Origin: Pseudomonadales bacterium
Lineage (GTDB): Bacteria > Verrucomicrobiota > Verrucomicrobiia > Limisphaerales > UBA11358
Reading direction: 5' to 3'
Assembly: GCA_035500235.1 (NCBI GenBank)
Contig: DATJXK010000177.1
Coordinates: forward strand, 1 to 62,999
DNA length: 62,999 nt
Positions 1 to 62,999 of this stretch are shown here, piece by piece. Both the position numbers and the translations under genes were made by a program. A model generated the notes under the pieces. The model did not search any database and was not told where the DNA came from. It saw only the letters and a list, made by a program, of their open reading frames with translations. Each line of letters begins with the position of its first letter. Within the stretch, counting starts at the first letter, position 1.

Positions 1-1615
1 AAAAGCCATTCATCCCCGGCGAGATAATGGTATTATGTTCAAGCACGATATTGGTGCTGGTGGAAAAGCCCACGCCATCGTAGAGAGCATCAATAATCGT
101 GTTCGAAGCGATGTAAGCATTTTCAACGATTCCGACGCCCTGGCTATCGCCGCCATTGCCAATCATCATGCCCTGTTGTTGCTGGCTGTATCCGTTACCG
201 CCGCAGCGCAAGATAACATTTCCTATCACCGTGGCGGATAAAAGGTCCGAGCCATTAACACCAAACCGCATGACGCCGAGCCCCATATACCGCGCCGTGT
301 CCTCAAGCAGATTGTCTTTGACCACATCGTTGACGCCGCCGTAAATGCCGATGCCTTTGCCACCCCATGCGTCAATAGCCGTATTATTGACGTAAGTGAT
401 GTTGCTCATGATAGTGTAATAATAAGTGGTCGAACCGAATACGTTTTTATAGACCGAGTTGATGGCCATGGCATCATCTCCGGTACCCCTGACAAAATTA
501 TTGGAATAGGTGAGGTTCATGCCGATTCCATTATCGCTTTGCACATTGTTGAAGTTACCGCCATCAGCCCACGTGCTTAAAGTCCGGCAATTTTCGGCGA
601 TGCCATTGACGCCAGCGCACCAGAAGGACGATGTGGTATGCTGAATCCAAACATTGTTGACGATCCAATTGGTGCCACTGAAGTCCACCGCCCCGTTGTT
701 ATTGGCCCCGTCACGGCTCCAGGAATTGCAATCCAACAGAACATTGGAAAGCGTGCAGGAAACGGCATTGATAATATTGGCGACACCTTGAGTATTGTTT
801 GCCGCGGTCATCCGGCAAATCGTGCTGTACCACATGCCGGCGCCTTCAATCGTTACGCCGGTGGCGTTGATCCCGCCATTGATAGCGCTGATATACCACG
901 TGCCGGAAGGTATCCACACAATCTTTTTCTGCGATTGAGCCATATTGCAACAATTGTTGATGGCGGAGGTGTTGTCGAAATTAGGATTGTTCGGTATGGC
1001 GCCATAACTGGCAATGGAAAGAGAATTGGCGGGCTGCGTGGGCGCCGCAGGAGGGTTTTCGAAATCAACCACATCGATGTAATAAAACGACGCGGTATTA
1101 GATGAATCCATTTGAAAATGAATCGTACTACCGGAAGCGATGGCTGCTCCCGAGACGAAAGCGTGCGTATCGTTCCAGAACCCGCGTGGGTCACCATCGG
1201 CGGGATTTTTGTCGATCTGGCCGTTGTAATTCGTGCCTTCGTAACAATAATTCTGTTTCGAATTCACGCTAAAGGCCTGGCGAAATACGCCATCAACGTA
1301 TAAGTCAATCGTGTTACTGATTCCTCCACCGTTGGGAGCGTCCGGGATACATGACCTAAGGTTGATAGCGGTGATATTGATACCGGTATTGTTGGTCCAT
1401 TGCACATATTGGCCGGTGCCGGTTAAGGCCACGAAGGAATGGCCTGACGCTTCAAGTTCAGGACTGGAGAACGGCGTTACAGGTGCGTTCGTCAGGTAAC
1501 AGACAACTGCGCCGCCACCGAGGTAACCGTTTTCAGCTTCATAGCTGATAAACGGCGTCGTAGCACCCACGGATGCGCTGACTTTTAGGGATGCCATTGA
1601 AAAAAGCATCGCCAT
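1..1615 (-). CDS. Secreted right-handed beta-helix glycosidase, 3' end cut by the window edge (GH87-like alpha-1,3-glucanase/mycodextranase suspected; family uncertain)
   Basis: Absent from the ORF track because it runs off the left edge. My reverse-strand translation from the ATG at 1615-1613 stays open to position 1: MAMLFSMASLKVSASVGATTPFISYEAENGYLGGGAVV..IDLYVDGVFRQAF..NNFVRGTGDDAMAINS..GNVILRCGGNGYS. It has a short signal peptide and an N-terminal jelly-roll-like module. This is followed by repeated N/G/I-rich turns and a GDDA(M/I)AI motif typical of parallel beta-helix hydrolases. Confidence 0.7.
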   Translation of the reverse strand, partial: MAMLFSMASLKVSASVGATTPFISYEAENGYLGGGAVVCYLTNAPVTPFSSPELEASGHSFVALTGTGQYVQWTNNTGINITAINLRSCIPDAPNGGGISNTIDLYVDGVFRQAFSVNSKQNYCYEGTNYNGQIDKNPADGDPRGFWNDTHAFVSGAAIASGSTIHFQMDSSNTASFYYIDVVDFENPPAAPTQPANSLSIASYGAIPNNPNFDNTSAINNCCNMAQSQKKIVWIPSGTWYISAINGGINATGVTIEGAGMWYSTICRMTAANNTQGVANIINAVSCTLSNVLLDCNSWSRDGANNNGAVDFSGTNWIVNNVWIQHTTSSFWCAGVNGIAENCRTLSTWADGGNFNNVQSDNGIGMNLTYSNNFVRGTGDDAMAINSVYKNVFGSTTYYYTIMSNITYVNNTAIDAWGGKGIGIYGGVNDVVKDNLLEDTARYMGLGVMRFGVNGSDLLSATVIGNVILRCGGNGYSQQQQGMMIGNGGDSQGVGIVENAYIASNTIIDALYDGVGFSTSTNIVLEHNTIISPGMNGF

Positions 1616-1722
1616 TAACGGGCATAAAGAGAGAGTGGTTTTAAAAATTCTCAAGAGCTTCGGGAGTTAATTTTGGAGGTTCAGCTTATGAACAAACGTA
1701 GCACGTTTTAACCATTACGCAT

Positions 1723-1742
1723 CATCCCCGAAAGCGGGGATG
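1723..1742. promoter_or_regulatory. ATCCCC-loop-GGGGAT hairpin, copy A (CATCCCCG AAAG CGGGGATG)
   Basis: Perfect 8-bp inverted repeat. It lies 9 nt after the kinase stop (1752) and 107 nt upstream of the beta-helix glycosidase ATG (1615). There is no U-tract. Confidence 0.6.
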
Positions 1743-1751
1743 GCCGATTTA

Positions 1752-3446
1752 TCAAGCGGCAACAGGTTGCGGCTTAATGAATAGCTGCAGGCGGACCGTT
1801 GTGCCCGCGCCGGGCTGACTCTCAATCACACTGCTTCCGCCGATACTTTCCAGGCGCAGCTTGATGTTTTTCAATCCGTTGCCCGCCGGGCTGTCGGCAG
1901 GAATAAAGCCGCGGCCATTGTCCTGAACAGAAATGGTGAGAAACATTTTCTCAAACGTAATCCGAACGATAACTTCCGTGGCCTTGGCGTGTTTGATAAT
2001 ATTGTTTAACGATTCTTTGACGGCCAGGGTGATGTTATGCCGGATTTGACTGGAGACTTGAATGTCTTTGGGCAAGTCCTGGATGTCCAGGCGACAACCC
2101 AGTCCCGCCTGCTCGCATAACTGGTTTAGCATTTGGCACAAATAATTTCCCAGCGCATCGAGATTATCGTTTTCCGGATTTACGGCCCAAACCGTTTCAT
2201 AAAGCGCCGAGATCAAGTCGCGGGACATCTGGGAGATCTGGTCAAAGTCTGTCCGGGCTTTTTCCGGCAAGGATTGATTCCGATGGGCCATGGCGCTTAA
2301 CAGAGAAATCTGGGTGACGCGCGCGCCCAAATCATCGTGGATGTCATGGGCGATGCGGAGGCGTTCCTGTTCAAGGGCGCGTTGATTTCTAAGGTGCAAC
2401 ATTTCGCGGCGGGTCCTTTGCCAAACAATATATCGCATGATGGACATGATGATGAGGACAACCACCAAGGCAATGGCGCCAGAAAACCAGGGCTTCTTCC
2501 AATACGGTTCAGGGACAATAACGGCAAGCTGGGCATCAATGCCGGTGGGAACTCCCATGGCCGAGGTTTCTTGAACGTGAAATTGATAGGTGCCAAAGGG
2601 CAAAGAGTTATAGTAAGCCGCACCGACGGATCCCATGCCAATGCTATACATTTCATTCCACTCGACTACCAGATGATCGCCGGGAACCACTTTAGGGGCG
2701 AACTCCATGATATTATGCCATTCGGCGTGGCAGAACGGGTCGTTGTCCAGAATGCCAAATGCTGTCGTGGCGGGGTCTTTTCCTACTTCAACAATTTTGG
2801 CCATGCTGGGATGGGTCCCATCATGAATCCATCCTTCCGGCTGATAATTATCCGGATATTCCTTTTGAGCGGAATCAAAGGGAGAACGAAGGATCACTTC
2901 CGGCACACCATCTGCATGAACCCGGGAAACAACGAGATTATCGACGACGTACATGCCAACCGTGGCCGGGCCGCCGGCTGAGGAGATGACAATAAAAATC
3001 CGCGAAGCGAGGGGCGGGACAACGACTGTTTCGCGGCGGTGGGTAAGGAGGGAGGTTTTCAAACTCCCGTCCCAGCCGGGACTGTCGCCGCTGACAGTAA
3101 AAATGCTTTGGTTTACCTGGTCGCCTGCGTCATTGTAAAAACGAATGGTTAAATTCATTTCCCCGCCGACCTGCTGCCAGTTGTTATCGTAACCATCCAT
3201 CTTGTACCGCAAACGGATGGGAGCGCGGCCGGTATTGGCCGGTGGTCCGAAATTAAAAGAAATCGATTTAGGAAAAAGGCCGAGATCTACCTTGCCGCCG
3301 TTGATGGGAACGGGTTTGCCGTCAACTACCACTGCTTGAACCGTCAGGGGATTGCTATCAGAACTGCCAGCAGAATTTCCCGTTATGGGAAAAAAGCCAA
3401 TCTGGAGGAGAAAGACGGCCAGGACTGACGTTCTAAAACATTTCAT
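1752..3446 (-). CDS. Orphan sensor histidine kinase (Y_Y_Y-like extracytoplasmic domain, HisKA_3 + HATPase_c)
   Basis: 564 aa, ATG at 3446. N-terminal TM segment, then a sensor domain with IRLRYKMDGYDNNWQ (Y_Y_Y-like) and a second TM (AIALVVVLIIMSIMRYIVW). H-box RIAHDIHDDLGARV. ATPase boxes NNIIKHAKA, DNGRGF and GNGLKNI. No response regulator is adjacent. Confidence 0.85.
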   Translation of the reverse strand: MKCFRTSVLAVFLLQIGFFPITGNSAGSSDSNPLTVQAVVVDGKPVPINGGKVDLGLFPKSISFNFGPPANTGRAPIRLRYKMDGYDNNWQQVGGEMNLTIRFYNDAGDQVNQSIFTVSGDSPGWDGSLKTSLLTHRRETVVVPPLASRIFIVISSAGGPATVGMYVVDNLVVSRVHADGVPEVILRSPFDSAQKEYPDNYQPEGWIHDGTHPSMAKIVEVGKDPATTAFGILDNDPFCHAEWHNIMEFAPKVVPGDHLVVEWNEMYSIGMGSVGAAYYNSLPFGTYQFHVQETSAMGVPTGIDAQLAVIVPEPYWKKPWFSGAIALVVVLIIMSIMRYIVWQRTRREMLHLRNQRALEQERLRIAHDIHDDLGARVTQISLLSAMAHRNQSLPEKARTDFDQISQMSRDLISALYETVWAVNPENDNLDALGNYLCQMLNQLCEQAGLGCRLDIQDLPKDIQVSSQIRHNITLAVKESLNNIIKHAKATEVIVRITFEKMFLTISVQDNGRGFIPADSPAGNGLKNIKLRLESIGGSSVIESQPGAGTTVRLQLFIKPQPVAA

Positions 3447-3572
3447 TCTATTTCATCAATGTGGGCCGGGAATTTTCCGGCGCCACACGAGGGATACCAT
3501 CGAAAGGCTGGATTTTTTGTCACCACATTGCAACTTCATTTGTGGGGCAAGAATCATCGCAACCCATTTGCG

Positions 3573-5219
3573 TTATAGTGACCTGACACGGTAGAAACGG
3601 GCCGGATAGTTGGTCCACTGGTAATCAATGAAATGAAATGTTCCGTTGACAATACCGCCATTGGTAATCGCGTTCGTCTCCAGCGAAATCCAGTCTGGAT
3701 AAATCAAGTCTGTCGTAGCATCGACAATAAAAGGCCAATCAGCCCCGCAAATATTAAATCCAAACTCGTTGGATTTGAAACCGAAGTTTGGGTCGACCTG
3801 GATCTGCGCGTTCCAAGGCGGAAGCGGAAGAGGCGTAAAAGAAATATAGTCCGGATTAACCCCTCCATTGCCTCCTGAAAAGATGACAATGTTTGTTGGC
3901 CCGGGCCCGAGAGGAATTGTGAGTGTCGAATCTCCGGCAAATGAGCTCCATCCGCCGGTATTGAGGGTATTAATATACGAATAATCCTGGCCATTCACGG
4001 TGATTCGCAATTTGGTGCCATCGCCCTGGGTGGCAAAATGAACATCCATTGAATTCAATCCGCCGTGGGGGCCGCCGTCGACAGTGTTCAATTCAAAAAA
4101 AGTATTGGTAGTTAGATGCATATTCTGCACGCACCAACCATCCCACGCGGCGCCATCCCGGGTGAAAATTGAGCCGTTGCCAACCGTGCCATTGGTGACG
4201 GCGTAAATAGTAGTGTTGGTTGTGGGCGACGGCACCGGGCCATTGGCCGGCGGCCCATTTGTGGTCTGGACGACAGTCAGGATATTGCCGTTGCTGTCGA
4301 AGTTAAGCAGGTCAACGCAAATAGAACGCAAGCAACCGTTATCGGAAATGGCCTGGTTGTGATAGAACTGATACCATTGGCCGTGGAATTCCACAGCCGA
4401 GCCCTGGCTGGTGCTGCACCCGGTGGAAGACAGATAGACGCCTTTCGATGTCCACGGCCCCATCACATTGGTAGAGACGGCATATTCCAGTTGATTGAAG
4501 TTGGGGCTATTATCGGCGTAAGTGAGATAGTATAAATTGTTTCGCTTGAATACCCACGTACCTTCGTGGAAATCATTGAGGTTCGTGACAGCCTGGGGCG
4601 TTCCACTGATCGAAATCATATCCGGGTTCAGTTTGGCAACGGTGCAATTCCCGCCGCCGCCATAAAACAAATATGCCTGGCCATCGGTATCGACAAACAC
4701 ATCGGGATCAATCATCGAAAAACCGCCCTCGCCCTGGATATAATTCGTGAGCGGCGTGAAATCCCGGCCGGGGCTTAGACTGGTGGCGACGCCGATTCTC
4801 CAGGTGTTGTTCCAATTGGCATCGCTGGGATCGCTGGGATGCGGAAAATAGAAATAATATTTTCCGTTGGCATAGGCGCAATCCGGCGCCCACATAAACC
4901 CGCCGGGCGGGCCGCTCCAAGCCACCTGACTGGAGCGTAAAATCTCTCCCTCGTCACGCCAGTGAACCATGTCCGCCGTGGAAAAGACATGATAACGGTC
5001 CATCAAATTGCAGCCTTGCGGCGGGTCAATGTCGCGCGATGGATAAACATATAACCGTCCATCCGACCACACATGCGCGGCAGGGTCCGCGGTATAAATG
5101 CTGGTAATAAATGGGTTGCCGCCAAAACAGGTCATCGCCGTGGACGTTATCACAACCGATATGAGCAAAAGAGAGAGAGACTTTAACCTGGAACGATGAG
5201 TGTGGTGACTATTTAACAT
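3573..5219 (-). CDS. GH43 glycoside hydrolase (xylosidase/arabinofuranosidase type) with CBM6-like module and C-terminal FYRV domain
   Basis: 548 aa with a signal peptide. GH43 propeller motifs: YTADPAAHVWSDGRLYVYPS, MWAPDCAY, IDPDVFVDTDGQAYLFYGG and HEGTWVFK. Sugar-binding-like module: LRITVNGQDYSY..GGWSSF. The last 82 aa (3573-3821) end in ARFYRVRSL. Confidence 0.85.
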   Translation of the reverse strand: MLNSHHTHRSRLKSLSLLLISVVITSTAMTCFGGNPFITSIYTADPAAHVWSDGRLYVYPSRDIDPPQGCNLMDRYHVFSTADMVHWRDEGEILRSSQVAWSGPPGGFMWAPDCAYANGKYYFYFPHPSDPSDANWNNTWRIGVATSLSPGRDFTPLTNYIQGEGGFSMIDPDVFVDTDGQAYLFYGGGGNCTVAKLNPDMISISGTPQAVTNLNDFHEGTWVFKRNNLYYLTYADNSPNFNQLEYAVSTNVMGPWTSKGVYLSSTGCSTSQGSAVEFHGQWYQFYHNQAISDNGCLRSICVDLLNFDSNGNILTVVQTTNGPPANGPVPSPTTNTTIYAVTNGTVGNGSIFTRDGAAWDGWCVQNMHLTTNTFFELNTVDGGPHGGLNSMDVHFATQGDGTKLRITVNGQDYSYINTLNTGGWSSFAGDSTLTIPLGPGPTNIVIFSGGNGGVNPDYISFTPLPLPPWNAQIQVDPNFGFKSNEFGFNICGADWPFIVDATTDLIYPDWISLETNAITNGGIVNGTFHFIDYQWTNYPARFYRVRSL

Positions 5220-5324
5220 ACGCTTGGTAGCTACAGGGATAAATGAGGTGGTGGCGTGATCGCGTGGCGGAATGTGGACAATTATTAATCGTAAAAGTTT
5301 AATTGGTTATCACCGTTAGCGGTA

Positions 5325-5340
5325 TCCCCGAAAACGGGGA
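5325..5340. promoter_or_regulatory. ATCCCC-loop-GGGGAT hairpin, copy B (TCCCCG AAAA CGGGGA)
   Basis: 6-bp stem in the divergent region between the GH43 start (5219, 105 nt away) and the GH3 start (5392, 51 nt away). Confidence 0.55.
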
Positions 5341-5391
5341 CTGAGAATGAGTTGAGCTTCGGACAATGGCTTTGGTATTTTTTGCAAAATT

Positions 5392-8073
5392 ATGAACCCA
5401 CCCAATAGCGAATTAAACCGGAGGAAATTCATTTCGACCCTGACTACAGCCACGGGCTTTCTGGCGTTTGGCCTGGGTTCGGCTACTTCTATCACACTGG
5501 CGGACGAGAACGGAATACGTGCGACGGGCAAGAGAATCGGAATATCCAATGAAGCGTTCAAAAAGGCACGGCAACGCGCCGAGAAACTGGCCGGGCAAAT
5601 GACGCTGGACGAAAAAATCAGCCAACTGGGGGCACAGGCTCCCGCCATCGACCGATTAAATGTGCCGGGATATAATTACTATACTGGCGAAGCGCTACAC
5701 GGTTTGCTGCGGAGCGCACCGGTGACTTCTTTTCCCGTACCGCTGGCATTGGCAGCATCGTGGAATCCTGAACTTTTTCTCAAGGTTTATACGGTCGTCT
5801 CGGACGAAGCGCGGGCTTACGACAACCGCGACAAGAACGGGTTAAGCTATTATTCGCCGATAACACTCAACCTGCATCGCGACCCGCGCTGGGGACGTTG
5901 TTGCGAAGCGCCGGGAGAAGATCCCTGCCTGGCAGCAACCGTTGGGGTGCAGGTGATACGCGGCATGCAGGGCGATAATCCAGATTACCTTAAGACCACG
6001 GCCTGCTCGAAACATTTTGTCTGTAATAACACGGACAACGACCGTACGTCGGTTTCCGCGCCGGTGGATCCCCGCAGTTTTTGGGAATACTATACCCGCG
6101 CCGAGTGCGCCATGGTATTGGAAGCAGACGTGTTTTCGGTGATGGGCGCTTACAACGCGATGAATGGGATTCCCTGTTGTGCCAATCCTTTTTTGCTGAC
6201 GGACCTTTTGCGAAGCCGCTGGGGATTTCGCGGCTACGTGACGTCTGATTGCGATGCCATAGACAATATCTATGACCCGCATCATTATGCCGCGAGCCTG
6301 CCGATCGCATCGGCCATGGCCGTCGAGGCCGGCTGCGATTTAAATTGCGGCGGGACATTGCAAGCGAACCTGAAGGAAGCGGTGGACCAGGAATTAATCG
6401 GCGAGGAAGAGATCACGACGTCCGTGGTTCGGCTTATGACGGTACGTTATTTAATGGGACTCTTTGATGCTCCGGCCAAAGTTCCGTACACCCAGATTCC
6501 CTTCGCAGTGGTGGATTCGGAAGCGCATCGCGCGCTGGCGCTGGAAGCGTCCCGGCAATCGCTGGTGCTACTGAAAAACGAGTCGCAATTTTTGCCGTTG
6601 GACAAGACAGTTATAAAGAAAATTGCCGTTGTTGGCCCGCTGGCCGGGCTTTGCCAACTGGGCGGATACAGCGGTGCGCCGATCGTGCGCGTATCTCCTT
6701 ATGAAGGGATTGCCAATCATCTGGGCGTCGAGGTGTTTAGCCCGAATGTTTCGGCGGCGAAAAAAGTCGCCACAAGCGATAACATCCGCCTGGAATCTTC
6801 CTCAGAAGGGGAATCGAACCTGGGTTTCATCGAGAACAATGCGTGGGCGGAATTTCCGAAAATGAATTTCAACGGCAAGACCGCGTTCGAAGCGCGGGTG
6901 TCGAGCTACTCGAACGGCGGGCGTATTGAAGTCCACCTAGACTCGTTGGATGGACCGCTGGCCTGCACCCTGACTGTGCCGCATACGGGCGAATGGCAGA
7001 ACTGGACGAACGTCACTGCGCCGCTTGAGAATATCAGCGGCGAGCATTCTGTTTTTATGCGGTTTCTCGGAGGTGATGGATGGCTTTTGAACGTGGAACG
7101 GTTCCAACTCAATCCCGTTGTTCAGCCGGCGCCGCAACCGGGCCGCCCGCAGGTTATCTTCGCGCAAGGATGTTCTGCGACGGGGAAAAAGGACGATAAA
7201 ATGTTCCAGGAAGCCGTGGATGCGGCGCGGGGCGCGGATGTGGTCGTGCTGGTTTGTGGCGTCACTGAAGACGTGGATCGCGAAGGAGTTGATCGTGAGA
7301 AGCTTGGGTTGTCCGGCGTGCAGCCGGAACTGGTCCAGGCGGTTTATGCCGCCAATCCAAAGACTATTTTGGTCGTCTCCAGCAATAATACCGTGGCCAT
7401 CGAATGGGAGCAGCAAAACCTGCCGGCGATCCTGTGCGCCATTTGCGCCGGACAATCGCAAGGCACAGCAATCGCTGAAGTTCTGTTTGGGGATTACAAC
7501 CCGGGCGGTAAATTGCCGTGCACCTGGTATCGTTCGGAAGAACAGTTGCCCCCTGATCACGATTACGACATCCATAAGGGACGAACCTACATGTATTTTG
7601 GCGGCGACCCGCTGTATCCCTTTGGTCATGGCCTCAGCTATACGACGTTCGCTTTGAGCCAGCTTCAGTTGGATGGCGCGACGCTTGAGCCGGATGGCAA
7701 GGTCAATGTCTCGGCGACTGTCGCCAATACGGGAAACCGCGCGGGGGCTGAAGTGGTCCAGCTTTACATCACGCCACCGGCATCGCCGGTGAAACGGCCC
7801 ATCAAACAACTGGTTGGTTTTCAGCGGGTGGAATTGCAGCCGGGTGAACAAAAGAAGATCACCTTTGAAGTGCCGTTTACCGAGCCGGCGTTTTGGTACT
7901 GGGATGATGGCGCCCGGAAATTTGCCTGTCAGCCGGGCGTGGCCAAAGTGCTGATTGGCAATTCGTCCGCTAATATTTCGTTGAACGGGGAACTTACGTT
8001 ACAGGCAGCGGAGGCAGCGCCGTCGGGGCCGGAAATGCTCCAGACGGTGGCGGTGAAATCGAGTGTCGCCTAA
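5392..8073 (+). CDS. GH3 beta-glucosidase/beta-xylosidase with twin-arginine signal and an inserted CBM6-like module
   Basis: 893 aa. Tat motif NRRKFISTL. GH3 motifs KHFVCNN and GYVTSDCDAI (nucleophile Asp). Insertion at about 6784-7146: RIEVHLDSLDGPLACTLTVPHTGEWQNWTNV..FMRFLGG. Fn3-like tail: VQLYITPP..VGFQRVEL. Confidence 0.9.
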   Translation: MNPPNSELNRRKFISTLTTATGFLAFGLGSATSITLADENGIRATGKRIGISNEAFKKARQRAEKLAGQMTLDEKISQLGAQAPAIDRLNVPGYNYYTGEALHGLLRSAPVTSFPVPLALAASWNPELFLKVYTVVSDEARAYDNRDKNGLSYYSPITLNLHRDPRWGRCCEAPGEDPCLAATVGVQVIRGMQGDNPDYLKTTACSKHFVCNNTDNDRTSVSAPVDPRSFWEYYTRAECAMVLEADVFSVMGAYNAMNGIPCCANPFLLTDLLRSRWGFRGYVTSDCDAIDNIYDPHHYAASLPIASAMAVEAGCDLNCGGTLQANLKEAVDQELIGEEEITTSVVRLMTVRYLMGLFDAPAKVPYTQIPFAVVDSEAHRALALEASRQSLVLLKNESQFLPLDKTVIKKIAVVGPLAGLCQLGGYSGAPIVRVSPYEGIANHLGVEVFSPNVSAAKKVATSDNIRLESSSEGESNLGFIENNAWAEFPKMNFNGKTAFEARVSSYSNGGRIEVHLDSLDGPLACTLTVPHTGEWQNWTNVTAPLENISGEHSVFMRFLGGDGWLLNVERFQLNPVVQPAPQPGRPQVIFAQGCSATGKKDDKMFQEAVDAARGADVVVLVCGVTEDVDREGVDREKLGLSGVQPELVQAVYAANPKTILVVSSNNTVAIEWEQQNLPAILCAICAGQSQGTAIAEVLFGDYNPGGKLPCTWYRSEEQLPPDHDYDIHKGRTYMYFGGDPLYPFGHGLSYTTFALSQLQLDGATLEPDGKVNVSATVANTGNRAGAEVVQLYITPPASPVKRPIKQLVGFQRVELQPGEQKKITFEVPFTEPAFWYWDDGARKFACQPGVAKVLIGNSSANISLNGELTLQAAEAAPSGPEMLQTVAVKSSVA

Positions 8074-8189
8074 GGACCGGCGTAGCGGGGGCTCATATTT
8101 GTGGCACTCTGCCGAAGCGCCGCTACGATCCGTCCTCGCCGAGGGTACAGTGTGGCAGGCGAGGATGAGAATGAGCATGACGATGATCT

Positions 8190-8480
8190 GCCCCAGGGGG
8201 GACCCCTTCCGTAGGCTTCCAAAGATCGGTTTATAGTTGATGGTTGAGAGTTGAGTGTAAGGGGAAAGTTTGATGACTGCAAAACTTGCGGGCAGGGCGC
8301 CTGCCCTACATCCCCGCCCCCCTTCCATAGGCTTCCGCAGCCTTCCGGAACATCAAATTACAAGGGTTTTTGCATTAGGCAAAGGTAGGTTGAGCGCGAT
8401 CTCCGAGCGTGCCGCCCCACCCCCGGGGGGTCTTGCTTAGGCTTGCATAGCCTTGCCTAGGGTTGCCTGGGCTTGCACGC
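8190..8480. repeat. Cluster of degenerate GC-rich short repeats (CCCC..CTTCCRTAGGCTTCC / CTTGCTTAGGCTTGC units) and the GGGCAGG-GCG-CCTGCCC hairpin
   Basis: Copies lie at 8203-8220, 8317-8348 and 8431-8478, with a hairpin at 8290-8306. No credible ORF is present. Confidence 0.5.
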
Positions 8481-8612
8481 GTTTGCCACCCACACGAAAG
8501 GAAAAAATGATTCTTTTTTTCTGAAAAACCCTTTAAAAGGTTTGAGAAGGCTTTAGAAGCCTTCGGTTCGAAAGGTGGACGAACTGATTTGTTCTCACCC
8601 CTCACCCTTGAT

Positions 8613-8637
8613 CCCTCTCCCCGTTGAGGGGAGAGGG
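8613..8637. repeat. GC-rich palindromic element CCCTCTCCCC GTTGA GGGGAGAGGG
   Basis: Perfect 10-bp stem in the gene-free region. Its left arm begins ATCCCTC, like hairpin copies G and H. Confidence 0.5.
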
Positions 8638-8818
8638 TGACCCTTCTTGGCCAAAGGCGCTACGAAGGACAGGCGAGAGACACGCGTGTCATGCCTGTTC
8701 CACTATATGTCAAAGAACGCAACGGGTATTTTACCACGGAACGTTTAGGTCGGAAGAGAAACTTGACTCCTAGTTGTTCACGCATTTTGTTTGTATTCCA
8801 TGGCAAATAAAATAAAAA

Positions 8819-8935
8819 GTCCCGGAGGGGACGGCAGAACCAGGTGTTTCTTTCGTCCCTGTGGTGACTCGAACGGTTTGGCTGGACCTTTCCCCAGCAC
8901 TAAAGTGCTGGGCTATTTTCAATTGTCCCTATGAT
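8819..8935. repeat. REP-like composite element (GTCCC GGAG GGGAC .. CCCAGCAC TAAA GTGCTGGG CTATTTTCAATTGTCCCT)
   Basis: Two perfect small palindromes lie at 8819-8832 and 8893-8912. From memory, the GTGCTGGGCTATTTTC..GTCCCT arrangement resembles intergenic repeat elements common in Planctomycetota/Verrucomicrobiota genomes. Only one copy is in this window. Confidence 0.4.
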
Positions 8936-9075
8936 CGACGACCGCGACGCATGCAACTGTAGTTCAAACCTCCCTGGCTTTTTAAGAATGGCTTCTGGAA
9001 CAGGGTGTTACCAGAGCTGGTGATCTTTTGCCTTAACCTATTCGCTCGCTGGGCGGAAGGCCCGGCGACCGCAGA

Positions 9076-10011
9076 TCATTTGTTGTAATACGTGGCGTGG
9101 GAAAAGAGCCACGCACTGTCGGAACCGGCATTGCCATTGATCTTTAAATACGAATTGTGCCAGGGGTGAAGCGACACGTGGCCGTCGGCAAAGGCGAAGG
9201 ACGTGGCAGCACCATGATTGGCCGCCGGCCGGTCCCCAATGGTTTGTCCCTGGCCATTTGGCCCGGGGGTACCGGAAAGTCCGAAGACGAGAAAGAAGCC
9301 GTCGTTCAAGCTCAGCGGATTTTCGTCCAAAAAGGTGAAACAATCCGAAGCACTTAAGCCTCCCCGGAAATCACTGTATTTTCTGAAGATGGCAAACGCG
9401 CCACTGCCGACTTCAGACGCATAATCCTTCGATTCAAAAAGTGTCGTGCCGCAGTAACCATTTTCGGAACAGGAACGGACGCGATGCTGATGCGAAACAG
9501 GGTCGATACCCAAAACATCCGCAGGGCAGACATAACTGCCGGGGGTTTTCATATAAGGCCCGATCGAGCCATTGATGGTTTTGCCGGAGACCGGATCCAC
9601 CGGCGGCCCAATGCCCAGAAGCGCAAGGTTGGTAGAAGCCCCAGCGGGGTCGTCTGTGGGACTGGATGATCCGTTTATAGTTCCCATGTAACCAGCCACC
9701 CAGTTCGGATCACTTCTGCCTAAGCCGATGGGATCAGGGCTGGGATAAACGATGCCACCGGACAGGAGACCTTTATGGCCTTCATTTCCAGGCAGTGCGT
9801 CACTGTTATCGCCCGCATAAATGATACTGGCGGTCTGCAATTGCTTCATGTTGTTGAGGCAATAGGTCGCTTTGGCGCGTTGCATGGCCTGCTGCAGGAC
9901 CGGCAAAAGGATCGCGGCCAGAATGGCGATAATGGCAATGACAACCAGCAATTCAATCAGAGTGAATGCGCCCCTGCGAACCCGGCGATGACTGACAAAT
10001 AATAACTTCAT
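9076..10011 (-). CDS. Prepilin-type N-terminal cleavage/methylation protein of the H-X9-DG (DUF1559-like) family, pseudopilin 1
   Basis: ATG at 10011 gives [47 protein letters not shown]. The track start at 10017 is GTG. The C-terminus has [15 protein letters not shown], which is H-X9-DG. It lies 27 nt downstream of a 15-bp hairpin that follows the giant lectin gene. Confidence 0.9.
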
Positions 10012-10038
10012 AATCACTGACTACTATTTTCTAACGAG

Positions 10039-10072
10039 CTTCTTTGGCAGCCGGAAACGGCTGCCAAAGAAG
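10039..10072 (-). terminator. Intercistronic stem-loop between giant lectin 1 and pseudopilin 1 (attenuator/processing/stability element; not a canonical terminator)
   Basis: CTTCTTTGGCAGCCG GAAA CGGCTGCCAAAGAAG forms a perfect 15-bp stem with a GAAA tetraloop. It lies 18 nt after the stop at 10091 and 27 nt before the ATG at 10011. No U-tract follows on the minus strand. Confidence 0.55.
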
Positions 10073-10090
10073 TATCAACCACGGTCGTTC

Positions 10091-13000
10091 TTATTGGTGA
10101 ATCTGCACCAGATAGAAGCGATGGTTTACAGAGAGCGGATCGCTCACGGTCTGCACAGTATTATTACCGCTGATGGACGCGCCCAAAGGTGTCCACGCCG
10201 GATCCATCAGGTTATTTTTGTATTCGACCTGATAGGTCCATCCGGTCTGAGCAAAGAATGACAAGTGAAAGCTGCCGCCGCTAACACTCGTGGTGACATA
10301 GGGAGAGGGCGACGTGGGGGTCAAGAGGAGGAAGTTGACGTTCACTTCCTGTTCGCCGTTGACCGTGGTGCCTTGCAATTGCAGCGTCTGTTGATTGCCA
10401 GTCAGCGTGACTTTGGCAGGATTGCCATTGGCATCGTTGAGCATGACCCACTCGTAACTGGACCAACCCCCTAATGGGATGGAGAAGGTGCCCAGGGCGC
10501 GGGTGGTCTGAGACGGGGTTTGGTAACCGGCGGTCAGGATAGCGAGTCCGGCGTGAGTAGGCGCGGCGCCTTCAGCAAACCGTCCGATGACATTGTAAGT
10601 GCCCGCTGGATAATGGCGGGTATAATTGGCCCAGGAATCCTGGCCGAAGGAGCCCATGGCGTAATCGGTACCGGACGCGAATTGGGCCCTGGGCAAATCA
10701 CCCGAGGTTTGGTCGGGGAAATTGATGCCATTATTCGGGCGGTAAGCGTAAGGCCGGGAGAACGCATTGGGATCGGCTTCCAGCATATCGACGCCGGCCG
10801 TGCTTCCGAGATTGGCATAAGCATCAACCGAGTTATCGAAGAACTGGCCAGTAACTCCGCCACTGGTATAGTCGTAATCTTCGCCTTCCAACTGATAATC
10901 AGAAGCGCTGAAGGTGGCGAAGGAGTTGGTGTAAGCTGTGGTGCCCACGGAATCCGTCAGCACGACAATAGCGGTGTAGAGCTGATTCGTTGGAATTGCG
11001 CAGCTCACAGTAGAAGCAAACGCAGAGCCGCTAATGGTCAAACCGGACTGCTTCACGCCATTCAAATACAGCGAGATATTACCGGCAGTAAAGCCGACCG
11101 AAGAATTCGCCGTGAAACTCACGGTATTCGACGGCTGGAACATAGCGGTGCCATCCGGGCTGAAGTTGCTGACAAATGGCGGCGGATTATTATTCAGGTT
11201 GGCCGGCACGAGCATGTAGAAGTTCAGGTTACAACCTGCGTTGATAAACGACATTCTCAAGGTCTGCAGCACGTTGTTGGTACCGGCAAAGCGGGCGGGA
11301 TAACCGCCAGAATTCATGACCGGGCTCCAGGTGTATTTTTGCCAGTTACCCGTGGCGGGCGCGTTAAAGGTGCCCAATTGCGACAGGGTTTGATTGGCTG
11401 ATCCGTAACCACTGGTGACCAGGCTAAAGCTGCCGGCATTGGCCGTGGCATTACCGTTACCATTCGCGGACCGGACATAGATATTATATACTCCGGCGGG
11501 ATAATGCCGGGTGTAATTTCCCCATTGGCCACCCGAGGTAAAGCCAATGTCGAAGTCGATAAACGGAAGGTCGTCAATGGGATTGGTGGTATTGAGGTAA
11601 GACAGGCGAGGAATATCGCCATTGGGTTCAGTATTGAGGTTGGCGTCATCGCCGACAGTTCCACGGCTGTAGGAATTATGGCCCGGCCCACCCTGGCAGT
11701 ATGAATCGATATTTTCCACTCCGTTGTAGCCAAAATAAGCATTGGTTTGCGGATTATCGAAATAGCCACCGCCATTGTAGTCCCAATCTTCGGCTTCCCA
11801 TGTGTAATAGTTGGGATTAATGGTATCAAACGAAAGGGTGGCTGTGCTGCCATTGTTGGCACCGTCCGTGATAAGGAAGGTGAGCGAATAAACGGCATCT
11901 GTGGTCAACAGGAAGCTGACGCTTTTGTTGGTTGAATTTCCGGTGACAGTCAACCCGCTGGAGGGGGTGAGCGTTTGAGAGAAAGCGCCTCCCGTAAGGC
12001 TGTTTCCCTGGACTTCGACAACGATGTTGTTAACGCCGTTGCTGGAGATAACAGAACAATTAAAGGTGTTCGTTTGCTGGAATTGATAGGTACCATCGGG
12101 GAATTCGTTAGTTACGTAACCCGCACCGACCGGGGGAATATTGGTATTGAGCGGGAGCAACATGAAGAAGTTTTCATTACAATTTCCGCCATCAATGGTC
12201 ATGCGCAAGGTTGACGCGGTACCATCATTGGGAACGGTCAGCACCGCGGGACTGCCGGTGCTATCCACAAGAGAGTACCAACCGTAAGTCTGCCAGCCGG
12301 TCGATTTGACGGAATAGTAGTAAGGCCCCGAGTTGGCAAACGAAGCGGTACCAGCGACGACGGAGATATCACCGGCGTTGCTTTGGGGGCCGTTGCCGTC
12401 AGCGGCGCGCACGAATACGTTGTACTGCCCGGGAGGATAGTGGCGGGTATAGTTACCCCAGTTACCACCGTTATTGAAACCGAGATCGTAATCTGATTTG
12501 CCCGAACCCATGTAGGGCAAGCGCGGAACATCACCGGCGCCTTCGGTCTCCAAACCTTGAGGGCGATAGTCTGAGTTTCCTTGTCCGGGAGAAGTGTTGT
12601 TGTAATCCACTCCTGAGGTGGAGGCCTTGCCGGCGTAAGCATTGGTTTGAGGATTATCCACGAACAACCCGGCGATGCTATTGCTGGTAAAATCGAAATC
12701 TTCCGCTTCCCAGGTGTAGGCCGGCGAAATGGTGTCAAAGGAAAGGTTGTTGGTGGTGGAAGCGCTATTGATATCCGTCACGATAATCTGAGCGGCATAG
12801 AGCGTGTTGGTGATTAACGGAGCGGTAACATTTTGATTATTGGCGTTGCCGGTAATGGTCAACCCGCTGGAACTGGTCAGCGTTTGTGGAAAACCCTGCA
12901 CGCCAAACACGGTGGTGGGCGTGAGCTTTACGGAAACGTTGGCGATGCCAGCCGAGGACGCAGCGGTGAACGTCAGTGTTTTGGAATATTGGAACTGGTA

Positions 13001-13135
13001 TGAGCCGTTGGGAAATGCTCCTGAGATAGTTGGCTGAGCAATAGCACTCTGACCGAAGAAGGCCAGGGCTGCCACGAGGCCTACTGAGGATGCAAAGGAT
13101 TTCATTTGCGAAATAAATGGATGGTTCTTTTTCAT
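10091..13135 (-). CDS. Giant secreted non-catalytic protein: 3 x (Ig-like + CBM6/35-like module) + C-terminal FY.. domain
   Basis: 1014 aa with a signal peptide (SVGLVAALAFFGQSAIAQ). Three tandem ~300-aa modules lie at about nt 13033-12146, 12145-11198 and 11197-10316. Each has WEAEDFDF / WEAEDWDY / LEGEDYDY and W(G/A)NYTRHYP(P/A)G.YN(V/I). The 69-aa tail (10091-10300) ends in NHRFYLVQIHQ. Confidence 0.85.
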   Translation of the reverse strand: MKKNHPFISQMKSFASSVGLVAALAFFGQSAIAQPTISGAFPNGSYQFQYSKTLTFTAASSAGIANVSVKLTPTTVFGVQGFPQTLTSSSGLTITGNANNQNVTAPLITNTLYAAQIIVTDINSASTTNNLSFDTISPAYTWEAEDFDFTSNSIAGLFVDNPQTNAYAGKASTSGVDYNNTSPGQGNSDYRPQGLETEGAGDVPRLPYMGSGKSDYDLGFNNGGNWGNYTRHYPPGQYNVFVRAADGNGPQSNAGDISVVAGTASFANSGPYYYSVKSTGWQTYGWYSLVDSTGSPAVLTVPNDGTASTLRMTIDGGNCNENFFMLLPLNTNIPPVGAGYVTNEFPDGTYQFQQTNTFNCSVISSNGVNNIVVEVQGNSLTGGAFSQTLTPSSGLTVTGNSTNKSVSFLLTTDAVYSLTFLITDGANNGSTATLSFDTINPNYYTWEAEDWDYNGGGYFDNPQTNAYFGYNGVENIDSYCQGGPGHNSYSRGTVGDDANLNTEPNGDIPRLSYLNTTNPIDDLPFIDFDIGFTSGGQWGNYTRHYPAGVYNIYVRSANGNGNATANAGSFSLVTSGYGSANQTLSQLGTFNAPATGNWQKYTWSPVMNSGGYPARFAGTNNVLQTLRMSFINAGCNLNFYMLVPANLNNNPPPFVSNFSPDGTAMFQPSNTVSFTANSSVGFTAGNISLYLNGVKQSGLTISGSAFASTVSCAIPTNQLYTAIVVLTDSVGTTAYTNSFATFSASDYQLEGEDYDYTSGGVTGQFFDNSVDAYANLGSTAGVDMLEADPNAFSRPYAYRPNNGINFPDQTSGDLPRAQFASGTDYAMGSFGQDSWANYTRHYPAGTYNVIGRFAEGAAPTHAGLAILTAGYQTPSQTTRALGTFSIPLGGWSSYEWVMLNDANGNPAKVTLTGNQQTLQLQGTTVNGEQEVNVNFLLLTPTSPSPYVTTSVSGGSFHLSFFAQTGWTYQVEYKNNLMDPAWTPLGASISGNNTVQTVSDPLSVNHRFYLVQIHQ

Positions 13136-13188
13136 GGGTTGTTAGGCTGTTTCGAGTTTTAAAATAGCACTGTGCCCCTGTAAGAAAC

Positions 13189-13208
13189 TATCCCCGAAAG
13201 CGGGGATA
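13189..13208. promoter_or_regulatory. ATCCCC-loop-GGGGAT hairpin, copy C (TATCCCCG AAAG CGGGGATA)
   Basis: Perfect 8-bp stem, 53 nt upstream of the giant lectin ATG (13135). It is about 260 nt from the previous gene's stop, so it is not a 3'-end element. Confidence 0.6.
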
Positions 13209-13285
13209 TTATCACTTGACATTCTAAAGGACCTATTTAAGCCGCGAAACACGAGCGGGAGAGTCTCTATTTTAGACTTCAATTT

Positions 13286-13309
13286 CAGCACCCAAGGGGC
13301 TGTTTTTTT
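13286..13309 (+). terminator. Orphan plus-strand terminator-like hairpin + T7 tract
   Basis: CAGCACCC AA GGGGCTG forms a 6-bp stem with one bulge, followed by TTTTTTT. It lies in an intergenic region flanked only by minus-strand genes. Confidence 0.3.
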
Positions 13310-13470
13310 CCAACCACAACTATCGCACGCCTGCCAACTTAAACATAACGATAAGAACAGCTTGCACTATTTAATAAACAACTTACGGCGATTAGAGAAC
13401 CGCAGGAATCATGGCAATGACTACTTCCTTGCATAGATTCTCCAGGGCAACAAGTCGCATGAAACGATAT

Positions 13471-15192
13471 TTAGGGCGCGAGGCGGGAGGTCGTCACGGT
13501 ATGAGTTACTCCACTATCATTGCAGGCATCCACCGTGAAATAATATACCACGCCAGTATTCAATGAGTTAATGTTGGCCTCCGTGGCGTGGTATATCTGG
13601 TAGTTATTGTATAAACGATCCGGCGCTATGCCGTAGCGAACGATGTAGAAATCAGCCCCGGTTGATGGACTCCAGGCAACAATTGCTTTTCGTCCGTCGC
13701 CCGGCTTGCGTTGCACCGTAAAAGTTTGAACCGGCGCCGGCGCATGCCCGAGGCCATTGCCGAAAATTCGGAAACCACTGACAGAAAAAAACGCCTGCGC
13801 GGGGCAATGGACATTTACAAGCCGGAGATATCGGGCCCGGACGGGATGATCCAACGGCTCATAGTCGTTCGGCGCATCGCGATGATTATCGCTGCGATCT
13901 AATATTTTGTTCCATTTCACTCCATCGCTCGAAGCTTCGACATAGTATTGATACGCATCGTCCCGCAATTTGCCATGAGCTTGCGCGCCCTGGTCGGCAA
14001 AATTAATTTGAATCGCGTCAACGTCGCAAATTTTTCCCAAGTCTACCTTTAGCCACTCGCCTGCGTTACCTGTTTTGGCCGACCACCAGGTTTGGATATT
14101 TTCATCGAAGGCATTAGTCGCCGAAAAACCAGCAAGTTCGGATGAAGCTTCAGCTTTTTTGTCATATGACAACAACATCCAGCCGGTGGCATTTTCATTC
14201 GGACCGGAATTTTTGGCGCCGGGCAGAAACTGCGGATAATCGCCGAGGCCGGTATTGCAATACATCTGGCCATCGTCAGTGAAACCGACGGGAAACAAAC
14301 CAATACGACGCTCAAACATGTGGCGCACAGAAATAACCATCGTCACGACACGCCACCAGTTGCTCTGCGCGTCCTGAAAGGTTCCGCTATGGCCCGCGCC
14401 AGTGACGAATCCCGTGGGCTTTTGAGAAAAAGGACTGTAGGGGGCATACGTGAACGGCCCTTTAGGCGTAGTGCCAACGAAGATGCCATCGGCGTAGCTA
14501 TGAAATTGGGTGCCCGGCGCGGCATACTGGAGGTAATACTTTCCACCGTGTTTGGTCATCCATGCGCCTTCGATCCAGCTATCCCCTGCTCCATCGTTTT
14601 CGTTGCCGGGAACTTCCCAGCCTCGATGAGGGGGATCGCAATTCAGGCAAACGAGGGGTTGGCCAATCTCTTTGAATTGATGCGCGGGATCCAATTCGAC
14701 GACGTTGATGCCTCCATTGGCGCTGCAACCGTAATAAATGTAAACGCGGCTGTCGTCATCCTGGAACAAGTCCGGGTCGGGATAGGAATTCAGGTCGCCC
14801 ACCTTAATCCATTTTCCTGAATAAGGATCTTCGGCGCAATAAATCGCCCGGGTATTAAAGGCGGTATAGTACAATTGGCCGTTGATGACGGCCGGGGCGG
14901 GCGCGTAGTCTTCGATGGGCAACTGGCCTCCCTCCACAAAGGTCCAATGGCAAAAATCTTTTGAATGCCAATAACCGCCGCTCTTGGAAGCGAACAGCCA
15001 GTATTCATCTTTATAACGCACGACGGCCGGATCGGCAGCTTCGCGCCGCACGGGATCGTCCAATTGAAAGCGGTAATCCAGGTCCAATGGATTACAATAT
15101 GTGCCGGGCAGATCGGCAGCAGGAGCGATGGAAATTCCGAAGAGGGTTATTATCCCGGCGAGGCAAGCTGACAATGCCTGGTTCAATGACAT
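13471..15192 (-). CDS. GH43 glycoside hydrolase with F5/8 type C (discoidin) and Fn3-like domains
   Basis: 573 aa with a signal peptide. GH43 motifs: EAADPAVVRYKDEYWLFAS and IEGAWMTKHGGKYYLQY. Discoidin-like module: NAFDENIQTWWSAKTGNAGEWLKVDLG..RYLRLVNV. Fn3-like tail. Confidence 0.85.
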   Translation of the reverse strand: MSLNQALSACLAGIITLFGISIAPAADLPGTYCNPLDLDYRFQLDDPVRREAADPAVVRYKDEYWLFASKSGGYWHSKDFCHWTFVEGGQLPIEDYAPAPAVINGQLYYTAFNTRAIYCAEDPYSGKWIKVGDLNSYPDPDLFQDDDSRVYIYYGCSANGGINVVELDPAHQFKEIGQPLVCLNCDPPHRGWEVPGNENDGAGDSWIEGAWMTKHGGKYYLQYAAPGTQFHSYADGIFVGTTPKGPFTYAPYSPFSQKPTGFVTGAGHSGTFQDAQSNWWRVVTMVISVRHMFERRIGLFPVGFTDDGQMYCNTGLGDYPQFLPGAKNSGPNENATGWMLLSYDKKAEASSELAGFSATNAFDENIQTWWSAKTGNAGEWLKVDLGKICDVDAIQINFADQGAQAHGKLRDDAYQYYVEASSDGVKWNKILDRSDNHRDAPNDYEPLDHPVRARYLRLVNVHCPAQAFFSVSGFRIFGNGLGHAPAPVQTFTVQRKPGDGRKAIVAWSPSTGADFYIVRYGIAPDRLYNNYQIYHATEANINSLNTGVVYYFTVDACNDSGVTHTVTTSRLAP

Positions 15193-15260
15193 ATTTTGAA
15201 AAGTGCGCCGCGAAACGGCGGCGGGAAATTGTCTGCTTAAGAGCCTAAAATGCCCAGCGA

Positions 15261-16535
15261 TTATTTATCGCTGGCGTTATTGGCAATGACAAACGGGTGG
15301 CTGCCGTGAGTAATGACGCGGGCTTTGCCGGTAAAAATATTATCGGAAACAACGGCGCGCCGGACATTTTCGCCCAATTCGACTTGCGGTTTGTTCTCCT
15401 GGAATTCGCAGCCGCGAATGAGGATGGTGCCACCATCTCCCTGGATGGCCGCGCGGCCTTCTTTATTCCGGTCCCATTGCACAAAGGTACAATCGCCGAA
15501 GCCGACGGTACCGGTTCCGTCTAATTTGGCGATTTGATTGCAGGGGCCCCAAAAGGCGCAATTTTCAAAGCGAACGCTGCCGGAATTGTCCGCGCCGACC
15601 CGCACCATGGTCGGATCTGGGCCATGAAACGAGGTAAACTCGCCATTGGAAATGAGGAGGCCGAACGGGGCGCTGTCCTCAACATCCACGGAGGTAAAGC
15701 AATCGTCGGCGCCGATGCCCAAGAAATTGCCGTTGCACATGCCGGTGCCGGATTTGACGAATTTATAGCCGATGTTGTAGCCGTAACAGAAGGTGTTGAA
15801 GACGTACTGCCAATCGCTGCGGGCAAAAATGAACGCTTCACCATGTTCCTGCTGCCAATGGAAAAGCCCGGGACGCACGCTCCACCAGGGGTTAAAATGG
15901 ACGTCCTCGATCCGGCCGATGTCGTAGATTTCATCCACAAAAATACCACGCCGCAGCGGCTGGCCCTGGACGTCGCGAATCAAATGGCGTTCGTTATCGG
16001 AGGCATCAATGCCGTTGTAGGGGTTGAGGAGTTCGACGTCCAGCACGGCGGGGTTTTTGCCGCGCATGGCAATGGCCCACGGATAGGGCTTGGGCTCGTC
16101 ATCAGAAATTTGGTTGGGATAGAAAATGACGATGCCCTTTAAGGTACTGTTATCATGCAGGGTGATGAACGGGGCGCCATCCTCGTGGCCTTCGTTTTCC
16201 GTGACTAAAAAAGTCGTGCCGCCATCCACGGGTTTGGAAGCGCCGTGGTCACGATAGCCGTTGTGGGCAGGGACGGATTCCCAAATGCCTTTGAGGGTCA
16301 CTGCGCGGGGCAAATCAAGGTGGCCGGCAAAAAAATAGTTGCCGCCTGGGGCGTAAACGATTCCCCCGCCCGCCTGCGACGCTGCGTCCAGCGCCTTTTG
16401 GAATGCCGCCGTATCATCCGTCTTACCGTCGGCTTTAGCCCCAAAATCGAGGACGGAATAGACTTCTGAATCCGGGGCAGCGGACACGAACGCCGCGAGC
16501 CCAAACGTTAAAAAAAGAATCAGACTTTTCTTCAT
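15261..16535 (-). CDS. Secreted parallel beta-helix glycosidase (Pectate_lyase_3-type, GH55/GH28-like)
   Basis: ATG at 16535 gives the signal peptide MKKSLILFLTFGLAAFVSA. The track start at 16580 is further upstream. The N-terminus YSVLDFGAKADGKTDDTAAFQKALDAA..GGIVYAPGGNY is the classic Pectate_lyase_3 opening, followed by beta-helix-like repeats. Confidence 0.7.
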   Translation of the reverse strand: MKKSLILFLTFGLAAFVSAAPDSEVYSVLDFGAKADGKTDDTAAFQKALDAASQAGGGIVYAPGGNYFFAGHLDLPRAVTLKGIWESVPAHNGYRDHGASKPVDGGTTFLVTENEGHEDGAPFITLHDNSTLKGIVIFYPNQISDDEPKPYPWAIAMRGKNPAVLDVELLNPYNGIDASDNERHLIRDVQGQPLRRGIFVDEIYDIGRIEDVHFNPWWSVRPGLFHWQQEHGEAFIFARSDWQYVFNTFCYGYNIGYKFVKSGTGMCNGNFLGIGADDCFTSVDVEDSAPFGLLISNGEFTSFHGPDPTMVRVGADNSGSVRFENCAFWGPCNQIAKLDGTGTVGFGDCTFVQWDRNKEGRAAIQGDGGTILIRGCEFQENKPQVELGENVRRAVVSDNIFTGKARVITHGSHPFVIANNASDK

Positions 16536-16655
16536 TCGACTATCTTCCCATGCCAAGTAAAACCTGGATTTTTGGCCCATTTAAATTTCCGCTGAAACGT
16601 TTCATGTGATTATGCCACAGGTTATTAATATACAAATAAATGATTTCTTCGGGCA

Positions 16656-16671
16656 TCCCCGAAATCGGGGA
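16656..16671. promoter_or_regulatory. ATCCCC-loop-GGGGAT hairpin, copy D (TCCCCG AAAT CGGGGA)
   Basis: 6-bp stem, 10 nt after the GH3 stop (16682) and 120 nt upstream of the beta-helix glycosidase ATG (16535). Confidence 0.55.
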
Positions 16672-16681
16672 GCCGTGAAAT

Positions 16682-18931
16682 TTATTTTAAAACGAATTTC
16701 GTGGAAAGAGCGGCGTCGGAACTTCCGCCGACGCTGACGGTAAATTCGCCCGGTTCGACCTGCCACTCCTGGCTGGCGCCCCAAACGGCCAGTTCCCTGC
16801 GGGGAACCTGGAGGGTGATGGATTGCTTTTCCCCTGCCTTCAAATGGACCCGGGAAAATGCCTTAAGCGCTTCAACCGGCGTGGCCACGCTGGCGGTGGT
16901 TTCCCGCACATACACTTGCGCCACTTCGTCGCCATCGCGTTGGCCGGTATTCGTCAGATCAAACGACACGGACAGGTCGTTGGTGCCTCCCGGGGCTGAG
17001 ACATTCAGATGGCTGTATTTGAAGGTCGTGTAACTCAATCCATACCCAAAGACAAACTGCGGTGAGTCATCGCCATTGATGTAATTGCTATTCTTCGAAG
17101 GAAAGTGATTGTAGAAAACTGGCAACTGGCCAACGTTTTTCGGAAAGGTCACGGGCAACCGTCCGGCGGGGTTGTTGTCGCCAAACAGGGTTTCCGCGAT
17201 GGCGCGTCCGCCGAATTCGCCGGGATACCATGCCTCCAGGATGGCAGACACATTTTTCGCCGCCCACGGAATGGTCAGCGCCCGGCCATTTTGCAGAACC
17301 AGTACGACAGGCACGCCGGTTTTAACCACGGCTTCCAAAAGCTCTTCCTGGTTCCCGGGAAGGTTTAAGTCCGAGCGATCAAAGCCTTCGCCGGAAATGC
17401 CCTTCTTCTCGCCCAACGCCAGGATGACAACATCGGACTTTTTGGCCAATGCGACGGCACTTTTAATATCATCGCCGTCGGAAAAAGAGACTTTGGTTTC
17501 CGGTGAGACGATTTTTTGAATTTGCTGGAACACGCCAAATTCAGGGCCCTCTTTAGCGACATCCGCGTAGTCGCCGAGGCGTGTCGTATTACCGTTTGGG
17601 CCGATGACGGCAATTTGGCGCACATTTTTCTTTAGGGGCAAAAGGTGGTTTTCATTTTTTAACAGGCACATGGACTGGCGGGCGACTGCGAGTGAAAGGT
17701 CCAAGTGATCAGGCGACCGGCGAACCGATTCATCCAAATTCGTATCGACGAATGGATGGTCAAAGAGCCCGAGGAGAAATTTCACGCGAAGGATACGCGC
17801 CACGGCGGCATCCAACGCAGCCTCTGTGACTTGGCCATTCTTTACGCCGTTAATAATGGCGTTTTGAAATACGTCGTGGCCGAAATCGTAGAACTGCATA
17901 TCCACGCCGGAATTGAGCGCCAGGCAGGCGGCGTCAGCAGGTGTGGCGGCGACATGATGGGTATCATAAAGCCGGCGGATGGCGCCGAGGTCAGACAGAA
18001 CAAATCCTTGAAATCCCCATTCGTCCTTGAGGACTTTCTGGAGCAGCCAGGGATTGGCGGTACAGGGCACACCGTCAATGTCATGATAGGCAGCCATGAC
18101 GCCCATTGCGTGGCCTTCACGAATGGCCGGCTCAAACGACTTGAGCATGACGGTGCGGACTTCCCGCTCGCCAGCGTGAACCGGTGAAGTGTTCAGTCCG
18201 CTTTCCGGCGAACCATGCCCGGCGAAGTGCTTTGGCTCGGCGATGCAATTATGATCCGAAGCCAGGGAATCGCCTTGCATGCCTTCGACGTAATTCAGGC
18301 CGAGTTGGCCGGATAAAAAAGGGTCTTCTCCAAAATCTTCTTCCACACGGCCCCAGCGCGGGTCGCGCGCGACATCCAGGACGGGCGCCAGAATCATGTC
18401 CACGCCATCGGCCCGGGCCTCGGCGGCAATGGCTGCGCCGGTTTTTTTGGCCAAATCCACATTCCAGGTGGTGGCCAGGTTGACGCTTTGGGGGAAAACG
18501 GTTTGGTCGTATCCCATGTAACCGTGCAAACCTTCTTCGATGAAAAGCGCAGGAATGCCCAGGCGATTCGATTTAATCACCCAGGCCTGGATGGCGTTGT
18601 ATAATTGCGGCTGCGGATAAAGGTCGTGGATAGATCCAACGCCGAGGTTGCCAAGAACGTGTTCCGCATTTTTGGGATCAAAAGCGGCACCCGGTTTAGC
18701 ATGGGTATCATCGCGCCGTTGGCTGGCCGCCAGGAAGTCACTGGAACCGGAATACATGTCCAATTGCCGCACCTTCTCTTCAATCGTCATGCGGCCCAAC
18801 AAATCCTGAACCCGCTGGTCAACGGGTAGATTGGAATTTTGATAGGGTGCATTGGGAGTTTGGGCGTTGGATATTTTATTAAAGAAAATAAACGCAAAAA
18901 CGACCGACACGCATACTAATTTATTCTTCAT
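16682..18931 (-). CDS. GH3 beta-glucosidase (BglX-like)
   Basis: ATG at 18931 (MKNKLVCVSVVFAFIFFNKISNA). Motifs: LGIPALFIEEGLHG, KHFAGHG and GFVLSDLGAI (nucleophile Asp). Fn3-like C-terminus: VAQVYVRE..LKAFSRVHL. Confidence 0.9.
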   Translation of the reverse strand: MKNKLVCVSVVFAFIFFNKISNAQTPNAPYQNSNLPVDQRVQDLLGRMTIEEKVRQLDMYSGSSDFLAASQRRDDTHAKPGAAFDPKNAEHVLGNLGVGSIHDLYPQPQLYNAIQAWVIKSNRLGIPALFIEEGLHGYMGYDQTVFPQSVNLATTWNVDLAKKTGAAIAAEARADGVDMILAPVLDVARDPRWGRVEEDFGEDPFLSGQLGLNYVEGMQGDSLASDHNCIAEPKHFAGHGSPESGLNTSPVHAGEREVRTVMLKSFEPAIREGHAMGVMAAYHDIDGVPCTANPWLLQKVLKDEWGFQGFVLSDLGAIRRLYDTHHVAATPADAACLALNSGVDMQFYDFGHDVFQNAIINGVKNGQVTEAALDAAVARILRVKFLLGLFDHPFVDTNLDESVRRSPDHLDLSLAVARQSMCLLKNENHLLPLKKNVRQIAVIGPNGNTTRLGDYADVAKEGPEFGVFQQIQKIVSPETKVSFSDGDDIKSAVALAKKSDVVILALGEKKGISGEGFDRSDLNLPGNQEELLEAVVKTGVPVVLVLQNGRALTIPWAAKNVSAILEAWYPGEFGGRAIAETLFGDNNPAGRLPVTFPKNVGQLPVFYNHFPSKNSNYINGDDSPQFVFGYGLSYTTFKYSHLNVSAPGGTNDLSVSFDLTNTGQRDGDEVAQVYVRETTASVATPVEALKAFSRVHLKAGEKQSITLQVPRRELAVWGASQEWQVEPGEFTVSVGGSSDAALSTKFVLK

Positions 18932-19028
18932 ACAAATCTTGATAGCCGCCATTGGCCCCAAATAAAACAATCTCTGCCAGCAATATCAATCCGCGCCTGC
19001 AAGCAATGATAAATAAAGTGGTTTGCAC

Positions 19029-21278
19029 TTAGTGCTGAGGCACATTGGATGCCTCAAATTGCTGTGGGTCGACAGACATGGCAGAAGGAGGGAACGTAGC
19101 CGGGTCTGAACCGAGTTTCTTATTCGGCGTATTTCCCATTTGAAGTTCCAGTGTGCCGCCGTTCGCCAAATCCGCGTGCCGGAACCAAACCTGATCCTGC
19201 GGCTTGCCATCCAAGCGAATGCTTTGGATGTATTTGTTGTCGCTGGAATTATCACGGCAGACAATGGAAAACTTTTTGCCGTTATGCAAATGGATGGTGA
19301 CCCGGTCAAAAACCGGGCTGCAAATATTGTAAACCGGGACGCCGGGAGTGACCGGGTAGAATCCCATCATCGAAAACACAACAAAGGAACTCATGCCGCC
19401 CCCATCTTCGTCTCCCGGCATCCCCAACGTGGTATCCGTGAACCACGTATTCAACAACATGCGAACCCGTTTTTGGGTTTTCCAGGGCGCTCCCACATAA
19501 TCGTAGATGTAGGGGATATGCAGGCTGGGCTCGTTGCCCATGGAGAATTGGCCGACCATGCCGGTCGAATCCGGAAACTTGGCAAAATATTCGTATTTGC
19601 TCCGGCCAATGCCCGTTCGATAGAACCCGTCCAATTTGGCTTCAGCCTTTTCTGGGCCGCCCATTAAAACAATCAATCCCTGCAGGTCGTGTTGAACATC
19701 CCAGTCGTAGGTATAATCATTATTTTCGGTAGTATAATCACGTCCGCCCTGCCCGCCGGACCAGCCGGGGTCAAACGGCTCAATCCAATTTCCCGATGAG
19801 TCCTTCGGCCACATATGATTTTCGCCCTGGCGAAACAAATTTTTGTAGTCGGCTGAACGTTTTAGGAAGAATTGGTAGTCGGCATCGTTACCAAGATCAC
19901 GCGCGATTTGCGCCGTGCACCAGTCATCGTAGCTCTGCGCCAGGGTAACTGAGATGGCCTGACGCCGTTCGCGCGGATGTACCTGGGGGACAGTTTCAGT
20001 TTCCCCGGGATGCAGGGCGGGCATATAACCATTTTCGTTCAGGAAATCATCGAGGGAACATTTTGGGCCCCGGCGCCAGGGCAGCCAGGTACCTTCGACA
20101 GAGTTTTTGCGTATGCCGGCATAGGCGGTGGTGAGGTCGAAATTGGTAATGCCTTTGCTCCAGACATCCGCAGTCCACGCTGCAAACGGATTGCCCGTCA
20201 TACATTCATGATTGCCCCAGAGCACGGCAAATTCCGGCATCCATCCTGATTGTTCATACATTCGCACGTAAGATTGGATCTTATCTCCTTCCATTTCGGG
20301 ATTCAGGATGGTTTGCAACGGCTCCAAAGCCCGATACGTATCCCAAAGCCAGTTATCTACATAAAAAGGGGTGTTATCCTGTTGCACTTTGTGATCAAAG
20401 GCGCTGTAGTATTGTCCATCCTCGGTGATGCAGACCATTCGTTCATAGCAGCGATATAACGAAGTATAAAAAATCCGTTTCTGGTCGGGCGTGCCTCCTT
20501 CGACTTCTATTTGGCCGAGGGTTTCGCTCCAGCGGTCGCGAGCGTTTCGCTTAATTTTATCAAAATTCCATGTGGAAATTTCCTCTGCCAAATTCTTTTT
20601 GGCCTGGGCAACGCTGATAAAGGAAATGCCGTAACGAAATTCCAATACTTTTTGAGGTTCCCGCGTGGTGATGGTCAGTTGTTTACCGGCGTCGCAGGTG
20701 CTAGTTTTGATCTCAACCGGCGCGCTAAATTCTCCGTACACGTAGGCGTGCATGACGCCGGGCGTGATATCGCTTTGGCTGGTGATATCTTCGACGCCGG
20801 AAATAGTGCCATCAGCATTTCCTGACATACTGCCGCCCTGGCGGTTGGCCAGCAGCACAATAGCTTTGCCGGAAGGAAACGTGAAACGGAAATAACCGCT
20901 ATGCGCCGCCGGTGTGAATTCCGTTTGAACCAGCGAATTGTCAAACCGGACTGAATAGTAGTAAGGAGTTTCAACTTCCTGGTCATAGGCCTGGGGACTG
21001 TTCCATGCGTTCGTGGAATCGTTGCCGGGCATTAACCAAAACAGTTCGCCTAAACGGTGGGAAATAATCGTGAGCGGGAATGAATGGATCTGGTCGTCCA
21101 ATTGGTCATTCCTCACCGGATAAACCCGCACCATGCTATTGGGCAATGAGACGGTGGGCTTGGTGGGTTCAAGCAGCATCCCCTGCCCGCCCATGCTTGG
21201 GTCAACGTATTCCAACTGGGCATGGGCAACGCCAGCCCAACCGGCAATCAAAAGGAAAAACCAAATTCGTTTCTTCAT
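19029..21278 (-). CDS. GH92 alpha-mannosidase
   Basis: 749 aa with a signal peptide. GH92 signatures: GNEPSLHIPYIYDYVGAPWKTQ and GMPGDEDGGGMSSFVVFSMMGFYP. Confidence 0.9.
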   Translation of the reverse strand: MKKRIWFFLLIAGWAGVAHAQLEYVDPSMGGQGMLLEPTKPTVSLPNSMVRVYPVRNDQLDDQIHSFPLTIISHRLGELFWLMPGNDSTNAWNSPQAYDQEVETPYYYSVRFDNSLVQTEFTPAAHSGYFRFTFPSGKAIVLLANRQGGSMSGNADGTISGVEDITSQSDITPGVMHAYVYGEFSAPVEIKTSTCDAGKQLTITTREPQKVLEFRYGISFISVAQAKKNLAEEISTWNFDKIKRNARDRWSETLGQIEVEGGTPDQKRIFYTSLYRCYERMVCITEDGQYYSAFDHKVQQDNTPFYVDNWLWDTYRALEPLQTILNPEMEGDKIQSYVRMYEQSGWMPEFAVLWGNHECMTGNPFAAWTADVWSKGITNFDLTTAYAGIRKNSVEGTWLPWRRGPKCSLDDFLNENGYMPALHPGETETVPQVHPRERRQAISVTLAQSYDDWCTAQIARDLGNDADYQFFLKRSADYKNLFRQGENHMWPKDSSGNWIEPFDPGWSGGQGGRDYTTENNDYTYDWDVQHDLQGLIVLMGGPEKAEAKLDGFYRTGIGRSKYEYFAKFPDSTGMVGQFSMGNEPSLHIPYIYDYVGAPWKTQKRVRMLLNTWFTDTTLGMPGDEDGGGMSSFVVFSMMGFYPVTPGVPVYNICSPVFDRVTIHLHNGKKFSIVCRDNSSDNKYIQSIRLDGKPQDQVWFRHADLANGGTLELQMGNTPNKKLGSDPATFPPSAMSVDPQQFEASNVPQH

Positions 21279-21370
21279 TTTTTAAAGTAGATAGCAGGAC
21301 GTGATAATTCTGTTCCGATGATGCGCAATTGATATTCCCAGCCAAGCTAACTGGCCCAAAAATCGGCACA

Positions 21371-21388
21371 ATCCCCGTTTTGGGGGAT
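21371..21388. promoter_or_regulatory. ATCCCC-loop-GGGGAT hairpin, copy E (ATCCCC GTTTTG GGGGAT)
   Basis: 6-bp stem with a 6-nt loop, 92 nt upstream of the GH92 ATG (21278). Confidence 0.55.
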
Positions 21389-21459
21389 ACTTCCTTTTTG
21401 GGAAACCGGCCAGCGTCCGGGCCGTTACGAGAACCTTAGCATTAAGATTTTGCGGTTGG

Positions 21460-22407
21460 TCAGGGATTTAAAGTCCGAACGATAAAATCATCCAGAACCT
21501 TATCAAAGCCCGGGCCGCCGGGAAACGCGTGTCCACCGTTGGGGGTCATCCAATAAGTAACATCCGCACCCTGTTCTTTAAGCTTTTCATAAAGTTCTTT
21601 GCCCTCCAGCCCAGGAACAATGGGGTCTTTTTCTCCGTCACAAATGAGCAACGATGCAACATCCTTCCGCACGTGCCCGACGGGACACATCTGTGTGTAC
21701 AAAGCCTCATGCGCGGCCGTGTCGGGGACAATACCGTGAAAGAGGACGCGAAAATGCGGGCGGGCGTCGTTGGAAATATGGCCATCCGCTCCCCGGAAGG
21801 AAACCTGCCCCGCGCTATTCGTGATGAGGTCGCTCGGTCCCTCATTCCAAAACCGCATAAAATCCGTGGGCGGAATGTAGCTAAAGCTGCCGGAGACCCG
21901 GGCACTGACTCCCTGCAGGCCCGGCGTCGGACCGCCATCATCAAAATCCTCCGGCACCATCGCTGCCATTAAACTCAAATGTCCCCCTGCCGACCCTCCG
22001 CAAACGTCAATGCGATCGGGATCAATGTTGAATCGCTGTGCATTCTTGCGGAGGAAACGAATGGCGTTACGGCAATCGCGAATGTTTTCAGGAAATCCGC
22101 CTTCTGTGCCCAGGCGATAGCGTATCGAGAAAATGGCGATGCCATGCCGCATAAATATCTGCCATCCGCCGACGCCTTCGGGTTGCGACGCGGCATCGCC
22201 GGCAGACCACCAGCCTCCATGAATTTCAACCATGGCTGGGACCGGGTTGGTGGCACCCACGGGCAAAAAAGCATTCAAGGTCAGCAGCTTTCCATCCACC
22301 TTGCAATAAGGAATGTTTAATTCTGTTTTATAATCCCCGGCCCGGGCAGCCACTGAGGCTGCGACCAGCAGACAAGTAACACACATTTTAAGCAACGTGG
22401 ACTTCAT
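21460..22407 (-). CDS. Secreted alpha/beta-hydrolase (carbohydrate esterase/lipase-like)
   Basis: ATG at 22407 (MKSTLLKMCVTCLLVAASVAARA). The track start at 22464 overlaps the shared hairpin. Oxyanion-type motif EIHGGWW and nucleophile elbow GGSAGGH (GxSxG). Confidence 0.8.
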   Translation of the reverse strand: MKSTLLKMCVTCLLVAASVAARAGDYKTELNIPYCKVDGKLLTLNAFLPVGATNPVPAMVEIHGGWWSAGDAASQPEGVGGWQIFMRHGIAIFSIRYRLGTEGGFPENIRDCRNAIRFLRKNAQRFNIDPDRIDVCGGSAGGHLSLMAAMVPEDFDDGGPTPGLQGVSARVSGSFSYIPPTDFMRFWNEGPSDLITNSAGQVSFRGADGHISNDARPHFRVLFHGIVPDTAAHEALYTQMCPVGHVRKDVASLLICDGEKDPIVPGLEGKELYEKLKEQGADVTYWMTPNGGHAFPGGPGFDKVLDDFIVRTLNP

Positions 22408-22440
22408 GCATGCATTGATACGTTCAAGGGGACGGGTCGT

Positions 22441-22462
22441 GCATCCCCAAAAGCGGGGATGC
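22441..22462. promoter_or_regulatory. ATCCCC-loop-GGGGAT hairpin, copy F (GCATCCCC AAAAGC GGGGATGC)
   Basis: 8-bp stem in the divergent region between the esterase ATG (22407, 33 nt away) and the DUF5703 ATG (22523, 60 nt away). Confidence 0.6.
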
Positions 22463-22478
22463 AAGGCAGAGCGAAAAA

Positions 22479-22492
22479 GGCACTATAGTGCC
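22479..22492. promoter_or_regulatory. Perfect 14-nt palindrome GGCACTATAGTGCC followed by ACAA
   Basis: Lies 30 nt upstream of the DUF5703 ATG. GGCAC-N5-TGCCACAA resembles the GGCAT-N5-GGCCACAA core of the 26-nt box. Confidence 0.35.
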
Positions 22493-22522
22493 ACAATATT
22501 CTACCAACAATTTCTTTTACCC

Positions 22523-24838
22523 ATGGCTAAATTGATTTCTCATTCTGCAAAGATATTTCTTTTCGCGTTTCTTTGTTTGGCGAGTTGCTTTGATGTGCCG
22601 GGGAGTTCTGACATGGGGAGCCGCCTGGCTTCGTCAAATAATGTTACCTGGGCGACATTGGGAAAAGATGAAAACGATTCGATGCCGATTGGCAACGGGG
22701 ATCTGGCCGCCAATGTCTGGACGGAGCAGAACGGCGATTTGGTGGTGCTCGTGGCTAAATCCGACGCCTGGACCGAGACCGGCAAACTGGTGAAACTTGG
22801 CCGAGTGCGGATAAAACTGGATCCCAACCCTTTTATTGGCGCCGCAGATTTTTTGCAGACATTAAAACTCGAAAGTGGATGTATCGAGATTCAAAAAGGG
22901 GATAACCTCGTCCGTATTTGGGTGGATGCGAATCATCCAGTCATGCACGTAGAAGGCCACCTGGCGCTGCCTACCACCTTGCAAGCCCATCTCGAACTTT
23001 GGCGCACCAATGTTAATCCATCTTCGGCGCCCTCACCCCAACGCGGCGGTCTATTTGAATTTGGCGGACATACCCTGCCCATTGATTTTGAGCCGGACAC
23101 CGTTCTTCCACCGGACAGGGACAGCCTCACCTGGTACCATTATAATGCTGCCAGTATTTATCCCACGATTTTACAACAGGAACATTTGGACTCACTTTTG
23201 GCTAAATATCCCGATCCTTACTTGCACCGTTGTTTTGGAGCAACGATTGCGGGGCCGAGACTAATTTCCAGTGACGCTCATACTTTGAGATCTTCTTCCC
23301 CTGACAAATACATTCACCTGGATTTGTATGCTCTTACCGAAAAGAACACCTCTCCGCAAACGTGGGAACGTGATTTAAGAACGTCGGCGGCTAAAATTCG
23401 CCGCATCAATTTGCGGACAGCATGGACCCAGCACCAGCAATGGTGGGACGAATTTTGGAATCGCAGTTGGATCCAGGTGGCAGGTTCGCCGGACGCGGCC
23501 AAGGTTTCCCAGGGATACGCGATGCAACGTTATATGATGGGCTGTTCTTCACGCGGCCCGCAGCCCGTCAAATTTAACGGGGGTCTTTTTACCGTTGGTC
23601 GCGACATGCCTGACAATGAAGATTCCACTCCAGGCAACCATAATCCTGATTTTCGCGCCTGGGGCAGTTGCTATTGGAACCAAAACAATCGCCTGCTTTA
23701 CTGGCCGCTGATTGCGACCGGCGATGAAGATTTGTTGCAGCCGTGGTACCAGATGTATTTGGATGCCCTGCCGCTGGCGGAAGACCGCACCCGGCTTTAT
23801 TACCATCACGGGGGCGCGGCCTTTATTGAAACGATGTATTATTGGGGCCTGCCAAACCTGAATGATTTTGGCTGGGACAATCCATCGAATCAATTGGCCA
23901 GTGAATGGATGCGCTATCATGTCCAGGGCGGAGTTGAAGTCGTAGCGCAAATGCTGGACAGCTATGATGATACGCAAGACTCTGACTTTGCGCGCCGCAA
24001 ACTGGTTCCCTTTGCCGCGGCGATCGTGGACTACTATGACCAGCACTGGCCGCGTGATGTGGACGGGAAAATCTGGATGTCCCCTACCCAATCTTTGGAA
24101 ACGTATCAACGGGACGCCGCCAATCCGACACCGGACATCGCCGGCCTGGAAGACGTGCTTCCGCGTTTACTGGCGCTTCCGCTTAAATTTAGTTCTCCAG
24201 AACAGCGCAGTGTTTGGACCAATGTGCTCCGTGATTTGCCGCTCATCACCATGGGCAAAACATCGCAAGGTAAACTGCCGCGCACGGGCGCAGGGGATCC
24301 AGATGGGACGCCGATTATTTTTCCGGCTGAAAAATTCGGCGAGACCCGCAATGCGGAGAATCCCCAACTATACGTGGCTTTCCCCTATCGTTTGTACGGC
24401 GTCGGCAAGCCGGGGCTCGACCTGGCAAGGGAGACTTACGCGGCCCGGCTTTTTCCATTTGTCACCTGCTGGGGACAGGATGGCACGCAGGCGGCCGCCC
24501 TGGGCCTGACGGCCAAGGCGAAGTCAGTAGCGATTAGCGAATTTACTGATTATGGGAACGAGCGGTTTCGCTGGTTTTGGAAAGCGGGCGGCGATTGGAT
24601 TCCAGACCTCGACAACGGAGGCAGCGGCATGATCACACTGCAACTCATGCTTATGCAATGTGACGGAAAACGCATCCTTCTTTTGCCCGCGTGGCCTGCG
24701 GATTGGACGGCGGATTTTAAGTTGAACGCGCCCTATAAAACCACGGTGGAAGGGCATGTCGAAAACGGGCGTGTCTCTCAATTGAAAGTAACTCCGTCAT
24801 CGCGAACGAAAGACGTCGTCATTATGCCGGTGCAATAG
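22523..24838 (+). CDS. DUF5703 / GH95-like putative glycoside hydrolase
   Basis: ATG at 22523 gives MAKLISHSAKIFLFAFLCLASC, a lipoprotein-like signal. The track start at 22397 would overlap the divergent esterase gene. The N-terminal MPIGNGDLAANVWTE..VLVAKSDAW resembles the GH95/GH65-type N-domain, followed by a helical-barrel-like region. Confidence 0.65.
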   Translation: MAKLISHSAKIFLFAFLCLASCFDVPGSSDMGSRLASSNNVTWATLGKDENDSMPIGNGDLAANVWTEQNGDLVVLVAKSDAWTETGKLVKLGRVRIKLDPNPFIGAADFLQTLKLESGCIEIQKGDNLVRIWVDANHPVMHVEGHLALPTTLQAHLELWRTNVNPSSAPSPQRGGLFEFGGHTLPIDFEPDTVLPPDRDSLTWYHYNAASIYPTILQQEHLDSLLAKYPDPYLHRCFGATIAGPRLISSDAHTLRSSSPDKYIHLDLYALTEKNTSPQTWERDLRTSAAKIRRINLRTAWTQHQQWWDEFWNRSWIQVAGSPDAAKVSQGYAMQRYMMGCSSRGPQPVKFNGGLFTVGRDMPDNEDSTPGNHNPDFRAWGSCYWNQNNRLLYWPLIATGDEDLLQPWYQMYLDALPLAEDRTRLYYHHGGAAFIETMYYWGLPNLNDFGWDNPSNQLASEWMRYHVQGGVEVVAQMLDSYDDTQDSDFARRKLVPFAAAIVDYYDQHWPRDVDGKIWMSPTQSLETYQRDAANPTPDIAGLEDVLPRLLALPLKFSSPEQRSVWTNVLRDLPLITMGKTSQGKLPRTGAGDPDGTPIIFPAEKFGETRNAENPQLYVAFPYRLYGVGKPGLDLARETYAARLFPFVTCWGQDGTQAAALGLTAKAKSVAISEFTDYGNERFRWFWKAGGDWIPDLDNGGSGMITLQLMLMQCDGKRILLLPAWPADWTADFKLNAPYKTTVEGHVENGRVSQLKVTPSSRTKDVVIMPVQ

Positions 24839-24847
24839 ATGCAATTC

Positions 24848-27001
24848 TTACGGTGAACGATCTATCTTGGACAATTGACCATCCTTGTATGGTTTCAACG
24901 AATGGCTTGGAGTTCCTGTTGAAATCGTTGCAGTGCTGACAGGCGCATGCCAGACGAGTGAATCCTTCACGGATGTTTTGCCTTTATTACCAACGGCCAT
25001 AATCTCGTTTTTTCCCGGGGACAACGTCAACGGCCAGGTAAAAATGCAATTAGTGCTCGTCACTGTTCCCTGGGATTTGCCATTGAGGAAAAGTTCCACC
25101 GAATCGCAATTGGCATAGGCTTTAGCCATCACGCTATCGGTCAGGCGATTGGTAAAAGTATGGCCGGTAATGTAAACCATGGGATTCGTCGTCCAATTGG
25201 CCTTATAAAAATAGAACGCATCCTTGCGCGTCTTGCGGTCATAGGTCACAAGGCCTTTATCATTGCGGCCCGGGGTATCGCCTTCATTACGGCCGGCCAC
25301 AGCAAAATCAAACATCGTCCATTCGAATTTGCACCACAGGAACGGCCGCGCCTGCATCTGCTGCCAATGAATTTCGTGGTAGAGGTTCTCGTATTCTTCC
25401 GGATGATAATGGCTTTTGTTTTCGGGTTCGGTCACGGGGTTCTCGCTGTGCTGCATAACGCTGCCACCGGCGCCGTACTCACTCACACCAATGCAATGCG
25501 TGGGATAGTTGGAATGGATATTGTCCGCCCACGGACCAAACTCGCCCAGCTTGCCATTGTACCAGCCGAAGTATTTATTAATGGCATTCAATTCTGTACG
25601 CCAATTGGATGGCTCATCGTCGCTCGCGTTAGCGGCAGAAACGGTAAAGCGAGTGGGATCCTCCTGCGCGGCGAGTTGCGCCAGTTCAGTGACGAGTTTT
25701 ACCGGCTTGGGACCAGGCCTTAAAGTGATTTCATTGAACACGCCCCAGCAGACCACGGATGGATGGTTATAGCGCTGATGGATGAGTTCAGTGAGTTGTT
25801 GCTTGGCGCTCGCATAAAAGGCGGGAGATTCGGTGATGCGATTGATCAACGGGATTTCGCTCCAAACAACAATTCCATATTGGTCGGCAAGCTGATACTC
25901 GTAATCGTTGTGCTCATAGTGGGACATGCGGACGGCGGTGGCCCCAATTTCTCTCAGCAACTTGAAGTTTGTTTCTCGCTCCGCGTCCGATACGGCCCAG
26001 CCGTGATTGGGCCAATCCTGGTGCATGCTGACGCCGTGAAGGTCGTAGTGGCAGCCGTTGAGGAAAAAGCCTTTGTTCGGATCCACACTGAAATAACGAA
26101 AGCCCAACCGCTGGGTGATAACGTCCACAACTTTTGAGCCGCGACATAATTCAACATGTGTTTGATATAAATACGGATCGGCGAGGCCATTCCACAGATG
26201 AGGATTGGGGATAGTCGTGGCGGCGATGATGTTTGAGGCCGATTGCGGGGGGAGAGTCGCGATGTTCGTGAGAACGGCGACAATTTTTTTGTCAGCGTCG
26301 GTGACGATGCTACGGACCATGATGGATTGCGCGGCCGCCGTCGAGTTCGAGATCACGGCGGTGACTTGAAGCTGCGCGGAATTGGAGCTGACATCGGTCG
26401 TTTTTAAATAGACTCCTGAGGAACTATAGTTCAGCGGCGAGATTTGCACGGGATCGGTGACCAACAGATGAACATCGCGATAGAGGCCGCCAAAAAAGGT
26501 AAAATCAGCGTCAAGCGGAGGGATGTTGGTGTTGACGGCATTGCTGACTTTGACCGCAATGACGTTGTCCTTGCCAGGATGAAGATAAGGAGTGGCATCA
26601 TAAGTAAATGCCGAAAAACCGCCCTGATGCTCGCCTAAAAAACTGCCATTGATGTAAACGTCCGTGACAAGGAATGCCCCGTCAAATTTGAGGAACAAAT
26701 GACGGTCCCGCTCGCTCCGGCTCACGGAAAGGTGTTTTCGATACCAGCCAATACCGCGGTAATAATTCGTATTACCTTCCTGGCCGTCATAATTATTCCA
26801 GGTATGCGGCAGGTTCAATTTGGTCCATGAGGCATCGTCAAAGGACGCGTCTTGCGCGCCGGCGACGTCCTGCCGGATGAATTTCCAGCCGGAATCCAAA
26901 TTTACATCCTGCCGGTTACCTTTGGCCGGATGATAATTCTGCGCGACCACCGGCATCGCCAGGAGCGTAAGGAGAACGGTTGCCAGATAAATTCGAATCA
27001 T
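24848..27001 (-). CDS. GH2 glycoside hydrolase (beta-galactosidase/beta-glucuronidase family)
   Basis: ATG at 27001 (MIRIYLATVLLTLLAMPVVAQ). Alternative starts are at 27028 and 27049. Motifs: NLPHTWN, RMSHYEHNDYEYQLADQYGIVVWSEIP, NHPSVVCWGVFNE and SEYGAGG. Confidence 0.9.
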   Translation of the reverse strand: MIRIYLATVLLTLLAMPVVAQNYHPAKGNRQDVNLDSGWKFIRQDVAGAQDASFDDASWTKLNLPHTWNNYDGQEGNTNYYRGIGWYRKHLSVSRSERDRHLFLKFDGAFLVTDVYINGSFLGEHQGGFSAFTYDATPYLHPGKDNVIAVKVSNAVNTNIPPLDADFTFFGGLYRDVHLLVTDPVQISPLNYSSSGVYLKTTDVSSNSAQLQVTAVISNSTAAAQSIMVRSIVTDADKKIVAVLTNIATLPPQSASNIIAATTIPNPHLWNGLADPYLYQTHVELCRGSKVVDVITQRLGFRYFSVDPNKGFFLNGCHYDLHGVSMHQDWPNHGWAVSDAERETNFKLLREIGATAVRMSHYEHNDYEYQLADQYGIVVWSEIPLINRITESPAFYASAKQQLTELIHQRYNHPSVVCWGVFNEITLRPGPKPVKLVTELAQLAAQEDPTRFTVSAANASDDEPSNWRTELNAINKYFGWYNGKLGEFGPWADNIHSNYPTHCIGVSEYGAGGSVMQHSENPVTEPENKSHYHPEEYENLYHEIHWQQMQARPFLWCKFEWTMFDFAVAGRNEGDTPGRNDKGLVTYDRKTRKDAFYFYKANWTTNPMVYITGHTFTNRLTDSVMAKAYANCDSVELFLNGKSQGTVTSTNCIFTWPLTLSPGKNEIMAVGNKGKTSVKDSLVWHAPVSTATISTGTPSHSLKPYKDGQLSKIDRSP

Positions 27002-27076
27002 GCCTTTCAAATGAAATATGCGGCCCATATCAGGGACAGTTTTTGACATAAGATAAATACGCCAAGATGTTTATAC

Positions 27077-27094
27077 ATCCCTCTTTCGAGGGGT
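27077..27094. promoter_or_regulatory. Hairpin copy G, compensatory variant (ATCCCTC TTTC GAGGGGT)
   Basis: 7-bp stem including one G-U pair. It abuts the response-regulator stop codon (27095) and lies 75 nt upstream of the GH2 ATG (27001). Relative to copies A-F, both arms changed together: CCCCG/CGGGG became CCCTC/GAGGG. Confidence 0.55.
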
Positions 27095-27748
27095 TCATAT
27101 AAGAGATTTGGAACGTCCCTGGAGATGGATGATCCCGCGCTGGATGGCCGTGGTGACCGCTTCAGTGCGGTCGGCGACCTGGAGCTTTCCAAGGATATTT
27201 TTTAAATGATCTTTTACGGTGTGTTCGGAAATGTTCAAGGTATCGGCGATTTCCTTGTTGGCGCGGCCCTTGGCCAGCTCGTTTAACACATCCACTTCGC
27301 GGGAGGTCAATTGCTCGCGAATTTTTCGCAACTCAAGCTGGCTGGCGACGTCCTTGGGAATCCAATTTTGGCCGGCGGCAACAGTGCGGAGCGCGGGGAC
27401 TAATTTATCACCGGTCGTATTTTTCAAGACATATCCCTGGGCGCCTGCCTGGAGCGCGCGGTAAATATCTTCGTCTCCATCAAACGCGCTCAAAACCAAA
27501 ATACGCGCGTCGGGAAATTCAACACGGATTTCGCCGATGGTTTGGATTCCGCCTTTGCCAGGCATTCTTAAATCGAGCAAAAGTAAATCGGGACGGTGGC
27601 GGGTAAACAACGTGAGGGCTTCATTGCCGTCCGCCGCTTCGGCAACGACTTCCATGTCGGCCTCGGTATTCACGAGCGCCGTCAACCCCATGCGAACGAT
27701 GTAGTGGTCGTCCGCGATCAATATTCGAATTTTATCTGATTTTTTCAC
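27095..27748 (-). CDS. NarL/FixJ-family response regulator (REC + LuxR-type HTH)
   Basis: 217 aa with a GTG start at 27748. The start overlaps the kinase stop by 4 nt (GTGA). REC motifs: ILIADDH and LLLLDLRMPG. HTH: LTSREVDVLNELAKGRANKEIADTLNISEHTVKDHLKNILGKL. Confidence 0.92.
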   Translation of the reverse strand: MKKSDKIRILIADDHYIVRMGLTALVNTEADMEVVAEAADGNEALTLFTRHRPDLLLLDLRMPGKGGIQTIGEIRVEFPDARILVLSAFDGDEDIYRALQAGAQGYVLKNTTGDKLVPALRTVAAGQNWIPKDVASQLELRKIREQLTSREVDVLNELAKGRANKEIADTLNISEHTVKDHLKNILGKLQVADRTEAVTTAIQRGIIHLQGRSKSLI

Positions 27749-30009
27749 GCGATGGTAGAAGCATCCTGACTGGTGGCTGCCTGAAGTTCCAGGTCCGAGT
27801 GCAACGGAATATTCACCCGAACCAGGGTTCCTTTTCCGGGCTGGCTGGAAACAGTAAACTGGCCGCCAATGCGTTTGGCGCGCTCAGACATCCCCAGCAG
27901 GCCGAAGTGACCTTCGTTGGGACCGACGGCGGTTTCGCGATCAAACCCAACGCCATTGTCTTTGACCTGCAGGCTTACCTGTTTCCGTTCGAATTGCAGT
28001 TCCATATCCACATCAGTAGCCCGGGAGTGCTTGATGATATTGGCGAGGGCTTCCTGGCCGATGCGGAGGAGATTTTCTTCCACGACTTCCGGAAGCGCCT
28101 GCGGTTCGCCCCGGGTTTCAAGCCGGACTTTGATATCGGTGCCGCAAGTGATTTGCCGCGAGCCTTCCGCCAAGGCGCTGGACAAATCGAATTGCTCCAG
28201 GGCGCGGCTGCGCAGGTCCCAAACGGAGCGACGGACTTCTATTTGGCCGCGGGCCATCATGCTGCGCGCCAGTTCCAGATGATGCAGCGAATTATCCGGC
28301 TTGCGATCATGCAGTTTGGAGGCGGTATCCAACTGCAAGGCGATGCCGGTGAGGGTTTGTTCGACCGTATCGTGCAGTTCCTGTGCCAGGCGGGTTCGTT
28401 CCGTCAAAACGGCTTTGAACTGCACTTCGGATTCTTTACGGGCGGTAATCTCAAATTTTAATTGTTCTGTCCGCTCTTTGACGCGCAGTTCGAGATCGTC
28501 GTGCGCCTGTTGAAGGGCGGTTTGCGCTTTTTCCCGGTCGCGAATGGCAAAATTTAACGCGGCATTCTTTCGTGAAAGGATCAGCGTCCAGCTCACAATG
28601 ATAAACAACGCCGAACTCAGGATAAGAAAACCAATTAAAAGGCGATGGGGGGTAAGCCAGCTAGGCTTTTTTAGGACAACTACATCATCGGCATCAGGAA
28701 TAAGGATCTGCAACGATTGCAATTTGCCGGCATTGTCAATTTGGGTGAGGGCGATTCCATTTACCTTCACCGTGCTGCCGATGGCGAGGCTGGCCAATTG
28801 CGCCTGGCCGGGAGCATTTTCCGCAACAGCCGTGTAGGTGAAATTGCTGCTTTGCAATACCAGCACTGTTCGTCCGGGCGTGGTGGCCGTGCCGGCGTTG
28901 ACAGTCAGGTCAATGAGGCTGCCGGAAATAGAAACATAGGTGGCGTGGTAAAGACCGTTTTCCACGTCCTGAGCCGTAGCCGGCTGAGGCTGCATGGGGA
29001 CAGGCTCCTGCTGGGACCTTTCGATAATGGCATCCTGCAAAACGGGAAGATAATTCTCAAAACTCAAAAAGCCCACGGCGTCCACAACATCGCCCGGGTT
29101 CAGCTCGGTTCGTTGGCGTGTTTGCACCTGGAGGCCGAATGTTCCATTTTGCAGAAAAACACGCTCACCCGGCTGTTGAAAGACCACGACGCCGTGAACA
29201 TGGACCCGTTGGGCCAGGGAATTGTCCGGACGAAACTGGGCCAGCTTATTGAGCGGGACAACCGGGCGATCAAAGGGATTGATTGATTCGGGTTTTTCAA
29301 TGACCAGGTCCGACGAATTGGGAATATAAATTTCCACGGCGATCAACTGGCGCAGGGAGCGATTGTGTGCTTCCGCCGCCGTGCCGCGGACCAACGCCTG
29401 CGCGCCGATGAGGGCTTTTGGTTCGAATCCTGAAGCCGAAGGCAGGAATGCACGGAAGCGGTAGCCGCCGCTGGCCATATCCAGCGTCAGCCGGCCGCCA
29501 TCCAGGCGGGCGTCACGAATGATTCCCGAAATTTCTATTCTCTGGCTGTCCTCGGCGCCGGACATCAATTGTTCGATGGAAACAGGTTTGGCGAGTGGCA
29601 AGGGACCTTTTTTTAAAATATGCACGGTAGGCGCGGTCACTGTAGGGGCGAATGCACCGGCGTAGGTGATTCCGGAAATTTCCACTACATCGCCCGGGTC
29701 CACGTGAAGGCCGTTGATATTGTCTACGAATACGCCGCCGGTGGAATCCTGGAAGAAAAAGCGGCCTTTCAAAACAGGATCGGAAGCGGTGACTACGCCG
29801 GTGACATGGACTTTCAACATGCGCGAGGCCTGTTCGGCGGGCAACGAAATGACATCGGCGGCGTTGGTCAAAACGGGGACGGCTGGCTGGGCAAAAACGG
29901 GAGCAGCAAAAAACAGGAGACAAAAACAAAAGCCCCGAAACAGCGCCGGGCAGAAACCGGCGTCCAAGGCAGAAACGCTCAAACTTTTATGCCTGTTGAT
30001 AATCTTCAC
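27745..30009 (-). CDS. Sensor histidine kinase (large periplasmic domain, HisKA_3 + HATPase_c), partner of the NarL-type regulator
   Basis: 754 aa. The first codon at 30009 is GTG, so the exact start is uncertain. A ~440-aa extracytoplasmic region carries repeated OB-like segments (VHVTGVVT..PGDVVEISG and VHVHGVVV..PGDVVDAVG), followed by a TM and a coiled coil. H-box RLAQELHDTVEQ. ATPase boxes ANIIKHSRA, DNGVGF and GHFGLLGM. Confidence 0.88.
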   Translation of the reverse strand: MKIINRHKSLSVSALDAGFCPALFRGFCFCLLFFAAPVFAQPAVPVLTNAADVISLPAEQASRMLKVHVTGVVTASDPVLKGRFFFQDSTGGVFVDNINGLHVDPGDVVEISGITYAGAFAPTVTAPTVHILKKGPLPLAKPVSIEQLMSGAEDSQRIEISGIIRDARLDGGRLTLDMASGGYRFRAFLPSASGFEPKALIGAQALVRGTAAEAHNRSLRQLIAVEIYIPNSSDLVIEKPESINPFDRPVVPLNKLAQFRPDNSLAQRVHVHGVVVFQQPGERVFLQNGTFGLQVQTRQRTELNPGDVVDAVGFLSFENYLPVLQDAIIERSQQEPVPMQPQPATAQDVENGLYHATYVSISGSLIDLTVNAGTATTPGRTVLVLQSSNFTYTAVAENAPGQAQLASLAIGSTVKVNGIALTQIDNAGKLQSLQILIPDADDVVVLKKPSWLTPHRLLIGFLILSSALFIIVSWTLILSRKNAALNFAIRDREKAQTALQQAHDDLELRVKERTEQLKFEITARKESEVQFKAVLTERTRLAQELHDTVEQTLTGIALQLDTASKLHDRKPDNSLHHLELARSMMARGQIEVRRSVWDLRSRALEQFDLSSALAEGSRQITCGTDIKVRLETRGEPQALPEVVEENLLRIGQEALANIIKHSRATDVDMELQFERKQVSLQVKDNGVGFDRETAVGPNEGHFGLLGMSERAKRIGGQFTVSSQPGKGTLVRVNIPLHSDLELQAATSQDASTIA

Positions 30010-30094
30010 GATAATTTATTGGTTGGTGAGCGTCAACCGATAGAAGAAAGACCCGGCGCTTCCGGCCGTACCGACTTCGTCGCAAAAATAGACG

Positions 30095-31105
30095 TTATGG
30101 AAATTGAAGATTGCGGGTCTGCACGGAACTATTCGCCGACTGCAAGGTCGCTGTCCCGTTTGCGCCCGCAGATGCCGTCGTGTCATGAGTTGTTTTATTT
30201 TCGTCTGTGGTGGAAACCGAGCCTGCGGGAGCAGACGGATCCACTGTCTGGCCATAAACGCGCACATATTTTATTTGCATGTCACCGGGAAAAACGGTGG
30301 TCTCATCCGGATTACCGCCAAAATTACCCCCGATGGCGAGGTTCATGATAATATAAAATGGCTGGTTAAAGGGAGCCGGATAGGGATTGTGCTCATGAGA
30401 ATTCTCCTGGCTCGCGCTCCACCAGTTCGTTTGGGTTTCGTAGAGATGGTTATCCACATACCAGGAGATGGCATTAGTGCTCCATTCAACGGCGTAAAGA
30501 TGAAAATTTCCGACCGAATCACCCGAAGGAAAAGTGAACCCGGGGTTGTGTGATTCGGCGTTGTGCGGAGAAACCCCTCCGAAATGGATCGTACCAAAAA
30601 TCTTTTCCGGCTCAACGCCTTTGTTTTCCATGACATCAATCTCGCCGGAGGCGGCCCATCGCCCATAGACTGCCTCTTCAGGCATCATCCAAAGAGCGGG
30701 CCAGTAGCCCTTGCCCTGGGGCAGCCGCGCGTAAAATTCAAAGCGTCCGTATTTTTGGCTGAAAAGGCCGCGGGTCTTCAATTTTGCCGACGTATAATTT
30801 TGGCCCTTAAAATCCTCTTTGCGCGCGACAATATGAAGCATGCCGTCGGCGACATAAACGTTTTCCGGACGGCTGGTATAATATTCCAATTCCCGATTGC
30901 CCCATCCCCCGTTACCGTTGCCGCTGTCGAAAATCCAATTGTTAGTATTAATCGTGTTGCCGCTGAAATCATCACTCCACAGCAGTTGCCAGCCGGCCCG
31001 GGCCGGCTCCATGCCGGCGATGAGAATGCCTGCAGCCATACATCCTAACATCACAAGATGAATCGGGAATGAAGTGCGCTGCCACCATGAAAGTCTGATT
31101 GCCAT
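30095..31105 (-). CDS. GH16 endo-beta-1,3(4)-glucanase (laminarinase-like)
   Basis: ATG at 31105 (MAIRLSWWQRTSFPIHLVMLGCMAAGILIAG). The track start at 31141 is TTG. Motifs: GNGGWGNRELEYYT and WPALWMMP. Catalytic motif GEIDVMENKG (ExDxxE). Confidence 0.9.
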   Translation of the reverse strand: MAIRLSWWQRTSFPIHLVMLGCMAAGILIAGMEPARAGWQLLWSDDFSGNTINTNNWIFDSGNGNGGWGNRELEYYTSRPENVYVADGMLHIVARKEDFKGQNYTSAKLKTRGLFSQKYGRFEFYARLPQGKGYWPALWMMPEEAVYGRWAASGEIDVMENKGVEPEKIFGTIHFGGVSPHNAESHNPGFTFPSGDSVGNFHLYAVEWSTNAISWYVDNHLYETQTNWWSASQENSHEHNPYPAPFNQPFYIIMNLAIGGNFGGNPDETTVFPGDMQIKYVRVYGQTVDPSAPAGSVSTTDENKTTHDTTASAGANGTATLQSANSSVQTRNLQFP

Positions 31106-31179
31106 TTTTAACTCATTCCCTCCGTCTCCTTTTGGATTCAACGCTTAAAAATACTGGTTATAGTTTTGCGCCAATTTAG

Positions 31180-31995
31180 CTACGGTGATGGCATCAGCGA
31201 ATTCATTCGCTGCAACATGAGCGCAGGGAAATCCCGGCTATCCTGATAGAAATAGATATTCCTGTCCCCATCTGTCTGCCACGAAGTGATCAGACGCATT
31301 TTCGCAATGGGTTCCCATGATGCCGAACCATCGACAAACGATTCATTGCCGCCATCGGGATACATCGAACGGGCGCTGTGATGTTGCGGCAGGTTCACGT
31401 AACATTGCGGATTGCCATAATCCTGCGATACCGGCATGCCCCATCCATTTAATCCTTTCATGACGGCATCCGCGGAAAAGACCCACCATGGTTTGGATTG
31501 GCTCATTTTTCGAGGACTGTTGCCCCAACACCCGCTTGATTCAACCGGATTCACCCAATTGGTATCGCCGCCGAAATATTGGTAGCCTATATTCCATTCA
31601 GTAAAAGCCGGCGCATAGTTGGGAAGGGTCGGCCGTTCCGGGCAACTCCAAACGGTTGGTGCATTGGTGGGCACTCTCAAACCGATGGAACTCAAGCCAG
31701 CGGCATCGCTTATGTTGAGGTCCAGTTGCACAAACGGGAGTTTAGGCCCACTGGTTCCAGAGGTGTTAGCGCGACAAGTAAGAACTAAATCGTTATTATC
31801 GCCAGAATAAATGATCATTCCTGTGGCGAGCTGTTTGGTGTTGCTTAAGCATTCAATACGGAGAGCCCGTTCTTTAGCGGAAGAGAGAACAGGCAATAGA
31901 ATAGCGGCCAAAATGGCGATGATGGCAATGACGACCAATAACTCAATCAAGGTGAAAGCGCGGCGTCTTTCATTTTGTGTTCCGGATATATTCAT
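31180..31995 (-). CDS. Prepilin-type N-terminal methylation-domain protein, divergent H-X9-DG family member, pseudopilin 2
   Basis: ATG at 31995 (cat at 31993-31995) gives [44 protein letters not shown]. The track start at 32118 would overlap the upstream gene. The C-terminal motif is degenerate: [13 protein letters not shown], which is Y-X9-DG instead of H-X9-DG. Confidence 0.85.
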
Positions 31996-32026
31996 CTTTG
32001 CTGGTATCTCAAATATCTTTGGTTTC

Positions 32027-32054
32027 GCCGTCGCCCCTCTTTCAGGGCGACGGC
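32027..32054 (-). terminator. Intercistronic stem-loop between giant lectin 2 and pseudopilin 2
   Basis: GCCGTCGCCC CTCTTTCA GGGCGACGGC forms a perfect 10-bp stem. It lies 23 nt after the stop at 32078 and 31 nt before the ATG at 31995. The geometry matches 10039-10072, and there is no U-tract. Confidence 0.5.
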
Positions 32055-32077
32055 ATTGACACATCCCTGGCTGTCGA

Positions 32078-35000
32078 TTATTGGACAGACAAGAGATAGA
32101 AGCGGTGGTTTTGACCAAGGCCGTCGCTCACTGACTGCGTCAGGCCGGTGCCGTTGACCGTGGTTCCCAGCGGCGTCCAGGCAGGATCGTTCAGATCATT
32201 CTTATAAGACACAGCGTATTTGAACCCGGTTTGCGTGGGGAACGAGAGGACAACATTGGTTCCTACGACGGATGATCCCAATTTTACGGTGCCAGCCGGC
32301 ACGAGCATGAAGAAGTTCACACGTTCGAAGCCGTCACCCGTGACCTGCAACGTCTGAATCCCGCTGATAGGAAGCTGGATGTGTGTGCCGGTGTTAGTAT
32401 TCATTAGCGGGGCATATTGATACGAGCCGTAGCTGTTGCCCATGGCCTGGAAGTAACCAATGACGTTCGTAGTTTGCGTCGAAGTACCAGCACCACTGGT
32501 TACCTGAGCACATTGGAACGTGATATTGCTGGTACCGCCGGCTGAAAGCCGGGCATAGACATAGTAATTGCCGGCAGGGAATGTGTGGGTGTAGTTGATC
32601 CAGGCGGTATTCGTCAGGTTGAAGATTTCATAGTCCTGGATATAGGGATTGGCTTGCTGCACCTGCGCATTGGCCGTCCTCGCCCGTTGCGCATCCGCAG
32701 TCACTTGAATGGGAACTATGTTATTGAGGTTCTGGGCGCTCGTGCGGTACACCGCCGGAACGGGGAGCACGTTCAGATTGATGAATTGCGAAGAATAGTC
32801 GATGTCCAAATCACCAGTCTGACCATAATAACTGTTCGTGGCCGGAGCGGAAGTGGGTACCGGACTATCAATATAGCGCAGGTTGCTGTTATTCGGGTCA
32901 GGGCTATTGGCCGGGTCGAAGTCAAAGTCTTCGGCCTCCCAAGTGAAGTTGGTCGAATTGAAGGTATCAAAGCTCACCGTGGTGGTATGCACCTGATTAT
33001 TATTGTCGGTGACAGTAATAACGGCGGTGTAGGAGGAGTTAGGTTGCAGGCCGGGATAGCTGACATTCCAGCTTCCAGAATTACCACTGAAGACCAAGCC
33101 TGATGAAACGTTGACGCCGTTGAGGGTCACTTGAACGTTGGTCGTATTGATGCCGTACGTCGGGCTGCTGGCAACAAACGACAGAGCATTGGTGCCCTGC
33201 TCCAGTAATGAGCCATCGGGATAAACCGAGTCCACGCGCGCCTGGTCGGTACGAGCATTCAACAACATGTAGAAGTTGACGTTGAGACCGTATGCCGCGC
33301 CATTGGGCGTTTCCGTTTGGTTGAAGACCAAATGCGTATCACGGAGAGTATTGGTGCCATTGAGGCTCAATTGCGCCACATTGCCGAAACGGTCTATCAA
33401 CGGGGCATAGAAGTATGATGAATAGCCGCCGCTGGAGGGAATGGCGTAGGTACCAAGGTGCTGGGTGATTTGATTGGAGGTACCCCAGCCACCAACAACC
33501 TGGGAGAACGATGAATAGAGATTGCCCAGGTTAGCGCCGGAAGCGACGCGAGCATACAGGTTATACGTACCCGAAGGCCAGGTGCGGGTATATTGTTCCC
33601 AATGGCCGGCACCGAGGAAGCCGACATTGTAGTCCAGCGTGCCAGAACCGAATTGCCGGCGGGCGGCATCGGTGACAGGCGCAGTAGCGCACGGGTCGTT
33701 GGTGCGGTAGTTCGACATGGTGGCCCCGGCGAATCCGGCCTGGATGGGAGATTGTCCGTTCAATGGGGTGTTATTGCCCGATTCGTCGATGAGAATGTCG
33801 CCCACTTGTCCTTCATAGCTGTTAGCAGCAGGGGTTCTGGGCGGTGTGGGCACTGAATTATCAATAAAGCGATGACCTGTGCCGTTGGGAATCGGACTAA
33901 ACGCAGGATCAAAGTCAAAGGCTTCCGCTTCAAATTGGAAAACAGGATTCCAGGTATCAATGCTCAACTGCGCATTGGCACTGTTGCCGTTATTATCTGT
34001 TACCTGAATGGCCACATTATAGCTTTGGTTCAACTGCAATGTAGGATAGCTGACATTCCACGTCGTCGGGCCGCCGCTGAAGACGAGACCAGAGGAGACG
34101 TTTGTGCCATTAAGGGTCATTTGGATATTGGCGGTGTTGATGTTCGCCGATGAAACGGCGGTAAAGACCAATTTATTGGTCGCTTCAAAGAGGAACGCGC
34201 CATCCGGATAAATACCGGTGATGGCAGGCACGTTGGGATTCACCGGCACGAACATAAAGAAGTTCGCGTTGGCACCGCCGCCAGTAGTCGCACGGAAAGT
34301 AGCCACGCCACCTGCGCCGCCGTTGATTGTGACTTGCGCCAAAGCGCCGCCCTGTCGCAACGGCACCCATTGGAAGCCACCGTTTCCGGTGAAGGTGAAT
34401 TGTCCGACGCGGGACAACGTCTGGTTCAGCGTGCCCTGCCCCGCGGTGACCTGGTCAAAGCTCACGGTAGAACCGCTGGAGGTAGAAAGGCGGGCGTAGA
34501 CATTGTAACTACCCGGCGGGAAAGTCTTGGTATAATTCTGCCATTCGGCGCTCGACCAGTTGCCGACCATGTGACTCGGCACCACGCCGTTGCCAAATCG
34601 CGTGGGCGAGGGCAATTCGCCCGTTGATAACGGAGTCTGCACATTCAATCCAGTGCCATCATCGAAGCGATAAGCATTGAGCTGGTTATCGCCAGTGGAT
34701 TGGCCTTTGTGCGCGTCAACGCCTTCAGTGTAACCATTGCCAAAATAACTATTCGGGTCGCCAGGTACGTTGGTGTAATCCGGGTTGTCAAGGAACATGC
34801 CGTTCGTGAAATCGAATTCTTCGGCTTTGACAATAAAGTTGGTGGGGCTAAACGTGTCGAATGTCACCGTGGCAGAACCAACGAGGCCGAGCGCATCGCT
34901 CGCCGTCATCACCGCGGTCTCGATGGTTTGCTGCGGGAGGCTGTTGTAGTACACCGTCACGTTGGTCGAGCCGGTACCGTTGGTCACATAGGTGCAGGAC

Positions 35001-36094
35001 GAAGAAACGTCTATGTTATTTAGTTTGAGATCGATATTCGTCAGGCCAAATCCGCTGGGAGCGATAGCGGTAAATACGAATTTATTTGTCGCCTGCAGGA
35101 GCGACGTGCCATCTGGATAGGGCCCGCTGATAGAGGGTATCTTGGGAGCAATGGTTTGGCGAATGCCTTCGACGAAGCTCAGCTTGTTTGTCGCGATGCC
35201 TTTATAGAAACGAAAATCCTCCATCCAGCCGTCAAATCCGCGAGCGCCTTTGTAATTTCGATTGCCGACGACGAGCGTGGTGGGATTGCCAAAGGTCTCG
35301 ACCAAGCCGGGAGCAGCAAACTGATTTTGGAGGGCCGCCGCCGCCGTGTCTGAACCGGTATATTGATAGATGTTTGTCCCGTCGTAAACCCAGGCCACAA
35401 AATACCATTTATTAGTGGTGAGATCGCTGGCGTACGTGGTGGTCAGAGTGCCGCCGGCCGTGCTCCCGATGGCGAAAATAAATTGATTCGCCTGCTGGAA
35501 TTTCACGCCGATGGAATTAGCGCTGCCGTCATTCGCGCCCGGCGAGCCTCCCGCGCTCAGCACAAAAGGCCGGGGAAGCACAAAACCAGAGCCGCTCGGC
35601 GCTTTCACCGGCTGGTTAAACCAGAAGGTCACGATGAAATTTGAAACGCTGCCAAAAGCCAGTGCGGGATCTCCTAAATCAGCCGCAGAATTGGCGGCGT
35701 TGGCAGTCGTCGGCGGATTCGGCGCGTTGGCCGGCTGGCTTCCCCCGGCTCCGTTAGTCATGCACAACGTCGCCATCCCGGTCACCAACCCATTTACTCC
35801 CGACCCGGCGGCGCCCTGGAAATCAGTACTCGCACCGGCAGCATTGTATGCGCTCAGGTTGACACTGATGCCCCCGAGCGTTGTGGAGCTAGGGAAGCTC
35901 GTCGTCGCCGTGCCCGGTGCATTGGTAAGGGGGAAAAACAGCAAGTTAACCGGTTGAGCCAGCGCCAGCGTGCTCATCAGGAGGCCGCAAAAAATCAGTG
36001 CGGCCAGCAGCTTCCCGAGGACGGTTTTAAACCATTCATTACTAGACAGAAATGAATGACGGATATCTGAAGAATCAATGGGATCGGTTCTCAT
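32078..36094 (-). CDS. Giant secreted non-catalytic protein: LamG + 3 x (Ig-like + CBM6/35-like module) + C-terminal FY.. domain (paralogue of 10091-13135)
   Basis: 1338 aa with a signal anchor ([18 protein letters not shown]). N-terminal LamG: [27 protein letters not shown]. Three modules carry KAEEFDF / FEAEAFDF / WEAEDFDF and W(Q/E/I)(N/Q)YT(K/R/H)T(F/W)P.G.Y(N/Y)(V/L)YAR. The 69-aa tail (32078-32287) ends in [10 protein letters not shown] and aligns with the tail of 10091-13135. Confidence 0.85.
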
Positions 36095-36244
36095 ACAGGC
36101 GTTTGGGTTGGCAGTTAGGCTAAATGACTATGAACTTAGGGCTATCGTTAGTTGTTCTGTAATTTCTATTGGCGGCACTTAATGGGCCGGTCTGCGTATT
36201 TCAGGCTATGAAAAGAACCTAGCAGCACGGCCTAAGTGTAAGCA

Positions 36245-36260
36245 TCCCTCTTTCGAGGGG
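36245..36260. promoter_or_regulatory. Hairpin copy H, compensatory variant (TCCCTC TTTC GAGGGG), overlapping a second GGGGG-TTTT-CCCCC hairpin
   Basis: It lies in the divergent region between the giant lectin 2 ATG (36094) and the dehydrogenase ATG (36420). The G-run at 36057..62 cannot pair both ways: bases 36057-36062 can pair with CCCTC (36046-50) or with CCCCC (36067-71), i.e. coordinates 36257-36262 versus 36246-36250 or 36267-36271. Confidence 0.5.
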
Positions 36261-36419
36261 GGTTTTCCCCCAATGACACCCAGCCTTGGGCAAGATAAAA
36301 CCAACTTTGGAGAGGACGAGTGTCCGGCGGGTGAAGGACCAGGATTTATCGCAAAAATTACTATTTGCTTTTTGAACCGCTTGTTCCATTTTCAAACTGA
36401 AACGAATTCAAAAAAAATT

Positions 36420-37304
36420 ATGTCGCAAAAAATTGGCTTTGTCGGCGTCGGACGCATGGGCGCAAACATGGCGCGTCGCTTACAGGAAACCGGATTTGTG
36501 ATCAGCGCGGTTTTTGATGTGAATGAAGAGGCGGCCAAATCACTGGCCAAAGAATTAAACTGCACCGCCGCGACTGATTTGAAGGCCGTTACCGCACTTT
36601 CTGAAATCGTCATTACAGTGGTCAGTGACGACAAGGCCATGAAGAAAATTTTCACGGGCGGCCTATTGACGCGAGCGAAGGGAAAATTATTCATCAACTG
36701 CGCCACGGTCACGCCCGCGATTCATGTCTGGACGGAACAAAAATGCGAAGCGAAAGGCGCAAGCTCGCTCGAAGCGTGCATGGCGTCCAGCATCACACAG
36801 GCGCGCAATGGTTCCCTGTATCTCATGTGCGGCGGCAAACCGGAGGTGTTTGAGCGCGCGAAACCGATTTTGGAAAAAATGAGCAGTGCGCTGCGTTACA
36901 TCGGCCCGGCAGGCCAGGCGGCACAGGTCAAAGCGCTGGTGAATATGGTGATGAACGCGAACACTGCCGCCCTGGCGGAAGGCCTGGGCCTGGGCGCGGC
37001 GCTCAGCCTGGATTTGACAATGTTGCGCGAAGTATTTTCGCAAACCGGCGCGCGTTCCGGCGTGCTGCAAACAGACGGCGAGGACATGCAAAATCGCGAA
37101 CACTCCTGTTTCTTTTCCGCGGCGCACGCAGCGAAAGATTCCGGCATCGCCCTGAAACTGGCGAAGGATCTCAATTTGAATTTGCCCCTGGCCGCCGCGA
37201 CAAAGAAGCAATATGACCGGATGATTCAACTTGGCCTCGGCGAATTGGATAAATCAGGTATCGCCGAACTGACGTTCAAAGGCCGCAAAGGCGTCATCAG
37301 TTAA
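36420..37304 (+). CDS. NAD(P)-dependent oxidoreductase, 3-hydroxyisobutyrate/6-phosphogluconate dehydrogenase-like (HIBADH family)
   Basis: ATG at 36420 gives MSQKIGFVGVGRMGANMARRL, a Rossmann GxGxxG motif. The track start at 36273 adds 49 non-homologous residues. This is the only clearly cytoplasmic metabolic enzyme in the window. Confidence 0.8.
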   Translation: MSQKIGFVGVGRMGANMARRLQETGFVISAVFDVNEEAAKSLAKELNCTAATDLKAVTALSEIVITVVSDDKAMKKIFTGGLLTRAKGKLFINCATVTPAIHVWTEQKCEAKGASSLEACMASSITQARNGSLYLMCGGKPEVFERAKPILEKMSSALRYIGPAGQAAQVKALVNMVMNANTAALAEGLGLGAALSLDLTMLREVFSQTGARSGVLQTDGEDMQNREHSCFFSAAHAAKDSGIALKLAKDLNLNLPLAAATKKQYDRMIQLGLGELDKSGIAELTFKGRKGVIS

Positions 37305-37305
37305 T

Positions 37306-38367
37306 TCATTGGCTTGCATCAACGGCCTGGAGAATTTCATAGGAAGAAATGCAGTCCCAAGAATGAAAATTGGAGCCTGGTGGACTGGGATGCCGCCATT
37401 GGCACCAGGATAAATTATCCACGGAGCGCCTCATTTTCCACGCGGCCGCGGCATTGAGTTGCAGCCAGGGTTCATATGAACGCTGCAAATTATGGCTCTT
37501 GATGAACTTGGTCATCCAACGGCAAAATATAGCATTAAATCCTGAGTTGTTACCGGCGATGCCGTACTCGGGAAGAATTCCATTGGTCGTCAATCGTCTC
37601 ATGGTGAAATTTGCGGCCAGGATGGCGTCATTCGTTTGCTCGAGAAGATTTGCCTCGCCGATAAATGTGCCCTGATTGTAGGTGCTGGACCACCGGCTGA
37701 TTACACCGTTGGTTGCAATATTATCGTAAACGACGCCGGACTTCGGATTAAATAAAACGGCGCGTTCCCAGGAATAGATATTGCGAGCCTTGTCCAAATA
37801 ATTGGTATCGCCGCTCATTTGATAAAGAAGACAGGCGGCGATAGCTGCCGGCCCATTGACACAGGCATTTTTGGATGCGTTGGCGGTGGTCCAATATAAA
37901 CCGCCACCAAGCTGGCTGTCCCAGGCGCGGGCGTAACAGGCGTCAAAATTTTTCCTGGCTATAACGCAATAGTTACTTTCCCCGATGTCCTGACCGCCAC
38001 GCGCAAACGCGATGACGGCCCACATGATGTCATCATTATAAATATTCGAATCTCCCCATGCCGGCCCGTAGGTAGTCAGGAAGCCATTGAGTAAATGAGT
38101 GATTTGCATCCGGCAAACCGCGTTGGACTTCCATTCATATGCATCAATCACGCATTCAATCTCCTCCGCCCGCTCCCAAAAATGCGGGAGGCCACCCGCT
38201 TGGGTATCTTTGAAATATCCGTTCGTTCCCGCCTGATAATAAAACGCGGAATTAAAGGAAGTGAGAATCGTGTCGGAATCTTTGAGGGTGAAGGCATGCG
38301 CTGAAAATTCCACCATCAGTATGAGCAACGAAACGAATAAACAAACCAGGTATCTGTTTCGATGCAT
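37306..38367 (-). CDS. GH76 alpha-1,6-mannanase
   Basis: 353 aa with a signal peptide. Motifs: FWERAEEIECVIDAYE, YNDDIMWAVIAFARG and GGLYWTTANASKNACVNGPAAIAA. Confidence 0.85.
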   Translation of the reverse strand: MHRNRYLVCLFVSLLILMVEFSAHAFTLKDSDTILTSFNSAFYYQAGTNGYFKDTQAGGLPHFWERAEEIECVIDAYEWKSNAVCRMQITHLLNGFLTTYGPAWGDSNIYNDDIMWAVIAFARGGQDIGESNYCVIARKNFDACYARAWDSQLGGGLYWTTANASKNACVNGPAAIAACLLYQMSGDTNYLDKARNIYSWERAVLFNPKSGVVYDNIATNGVISRWSSTYNQGTFIGEANLLEQTNDAILAANFTMRRLTTNGILPEYGIAGNNSGFNAIFCRWMTKFIKSHNLQRSYEPWLQLNAAAAWKMRRSVDNLSWCQWRHPSPPGSNFHSWDCISSYEILQAVDASQ

Positions 38368-38385
38368 GCCGAGGTTACTTTATAG

Positions 38386-39801
38386 CTAACCCAACAAGGT
38401 GGGATTTTCGTTATAAACTTTGAGAACAAATTCACCGAACATGGTATTGGCCCAGGCAAACCATGAGCGGGTAAATTTTTGCGAATCATCTTTATCGAAT
38501 GATTCATGCATGAAGCCGGTGCCGGCGTGGGTATGTTGAAGCGTGTTCAGGCAATGCCGAATTTCAGCATCATCGGTACTGGTCATGCCTTGCATCATCA
38601 ACCCAAGTGGCCAGACCATATTGGGACCGCTGTGTGGGCCGCCGAGCCCCTCAGCCGCGCTGCCCTTGAAGTAATAGGGATTCTGCGGGGAGAGCGCCCA
38701 GTTCCGTGTATTTTGGTATAACGTTTCGTTGCGATTTAAGGCGCCCAGGTACGAAAGCGAAATGAGGTTCGGAACATTCGCATCGTCCATGCAATTAATT
38801 TTACCGTAACCATCCACTTCGAAAGCGTAGCCCGAGCCGCCCTGAGGCAATTTGACTACGGCATATTGCCTCAAGGCTGCTTCCACCTCCCGGGCCAAGG
38901 CGCGGCATTGTGCCGCAGAATCTTTATCCTCATGAATTTGATCCAGCATCTCCGCCGCCTGACGCAGGCTGACCACCGCAAAAAAATTGGAAGGCACTAA
39001 TAATGGATAGAGCGTGGCGTCGTCGCTGGGCCGAAACATGGAAAAAATCAAGCCCACCGGCCTGGCAGGATTGCCGTATCCATCCCCAGCCAGTGTATCG
39101 GACGGGGTATCGGTATGGCGCTGGAAATGATAGGGACCGTGGCCGTCTTTCCGTTGTTGTTCGCGAAACGTCTGCAACGTGAGTAACACGGCTTCCCGCC
39201 AGTGACTGTCAAAGGGCGAAGGATCTTGCGTGGCCTTCCAGTAACCATGCGCCAGCCGGATGGGATAACAAAGCGAATCCACTTCCCATTTCCGTTCATG
39301 GACTCCGGGTTTCATTTCCGTGGCATCGGTTTTCCACGGGCTGATTTTATTCGGGTCCTTGTAGAAAGCGTTCGCGTACGGATCCAATAAGATGCACCTC
39401 GTCTGACGGCGAATGACACCGGCAATCAATTGCTGCAATTGCGGGTCCTCCTTCATCAACGGCAGATAAGGCCAGACCTGGGCTGAGCTATCGCGCAACC
39501 ACATCGCGTCAATATCCCCGGTAATGACGTACGTGTCAGGCTTACCATCAACAATCTGGAAATCCACAGTCGTATCCAGGGTGTTGGGAAAACAATTCCC
39601 AAACATCCACGCCAGTTCTTTATTGCCAATGGAAGACTGGACGTGCTGGATAGTTTTTTCGACTGCAGCGCTTTTAAATTTTCGCTTTGGTTCTGGAACC
39701 CTGACGATGGGGAAGGCCGGTTGATCAGCAAAACTTACGCGGCCAAGAACCACGCCCGCTGTAATCAAAGACGTGCTTTGAATGAATTGTCTCCGGTTCA
39801 T
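38386..39801 (-). CDS. GH125 exo-alpha-1,6-mannosidase (DUF1237 family)
   Basis: 471 aa. Tat-like signal MNRRQFIQSTSLITAGVVLG. Signature motif ITGDIDAMWLRDSSAQVWPYLP. Confidence 0.88.
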   Translation of the reverse strand: MNRRQFIQSTSLITAGVVLGRVSFADQPAFPIVRVPEPKRKFKSAAVEKTIQHVQSSIGNKELAWMFGNCFPNTLDTTVDFQIVDGKPDTYVITGDIDAMWLRDSSAQVWPYLPLMKEDPQLQQLIAGVIRRQTRCILLDPYANAFYKDPNKISPWKTDATEMKPGVHERKWEVDSLCYPIRLAHGYWKATQDPSPFDSHWREAVLLTLQTFREQQRKDGHGPYHFQRHTDTPSDTLAGDGYGNPARPVGLIFSMFRPSDDATLYPLLVPSNFFAVVSLRQAAEMLDQIHEDKDSAAQCRALAREVEAALRQYAVVKLPQGGSGYAFEVDGYGKINCMDDANVPNLISLSYLGALNRNETLYQNTRNWALSPQNPYYFKGSAAEGLGGPHSGPNMVWPLGLMMQGMTSTDDAEIRHCLNTLQHTHAGTGFMHESFDKDDSQKFTRSWFAWANTMFGEFVLKVYNENPTLLG

Positions 39802-39819
39802 AGCATTCCTGCCTGAAAA

Positions 39820-40995
39820 TCATTCCGTGCTAAACTGGTAAAGGATGGTGTTGTGATAAGTCTCGCCGGGGTGCAAAACGGTGGAAGGAAAATTATCATG
39901 ATTCGGCGAATCAGGATAATGCTGGGGTTCCATGACAAAGGCGCCGCGATGCGGGTAGGACTGGCCGTTTTTGCCGATAATGGTGCCGTCCAAGAAATTG
40001 CCGGAATAAAACTGCAGCCCGGGTTCAGTGGACCAAATTTCAAAAACGCGGCCGGTCGCGGGATCTGTCACCCGGGCATCCAGCGCGAGATCGCCCATCT
40101 TATGGTTGACCACCCAATTGTGATCATAACCGCCGCCATATTTTAACTGTTCATTATCGTCACTGATGCGCGCGCCAATCGCCGTCGGTGTGCGGAAATC
40201 AAACGGCGTCCCGGTAACGGGGGCCAGTTCGCCGGTGGGAATGAGCGTGCCGTCCACTGGCGTGTAGGCATCGGCATCAATATAAACAATATGGCTCAGA
40301 ACATCGCCCTCCCCTGCCAGGTTAAAATAAGAATGCGCGGTCAGATTGATAATGGTGTCTTTGTCGGTCGTCGCCTTGAATGACAGGCTCAACGCATCCT
40401 TTTCAGAAAACAAAGTATAGGTCGCGGTTACCTGTAAATTCCCGGGGTAACCTTCTTCACCATCTTTGCTAAGATAACTTAACTGCAATTCCGGTCCTTT
40501 GGGGCCGACTTCCGCTTTGACAACTTTCCAAACAACTTTATCAAACCCTTTGATGCCGCCATGCAATGAATTGGGCACGTTGTTCGTGGCCAGCGTATAT
40601 TCCCCGCCGTCCAGGGTAAAATGCCCCTTGGCAATGCGGTTGCCATAACGGCCAATCAGCGCGCCAAAATAGGGGCTGTTCGTCAGGTAACCATCCAATG
40701 TGTCATAGCCAAGAACCACATCACCCAATTGCCCCTTCTTGTCCGGTACTTTGAGCGACTGGATAATTCCGCCGTACGTCATGATTCGCACTTCCATGCC
40801 GCTGGCGTTACGCAACGTGTAAATCTCTACCGGCGTGCCATCAGGCGTTGTCCCGAACGGCTCATTGGTAATTCCAGCCACACCGGAGGAATCCACCGGC
40901 GATTTGGTTGAACAACCAGTCATAACTATTGCTGTTGCCAGCATAGCCAGCGTAGGAATTTTGCCGAGTAATGATTTCATAGTTAGAGCCTTCAT
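39820..40995 (-). CDS. galM: Aldose 1-epimerase (mutarotase), lipoprotein-type signal
   Basis: ATG at 40995 (MKALTMKSLLGKIPTLAMLATAIVMTGCS). The track start at 41073 overlaps the upstream gene. Motifs: NSLHGGIKGFDKVVW, NLTAHSYFNL and MEPQHYPDSPNH. Confidence 0.88.
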   Translation of the reverse strand: MKALTMKSLLGKIPTLAMLATAIVMTGCSTKSPVDSSGVAGITNEPFGTTPDGTPVEIYTLRNASGMEVRIMTYGGIIQSLKVPDKKGQLGDVVLGYDTLDGYLTNSPYFGALIGRYGNRIAKGHFTLDGGEYTLATNNVPNSLHGGIKGFDKVVWKVVKAEVGPKGPELQLSYLSKDGEEGYPGNLQVTATYTLFSEKDALSLSFKATTDKDTIINLTAHSYFNLAGEGDVLSHIVYIDADAYTPVDGTLIPTGELAPVTGTPFDFRTPTAIGARISDDNEQLKYGGGYDHNWVVNHKMGDLALDARVTDPATGRVFEIWSTEPGLQFYSGNFLDGTIIGKNGQSYPHRGAFVMEPQHYPDSPNHDNFPSTVLHPGETYHNTILYQFSTE

Positions 40996-41029
40996 TTTGT
41001 TGCTTGGTTTTGGGTCAAAATTTTCCGGG

Positions 41030-43204
41030 TTAAAGCACGACCGACAGTGTTTGGGGTTGCGCAATGTTTTCAAATCGAATCCAAAGCAGCTTATCTTTGG
41101 GAGAATAAGTAAAATCTTCCAGTTTTTTCCCGTCCAAAGTCACGGCTTGCGGAGCCGCAGACAATCTCAACAGTACAATTCCAGGCGTTTCGCCAACGCC
41201 ATTAACCGTGAAAGTGATTTGATGAGGGGTTTGTTCCTTTACCAGCGTCCGGCAGGCGGAGGCCAGGAACGGTGTGGGATTATTCGTCACGGCATCCAGG
41301 TCGAGCAAAAATTCGCGAGTGCCCGGAGTAATGGAAACTTTTGTCAGCACGCACAATTCCGGGTCAAAAAGATCCACGTAATGCCCGGTCAGAACGCGGG
41401 GGTCGCCACCGATGGATTCATCCAATCCCGAAGCAATAACGTAAGGCCCACGACGAAGTAAAAGGTAGTTGGTCTCGCGCCACGGCAGGCCGATTTTGTC
41501 TGCCGCGGAATGGGCGGTATTCACAATCCGGTCGGCGCCATCCTTACTCAAGGAAAAATCAACGGGGCGGTCCTTCAACCAGATAAGGCCGCCTTTACCG
41601 ATGCGATTAAATGTTTCCGGAGCGATGGAATTATCCAGTCCAAGCAATCCAAAAAGATGCTCACGGGGCGTGGCATAATGATTGCCATTGCTGTTCCACC
41701 ATTCGTGAACGTTCAGATAAGGGTCGGCATCATTGTCACAAAAAACCAGCACGCCGCCCTGCTTCACCCAATCCACCAATGGCGGGTGAACTTCCGGTGA
41801 CAATGGCTTTTGGCCGTCGTAGCTCAAAAAAAGAACATGAAATCCATCGAGATAATGTGGAATGGTCACATTTTCGAGTTGGACAGGAGTAGCCGAAATA
41901 CCGTGCATGACCAGGGGCATCGCCAGGCCGTAAACATTGCCTAAGTACGGGTCACTGGGTGTCGGCTCACCACGTTGAAACATCAGTGAATCGCTGACCA
42001 AAACTCCGATGCCGGTCGTGCCACAATCCCACGCAACATGAGGTTGCTTCATGTCGTTCAGTGTATTGAAGACAGTTTGTAATTCTGTGGCGTACGCCGG
42101 TGGAATGGGATTCCGTTCTTCAGGCGGAGCCGAGCGCGGATATCGTCCGCCGAAAACGCGCTCGGGCCAAGGAGCCACTTCGAACCGCGACACGTCCGGC
42201 TGAAACAGGGAAGCGGTCAGAGTGGATTCCCAATTCCTGCGGTAATCTGCCCAATCGTAATTCGGATTATCTTCAATCGGATCATTTAAATACCAGACGG
42301 AACGGCCCGTGGAGCGAACCAAATTTTGCATGGCGCCATATTCTAAGAAGGCCGTTTCAAATGTTCGTGAATGCACTTCGCCCTGATAACGATTCGGCTC
42401 GCGCGAGGTGCCGGTCCAAACCTGGGCAATATAACCGTTGCAACCATTGAGCAGAGCCAAACTGGATTCGGGACTTACGATGCACCACTGGGCGTAGTTC
42501 AGCAGACTATGCGTCGGCACAAAGCATTGGACATCGCGTCCGGTCTGCCGATTGTAATCCTGCACAAAGTCGAAGACCTGCTGCAACGCCCGGCGATAGA
42601 GAAAATATTTTAACTTACCGGTGCGCCAGCGGGCATCCACTGAACTATGCGGCGGCGCCCAGTCATCGCCATAATAATTATGCCATTCGCGTTTGAAACC
42701 ATCCTCGTAGCCAGCCCGATCCCAAAATTCCGGTTCTTCCAAATAAATCGCTTCCGCACCAGAGTCCAGAGCGCGCTTAACTCCGACGCAAAGAAATTTC
42801 CCGTAGTTTATCCCGGGGCACATATAATATACGTCGCCGCCGTGACCAATTTTATTGCCATTGCGGTCCGTTTGCGCTTCGTCCTCATGATTGGTCCCGT
42901 CAAAGCGGCCATACAGATAATCCTGGTATTCGCCCCACGCCACCCCGGTCATCACCTGAATATGGTAGCCGTGATCCCGCCACGTTTCGATACGTACGGG
43001 CAAATTGGTATCGATGCCATAAACAATCGAGACATCCGAAGCCAAATTACCCTGCGGGGTCCACGGCTTGCCGGTTTGAAAACAGGTGTTTTCGACGGGC
43101 TGGTTTGTACCCGCAGAAGAAGGCACGGGATCTTCAGCGCAAACCCGAAGAGTCAAAGCGAGCAAAAGGGTTACGCAGATAGATTTGTTTGGGATAGATA
43201 ACAT
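41030..43204 (-). CDS. Secreted protein of unknown family, possible TIM-barrel glycoside-hydrolase-like enzyme
   Basis: 724 aa with a signal peptide (ICVTLLLALTLRVCA). I recognise no family signature. Features compatible with a (beta/alpha)8 glycosidase: AIYLEEPEFW and NGYIAQVWTG. The C-terminal part (VLVFCDNDADPY) resembles the amidotransferase-like domain of GH42-type enzymes. It sits inside the mannan operon. Confidence 0.4.
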   Translation of the reverse strand: MLSIPNKSICVTLLLALTLRVCAEDPVPSSAGTNQPVENTCFQTGKPWTPQGNLASDVSIVYGIDTNLPVRIETWRDHGYHIQVMTGVAWGEYQDYLYGRFDGTNHEDEAQTDRNGNKIGHGGDVYYMCPGINYGKFLCVGVKRALDSGAEAIYLEEPEFWDRAGYEDGFKREWHNYYGDDWAPPHSSVDARWRTGKLKYFLYRRALQQVFDFVQDYNRQTGRDVQCFVPTHSLLNYAQWCIVSPESSLALLNGCNGYIAQVWTGTSREPNRYQGEVHSRTFETAFLEYGAMQNLVRSTGRSVWYLNDPIEDNPNYDWADYRRNWESTLTASLFQPDVSRFEVAPWPERVFGGRYPRSAPPEERNPIPPAYATELQTVFNTLNDMKQPHVAWDCGTTGIGVLVSDSLMFQRGEPTPSDPYLGNVYGLAMPLVMHGISATPVQLENVTIPHYLDGFHVLFLSYDGQKPLSPEVHPPLVDWVKQGGVLVFCDNDADPYLNVHEWWNSNGNHYATPREHLFGLLGLDNSIAPETFNRIGKGGLIWLKDRPVDFSLSKDGADRIVNTAHSAADKIGLPWRETNYLLLRRGPYVIASGLDESIGGDPRVLTGHYVDLFDPELCVLTKVSITPGTREFLLDLDAVTNNPTPFLASACRTLVKEQTPHQITFTVNGVGETPGIVLLRLSAAPQAVTLDGKKLEDFTYSPKDKLLWIRFENIAQPQTLSVVL

Positions 43205-43208
43205 TCGC

Positions 43209-45764
43209 TTAATTGGCGTTGGCGTCGGTTTCGTCCGCCATCAGGTTTGAATAGCTCGAAATAGACTGGTCGCGATCGGTACAGAAATCGCGCACGCCAA
43301 TCATGCCCCCGGAAAAATGATCGTCAGAAACATCAATCGCCGGCTGGCTGGCACCATCGACAAAAACTTTAAGGTGCGATCCGACCGCGACAATTTTCAG
43401 GTGATAAAATTTATTCGCAGTAATCGGCATCGGGACGTTACTGATTTCGTGCCAGCCGTTGTCGGTATACCCAAACTCCAATTGCGCGCTTTGGGCGTTG
43501 ATACCGACATAATAACCACAATAAGCGTCCGCACCGATGTCCGGTTTGCTGACGCGAAAAATTAGGCCGGCGTTGCCTTGCGGCCCTACCAGGACATTGC
43601 CTTCGTAAGTAAAATTAGTGAACGTAGCTGCCCCCATGGCAATAGCCTTCGGACCGTTGGACGAGCCGGGCACAGTACTCAAAACGCCGTTACGCACCGA
43701 CCAATTTCCGCCAAAGGTCGTCCAGCGCGAACACCATGCCGGGTCAAAATTCTCAGTGAAGGCGCCCAGTGAAGGGGAAATTCCCAAATAGGGAAACCAA
43801 CTCAGGCGCATATGTTGAGAACCAAACGGCACGAGCGTAACGCTCTCCAAAGGATTCGTCGAAGCGACCGGGCTAAGAGGCGGCTCGAAGGCATGCGTGC
43901 CGCGCCAGCCAATCGTCCAATCGGGCAACTGTCGCGCCCGGGCCAGCAATCCAACCGAAGGCTGCGCAGGGTCGAACGGGTTTGATGGCATCGTGGCGAA
44001 ATTTGTGAATGTTAAGTCGGCGGCCGGGTCATCGGGGTTCAATTGCAGGGCATAGTCCCAGGGCGTCGTGGAATGCACTTCAAATTCGTCGAAGCCCAAG
44101 CCATGCGGGTCGGGTGTGCGCACCGTCCATTTTTCACCGATGCGCAACGAATAGACGAGCGGCCCGCGATTGATCGCCACAGACCGGCTTGGCCCCACAA
44201 ACGTTTGAATGGGCATCGGCAAATCTATGATGACCGAATCGCCATCGGCCCACTTGCGCTTAACCCGAAAGAATGACCCGGCGGAAACGCCCGACTGCGC
44301 TGCACCGTTAATAGAAATGGTTGCATTGCTGCACCATCCCGGGATGCGGAGTACGAGCGGAAATATCACGGGCTGGCTAACTGAGATATGCAATCGTACG
44401 TGCTGTTCAAATGGGTAATCCGTGTCTTCGGTAATTTGCACCTGGCTCCCCCCTGCCGTGGCGTTCACAACCACAGGACCATAAGCCATCAGTCCCAATC
44501 CTCCATCCATGGTGGCTGCCCAGGAATTTTGGATAAATTTTGGCCAACCCATATGGAAGTTATAGCGGCAGCAGGGATAACCGGAATAGGGACCCGGAAG
44601 TGTGCCGTTGGCATAATCTTCTTCGAACCCATGACCGCCATAAATGGCGATGACATTATTGGGCACCGTATAATATTGGATCCCCTTAATATTATTCGCC
44701 AGGGCTGCGGGCAACGCATTAAAGGCAATGGTTTCCAAACGGTCCGCCAACAAGGCATCTCCGGTGATGCGCACAGAAGTTTCCAGGCTAAGCATGGCTT
44801 CCACGATAGCGCATAATTCCACGCCCTGGATGCTGGCATCGCCTGAAATCATTTCCGTGCCGCTGTTAATGCCAAAAGAGAGCGCATTCTCGCGCATGAG
44901 ATTATCAATGCCAAGAGAGACAGACTTTTCATCGCCGGCCTGTTCCGAAAGCTGGTAGAAAACGGCCGGCATTTTAAGCGCCTCTTCAATATTAACATTG
45001 TGCTTGGGCTGAAAATCCTTGCCGTAAAAAACGAAGTTGTTGCTCGTAAAAATGTCAGGCCAATTATAAGCCTGCTGATGCAACAACTGAACGAGGGTGA
45101 GTAGGTTCGTATCACCGTTCCGATTATACAGCCAGAGCGCTACGTCCATTTCATCGCCAGCACGCGCCTTGGCCCAATCATTCAACGGGTGCGATGGAAG
45201 GTTGCTGAGCATATAGTGAAAATAATTGCCCAACACTACCGGCACGCGCTTGTCTCCAGTGGCTTCGTAATAATCCCTTAACGCGTAGGTGGCAATCATG
45301 CGCGGCCACCAATCATCGTTTGAATCCGGGCCGATGTAGCCATCCACGCGTTGATGGTCCAGCAGCCAGTCCATCCACTTCTGGGCTTTCTGCTTCAGCC
45401 CTTCATCGTTCAACGTATACGCCAGCGCTATCAGCCCTTTATAATAATATGGTCCGCGTTCCCAATTCTCCCCGGTGCCTCCAAGCCAGGCGCTATTTGT
45501 CCCAAGGTCATTGGCGTAGAGCATCTCCGCATTGCCGGTCAGGCCATCGCGCTGCAATTCGCATTGTTTGAGAAGCCAGCCACGCGGACGAACACTGCCC
45601 AAAGGAAGGGCCACAAAGGGGGTTGCCAAAAGCGGCTGGCGATTGGTGACAATATCCGTGGGCGGAAGGTTGGTGGCGGACGGAACTTCAGGCAAAGCAG
45701 CCTGCAAACTCCAAACCTGCGTGGCCAAAATCGCCGAAGCAATAACCTTGATGGTTTCTCTCAC
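43209..45764 (-). CDS. DUF1680 (GH127/GH146-like beta-L-arabinofuranosidase family) fused to a C-terminal DUF1080/LamG-like domain
   Basis: DUF1680-type motifs: WERGPYYYKG and YSGYPCCRYNFHMGWPKF. Tail: FGGNWSVRNGVL..GLIFRVS..FYHLKIVAVGSHLKVFVDG. The track start at 45842 is TTG and overlaps the upstream gene by 73 nt. A GTG at 45764, 5 nt after the upstream stop, gives (M)RETIKVIASAILATQVWSLQA. The start is therefore uncertain. Confidence 0.8.
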   Translation of the reverse strand: MRETIKVIASAILATQVWSLQAALPEVPSATNLPPTDIVTNRQPLLATPFVALPLGSVRPRGWLLKQCELQRDGLTGNAEMLYANDLGTNSAWLGGTGENWERGPYYYKGLIALAYTLNDEGLKQKAQKWMDWLLDHQRVDGYIGPDSNDDWWPRMIATYALRDYYEATGDKRVPVVLGNYFHYMLSNLPSHPLNDWAKARAGDEMDVALWLYNRNGDTNLLTLVQLLHQQAYNWPDIFTSNNFVFYGKDFQPKHNVNIEEALKMPAVFYQLSEQAGDEKSVSLGIDNLMRENALSFGINSGTEMISGDASIQGVELCAIVEAMLSLETSVRITGDALLADRLETIAFNALPAALANNIKGIQYYTVPNNVIAIYGGHGFEEDYANGTLPGPYSGYPCCRYNFHMGWPKFIQNSWAATMDGGLGLMAYGPVVVNATAGGSQVQITEDTDYPFEQHVRLHISVSQPVIFPLVLRIPGWCSNATISINGAAQSGVSAGSFFRVKRKWADGDSVIIDLPMPIQTFVGPSRSVAINRGPLVYSLRIGEKWTVRTPDPHGLGFDEFEVHSTTPWDYALQLNPDDPAADLTFTNFATMPSNPFDPAQPSVGLLARARQLPDWTIGWRGTHAFEPPLSPVASTNPLESVTLVPFGSQHMRLSWFPYLGISPSLGAFTENFDPAWCSRWTTFGGNWSVRNGVLSTVPGSSNGPKAIAMGAATFTNFTYEGNVLVGPQGNAGLIFRVSKPDIGADAYCGYYVGINAQSAQLEFGYTDNGWHEISNVPMPITANKFYHLKIVAVGSHLKVFVDGASQPAIDVSDDHFSGGMIGVRDFCTDRDQSISSYSNLMADETDANAN

Positions 45765-45769
45765 GCAGG

Positions 45770-48361
45770 TTAGTTGGTTTGGGCATCTTGAACGTCCACC
45801 AGTCCAAAGTCGATATATTGTCCCCCCGTGGTTTGATGACAATGGACTGCAATCACATTTTTGCCGGGTTTAAGCGCCGCTTTGGCTTCCGGGGTTAAAG
45901 GAAAGGTGTCGTAGTTAACAATAAATCCGTTGACCCGCAAGGCCAGCACGCCATTGATATAGACTTCGGCATCTTCGTCGTGATGCAACCAGGCTTGCAG
46001 GTCATCGTAGGTAGCCGGGGTCCAATTGAATTCACGGCGCAGCCAAATGTCGTCGGTCCGCCAAACGGTGCCGATCACAGCGCCCGGCGTTCCGCGCGTG
46101 CCAAATCCGCTCTTACCCTGTTTCCATGAGGAATCATCAAAGCCCGGTTTCATCCAGTCGTCCTCCGGCGCGGCCATAGTATAACTCCACGTAGCCGGTT
46201 GTCGGTCGGCTGCGGGAAGAACTACATTTATTTTGGCCATGCCAGGAAGCGCAGCCCATTTCGATGCCCTAGTTTGGTCTTGCGCGGTGTACTTTTGCCA
46301 GTCTGGTTTGTCATAAAGCATCTGGAGGAAAACTCCGCCCACAACCGGTCGCGCATCAAACCCAACCTTGCGCGCGGTTTTGGTTTGATACCAGTCCGAC
46401 ATAGGCGTGCGGTCGCTAGTCGCATTTAGATAAGCAACGACCAGATTAACCAGGTCTGCAAAATCCTGGCGATTTTGGGTCAGGGTCGCTGTCCACAAGG
46501 TCCAGTCCAATTTCGTGTAGGTTTCGCGGTCGTCCAGCGGAAGGCCATATTGATTCTCCCTTGTTTTATAAAAACTTATTTCTTTTTCCGCGACGGCGGG
46601 AGGAAATAAATTCAATCCCAGGATTCGGTCCCAAACCAAATTGTATTTCTGGCTCCAAGTGCCAGCCTTGTTGAAAGCCAGGCGAAAATGGTCGCCATCA
46701 TCCGCCTCAGTCGCCCATCGCTGGGCATATTGGCACGCCAACTGCGAATATTCCGCGGCTTCGGCGGTATCGCCCCGCATCTCACATAATTTCGCGTAGG
46801 CGCCAAGTGCGCAGATCGTTTTGGCAGAGAGATTCACATTATGCGCCAAATGTCCGGCGAAATCGTCAGTACAAAGCTGGTTCTCAGGATCAAACCCTTT
46901 ATCTTTCAAGTAATTCGCCCATTGTTGAAGTACCGTCCAATAGGAATTGGCAAAGTTCGCGTTGCCTTCCATCTCTGCCACCGCGCAGAACAGCAAAAGC
47001 AAATTGCCGCTCTCCTCGACCGGCATCTGATCTGTCGCGCTCGTCTCGCCTCCGCCATAAACCTGGCCGTTGGCCTGCGGATATGTTCCAAGATCGTGGG
47101 GCGCGAACGGAAATTTCCAGCGGTCGCTCGCGGCATAGTTCATGAAAGGAACCATGAATGATTTCGCCAGCGTGGGTCCGAACAACAGAAATTGCGGCGA
47201 CATCGGATAAAACACGTCGGACGTACAGATGCAACCGTTCGAATGGTTTTCTTTGCAAAAGAACATGGGCTGACCATTATCATCAGCCACAAATGTTCCA
47301 GCGGCAAAACATTGCCGATAGGCGAGCGCGGCCAATTCCGCATAATTTTCGCCACCGGCCTTGCGCAAATCATTCATCAATTCGTTGTCGAATGACGCAC
47401 AACGTTTCTGCAACGATGGGTAATCTTTGGCTGCCGCCTGCAGCAGGTCTGCCGCCTGCCAGCCATTGCGGCGCCAGTACGGGCGCAAATTGTGCCTCAT
47501 GTATTGAATCGAATACAGGTCGTCGTAAGCCAGGATTAAATGGCAGGACACGGGCTTTTTCCGGACCGAACCCAAATTGGCGGCAAAGGCAATCACCGTA
47601 TCGTTACGATCGTTGTGTTGAAGCGATGCCGTATCGGCCGGAGCGGGCAGATCGCCGTTCCCCATGAATTGGCTCTCGGTGGCATTTTCGGAATTAGCGG
47701 TGAGGTCGGCCCGTTCACTGTCCGGTACAGCCACATAAAAGTAGCCCCAGTCTATCCGCACATCGTCTCCTTTTTCCACTAACACAGGTTGTTCGACCGT
47801 GCCCACACTCCATGCTTTGACTTTGGCCGAATCCGCTTTTTGAAAATTAACGGCCTGTTTGGGCACATTGACGGCGATTTCCGAGCTGGCATCAAAATAA
47901 ACCGAGACGTCATGGGCCTTACCATCCGTAGACTGCGCCTGCCAGGTCAAGTAAGTAACAGGCCGGGATACCAGATCCACGTTGCCCGGCAAATCAGCCG
48001 TCATAAACGTCAAGGTCAATTGTATGCCGGCATCATCAAAAGTGTAAATCGTCCGCGTCGGCAGGACGGTGAGGCTGGATTGTGAAAGAGCGGGTAGATT
48101 CTGGGGCGATGCTCCCATTACACGAAAAGTCTTCCCGTCAATTCGCACCAGGCTGGTCAGGCGTTGCGGCTTGCCCGTCCAATGAGTCGTGTCCGTGTCC
48201 GTCAATTTATCCGCCGCTGACCAAATGCTGAAATAAGGATCGCAAGCTACGAGCGGCACTGCCGGAGGCCGGAATGTCTTTGCATTCACGCTGGTTGCCA
48301 TGCTGATGAACAGTATCCATGAAGCCCATCTGAAGCGGTGTCGTAAAAAAGTTTTAAACAT
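45770..48361 (-). CDS. DUF4965/DUF5127 glutaminase-A-like putative glycoside hydrolase with C-terminal jelly-roll sugar-binding domain
   Basis: 863 aa with a signal peptide. The N-terminus FRPPAVPLVACDPYFSIWSAADKLTD..WTGKPQ is typical of the DUF4964/5127/4965 architecture. C-terminus: DDSSWKQGKSGFG..IWLRREF. Confidence 0.8.
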   Translation of the reverse strand: MFKTFLRHRFRWASWILFISMATSVNAKTFRPPAVPLVACDPYFSIWSAADKLTDTDTTHWTGKPQRLTSLVRIDGKTFRVMGASPQNLPALSQSSLTVLPTRTIYTFDDAGIQLTLTFMTADLPGNVDLVSRPVTYLTWQAQSTDGKAHDVSVYFDASSEIAVNVPKQAVNFQKADSAKVKAWSVGTVEQPVLVEKGDDVRIDWGYFYVAVPDSERADLTANSENATESQFMGNGDLPAPADTASLQHNDRNDTVIAFAANLGSVRKKPVSCHLILAYDDLYSIQYMRHNLRPYWRRNGWQAADLLQAAAKDYPSLQKRCASFDNELMNDLRKAGGENYAELAALAYRQCFAAGTFVADDNGQPMFFCKENHSNGCICTSDVFYPMSPQFLLFGPTLAKSFMVPFMNYAASDRWKFPFAPHDLGTYPQANGQVYGGGETSATDQMPVEESGNLLLLFCAVAEMEGNANFANSYWTVLQQWANYLKDKGFDPENQLCTDDFAGHLAHNVNLSAKTICALGAYAKLCEMRGDTAEAAEYSQLACQYAQRWATEADDGDHFRLAFNKAGTWSQKYNLVWDRILGLNLFPPAVAEKEISFYKTRENQYGLPLDDRETYTKLDWTLWTATLTQNRQDFADLVNLVVAYLNATSDRTPMSDWYQTKTARKVGFDARPVVGGVFLQMLYDKPDWQKYTAQDQTRASKWAALPGMAKINVVLPAADRQPATWSYTMAAPEDDWMKPGFDDSSWKQGKSGFGTRGTPGAVIGTVWRTDDIWLRREFNWTPATYDDLQAWLHHDEDAEVYINGVLALRVNGFIVNYDTFPLTPEAKAALKPGKNVIAVHCHQTTGGQYIDFGLVDVQDAQTN

Positions 48362-48403
48362 AAAAAGAAAGATAAGAAAGCCTGAACTATTATTCCCGGA
48401 GCG

Positions 48404-49300
48404 TTATTGCTCCATGGGACCGGAACCGGGAAGCCAAGATACCGTCCAGGTTACTTCTGTATGAGGATTGTTATCATTGTTCCAACGCGCACGCCACATC
48501 ATATTGTTGGGATCAATCACATCATTTCGGTGCGGGGATTCCACATGCCCATCCGCAAACACGATGTCGGTATTAAAGCTATGCCGGTTGCAGGGAACCT
48601 GCGGGTGCCAGGTTGGATCTTGTGTCGTAGTCCAGGAAGTCGGAGGAGTGGTGTTGGCGCTGTACATAATTTGGCCGGAGGGCGTGTCAGAGCGAACATC
48701 GGCGACGACGATCATGTCGGAAGGATGGCGCACGATGATTTCTTTGACTGGCGGAGTTCCAACGTCTCCTCCCATTCCCAGAACCGTGGCCCAGCCCATA
48801 TTTAATCCCCAGTCATTCCAACCATATGAAAAACGAGTTCCATTCAAGCCGGGGTCACCAGTAAGAATACCAAATTGATCCAGTTTGCCATTTTCACCAA
48901 TCACGGATTTGACGGTCGTGTTGGCTACATTATCCCAGGCACTTTGCGGAAGGGCGGCGGGGCAATAGAAGGCCTTCCGGCCGCCGGTATAATTCAGAAG
49001 GCGCGGTTGCCACACATAATAGGCCGACGCATTATTGGGTTTGCTGAGACAACTGGGATACACTCCGTTAAAATCACTGGGATACATGGAAATGGCGAGG
49101 CCAATCTCGCGCAGGTTATTAATACAGGAAGTTTGTTGGCCACGCTTTTTGGCCTGATTTAAAACGGGCAACAAAATGGCGGCCAAAATGGCGATAATGG
49201 CGATAACCACAAGCAGCTCAATGAGCGTAAAGCCGCCCGCCCTTTTCCGATTAGAAAACGGATACTGTCCAGAATGAAATCTATTCCCTTGCACGTTCAT
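48404..49300 (-). CDS. Prepilin-type N-terminal cleavage/methylation protein of the H-X9-DG family, pseudopilin 3 (first gene of the mannan operon)
   Basis: 298 aa. Canonical G|FTLIE site: [39 protein letters not shown]-terminal [16 protein letters not shown] is H-X9-DG. Only 42 nt separate it from the next gene. Confidence 0.9.
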
Positions 49301-49420
49301 TTTTCGTCAAATAACACGACCAGATAATTCTCTCCGAAACGGCAAAATAATATTGCAGGCGGCAGTGCCTTGATGGCTTGTTTCATGGTCTTGATTGAAC
49401 CTAGTTCCAGTGACTTTATT

Positions 49421-49446
49421 TGTCATGTGGCATGAAATGGCCACAA
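49421..49446. promoter_or_regulatory. Conserved 26-nt box, copy 1 (TGTCATGTGGCATGAAATGGCCACAA)
   Basis: Differs at one position from 56669-56694. It contains the inverted repeat TGTGGC-N8-GCCACA. It lies 120 nt from the pseudopilin 3 ATG (49300) and 52 nt from the TPR gene ATG (49499). Confidence 0.5.
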
Positions 49447-49498
49447 ACACGAAGGGGAATTACTGTTAAGGTAAGAGCCTCTAAGCTATAAATCCCAC

Positions 49499-52012
49499 AT
49501 GAAACCCGGCCCCAAAAAGAGGTCCGCGAAGCAGACGAATGGGCAAAAAGGTATACGAAGGAAAAATTCACCTTCTCTTAGCCCGGGCAAATTGTGGTTT
49601 TTTCGGTCGTTGCTAATTGTTGGCGTGCCCATCGCTTTTTTAGGGACGACAGAATTATCATTGCGACTGGCGGGTTTCGGTTACCCTACTGCGTTCCTAT
49701 TGCCATCACAACGTGATGACCAAAAAGTACTTGTGCAGAACAATCAATTTGGCTGGCGCTTTTTTGGCGCGGCCATGGCCCGCATACCGGAATCGATTTG
49801 TGTTCCTAAAGCCAAAGATCCGGACACGGTTCGCATCATCGTTTTTGGCGAATCAGCCGCCCAGGGCGACCCACAGCCAGATTTCGGATTACCAAGGATG
49901 TTGCAGGCGATGCTGGAACTGCGCTATCCGGACACGCACTTTGAAGTCATTAATGCGGCGATGGTGGCAATTAACTCCAACGTGATTCTTCCCATAGCCC
50001 GTGATTGCGCCAAAGCAGACGGGGACATTTGGGTCATCTATATGGGAAATAACGAAGTAGTTGGACCCTATGGCGCCGGCACAGTCTTTGGTCAACAGAC
50101 TCCACCGCTTTCACTCATTCGGACGGACCTGGCACTGAAATCCACACGCGTCGGGCAACTTATCAGTGGACTCGTGAGCGGAATTCATAAATCGCGTTCG
50201 GACCAAACTCAATGGGGTGGCATGGAAATGTTCTTGAACCAACAGGTAGCGGCTGATGATCCGCGCATGCAGACCGTCTATAACCACTTTTCTAAAAATC
50301 TCTCGGATATTATAAGCACGGGAAGGCACAGCGGCGCAAGAATCGTCGTCAGTACTGTGGCGGTCAATTTGAGGGACTGTGCGCCATTTGCCTCAGAACA
50401 TCGCCCAGGATTGAGTGACAGTGACAAAAATAAATGGGAATCGCTTTATGCAAACGGCGTCGCGGCGCAAACCGCCGGCCATCTGGAAGAGGCGGCTGAT
50501 ATCTTTCGAGAAGCTGCGCAGATAGACAGTGATTTTGCCGAGCTCCGCTTTCGCCAGGGTTGTTGCGCGCTGGCTTTGGGTAAAAACGCCGAGGCGCAAC
50601 AGCAGTTCATTGCCGCCCGTGATTTGGATACCTTACGTTTTCGGTGTGACAGCCAACTCAATGACTCAATCAGGCGCATCGTTTCGGGTTATGGCGACCC
50701 GCAAATAGTCCTGGCGGATGCAGAACGGTCTTTTGCCGGGCAGAGTCCGGACGGTTTACCTGGAGATAATTTATTCTACGAGCATGTTCATCCGAATTTC
50801 GATGGTAATTATTTGCTGGCCCTGACTTTGGCGCCTAAGGTGGAAAGCCTGTTACCAAAAAAGGTCACAGTCCAAGCGCCAGCGAGCCGCGACTGGCCAT
50901 CGGAAGCCGCTTGCGCCCGACGCCTGGCATGGTCCACCTGGGATGAAGAGGCGGCTTTGGCGGATATTTTTTCCCGAATGACGAAGCCACCTTTCAGTGG
51001 CCAAATGAATCACGAAGAAGAACTCGATAAAACGAAAGCTGCATTGGAACATTTAATCCCGGCGACTGAACCTCCCGGTATTCAGAATGCCGAAAATGTT
51101 TGCGAACAGGCGTTGAATTTAGCTCCAGACGACCCGGTAGTGCGGGAGCGGTTGGCTGTACTCGAGCAATTGTCCGGGAATATGAATGACGCAACGGTTA
51201 ATGCGCAAAAAGTTGCCGAAATTCTTCCCAGCAGTTCGGAGGACTGGTCGCAACTGGGAACGATCCTAGCCGAGCAACACCGATATGACGACGCGGTAGC
51301 GGCGTTCCGCAACGCGATCCAATGGGAATCCGAATCGGTATGGGCGTTTAAAAATCTCGCACAGTCGTTGAATGATTTGGGACAGCCCGGACAGGCGATC
51401 ACCGAATACAAGCGTGCCCTGGCTATCAACCCGCATTTTGGACCGGCATGGCTTGGCCTGGGCCAAATTTACGAGAAGATGGGAGACAAGGTTAAAGCCG
51501 AAGACTGTTACCAAAAAGCCCTGTCAAACCGGGTCCAAAACGGCCCTGAACTGAAGACACTCGCACAATTTTGTGCCAGTCGCGGCTGGTATGAGGCGGC
51601 GGCGACAAACTATGAGGATGCGATAACGCTAAGTCCCGGGAATGCGCGACTCTATGTGGAGGCGGGACAAAATCTCGAAGCTTTGAACCGTCATGCGGAT
51701 GCTGAGAAGCTATTTGCGGAAGCAGTTAGACTATCGCCGGATTTAGAAGAAGCGCATTTTCTTTATGGCCTCGAACTCGGGCGAGACGGCAATGCCGCCG
51801 GAGCAGCCGAACAATTTCGCGAAGCCGTGCGAATCATGCCCGGTTTGGCTGAAGCACGCCTGAACCTGGGAGTCGCGCTCGAAAACGAAGGAAAATATTC
51901 CGAAGCCCTGGCTCAATTTGAGACCGTACTGGAACAAAACCCATCAAACGCGATGGCCGCAAGTCACGTAAGCGCATTACGGCAAAAACTTTCACTGCCG
52001 CTGTCTCGTTGA
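49499..52012 (+). CDS. Membrane-anchored SGNH/GDSL-like hydrolase domain fused to TPR repeats
   Basis: 837 aa with a basic N-terminus and one TM (LWFFRSLLIVGVPIAFLG). SGNH-like blocks: IIVFGESAAQGD, WVIYMGNNE and FYEHVHPN. The C-terminal half is made of TPR repeats: AWLGLGQIYEKMGDKVKAEDCYQKAL and others. Confidence 0.7.
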   Translation: MKPGPKKRSAKQTNGQKGIRRKNSPSLSPGKLWFFRSLLIVGVPIAFLGTTELSLRLAGFGYPTAFLLPSQRDDQKVLVQNNQFGWRFFGAAMARIPESICVPKAKDPDTVRIIVFGESAAQGDPQPDFGLPRMLQAMLELRYPDTHFEVINAAMVAINSNVILPIARDCAKADGDIWVIYMGNNEVVGPYGAGTVFGQQTPPLSLIRTDLALKSTRVGQLISGLVSGIHKSRSDQTQWGGMEMFLNQQVAADDPRMQTVYNHFSKNLSDIISTGRHSGARIVVSTVAVNLRDCAPFASEHRPGLSDSDKNKWESLYANGVAAQTAGHLEEAADIFREAAQIDSDFAELRFRQGCCALALGKNAEAQQQFIAARDLDTLRFRCDSQLNDSIRRIVSGYGDPQIVLADAERSFAGQSPDGLPGDNLFYEHVHPNFDGNYLLALTLAPKVESLLPKKVTVQAPASRDWPSEAACARRLAWSTWDEEAALADIFSRMTKPPFSGQMNHEEELDKTKAALEHLIPATEPPGIQNAENVCEQALNLAPDDPVVRERLAVLEQLSGNMNDATVNAQKVAEILPSSSEDWSQLGTILAEQHRYDDAVAAFRNAIQWESESVWAFKNLAQSLNDLGQPGQAITEYKRALAINPHFGPAWLGLGQIYEKMGDKVKAEDCYQKALSNRVQNGPELKTLAQFCASRGWYEAAATNYEDAITLSPGNARLYVEAGQNLEALNRHADAEKLFAEAVRLSPDLEEAHFLYGLELGRDGNAAGAAEQFREAVRIMPGLAEARLNLGVALENEGKYSEALAQFETVLEQNPSNAMAASHVSALRQKLSLPLSR

Positions 52013-52157
52013 TGACATCGCCGGTGCCAGGCCAAAATCCTGAATCCCATTGGCGGGCCAACGCAACGTTTGTGCTTCTCTAAATTGACGATGATTCCCC
52101 TCCCCTAAATTTCGGCCCCATTAATCACGACCGCACCAGCTAATAAATAAAAGAAAA

Positions 52158-52190
52158 AGCCGGAGCCAAACTGGCCCCCGGCTTTCTTGA
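52158..52190. terminator. Candidate bidirectional terminator between the convergent TPR and LamG-giant genes
   Basis: AGCCGGAGCC AAACT GGCCCCCGGCT forms an imperfect GC-rich stem. It is flanked by AAAAGAAAAA on the left and TTCTT on the right, in the 199-nt gap between the stops at 52012 and 52212. Confidence 0.45.
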
Positions 52191-52211
52191 GCGAATCCTA
52201 TGAAGATTGCT

Positions 52212-55200
52212 TTATGGGCTAACCAATAGCTTGAAGAACGCGGCTTTGTTCGTTGCCGGTATGGTGTAAGGCGACGTGGCCGTGCTGTTCGTGGTCCACG
52301 GGCCCAGTATGTTCGTTGATTGCAGAAGGGTTCCCGTCTGCCAGTTAAGCACAATGTTGTTCCCTGATGCCTTCGCAATTTGAATCAACTGCGGGCCTAA
52401 GACGTAGGTCCCGTTATAGAGACCCTGCACTTGAGCCCCGGTGAAGGACTGGTTAAAGATAGCCACGTGGGCAATGTTTGCCGCAGGCAACAATCTCTGT
52501 GTTCCGTAATCAGGCGCACCGCCAATCCATACGTCAAGGTTATCGCCCGGAGGAGGTGTGGCGATTGTATTACTGGCCACCAGCGCGCCGTCCACATAGA
52601 GCAAGCCGTTGTTGGGCTGACTGGTATTTCCCGTGTAGGTATAGACCAGCATGTGCCAGTTATCGTCATTGATATTGGCGCTGGTCGGAGCGGTGGCATC
52701 AGCCTGACTGGAGCCGGAATTACCAGCGGCCAAGCCGTCGCCAGGAGCGCCGTTTTGGGTAATCGCCAGACGCCATGACTGATCACCGTGGCCAACAACT
52801 CCGCCGAATTGTGCAGCGGTTTCCTGTTGTACCCAGGCGGTTATTGTAACCGGGCCGGTGATATTCAAATTTCCTTCAGGAATATCCACGATTGCCGAGA
52901 GGAAGCCGGCGGAGAGACTCGAACCGCCGAAGAACGACTGCGATGGACCAGGATTCCCGAGGCTGAAGCTCGAACCCGTAATGGAAGTGGTGGTGTAGGT
53001 TCCATTATCTGCACCCACTACATCGTACGCAGTCGTGCCATCAGTTTCCTGCAGAGGCCAGTAGGCAATTGGGCCATATTGCAACACGGCTTGTTCATAA
53101 GTAGTGGCAGCGATAACAGAAACGACAAGTTGCGAACTCAGGACGCTTCCATCCAGGTTACTGACCAGAACTGTGTAAGTGCCCGCGCTAGTCGGCTGCA
53201 CGTTAGGAATCATCAAGGTTGGATTAGATGACGTGCTAATGGGTGTCGTACCATTGTTGAAGAACCACCGGTAGACGAAGGGCGAGGTGCCGACATTGGC
53301 CACGGTGGCGGTCAAAGTTGCGCCTTGCAGGAACGTATCACTGGCTGCCGGCTGTTGCGTTATGATCGGCGGGCTGGTGGGCACGCTGATGGTTGAGCTG
53401 GCTCCGGTGGTTCCGTTGAGCGTTGCGCTAATGGTGGCGCTACCCGTGCCAACAGCGGTCACCAGGCCGCTGCTGCTTACTTTCAGGATGTTGGTGTTGC
53501 TGCTGGTCCAATTGGTAACTGAGCCAGTGATATTTACCCCTGAGGCGTCAGCAAAGTTGCCGGTGGCGCTGGCTGGCTGGCTCAGGCCCTGGACCATGGT
53601 ATTATTGGTGACTGAGACGCTGATAGAAGTCGGCGTCAAGTTGGTGACCACGACACCGGCGCCAGCGGCGGCACTGATCTCAAGATACAAGGGTGACTGA
53701 GCACCGTCCCAGATACGGAACTCATAAATGGTGCCCTGGAATTGCGTATCACCGTAGGTGTCGTTACCCAGCCAATTTTGTGAGGTGCCGGCCGGCGCCC
53801 CAATAGTACCGGGAATATAAGTGGCATCCGGATATACCTGGGTGCCGCTCACATTGCCATTGGTATAAATATTGGCTGTTAAGTTGCCGACATTAAAGGT
53901 AAAGGCCGTATATACTTTCTGGCCTGAGGGGAACAGGTTACCTGTAATCGTATCAATTTCATTGCCATGAGGCGTGATGGCGACATCAAGGTTCAGGATA
54001 CCTCGCTGCGGGAATGGGCACATCTCGAAGTTATGGTTGCCGTCATTGGCGAAATCCCAAACCGTCGCCCACTCCTGGGCCGTATTTTGAGTCACCCAGC
54101 ATTCCACTGTTAGCGACGTGGTATTGGTCAGTATCCCTGTGGGGAAGGCTACGTAGCCGGAGAACCCGCCGCCGCCGCCACCAGGCAAAGTAAGCCCATT
54201 ATTAATGCTCGCAGCCGTGCCGCCATTCGGACCAATGATTGTGCCATTAGCATGACCGACAGAATCCGAGGCATCACTGACGAAGCTGTAACGATGCAGC
54301 AAAACAGCCTGGGCGACGTTTAATGTCGCGGAAGCATTGGTGGTTCCCAGATTATTGGAAATCAGGACTGAATAAGTTCCGGAATTGGTCAGGGCAACGT
54401 TGTTCAAAACAAGCGTCGTATTAGTAGCCCCGGAAATGGGATTGCCGTCGAAGCTCCACTGGTAATTCAAATTCCCGCCCAGTCCCATGGTAGAGAAAGT
54501 GACATTATTGTCGTTGACGGCGGCCGTAACATTTGCGGGCTTCAGCGTGAAGACAGGCGGAGTGGAGGCAACTGTAATCGTGGCGCTGGTTGCGGTCACG
54601 CCGCTGACCGTGGCGCTCACGGTGGCGGTACCGCCGTTGACGCCGGTGATCAAACCGCTGCTGCTGACGGTGAGAACGTTCGGATTGCTGCTGACCCAAT
54701 TGGTGGCGCCGCCAGTCACATCGACGCTGGAAACCTGGATGAAGTTGGCCGTCACGGTGGCCTGCTGTGTTCCGGAGCCAATCATGCTGGTCGTCGTCAA
54801 ACCAATGTTGAGCAATGTCGGGACCGTGTTGGTAATAATGACCGAGGGACCGGCAGCCGCCGCAGCCGCTTCATAAACCGCTGACAAGGCGCCGTTCCAA
54901 ATGCGAAACTCATAGACGGTGCCTTGATACTGGTTATCCGGGAACGGATCCTGCCCGAAGACGTTGTTAGCAGTGCCTGCCGCACCACCAAATGAGCCAG
55001 GGATGTAGGTACGGTTGGGGAAACTTTGGGTGGCGAGGAGTTTTCCGTTATCATAAAGGGCGCTCTTTAACGCCGAACTGTCAAAAACGAAGGAAACGTA
55101 TTGTTCCGAATTGGTCGGGAAATGGATGCCTGAAACCGTGTCGATTTCGCCGCCATTGGGTGATACCGCGAATTCCAAATTACCATTGTCACGGCCCGGC

Positions 55201-56549
55201 AAGGGGATTAAGCCGATGTTCTGGCTTTGGCTATTTCCAAAGTTGAAAATTTGACCCCAGGTATTCCCGTTATTTTGCAGGGTCCAGCATTCGATAGTGA
55301 GCGACGTGGTATTAGTCAGGATTCCCGCCGGCAATGTCACGTAACCGGAGTGACCGGGGCCTCCACCACCGGGCAATACCAGGCCATTGGCAATAGTCGC
55401 ATTAGTGCCTCCGTTGGGCGCCACTAAGGTGCCATTCGCGCCTCCGACGGAATCGGAAGCATCACTAACAAAACTGTAGCGGTGTACCAGTGTTGGGGGG
55501 GCTGTAACGAATACAGTAGAACTGGTTGCGGTAACACCATGCACGGTAGCTCGAACGGTGGCAGTACCAAGACCAACGGCCGTGATCACGCCACTGCTGT
55601 TGACCTGGACAACGCCAGGGTTGCTGCTGACCCAATTGGTGGCCTCGATGTTGGCGTTAAAAATATTCGTGGTTGTCGCCGCGAGAGTAACGTCAACTGT
55701 GCCCTGGGCAGAACCCGAAAGCACCAAATTGGTGGAATCAAATGCGAGGACGGCAGAAGAGGGAGTAAAGTTGGAAACAACATTTGTAGAACCGGCTACG
55801 TCATCAACGGCGATCTGGAATGAATCGAGAGTTCCGTTGTAGATGCGGAATTCATAAATAGTACCCTGCCATTGCGGATCCGGCCAGGGATCCTGCCCGA
55901 TAAAACAGGTAGAAAAATTCTGAACCCCGGGCGTATAGGCGCTGCTGGGAACGGTGGCGCTGGCAATCACACTCTGCCCCTCCCAAATCGTGTCCACTAA
56001 ATTGGTAGAATTATACGTTACCGTAAAGTGAGTTTCGGTCCCGGGCATACCGATGCCGCTCTGAGAATCCGTTTCATTGTTATTCAACCTCAAAGCCTGT
56101 TCGAGATTGTTATTATTATTTTGACCGTCGGAAATAAATGCCCAATAGCTGGGTGTGCCACTATTGAAACTCCAGGTTTCGGCCCAGGTATTGGCGGCGC
56201 TTTGAGACGCCCAGAATTCTACCGTAACATTGGTGGTGGTGTTTAGAATCCCACCGGGCAGCGTGACGAAACCGGAGAAACCGGGACCGCCGCCACCGGC
56301 CAAGGTCAGGCCGTTACTGAACTTGACCGCAGTTCCGCCGCTGGGCGCCACCACTGAGCCATTGGCTGTACCCACCGAATCGGAAGCATCACTGACGAAG
56401 CTATACCGGTGTTGAAGGGTTTGCGCAGAAAGCACGGAAGGCATCGCCAATAACGACAAGCCTAACATTGCTTTGGCCGCCGAGTGAATAAGTCCACGGC
56501 GGGTAAAGATTGCGCTGTTAATTGGGTTCATAACGATGGGAGTTTTCAT
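52212..56549 (-). CDS. Giant secreted LamG/Big_2/Ig-repeat protein (4 LamG, 3 Big_2, 2 Ig-like) with C-terminal FFKL domain
   Basis: 1445 aa with a signal peptide. LamG modules open with HRYSFVSDASDSVG at aa 47, 356 and 752. A fourth LamG starts at about aa 1150 (YWPLQETDGTTAYDVVG). Big_2 modules: NWVSSNP.V..V.SSG.IT.V..GTATV.AT. Ig-like modules: Y.W.F.G..I..A....L....V....G.Y. The 59-aa tail (52212-52391) ends in AAFFKLLVSP. Confidence 0.85.
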   Translation of the reverse strand: MKTPIVMNPINSAIFTRRGLIHSAAKAMLGLSLLAMPSVLSAQTLQHRYSFVSDASDSVGTANGSVVAPSGGTAVKFSNGLTLAGGGGPGFSGFVTLPGGILNTTTNVTVEFWASQSAANTWAETWSFNSGTPSYWAFISDGQNNNNNLEQALRLNNNETDSQSGIGMPGTETHFTVTYNSTNLVDTIWEGQSVIASATVPSSAYTPGVQNFSTCFIGQDPWPDPQWQGTIYEFRIYNGTLDSFQIAVDDVAGSTNVVSNFTPSSAVLAFDSTNLVLSGSAQGTVDVTLAATTTNIFNANIEATNWVSSNPGVVQVNSSGVITAVGLGTATVRATVHGVTATSSTVFVTAPPTLVHRYSFVSDASDSVGGANGTLVAPNGGTNATIANGLVLPGGGGPGHSGYVTLPAGILTNTTSLTIECWTLQNNGNTWGQIFNFGNSQSQNIGLIPLPGRDNGNLEFAVSPNGGEIDTVSGIHFPTNSEQYVSFVFDSSALKSALYDNGKLLATQSFPNRTYIPGSFGGAAGTANNVFGQDPFPDNQYQGTVYEFRIWNGALSAVYEAAAAAAGPSVIITNTVPTLLNIGLTTTSMIGSGTQQATVTANFIQVSSVDVTGGATNWVSSNPNVLTVSSSGLITGVNGGTATVSATVSGVTATSATITVASTPPVFTLKPANVTAAVNDNNVTFSTMGLGGNLNYQWSFDGNPISGATNTTLVLNNVALTNSGTYSVLISNNLGTTNASATLNVAQAVLLHRYSFVSDASDSVGHANGTIIGPNGGTAASINNGLTLPGGGGGGFSGYVAFPTGILTNTTSLTVECWVTQNTAQEWATVWDFANDGNHNFEMCPFPQRGILNLDVAITPHGNEIDTITGNLFPSGQKVYTAFTFNVGNLTANIYTNGNVSGTQVYPDATYIPGTIGAPAGTSQNWLGNDTYGDTQFQGTIYEFRIWDGAQSPLYLEISAAAGAGVVVTNLTPTSISVSVTNNTMVQGLSQPASATGNFADASGVNITGSVTNWTSSNTNILKVSSSGLVTAVGTGSATISATLNGTTGASSTISVPTSPPIITQQPAASDTFLQGATLTATVANVGTSPFVYRWFFNNGTTPISTSSNPTLMIPNVQPTSAGTYTVLVSNLDGSVLSSQLVVSVIAATTYEQAVLQYGPIAYWPLQETDGTTAYDVVGADNGTYTTTSITGSSFSLGNPGPSQSFFGGSSLSAGFLSAIVDIPEGNLNITGPVTITAWVQQETAAQFGGVVGHGDQSWRLAITQNGAPGDGLAAGNSGSSQADATAPTSANINDDNWHMLVYTYTGNTSQPNNGLLYVDGALVASNTIATPPPGDNLDVWIGGAPDYGTQRLLPAANIAHVAIFNQSFTGAQVQGLYNGTYVLGPQLIQIAKASGNNIVLNWQTGTLLQSTNILGPWTTNSTATSPYTIPATNKAAFFKLLVSP

Positions 56550-56668
56550 TCAATTTGATGGCAGCGTTTCGAATTCAAACAGTCAGGGTCCAAACGGGCA
56601 GATTCTACGTGCATATTGCATCGCTGAAATGATGGACATGATTTGACTATAGGCCTCAGTCGAAAAAG

Positions 56669-56694
56669 TGTCATGTGGCATGAAGTGGCCACAA
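56669..56694. promoter_or_regulatory. Conserved 26-nt box, copy 2 (TGTCATGTGGCATGAAGTGGCCACAA)
   Basis: Matches 49421-49446 at 25 of 26 positions. It lies 119 nt from the LamG giant ATG (56549), upstream of or within the 5' end of the DUF1680-LamG gene. Confidence 0.5.
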
Positions 56695-56810
56695 GGCATA
56701 AACCAAAGTTATGTTATTATCTTCAACGAGTTAATTTCACCTTGAAAGATACCGCTGATATGCCGGATCGATTCTTTAGCACTTATAGAAACAATCTTAC
56801 TCTCTCTAAG

Positions 56811-59800
56811 ATGTTGCTCCGCCGGACGTTGCTTCCGGCTGGTTTTAAAATAGGGAAAGGAAAGTTGTGCTCTATACCTTCTGCGACAGTCAGGAGGAGG
56901 AACGTTAGGCTGTTGAGAGAATTAATTTTTTTACCACTTATAGGATTTTTTCTTTTTAACTGCCACGCCGATACGGTGACTGATTTAACGAATATCCAGG
57001 CCGGGGCATATGGAGGACTTTATGTGGGGAACCGCGCGCCATTGGCGCCCAGTCCGTTGCTGCGCCTGCCACCGGGGAGTATTCAACCGCAAGGCTGGTT
57101 ATATACGATGCTGGAAAACCAGAGAAACGGATTGAATGGATTACAGGAGGAGATTTCGCCATTTCTTCAATTCCCAACCAGTGACTGGACGACGCCGAAC
57201 GGCTCAGGCTCAACACAGGGCTGGGAGCGCGTGCCTTATTGGCTGCGCGGTTACATTGACATGGGCTACAGCCTGCAGGATGCCATGGTAATCAGTAATG
57301 CCACGCGATGGATCCAGGGAGTGATGGTTTCAGAACGGACGAATGGGTATTTCGGTCCGGCGCAGGATTATGGAGATTCGAGTACAACCTCTGACCTGGG
57401 AATGAATGCACCGGACCTATGGCCCAATATGCCCATGCTCGATGCATTGCGCTCTTACTATGAGTACACCAGCGATACGAACGCCCTCAATTTGGTTGAA
57501 AATTATTGCAGGTGGGAAAATACGCTTCCCTCCTCGGATTTTAACAATGGCTATTGGCCGATGATGCGGATGGGAGACAATATCGAATCAGTCTATTGGC
57601 TCTACAACCGGATCGGACAATCCTGGCTATTGAATTTGGCGACCAATATGTATGCGAATATGGCGCGGTGGGATTCTCCAGGCACATTGCCGAACTGGCA
57701 TAATGTGAATATCGCGGAAGGGTTTCGCGCGCCGACGGTTTTTTGGCAACAATCCGGTAATCCGGCGCACTTGCAGTTTGCCGAGGCGAATTATCAAACG
57801 GTCATGAGCCAATACGGCCAGGTGCCGGGCGGGGGCTTTGGTGGTGATGAAATTTGCCGCACTTATTATTACGGACCGCAGCAGGGATTCGAGACCTGCG
57901 GCATCGTGGAGTTTATGCGGAGCTTTGAAATTCTCACGCGCATCACCGGCAATCCGGTGTGGGCCGAACGATGCGAAGACCTGGCAGCCAACACTCTGCC
58001 GGCGGCAATGCGCACGAATATGATGTCGCTCCACTATTTGACCGCGCCGAACCAGCCTGAATTGGATGACGAAGCGAAGGCGCCGGATATCAATAACGGA
58101 GGAGGACCGTGGTTTTCGCAAAGTCCGTCTGAGCCTAATTACTGGTGCTGCGAACATAATCATGGAATGGGCTGGCCGTATTTTTGCGAAGAAACGTGGC
58201 TGGCAACGTGGGACAACGGCCTGTGTGCTTCGCTGTATGCGCCAACGACAGTTACGGCGCGTGTTGGCGACGGCAGCACTGTGAGTGTGGCGGAGACTAC
58301 CACTTACCCTTTCAGTGGAACGGTGCAGTTGGATGTGACAGCAACGAACAGTGTCAATTTTCCCCTCTATGTGCGCGTGCCGCAATGGTGCTCAAATAAT
58401 TGGATCCAGGTTAACGGCCAGACAGTCGCGACCAACAGCCGGACAAGTTCTTATGTTTGTATTCAGCGCACGTGGACAAACGGCGACCAGGTGGTACTAA
58501 ATTTCACGCGCCAGATTACGCTGCGAACTTGGGCGACGAATAACAATTGCGTCTCGGTCAACTATGGCCCGCTAACGTTTTCACTACAAATCCCGGAAAA
58601 CTGGCAACCCTACGGCAATAATGGAGTGCCCTGGACAGAATATCAGATTTATCCGGGGGCGAACTGGAATTACGGCCTCGAGATAAATGCGACCAATCCC
58701 GCGGCATCGTTTACCGTCGTGACGAATCCCGGACCGCTGGCCGCCAATCCGTTTTCATTACAGACCACACCAATAGAATTGCAGGTACAAGCGCGACAAA
58801 TTCCAGCCTGGACACTCGATAATTTGTATGACGCGGGGACGGTTTGGCCCAGCCCGATTTATAGCACGCAGCCGGTACAGACGGTTACGCTGGTGCCGAT
58901 GGGCGCGGCGCGCTTGCGCATTTCCGCTTTTCCTACTGTTACCACAAACTCCGCCGCGACGCATTGGGGCGCACCTTATGCGCCAAGTGCTTCATACGTC
59001 AATTCCTCTGATACAGTTTCAGCGATGAATTTTGGTTTAAATCCGACCAACTCCAGCGAACAAATGACGCGCATGACATGGTGGAATCACGAAGGGACGA
59101 CGGAGTGGGTACAAGCGTCGTTCAATGGTTTGAGCCAGGTTAGCCAGATGTCTGTCTATTGGTATGATGACGTGCCCACTGGCGGCGGTTGCAATCTACC
59201 GCAGTCATGGTGGGTGGAATATCTGGCAGGTACAAATTGGGTGACAGCCACCGGCGCCAGCAGTTATGGCGTGGCGGCAAACACATTCAACACGGTGACG
59301 TTTGATCCAGTCACGACGACAGCGGTGCGCTTATATGTTCAACTACAGAAGGGATATTCCGGCGGCATTCTGGCATGGCAGGTTCCGGCGAATCCGGTAA
59401 CGTCGCTGGCGCTGCGTTATTCGTTGCACGGCAATCTGGCCGACACGGCCTCCGGCCAAACGGGCAACCTCTACGGCGGAACGTTTGTGCCCGACCGCTT
59501 TGGTAAGGCTGGTAATGCATTGCAATTTAATGGGACCAGCACAAATTACGCGACCATACCGCGTCCTAACTGGATGGATTGGAGTATTGCCTTTTGGGTC
59601 AAGACAACGGCAACCGGCGGGAGTTCTTCACCGTCAGGATACAGCAGTGCGGGCAAATTTGGCGGGTCATTGTATCTCGACGGCAATACAACCCTAAAGC
59701 CGTTGTCAGGTTTTCCTGTCGGCGTGCCAACGGGAAGCAATGCCTACAGTATTGCGGTATGGGAAAAGGCTGACGCCGGTTGCCCAAATAACGGCGGCTT

Positions 59801-61157
59801 TGTCGGCTGGGGCAATGAGGGCACCAGTGAAGCCAATAACCTCCGGCTAAACGGCGCCAACAGCGTAAATAATTATTGGTGGGCCAATGATTTTGTCGTA
59901 AGCGGGCTTACGGTTAATCCGATGGATGGCAACTGGCACTCTATCGTGGCCACCTGGAATGGCACGACCAGGACCATTTATGTGGATGGTGCTGTTGGCG
60001 GGTCGCAGACTCCGGGAGCGCCGAATGTGATGGGTTTAAATTTTGTCGTCGGCGCCACCATCGGCGACGCGAACTTCAAAGGATGGATGGAAAACCTGCT
60101 GATCACGACCAATGCCCTGACGCCATCGCAAGTTTCGACTTACCAAAACAACGGGCCGATGCCCGCAGGCTCAGTGGCTTACTGGCAATTTAATAATGCA
60201 ACTAACCTGGGCGCTGACAGCAGCGGCCAGGGAAACACCTTGGCTATTGGCAACCTGAGCGGTCAATGGTACCAGGGTGAGGGTTTAGTGGATGGCGATG
60301 TTTCCGGAACGGCGGATGATTTTGGCGTTTCACTGTTAGGCAATCAGGCTGCTTTTGGCGTGGGAAATCCTGATACGACCATTACATCAACATCGGCGAT
60401 TAATGACGGGCAATGGCATCACATCACAGCGACGCGCAGCGCATATACCGGCCAAATGCAACTCTATGTGGATGGCACGCTACAGGCAACTGCCGTCGGC
60501 CCGTATGGACCAAAAATCGCATCCCCGTCGCTTTGCCTCGGCGCTATCAATTCGGGCGGAGGGTACTTCAACGGCGCGATTAGTGATGTGCAAATTTTTA
60601 ACCGCGTTTTAAGTGCACCGGAGATTTCCGTCGTGATGAACCAGGCGCTCGTGCTGAATGCTTTGGGCGTCACTAATCTTATAGCCGGGCAAACCTTGAC
60701 GTTTTCGAATTCCGCGGCGGATCCTTATGCACCGCCCAGGACGATCGGCTGGAGCGTGGGAGGCGTTCCCGCGGGCATCACCATCAATCCAGTTACCGGG
60801 GTGCTGACGTGGCGGCCTACTATCGCGCAATCGCCAGCCACCTATTCATTTTTTATAACGGCGACTGACAATGGCTCTCCCGCGCTTAGCGCCGTCCAAT
60901 ATCCCTTGGTGACCGTGCTCACTCCTTCAGAGCCTCAAATTCTATTCCCGGACTTTGCGGGTGGATTTTTTACGTTCAGTATTAATGGAAATCCCGGGCC
61001 TGATTATTATATTGATTCGACAACGAACCTTGGCCCAACGGCAGTGTGGCTGCCATTATTCACGAATAGTGCCCCTGCTTCGCTTCCGTTTGTTTGGACT
61101 GATTTAATTAACCCCAACATCCCCCGGCAATTTTATCGTGTCCGTCTTGGCCCTTAA
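56811..61157 (+). CDS. DUF1680 (GH127/146-like) enzyme fused to a discoidin-like domain, LamG domains, a cadherin-like Ig domain and a C-terminal FYRV domain
   Basis: The end at 61157 is firm, but the start is ambiguous. Candidates are TTG 56643 (track), ATG 56673, ATG 56760, ATG 56811 and TTG 56913. The last is preceded by AGGAGGAGG at 56892-56900. Signal peptide LLRELIFLPLIGFFLFNCHA. DUF1680 motifs: WERVPYWLRGY and YWCCEHNHGMGWPYF. LamG segments: WSIAFWVKT, WHSIVATWNG..IYVDG and WHHITATR..LYVDG. Ig-like domain: GITINPVTGVLTWRP. The tail (60936-61157) ends in RQFYRVRLGP. Confidence 0.8.
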   Translation: MLLRRTLLPAGFKIGKGKLCSIPSATVRRRNVRLLRELIFLPLIGFFLFNCHADTVTDLTNIQAGAYGGLYVGNRAPLAPSPLLRLPPGSIQPQGWLYTMLENQRNGLNGLQEEISPFLQFPTSDWTTPNGSGSTQGWERVPYWLRGYIDMGYSLQDAMVISNATRWIQGVMVSERTNGYFGPAQDYGDSSTTSDLGMNAPDLWPNMPMLDALRSYYEYTSDTNALNLVENYCRWENTLPSSDFNNGYWPMMRMGDNIESVYWLYNRIGQSWLLNLATNMYANMARWDSPGTLPNWHNVNIAEGFRAPTVFWQQSGNPAHLQFAEANYQTVMSQYGQVPGGGFGGDEICRTYYYGPQQGFETCGIVEFMRSFEILTRITGNPVWAERCEDLAANTLPAAMRTNMMSLHYLTAPNQPELDDEAKAPDINNGGGPWFSQSPSEPNYWCCEHNHGMGWPYFCEETWLATWDNGLCASLYAPTTVTARVGDGSTVSVAETTTYPFSGTVQLDVTATNSVNFPLYVRVPQWCSNNWIQVNGQTVATNSRTSSYVCIQRTWTNGDQVVLNFTRQITLRTWATNNNCVSVNYGPLTFSLQIPENWQPYGNNGVPWTEYQIYPGANWNYGLEINATNPAASFTVVTNPGPLAANPFSLQTTPIELQVQARQIPAWTLDNLYDAGTVWPSPIYSTQPVQTVTLVPMGAARLRISAFPTVTTNSAATHWGAPYAPSASYVNSSDTVSAMNFGLNPTNSSEQMTRMTWWNHEGTTEWVQASFNGLSQVSQMSVYWYDDVPTGGGCNLPQSWWVEYLAGTNWVTATGASSYGVAANTFNTVTFDPVTTTAVRLYVQLQKGYSGGILAWQVPANPVTSLALRYSLHGNLADTASGQTGNLYGGTFVPDRFGKAGNALQFNGTSTNYATIPRPNWMDWSIAFWVKTTATGGSSSPSGYSSAGKFGGSLYLDGNTTLKPLSGFPVGVPTGSNAYSIAVWEKADAGCPNNGGFVGWGNEGTSEANNLRLNGANSVNNYWWANDFVVSGLTVNPMDGNWHSIVATWNGTTRTIYVDGAVGGSQTPGAPNVMGLNFVVGATIGDANFKGWMENLLITTNALTPSQVSTYQNNGPMPAGSVAYWQFNNATNLGADSSGQGNTLAIGNLSGQWYQGEGLVDGDVSGTADDFGVSLLGNQAAFGVGNPDTTITSTSAINDGQWHHITATRSAYTGQMQLYVDGTLQATAVGPYGPKIASPSLCLGAINSGGGYFNGAISDVQIFNRVLSAPEISVVMNQALVLNALGVTNLIAGQTLTFSNSAADPYAPPRTIGWSVGGVPAGITINPVTGVLTWRPTIAQSPATYSFFITATDNGSPALSAVQYPLVTVLTPSEPQILFPDFAGGFFTFSINGNPGPDYYIDSTTNLGPTAVWLPLFTNSAPASLPFVWTDLINPNIPRQFYRVRLGP

Positions 61158-61176
61158 ACACGGCGGCCATCACTTC

Positions 61177-62999
61177 TTACGGATTGACCAGAACCTTGAA
61201 GAACTGCACCGCATTGGTCGCGGGAACGGTATAAGGTGAAACCGCCAGTGTATTTGTCGTCCATGGTCCGGTGACAGTCGGGGCTTGCAGTAAAACTCCC
61301 GCAGGCCAGGTCAATAGGATGTTTGCCCCGGCATGTTGGGCATTCAAATTTACCACGCCCGCGTAAATGCCCGAATAAAGATCCTGCACCTGTGCCGCCG
61401 TCAAAGCCTGCGAATAAACGGCGGCGTGGGCAATCCTGGCATTGATTAACCGCGCTGTTCCATAATCGGGTGAGCCGCCAATCCAGGCATCAAGATTATT
61501 ACCCGAAGGAATTGCGGTTATAGTGTTATTGGCCACGAGCACACCATCCAGGTAAAGGGAACCGTTATTTGGCTGGCTCACTACTCCCGTGTAAGTATAA
61601 GCAAGCATGTGCCAACTGCCGTTATTCATTCCCACGGCGCTGGTCGCGTCCACGGGCACGTTACCATCATTGGCTCCCGGCTCGCCACTGGGATTGATGC
61701 TCATGCGCCACGAATAATCTCCCCGGCCAAATACTCCCGCAAAATTAGGAATCGATACAGCATTCACCCATGCCACAATGGTGATTGCGCCAGTGATATT
61801 GAACGGTCCTTGAGGAATATCCACGTAACCGGAGGATCCATCCAATAACACGGAACGGCTCATCGCGCCGAAAATGGAATTGGTCGACCCGGCCTGGGCC
61901 AAGGTATAGCCACCCACATACGTACCATCATTACCGCCAACGATGTCATGCGCTGTAGTTCCACTGGTCTCATTCAACGGCCAATAAGCCATGGGGTTTA
62001 ACGAAAGCAGTGACTGTTGGTAGGTATTGGGAAGAATTATCATCAGATTTAGCGCCGAACTCACTGCTGACCCGTACTGGTTGCTAACGGTGCAAGTATA
62101 GCTGCCGGCCTGCGCAGTTTGCAGGTTGGTAACGATTAGAGTTGGCGACGCTGAAGTGCTAATAGGATTGGCCCCGCTGTTGAAATACCATCGGTAGACA
62201 AAAGGCGGGGTACCAATATTAGCCACATTGGCGGTCAACGTCGCTCCTGCCAGCAACGTTTCTGAAGCTTGCGGTTCTTGCGTAATGGTTGGCCCGCTCG
62301 CCGTCACAGTGATGGCAGCGCTGGTTCCCGTTACACCGTTCAGTGTTGCGCTCACCGTGGCGCTGCCCGTGTTAACCACTGTCACAGAGCCAAAATTATT
62401 CACGGTGAGAATATTTGGATTGCTGCTGGTCCAATTGGTGACGAAGCCGGTGACCGTTACACCTGAAACATTCTGAAATGCTCCCGTCACTGCCACTGGT
62501 TCGCTGAGGCCGGCGGGCATCGAATAATTCGTCACTGTCACCGTCAATGACACTGGCGTTAAATTCGTTTCCACGTAAGCGGGCCCAGCCGCCGCGCTGA
62601 CCGCGAGATACAAAGGTGAAACCACGCCGTTCCATATCCGAAGCTCATAAAGCGTCCCAGAAAACTGGTCATCACCGTACACATCATTTCCCAGCATATT
62701 CTCGGTCGTTCCGCCAGCGCCCCCGATCAAGCCCGGAGTATAACTTGCGCCCGGGAACACTTGTGAAGCCACCAGGTTTCCGTTCAGATAGAGATTACCC
62801 GTCAAATTTCCGTAGTTAAATGTCGTGCAAACATATTGCTCGGAATTATTCGGGAACAAAACGGATGATTGCAGGTCCACCTCACCGCCGTTTGGTGTAA
62901 ACGCCACCTCCATATTGTTATTATTATTCACCGGATACGGTATCAGCGCAAAATTTTGACTGCCGCTGCTGCCAAAATCCCAAATCTCCGCCCAGTTAT
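61177..62999 (-). CDS. LamG/Big_2/Ig-repeat protein, paralogue of 52212-56549, 5' end beyond the window
   Basis: The track starts it at an internal Met (62931). The frame stays open to 62999 (..NWAEIWDFGSSGSQNFALIPYPVNNNNNMEVAFTPNGGEVD). This aligns with EWATVWDFANDGNHNFEMCPFP..LDVAITPHGNEID of the paralogue. By eye, more than half of the residues are identical over the aligned C-terminal ~600 aa. The tail (61177-61353) ends in VQFFKVLVNP. Confidence 0.85.
   Translation of the reverse strand, partial: NWAEIWDFGSSGSQNFALIPYPVNNNNNMEVAFTPNGGEVDLQSSVLFPNNSEQYVCTTFNYGNLTGNLYLNGNLVASQVFPGASYTPGLIGGAGGTTENMLGNDVYGDDQFSGTLYELRIWNGVVSPLYLAVSAAAGPAYVETNLTPVSLTVTVTNYSMPAGLSEPVAVTGAFQNVSGVTVTGFVTNWTSSNPNILTVNNFGSVTVVNTGSATVSATLNGVTGTSAAITVTASGPTITQEPQASETLLAGATLTANVANIGTPPFVYRWYFNSGANPISTSASPTLIVTNLQTAQAGSYTCTVSNQYGSAVSSALNLMIILPNTYQQSLLSLNPMAYWPLNETSGTTAHDIVGGNDGTYVGGYTLAQAGSTNSIFGAMSRSVLLDGSSGYVDIPQGPFNITGAITIVAWVNAVSIPNFAGVFGRGDYSWRMSINPSGEPGANDGNVPVDATSAVGMNNGSWHMLAYTYTGVVSQPNNGSLYLDGVLVANNTITAIPSGNNLDAWIGGSPDYGTARLINARIAHAAVYSQALTAAQVQDLYSGIYAGVVNLNAQHAGANILLTWPAGVLLQAPTVTGPWTTNTLAVSPYTVPATNAVQFFKVLVNP

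Follow-up and report, generated by a model that had tools for sequence, protein, structure and literature searches.

The giant lectin gene and the pilin-like gene that follows it across a GC-rich stem-loop form a recurring cassette, and we consider their products to be functional partners in regulated glycan capture, with a probability of roughly 0.8. There are two copies of this cassette in the window, by which we mean the whole 62,999-nucleotide stretch of DNA that was analysed, and 58 species-level genomes share the arrangement, which spans no fewer than four paralogous classes. Thus, the proposal of the first-pass annotation that the linkage of lectin, hairpin and pseudopilin is selected rather than accidental is strongly supported. 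On balance, we also lean towards viewing cassette 2 as the non-catalytic front end of a compact, two-component-regulated operon for beta-1,3-glucan utilisation, hosted by a Limisphaerales/Pedosphaera-type verrucomicrobium. The pairing of lectin and pilin appears to be undescribed in the literature searched.

Composition and probable regulation of cassette 2

Every detail of cassette 2 in the first-pass annotation that was checked is correct. The features of both cassettes are as follows.

24848..27049, minus strand: GH2 glycosidase, beta-galactosidase/beta-glucuronidase-like, with signal peptide
27076..27093, minus strand: box A2, an 18-mer identical to box A1
27095..27748, minus strand: LuxR/NarL-type response regulator, receiver plus GerE helix-turn-helix
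27745..30009, minus strand: sensor histidine kinase (HisKA_3, HATPase)
30095..31141, minus strand: GH16 laminarinase-type endo-beta-1,3-glucanase with signal peptide (PF00722, E 1.8e-19)
31180..31995, minus strand: pilin-like protein (pseudopilin 2, class A), 271 aa; PF07963 and TIGR02532 above cut-offs
32026..32055, minus strand: GC-rich stem-loop of cassette 2, 10 Watson-Crick pairs plus two G-U pairs, 6-nt loop
32078..36094, minus strand: giant lectin copy 2, ORF of 1338 aa
32081..32287, minus strand: C-terminal 69-aa beta-sandwich tail of the lectin, six strands in the AlphaFold2 model
32300..33232, minus strand: lectin module 3, Ig-like plus CBM6-like beta-jelly roll (AlphaFold2 model, Foldseek)
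35198..35647, minus strand: LamG/concanavalin-A-like domain (PF13385, Laminin_G_3), absent from copy 1
36243..36260, minus strand: box A1, CCCCTCGAAAGAGGGATG, an imperfect 7-4-7 inverted repeat and candidate operator
9076..10017, minus strand: copy 1 pilin-like protein (class B), with a true H-X9-DG motif
10039..10072, minus strand: copy 1 stem-loop, 15 bp with a 4-nt loop (-29.3 kcal/mol, z = -5.2)
10091..13135, minus strand: giant lectin copy 1 (class B), 1014 aa, three Ig+CBM-like modules and tail, without LamG
13191..13206, no strand assigned: box B, ATCCCCG-CTTT-CGGGGAT, 56 nt upstream of the copy 1 lectin

Cassette 2 reads, on the minus strand, from the lectin through the stem-loop to the pilin-like gene, GH16, the kinase, the LuxR-type regulator and GH2. 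Gaps of 38 nt (pilin to GH16), 85 nt (GH16 to kinase) and 45 nt (regulator to GH2) separate the genes, and the kinase and regulator genes overlap by 4 nt. The closest solved relatives of the GH16 enzyme are the laminarinases 3iln (E 2.5e-57) and 3azx, and such a gene is located directly 3' of the pilin gene in about 12 class-A loci. The kinase has an N-terminal membrane/signal segment, a periplasmic domain of about 410 aa that matched no known family, a membrane segment at residues 452-480, and the HisKA_3 and HATPase domains. Its orthologues (46-73% identity) are cassette-linked in most loci, as are those of the regulator (62-87% identity), and the pair travels with the cassette in two arrangements.

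An 18-nt box, newly found in this analysis, is present in front of two genes of this region. Box A1 lies about 150 nt 5' of the lectin start codon, with the ATG of a divergent dehydrogenase gene 12 nt away. Box A2 begins directly past the regulator stop codon; next to it comes TATAAA, and the GH2 ATG lies 27 nt 3' of the box. There are two occurrences of the CCCCTCGAAAGAGGGATG pattern in the window versus 0.14 expected. The box is kept in the same orientation 43-192 nt 5' of the lectin in about 30 related loci, and in loci L005 and L012 it precedes GH2-like genes. Other cassette classes have their own variant boxes; there are six boxes of the box B kind in the window. The earlier suggestion of co-regulation between the cassette and enzymes for beta-glucans and galactosides thus gains support from synteny, in that GH16, GH2 and orthologues of the kinase/regulator pair stay with the cassette, and from the identical box 5' of the lectin and GH2 genes. 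There is no SusC/SusD pair anywhere in the window and no transporter linked to the cassette, and machinery for secretion or pili is visible neither in the window nor in the flanks examined.

The stem-loop has a Watson-Crick core at 32027-32054, which the two G-U pairs lengthen to 32026-32055. The lectin stop codon lies 23 nt before its start and the pilin ATG about 30 nt beyond its end, and the spacer folds at -31.7 kcal/mol (z = -4.9). There are only three perfect GC-rich stems of at least 10 bp in the whole window, as against 0.35 expected from shuffles, and two of them are the two lectin-to-pilin spacers. Among related loci, a stem-loop is found at 32 of 39 lectin-to-pilin junctions (82%) and at 25 of 202 other junctions (12%), a 7-fold enrichment (Fisher p = 9e-18). 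The sequence core is conserved inside a class, and the class-B alignment has compensatory changes in 10 of 14 stem pairs. No U-tract follows the stem-loops of the window, which is why the stem-loop fails a scan for canonical terminators. Lectin genes without a pilin also carry the stem-loop, and the hairpin is therefore part of the 3' end of the lectin gene and not of the lectin-pilin pair.

The lectin and the pilin-like protein

Lectin copy 2 is a Sec-exported, multivalent glycan-binding protein with a signal peptide (about residues 1-46), a LamG domain (150-299), three Ig-CBM6-like modules (318-618, 622-948 and 955-1265) and a tail (1270-1338). The extra N-terminal LamG domain reported for this copy is confirmed by PF13385 (E 2.8e-9; 37.7 bits versus a gathering cut-off of 27.6; E 7e-11 on the isolated N-terminal part). 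Modules 2 and 3 share 42% identity (E 2e-61), and modules 1 and 3 share 36% (E 3e-39). The label 'CBM6/35-like' given earlier to these modules is not borne out by Pfam alone, where CBM_6 reaches only E 0.09 on this protein and, at 13.5 bits, stays below the cut-off of 28.9, but it is upheld by the predicted fold. An AlphaFold2 model of residues 955-1338 (pLDDT 86) retrieved the CBM6 structures 1gmm, 1o8p, 1uy1, 2cdo and 5fui in Foldseek at probability 1.0, and the same chains superpose on module 3 with TM 0.56-0.68 normalised to the target and rmsd 2.4-3.5. Distant members of the lectin family do match PF03422. No GH16-type catalytic motif or catalytic Pfam domain was found in lectin copy 2, and the lectin has no lipoprotein box; signal peptides were found on the lectin, GH16 and GH2.

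The two lectins are paralogues (31% identity over 1083 columns, E 3e-97), and the alignment of their 69-aa tails described in the first-pass annotation was reproduced. This tail is a generic Fn3-like C-terminal domain, common to thousands of proteins and not specific to the cassette. A profile of it, which took in about 35 residues of the preceding domain, met 17,062 representative clusters, and the matched region nearly always forms the very C-terminal end of proteins 100-3100 aa long. Pfam and NCBIfam scans of the lectin tail gave no match, and tandem-tail proteins give weak fn3 matches.

The cassette pilin-like protein is type-IV-pilin-like and of an extended DUF1559/H-X9-DG kind. The maximal ORF of pseudopilin 2 spans 31180-32118, and its plausible start is the ATG at 31995. 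The protein combines a class III signal peptide cleaved before |FTLIE... (PF07963 N_methyl, E 1.8e-8; TIGR02532, 31.6 bits) with a long N-terminal helix, a beta-rich globular domain and, as had been noted, a motif in which the conserved His is replaced to give Y-X9-DG; orthologues have F or Y at this position. PF07596 is not reached by the copy 2 pilin and is matched by some of its orthologues. The AlphaFold2 model (pLDDT 85.5, helix at residues 17-67) has no solved structural relative in Foldseek (best E 1.8). All 55 pilins of the set share the full prepilin signature, with a short basic leader, G/A at -1, F at +1 and E at +5. The two window pilins are alike only in the N-terminal 62 residues and around X9-DG; BLASTP finds nothing more, and classes A and B score E 0.17 in hhalign. 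The homology of classes B and C is supported at E 3e-41.

Pairing in related loci and alternative readings

The comparison set comprises 76 related loci from 58 species-level Verrucomicrobiota genomes of soil and peat, several of which have two to four cassettes each. The pairing is present in these loci of relatives, a point on which the earlier proposal could have foundered: a pilin-like gene directly follows 51 of 69 lectin homologues (74%), versus 9 of 738 other genes without the tail and, among the other genes that bear it, 3 of 22. This adjacency is about 60-fold over background. The pilin is usually the sole pilin motif in the roughly 24 kb of a locus, and independent gene calls bear out the gene order in L077, L078 and L079. 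Searches starting from the pilin meet a lectin upstream in most cases. About a quarter of the lectin homologues lack a pilin, and there is at least one class-A-like pilin without a lectin (L081).

Lectin and pilin also co-diverge, each tracking the other more closely than it tracks the linked kinase. Their clusters agree with an ARI of 0.92 (k=5, five clusters each), and the Mantel correlation of 0.77 (reached by 0 of 2000 permutations) falls only to 0.72 when the kinase is controlled for (0 of 2000). Co-divergence is clear for the other classes; the co-duplication of the two window copies implied by the first-pass annotation stays putative, since their pilins align too little for a direct demonstration. 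Docking of the lectin tail on the pilin is not supported, because pilin divergence follows the CBM2 and CBM3 regions of the lectin (r = 0.81; partial r about 0.4) and not the tail, which gives the worst correlation of the lectin regions (r = 0.21).

Direct contact between lectin and pilin, serving display or secretion, is a tentative form of the partnership to which we give somewhat less than even odds. The CBM2/CBM3 correlation is accounted for equally well by a shared-substrate link without such contact. Perhaps, then, the pilin works in parallel with the lectin: its globular domain would itself recognise the glycan or its oligosaccharides, and the protein would build or cap a T2SS/T4P-like fibre that captures or takes up glycan, or else direct secretion of the enzymes encoded at the locus. 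Lectin and pilin would then be linked for no other reason than a common substrate and regulation. At 48404-49300, a third pilin-like gene leads an operon of glycosidases without a lectin gene, and nine pilin genes in the loci come after non-lectin genes, which is in keeping with this possibility. The class-A pilin has nine Trp residues, several of them invariant, and Trp is common in sugar-binding sites. The excerpt of the Verruconatronum report available to us likewise describes an alginate cluster with a pseudopilin and mentions no lectin (PMC13274419). We nevertheless regard the parallel role as unlikely, since it leaves the fixed-order adjacency of lectin then pilin in 74% of loci unexplained, glycosidases of the same loci almost never have a pilin directly 3', and the pilin model contains no detected sugar-binding fold of a known kind.

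It is still less probable that the pilin-like N-terminus is an inner-membrane anchor and the protein a periplasmic factor, such as a chaperone or tether for the lectin or a binding protein handing oligosaccharides to a transporter, rather than a filament subunit. Some orthologues match the Pfam family short-named SBP_bac_10 (DUF1559), pilus and secretion genes are absent nearby, and the stem-loop implies less pilin than lectin, which is at odds with a major filament subunit. However, the full prepilin signature of all 55 pilins would be needless for a mere membrane anchor, the pilin model is beta-rich without a periplasmic-binding-protein fold, and the cassette has no transporter.

That the two genes are neighbours by descent or chance, with the hairpin an ordinary terminator or repeat element, is already disfavoured and very improbable: lectins without a pilin and the wealth of pilin-like paralogues in related bacteria (67 in Verruconatronum, according to the part of PMC13274419 available; 68 DUF1559 proteins in Planctopirus) weigh little against an adjacency far above background that persists in 58 species genomes and through four or more paralogous classes though the surrounding genes differ, co-divergence beyond that of the kinase, compensatory changes that preserve the stem, and just three such stems in 63 kb.

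Relation to known systems and a possible mechanism

Among the closest known counterparts of the pilins are the DUF1559, or prepilin-type H-X9-DG, proteins of Planctomycetota, Verrucomicrobiota and Lentisphaerota (PF07596; TIGR04294). These form huge paralogous families without an assigned function (68 paralogues in Planctopirus). They share with the window pilins a prepilin cleavage/methylation motif at the N-terminus, a globular domain 200-250 aa long and, towards the C-terminus, X9-DG; the copy 2 pilin differs in its replaced His and in falling short of PF07596. There is no report of a systematic partner gene for DUF1559 proteins in the literature searched.

Bacteroidota SGBPs of the SusE/SusF type are non-catalytic, PUL-encoded and substrate-regulated proteins in which an Ig-like domain precedes tandem CBM-like domains, and they capture polysaccharide beside glycosidases. 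The cassette lectin resembles them in this build and in its neighbouring glycosidases, and differs in having a pilin-like partner and neither a lipoprotein box nor SusC/SusD in the window. Its regulation relies on a classical kinase/LuxR pair, whereas Bacteroidota PULs use a hybrid two-component system or an ECF sigma factor. In type IV pilus systems such as PilY1/PilC with PilVWX, and in the modular lectin-pilins of Streptococcus sanguinis, low-abundance pilin-like subunits present a large adhesin or lectin on the filament, to which they are coupled both genetically and physically. The cassette has one pilin gene rather than a minor-pilin set and lacks the PilY1 beta-propeller, and its lectin and pilin, whose filament would be putative, are separate polypeptides. 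The Verrucomicrobia-specific Verru_Chthon cassette (TIGR02596, protein D; TIGR02599, protein C) also includes prepilin-type N-termini. It is distinct from the lectin-pilin cassette because the window pilins match these models only over their N-terminal 27-39 residues, at 17-26 bits versus cut-offs of 70 and 256, and the lectins match no NCBIfam model. In papA, fimbrial major-subunit genes and the puf operon, intercistronic stem-loops set subunit ratios. The cassette stem-loop is similarly placed directly after a first gene that is putatively needed in abundance, with putative read-through downstream; its function would be comparable, though the window copies have no U-tract and the sequence core is class-conserved.

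A pilin-like gene within a polysaccharide-degradation cluster is also found in Verruconatronum alginivorum, whose alginate-induced cluster contains a PulG-like pseudopilin that has 67 paralogues; the proteins over-expressed on alginate include a pseudopilin (PMC13274419). That organism belongs to the order Opitutales and its substrate is alginate. The portion of the report available describes no giant lectin, intercistronic stem-loop, linked kinase/regulator or operator box, and in it the authors suggest T2SS export of lyases and nothing further (PMC13274419).

Expression, processing, filament assembly, localisation and sugar specificity of the lectin/pilin family are all matters that we infer. 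In the mechanism that we favour, the kinase would sense periplasmic glucan fragments and the regulator would then activate both boxes; positive feedback would arise because the kinase/regulator genes sit downstream of the first box. The 18-nt box could instead be recognised by some factor different from the linked regulator. The stem-loop may be a leaky terminator or a 3'-end stabiliser that keeps lectin mRNA in excess, and read-through would feed the pilin, GH16 and kinase/regulator genes, none of which has a box of its own. A prepilin peptidase would cleave the pilin-like protein, and a T2SS- or T4P-type machine would assemble it. As a cassette-specific partner, the pilin would most likely mount or export the lectin at the cell surface; alternatively, it might take over glycan captured by the lectin. 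The lectin-pilin cassette may thereby explain polysaccharide capture in these bacteria, which would proceed without a SusC/SusD system.

Composition of the copy-2 unit

The copy-2 cassette (31180-36094, minus strand) is composed of a giant lectin gene, a stem-loop and a pilin-like gene, and it forms part of the unit listed below. The first-pass annotation had described a lectin, a hairpin, a pilin with a Y-X9-DG motif, GH16, a kinase/regulator pair and GH2, and every one of these elements is confirmed.

Features of the copy-2 unit
36243-36260, minus-strand unit: box CCCCTCGAAAGAGGGATG (18 nt), upstream of the lectin gene
32078-36094, minus: lectin, 1338 aa
32026-32055, minus: stem-loop, -31.7 kcal/mol, z = -4.9
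31180-31995, minus: pilin-like gene; PF07963 and TIGR02532 above cut-offs, E at +5, Y-X9-DG
After the pilin-like gene in the same unit, minus: GH16, with laminarinases as closest solved relatives
Same unit, minus: HisKA_3 kinase, periplasmic domain of ~410 aa and of no known family
Same unit, with the kinase, minus: LuxR-type regulator
27076-27093: second box, identical to the first (CCCCTCGAAAGAGGGATG), 27 nt before GH2

The closest relatives are all Verrucomicrobiota MAGs of the Limisphaerales/Pedosphaera type. The region around copy 2 is dense in CAZyme genes, and the enzymes of the window include GH43, GH3, GH92, GH95-like, GH2, GH16, GH76, GH125 and GH127. A Pfam search of window ORFs of at least 200 aa reveals no SusC-like TonB-dependent transporter, SusD-like or TonB-receptor genes, and therefore the region does not qualify as a Bacteroidota-type PUL. 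The linked GH16 matches PF00722 with 70.3 bits and its closest solved relatives are the endo-beta-1,3-glucanases 3iln (E 2.5e-57), 3azx (1.8e-54) and 2vy0 (1.6e-50), which together indicate a probable laminarinase. The periplasmic sensor domain of the kinase (28654-29886, residues ~42-452) has no match to any Pfam or NCBIfam family. No Rfam family is found anywhere in the window.

The lectin begins with a Sec-type signal peptide that ends in ALA, followed by QP. There is a LamG domain at residues 150-299 (PF13385, E 2.8e-9, 37.7 bits against a gathering threshold of 27.6), and the three Ig plus beta-jelly-roll modules share 36-42% identity with each other. The label 'CBM6/35-like' previously given to these modules stands for the fold but not for Pfam membership, wherein the best match to CBM6 (PF03422) is that of module 2 at only 13.5 bits against a gathering threshold of 28.9 (E 0.09). 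PF03422 is carried by distant homologues of the whole lectin. In an AlphaFold2 model of residues 955-1338 (pLDDT 86), Foldseek superposes the module on the CBM6 structures 1gmm, 1o8p, 1uy1, 2cdo and 5fui with probability 1.0, target-normalised TM scores of 0.56-0.68 and rmsd of 2.4-3.5 over 115-140 columns. Of these, 5fui is the CBM6 of the laminarinase LamC. Thus, the modelled module is CBM6-like at the level of fold, and carbohydrate binding is predicted. A cryptic GH16-like activity of the lectin was considered and dropped, since the protein has no ExDxxE motif. The lectins match no NCBIfam model.

The C-terminal tail of 69 aa is not specific to the cassette. A tail profile matches 17,062 representative clusters, in proteins that differ widely in size; nearly every match lies at the very C-terminus, and some occur in tandem. 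The same kind of tail closes many genes neighbouring the loci. It has weak Fn3-like affinities, and neither the tail nor the globular domain of either pilin has a Pfam or NCBIfam match at E up to 5-10. The tail is a very widespread domain that appears to lack a model in both collections. A search of PDB sequences with the tail profile yields nothing beyond a marginal match (E 1e-3) to a portion of a discoidin domain, which we treat as uninformative, and a word-indexed search gives only 28 short unnamed fragments. Within the window, a GH43 (3573-5219, minus) carries a lectin-like tail (...ARFYRVRSL) and is followed by a kinase, not a pilin. There are also three more large LamG/Ig-rich proteins (52212-56549, minus; 56643-61157, plus; 61177-62931, minus), one of which carries a fused catalytic domain of GH127-like type, and none is followed by a pilin-like gene.

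The copy-2 pilin-like protein exceeds the curated cut-offs of PF07963 (34.0 bits vs 21.2) and TIGR02532 (31.6 vs 16.3). Its N-terminus fits the prepilin pattern, in which a short basic leader with G or A at -1 is followed by F at +1, by E at +5 and by a hydrophobic stretch of ~20 residues. Of the 55 cassette pilins, 41 have G and 14 have A at position -1. The AlphaFold2 model (pLDDT 85.5) has the architecture expected of a pilin, with a helix of ~50 residues (17-67) and then 12 strands in a beta-rich head. Foldseek matches of this model in the PDB include nothing below E = 1, and neither a pilin nor a periplasmic-binding-protein fold. Cleavage by a prepilin peptidase and assembly into a filament by a T2SS/T4P machine are predicted. 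No T2SS/T4P machinery genes are present in the window or the flanks examined.

The H-X9-DG motif is intact in copy 1 (pilin-like gene at 9076-10017), whereas copy 2 has Y-X9-DG and its class-A orthologues have F or Y. Neither copy matches PF07596, even at E up to 5. However, precomputed PF07596 hits exist for about one-third of the copy-2 orthologues, one of which is named a DUF1559 protein, and the gene adjoining the lectin in the related locus L078 gives a faint match. The pilins are not members of the Verru_Chthon cassette (TIGR02596, TIGR02599), for which they score 17-26 bits through the N-terminal helix only, against cut-offs of 70 and 256.

A third pilin-like gene (48404-49300, minus) has a true H-X9-DG motif, a weak PF07596 match and no lectin upstream. 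It heads an operon that encodes a glutaminase-A-like protein, GH127, a 724-aa protein, an aldose epimerase, GH125 and GH76, a set suggestive of alpha-mannan degradation. The 724-aa ORF (41030-43204, minus) has no Pfam match at E up to 0.1.

Pairing and co-divergence of lectins and pilins

There are 76 loci from 58 assemblies in the comparative set, which was obtained by scanning one genome per species and in which genes were called by our own ORF heuristics. A pilin-like gene lies directly after the lectin homologue in 51 of the 69 evaluable cases. It encodes 250-300 aa, shares the strand of the lectin gene, is separated from it by a spacer with a median of 87 nt, and is usually the sole pilin motif in the ~24 kb fetched per locus. 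As background, a pilin-like gene comes next after 9 of 738 tail-less genes. We also considered that pilins might follow any tail-bearing protein, but this explanation is dropped since only 3 of 22 non-lectin tail proteins have one next. Independent pipeline gene calls give the same order in three further contigs. When approached from the pilin side, at least 22 pilin homologues among the matches listed apparently share a contig with a lectin homologue. For three other pilin homologues examined, the upstream lectin is intact in one, frameshifted in one and absent in one. In the literature searched, neither a systematic pairing of lectin and pilin nor the stem-loop or the box is described.

Cassettes also occur in the closed genomes OW818681.1, OY760937.1 and OY969416.1. 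There are 15 assemblies with two to four cassettes, and one locus that holds two. In this locus (L017), two complete lectin-pilin cassettes are located 4 kb apart (976-5810 and 10031-14787). Another locus (L013, 854-5070) has three pilin-like genes clustered on a single strand ahead of its cassette. A lectin gene broken up over at least four frames precedes a class-A pilin in L080 (2679-6778) and adjoins a DDE transposase gene, which reflects either a decaying cassette or long-read frameshift errors. A small secreted protein of ~260-285 aa is conserved in one cassette class, two genes downstream of the lectin (L063 14962-15738, L072 8833-9609, L075 13639-14415, L065 15535-16380, L070 17090-17944). 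Its C-terminus, with VPEP..., a hydrophobic stretch and basic residues, looks like a PEP-CTERM sorting signal. Typical verrucomicrobial cassettes also occur in bins whose record titles read Bifidobacteriaceae, Bathyarchaeota, Acidoferrum, Sulfotelmatobacter, Acidiferrales or Limnocylindria (L007, L009, L012, L022, L027, L028, L034, L035, L041, L047, L054, L072, L075), and such labels on verrucomicrobial contigs are probably binning or labelling errors.

The lectins and pilins fall into classes that agree with each other (ARI 0.92 at five clusters each). Their distances, taken as simple identities on MAFFT alignments, are correlated with a Mantel r of 0.77, and with a partial r of 0.72 given the linked kinase; neither value is reached by any of 2000 permutations. 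The whole kinase co-diverges with the cassette classes as well (r = 0.79 vs lectins). Pilins evolve fastest, with a mean distance of 0.65 compared with 0.53 for lectins and 0.44 for kinases. Pilin divergence is most closely matched by the CBM2 and CBM3 regions of the lectin (r = 0.81), and least by the tail (r = 0.21). The proposal that the tail docks on the cognate pilin is dropped, both for this lowest correlation and because many proteins that bear the tail lack a neighbouring pilin.

Class-A pilins go with the LamG-bearing orthologues of copy 2, and are characterized by the motif [FY]PAGGNEVFxDG and the C-terminus ...CYFYQDxxDFP. Class-B and class-C pilins, which include copy 1, carry FxDENPxSxNDG with a true H-X9-DG, and hhalign identifies these two classes as homologous (E 3e-41). 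Class A has no statistical connection to B/C (E 0.17-0.3), although the X9-DG region lines up. Thus, the earlier proposal that lectin, hairpin and pilin were duplicated together has good support across the classes taken together, but this is not demonstrable for the two copies of the window, which belong to classes A and B. The class-A pilin has undergone either fast divergence or replacement.

Stem-loop and box elements

Stems of at least 10 bp that include at least 7 G-C pairs are present at 32 of 39 lectin-to-pilin junctions and at 25 of 202 other co-directional junctions (Fisher p = 9e-18). About 9 of these 25 'control' stems come after lectin genes that lack a pilin, and the stem-loop therefore belongs to the 3' end of the lectin gene. 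The arms vary between loci yet remain complementary, and double compensatory changes affect 10 of 14 pairs in a class-B alignment of 13 sequences. We had considered the hairpin as the operator of the regulator, but the arms vary in a compensatory manner while the regulator is conserved, which points to an RNA structure.

There are three such stems in the window, where 0.35 are expected from shuffles, and two of them are the cassette spacers. These two have the GC-rich stem of an intrinsic terminator, with 12 bp (-31.7 kcal/mol) and 15 bp (-29.3 kcal/mol). However, the sequences that follow, GAAACCAAAG in copy 2 and CTCGTTAG in copy 1, are not U-tracts, and a terminator scan reports neither stem. 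In several class-B loci, a short run of T3-4 lies 2-4 nt past the stem. Consensus promoter and terminator scans perform no better than on shuffles. Perhaps the stem-loop terminates transcription leakily or stabilises the 3' end, and would thereby favour lectin mRNA over that of the downstream genes. The third strong stem-loop (8613-8637, CCCTCTCCCC/GGGGAGAGGG) has no Rfam match and lies in a 1-kb stretch (8074-9075) between the convergent GH3-CBM6 and copy-1 pilin genes that carries no convincing ORF.

A k-mer search of lectin upstream regions identifies AAAGAGGGAT in 19 of 21 class-A loci, as part of the imperfect repeat ATCCCTC-GAAA-GAGGGAT. There are 49 box sites in the 76 loci, of which ~30 are located 43-192 nt before the lectin gene in a fixed orientation and others before GH2-like genes. 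In the window there are exactly two sites (0.14 expected). In most loci the cassette is linked to orthologues of the kinase and regulator (46-87% identity), which lie downstream of it, as they do in the window, or else upstream in divergent orientation. This linkage, together with an identical 18-nt box before both the lectin and GH2, supports the first-pass suggestion that the cassette may be co-regulated with beta-glucan and galactoside enzymes. The left arm of the box varies without compensation, which makes a protein-binding DNA site a better fit to the sequences than an RNA tetraloop hairpin, and the latter was dropped. A small upstream ORF and a sigma-54 promoter were likewise dropped, as neither the ATG nor the TGGCA-like bases after the box are conserved. 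The box CCCCTCGAAAGAGGGATG is a candidate operator for the linked LuxR-type regulator.

Other cassette classes have related yet distinct boxes. The class-B box, TCCCCG-N4-CGGGGA, has six sites in the window (0.36 expected), at 1725-1740, 5325-5340, 13191-13206, 16656-16671, 21372-21387 and 22444-22459. All are intergenic or promoter-positioned within a CAZyme block at 1.7-22.5 kb (GH43/GH3/lectin-1/PL-like/GH92/esterase), and the copy-1 lectin has one of them 56 nt ahead of it. Cassette copy 1 would thus seem to be part of a second, larger regulon, which may be governed by a Y_Y_Y-type kinase (1752-3446). Thus, the two box families indicate that the window holds two paralogous regulons with one lectin-pilin cassette each.

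Possible roles in glycan capture

The best-supported model for the copy-2 unit is a two-component-regulated operon for beta-1,3-glucan capture and degradation, for which we infer expression, processing, localisation and binding. The polymer would be bound by the multivalent lectin and cut by GH16, and the pilin-like protein would be a cassette-specific partner of the lectin. The leading specific reading, to which we assign a probability of about 0.4, is that a pilin-containing fibre directly displays or secretes the lectin. A serious rival, somewhat on the unlikely side, is that a substrate-specific pilin works in parallel with the lectin; it is favoured by the correlation of pilin divergence with the CBM2 and CBM3 regions and by the third pilin-like gene (48404-49300), which heads a mannan-type operon that is free of lectins. 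A membrane-anchored periplasmic role for the pilin-like protein is quite improbable. The lack of any functional link between lectin and pilin is effectively excluded.

The closest published observation to the cassette is a PulG-like pseudopilin with 67 paralogues, encoded in an alginate-induced cluster of Verruconatronum alginivorum; possible T2SS export is the one role that its authors bring up (PMC13274419). DUF1559 is described as a large set of paralogues with no assigned function (PMC10632474). The copy-2 lectin is functionally similar to SusE/F-type surface glycan-binding proteins, and the lectin-pilin pair to adhesin plus minor-pilin modules, but neither belongs to those families.

Verrucomicrobiota and Planctomycetota belong to the major degraders of polysaccharides in soils, peat, lakes and oceans. 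They are not known to have the SusC/SusD machinery by which Bacteroidota capture glycans, and they carry tens to hundreds of functionally uncharacterised pilin-like paralogues. The presence of a conserved, co-diverging lectin-pilin pair in sensor-controlled glycosidase operons ties these two matters together. With its class-specific box, the pair can also serve as a practical marker by which verrucomicrobial utilisation loci may be found and classified in metagenomes. A broader and unlikely proposal is that the DUF1559/H-X9-DG paralogue expansions in PVC bacteria constitute the specificity layer of a SusC/SusD-independent form of polysaccharide capture. Each utilisation locus would then encode a pilin of its own, to present or work together with a giant multivalent lectin on a dynamic fibre of T2SS/T4P-like type that fishes glycan to the envelope. 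If so, the cassette of lectin, stem-loop and pilin would be the first module of such a system to be recognised.
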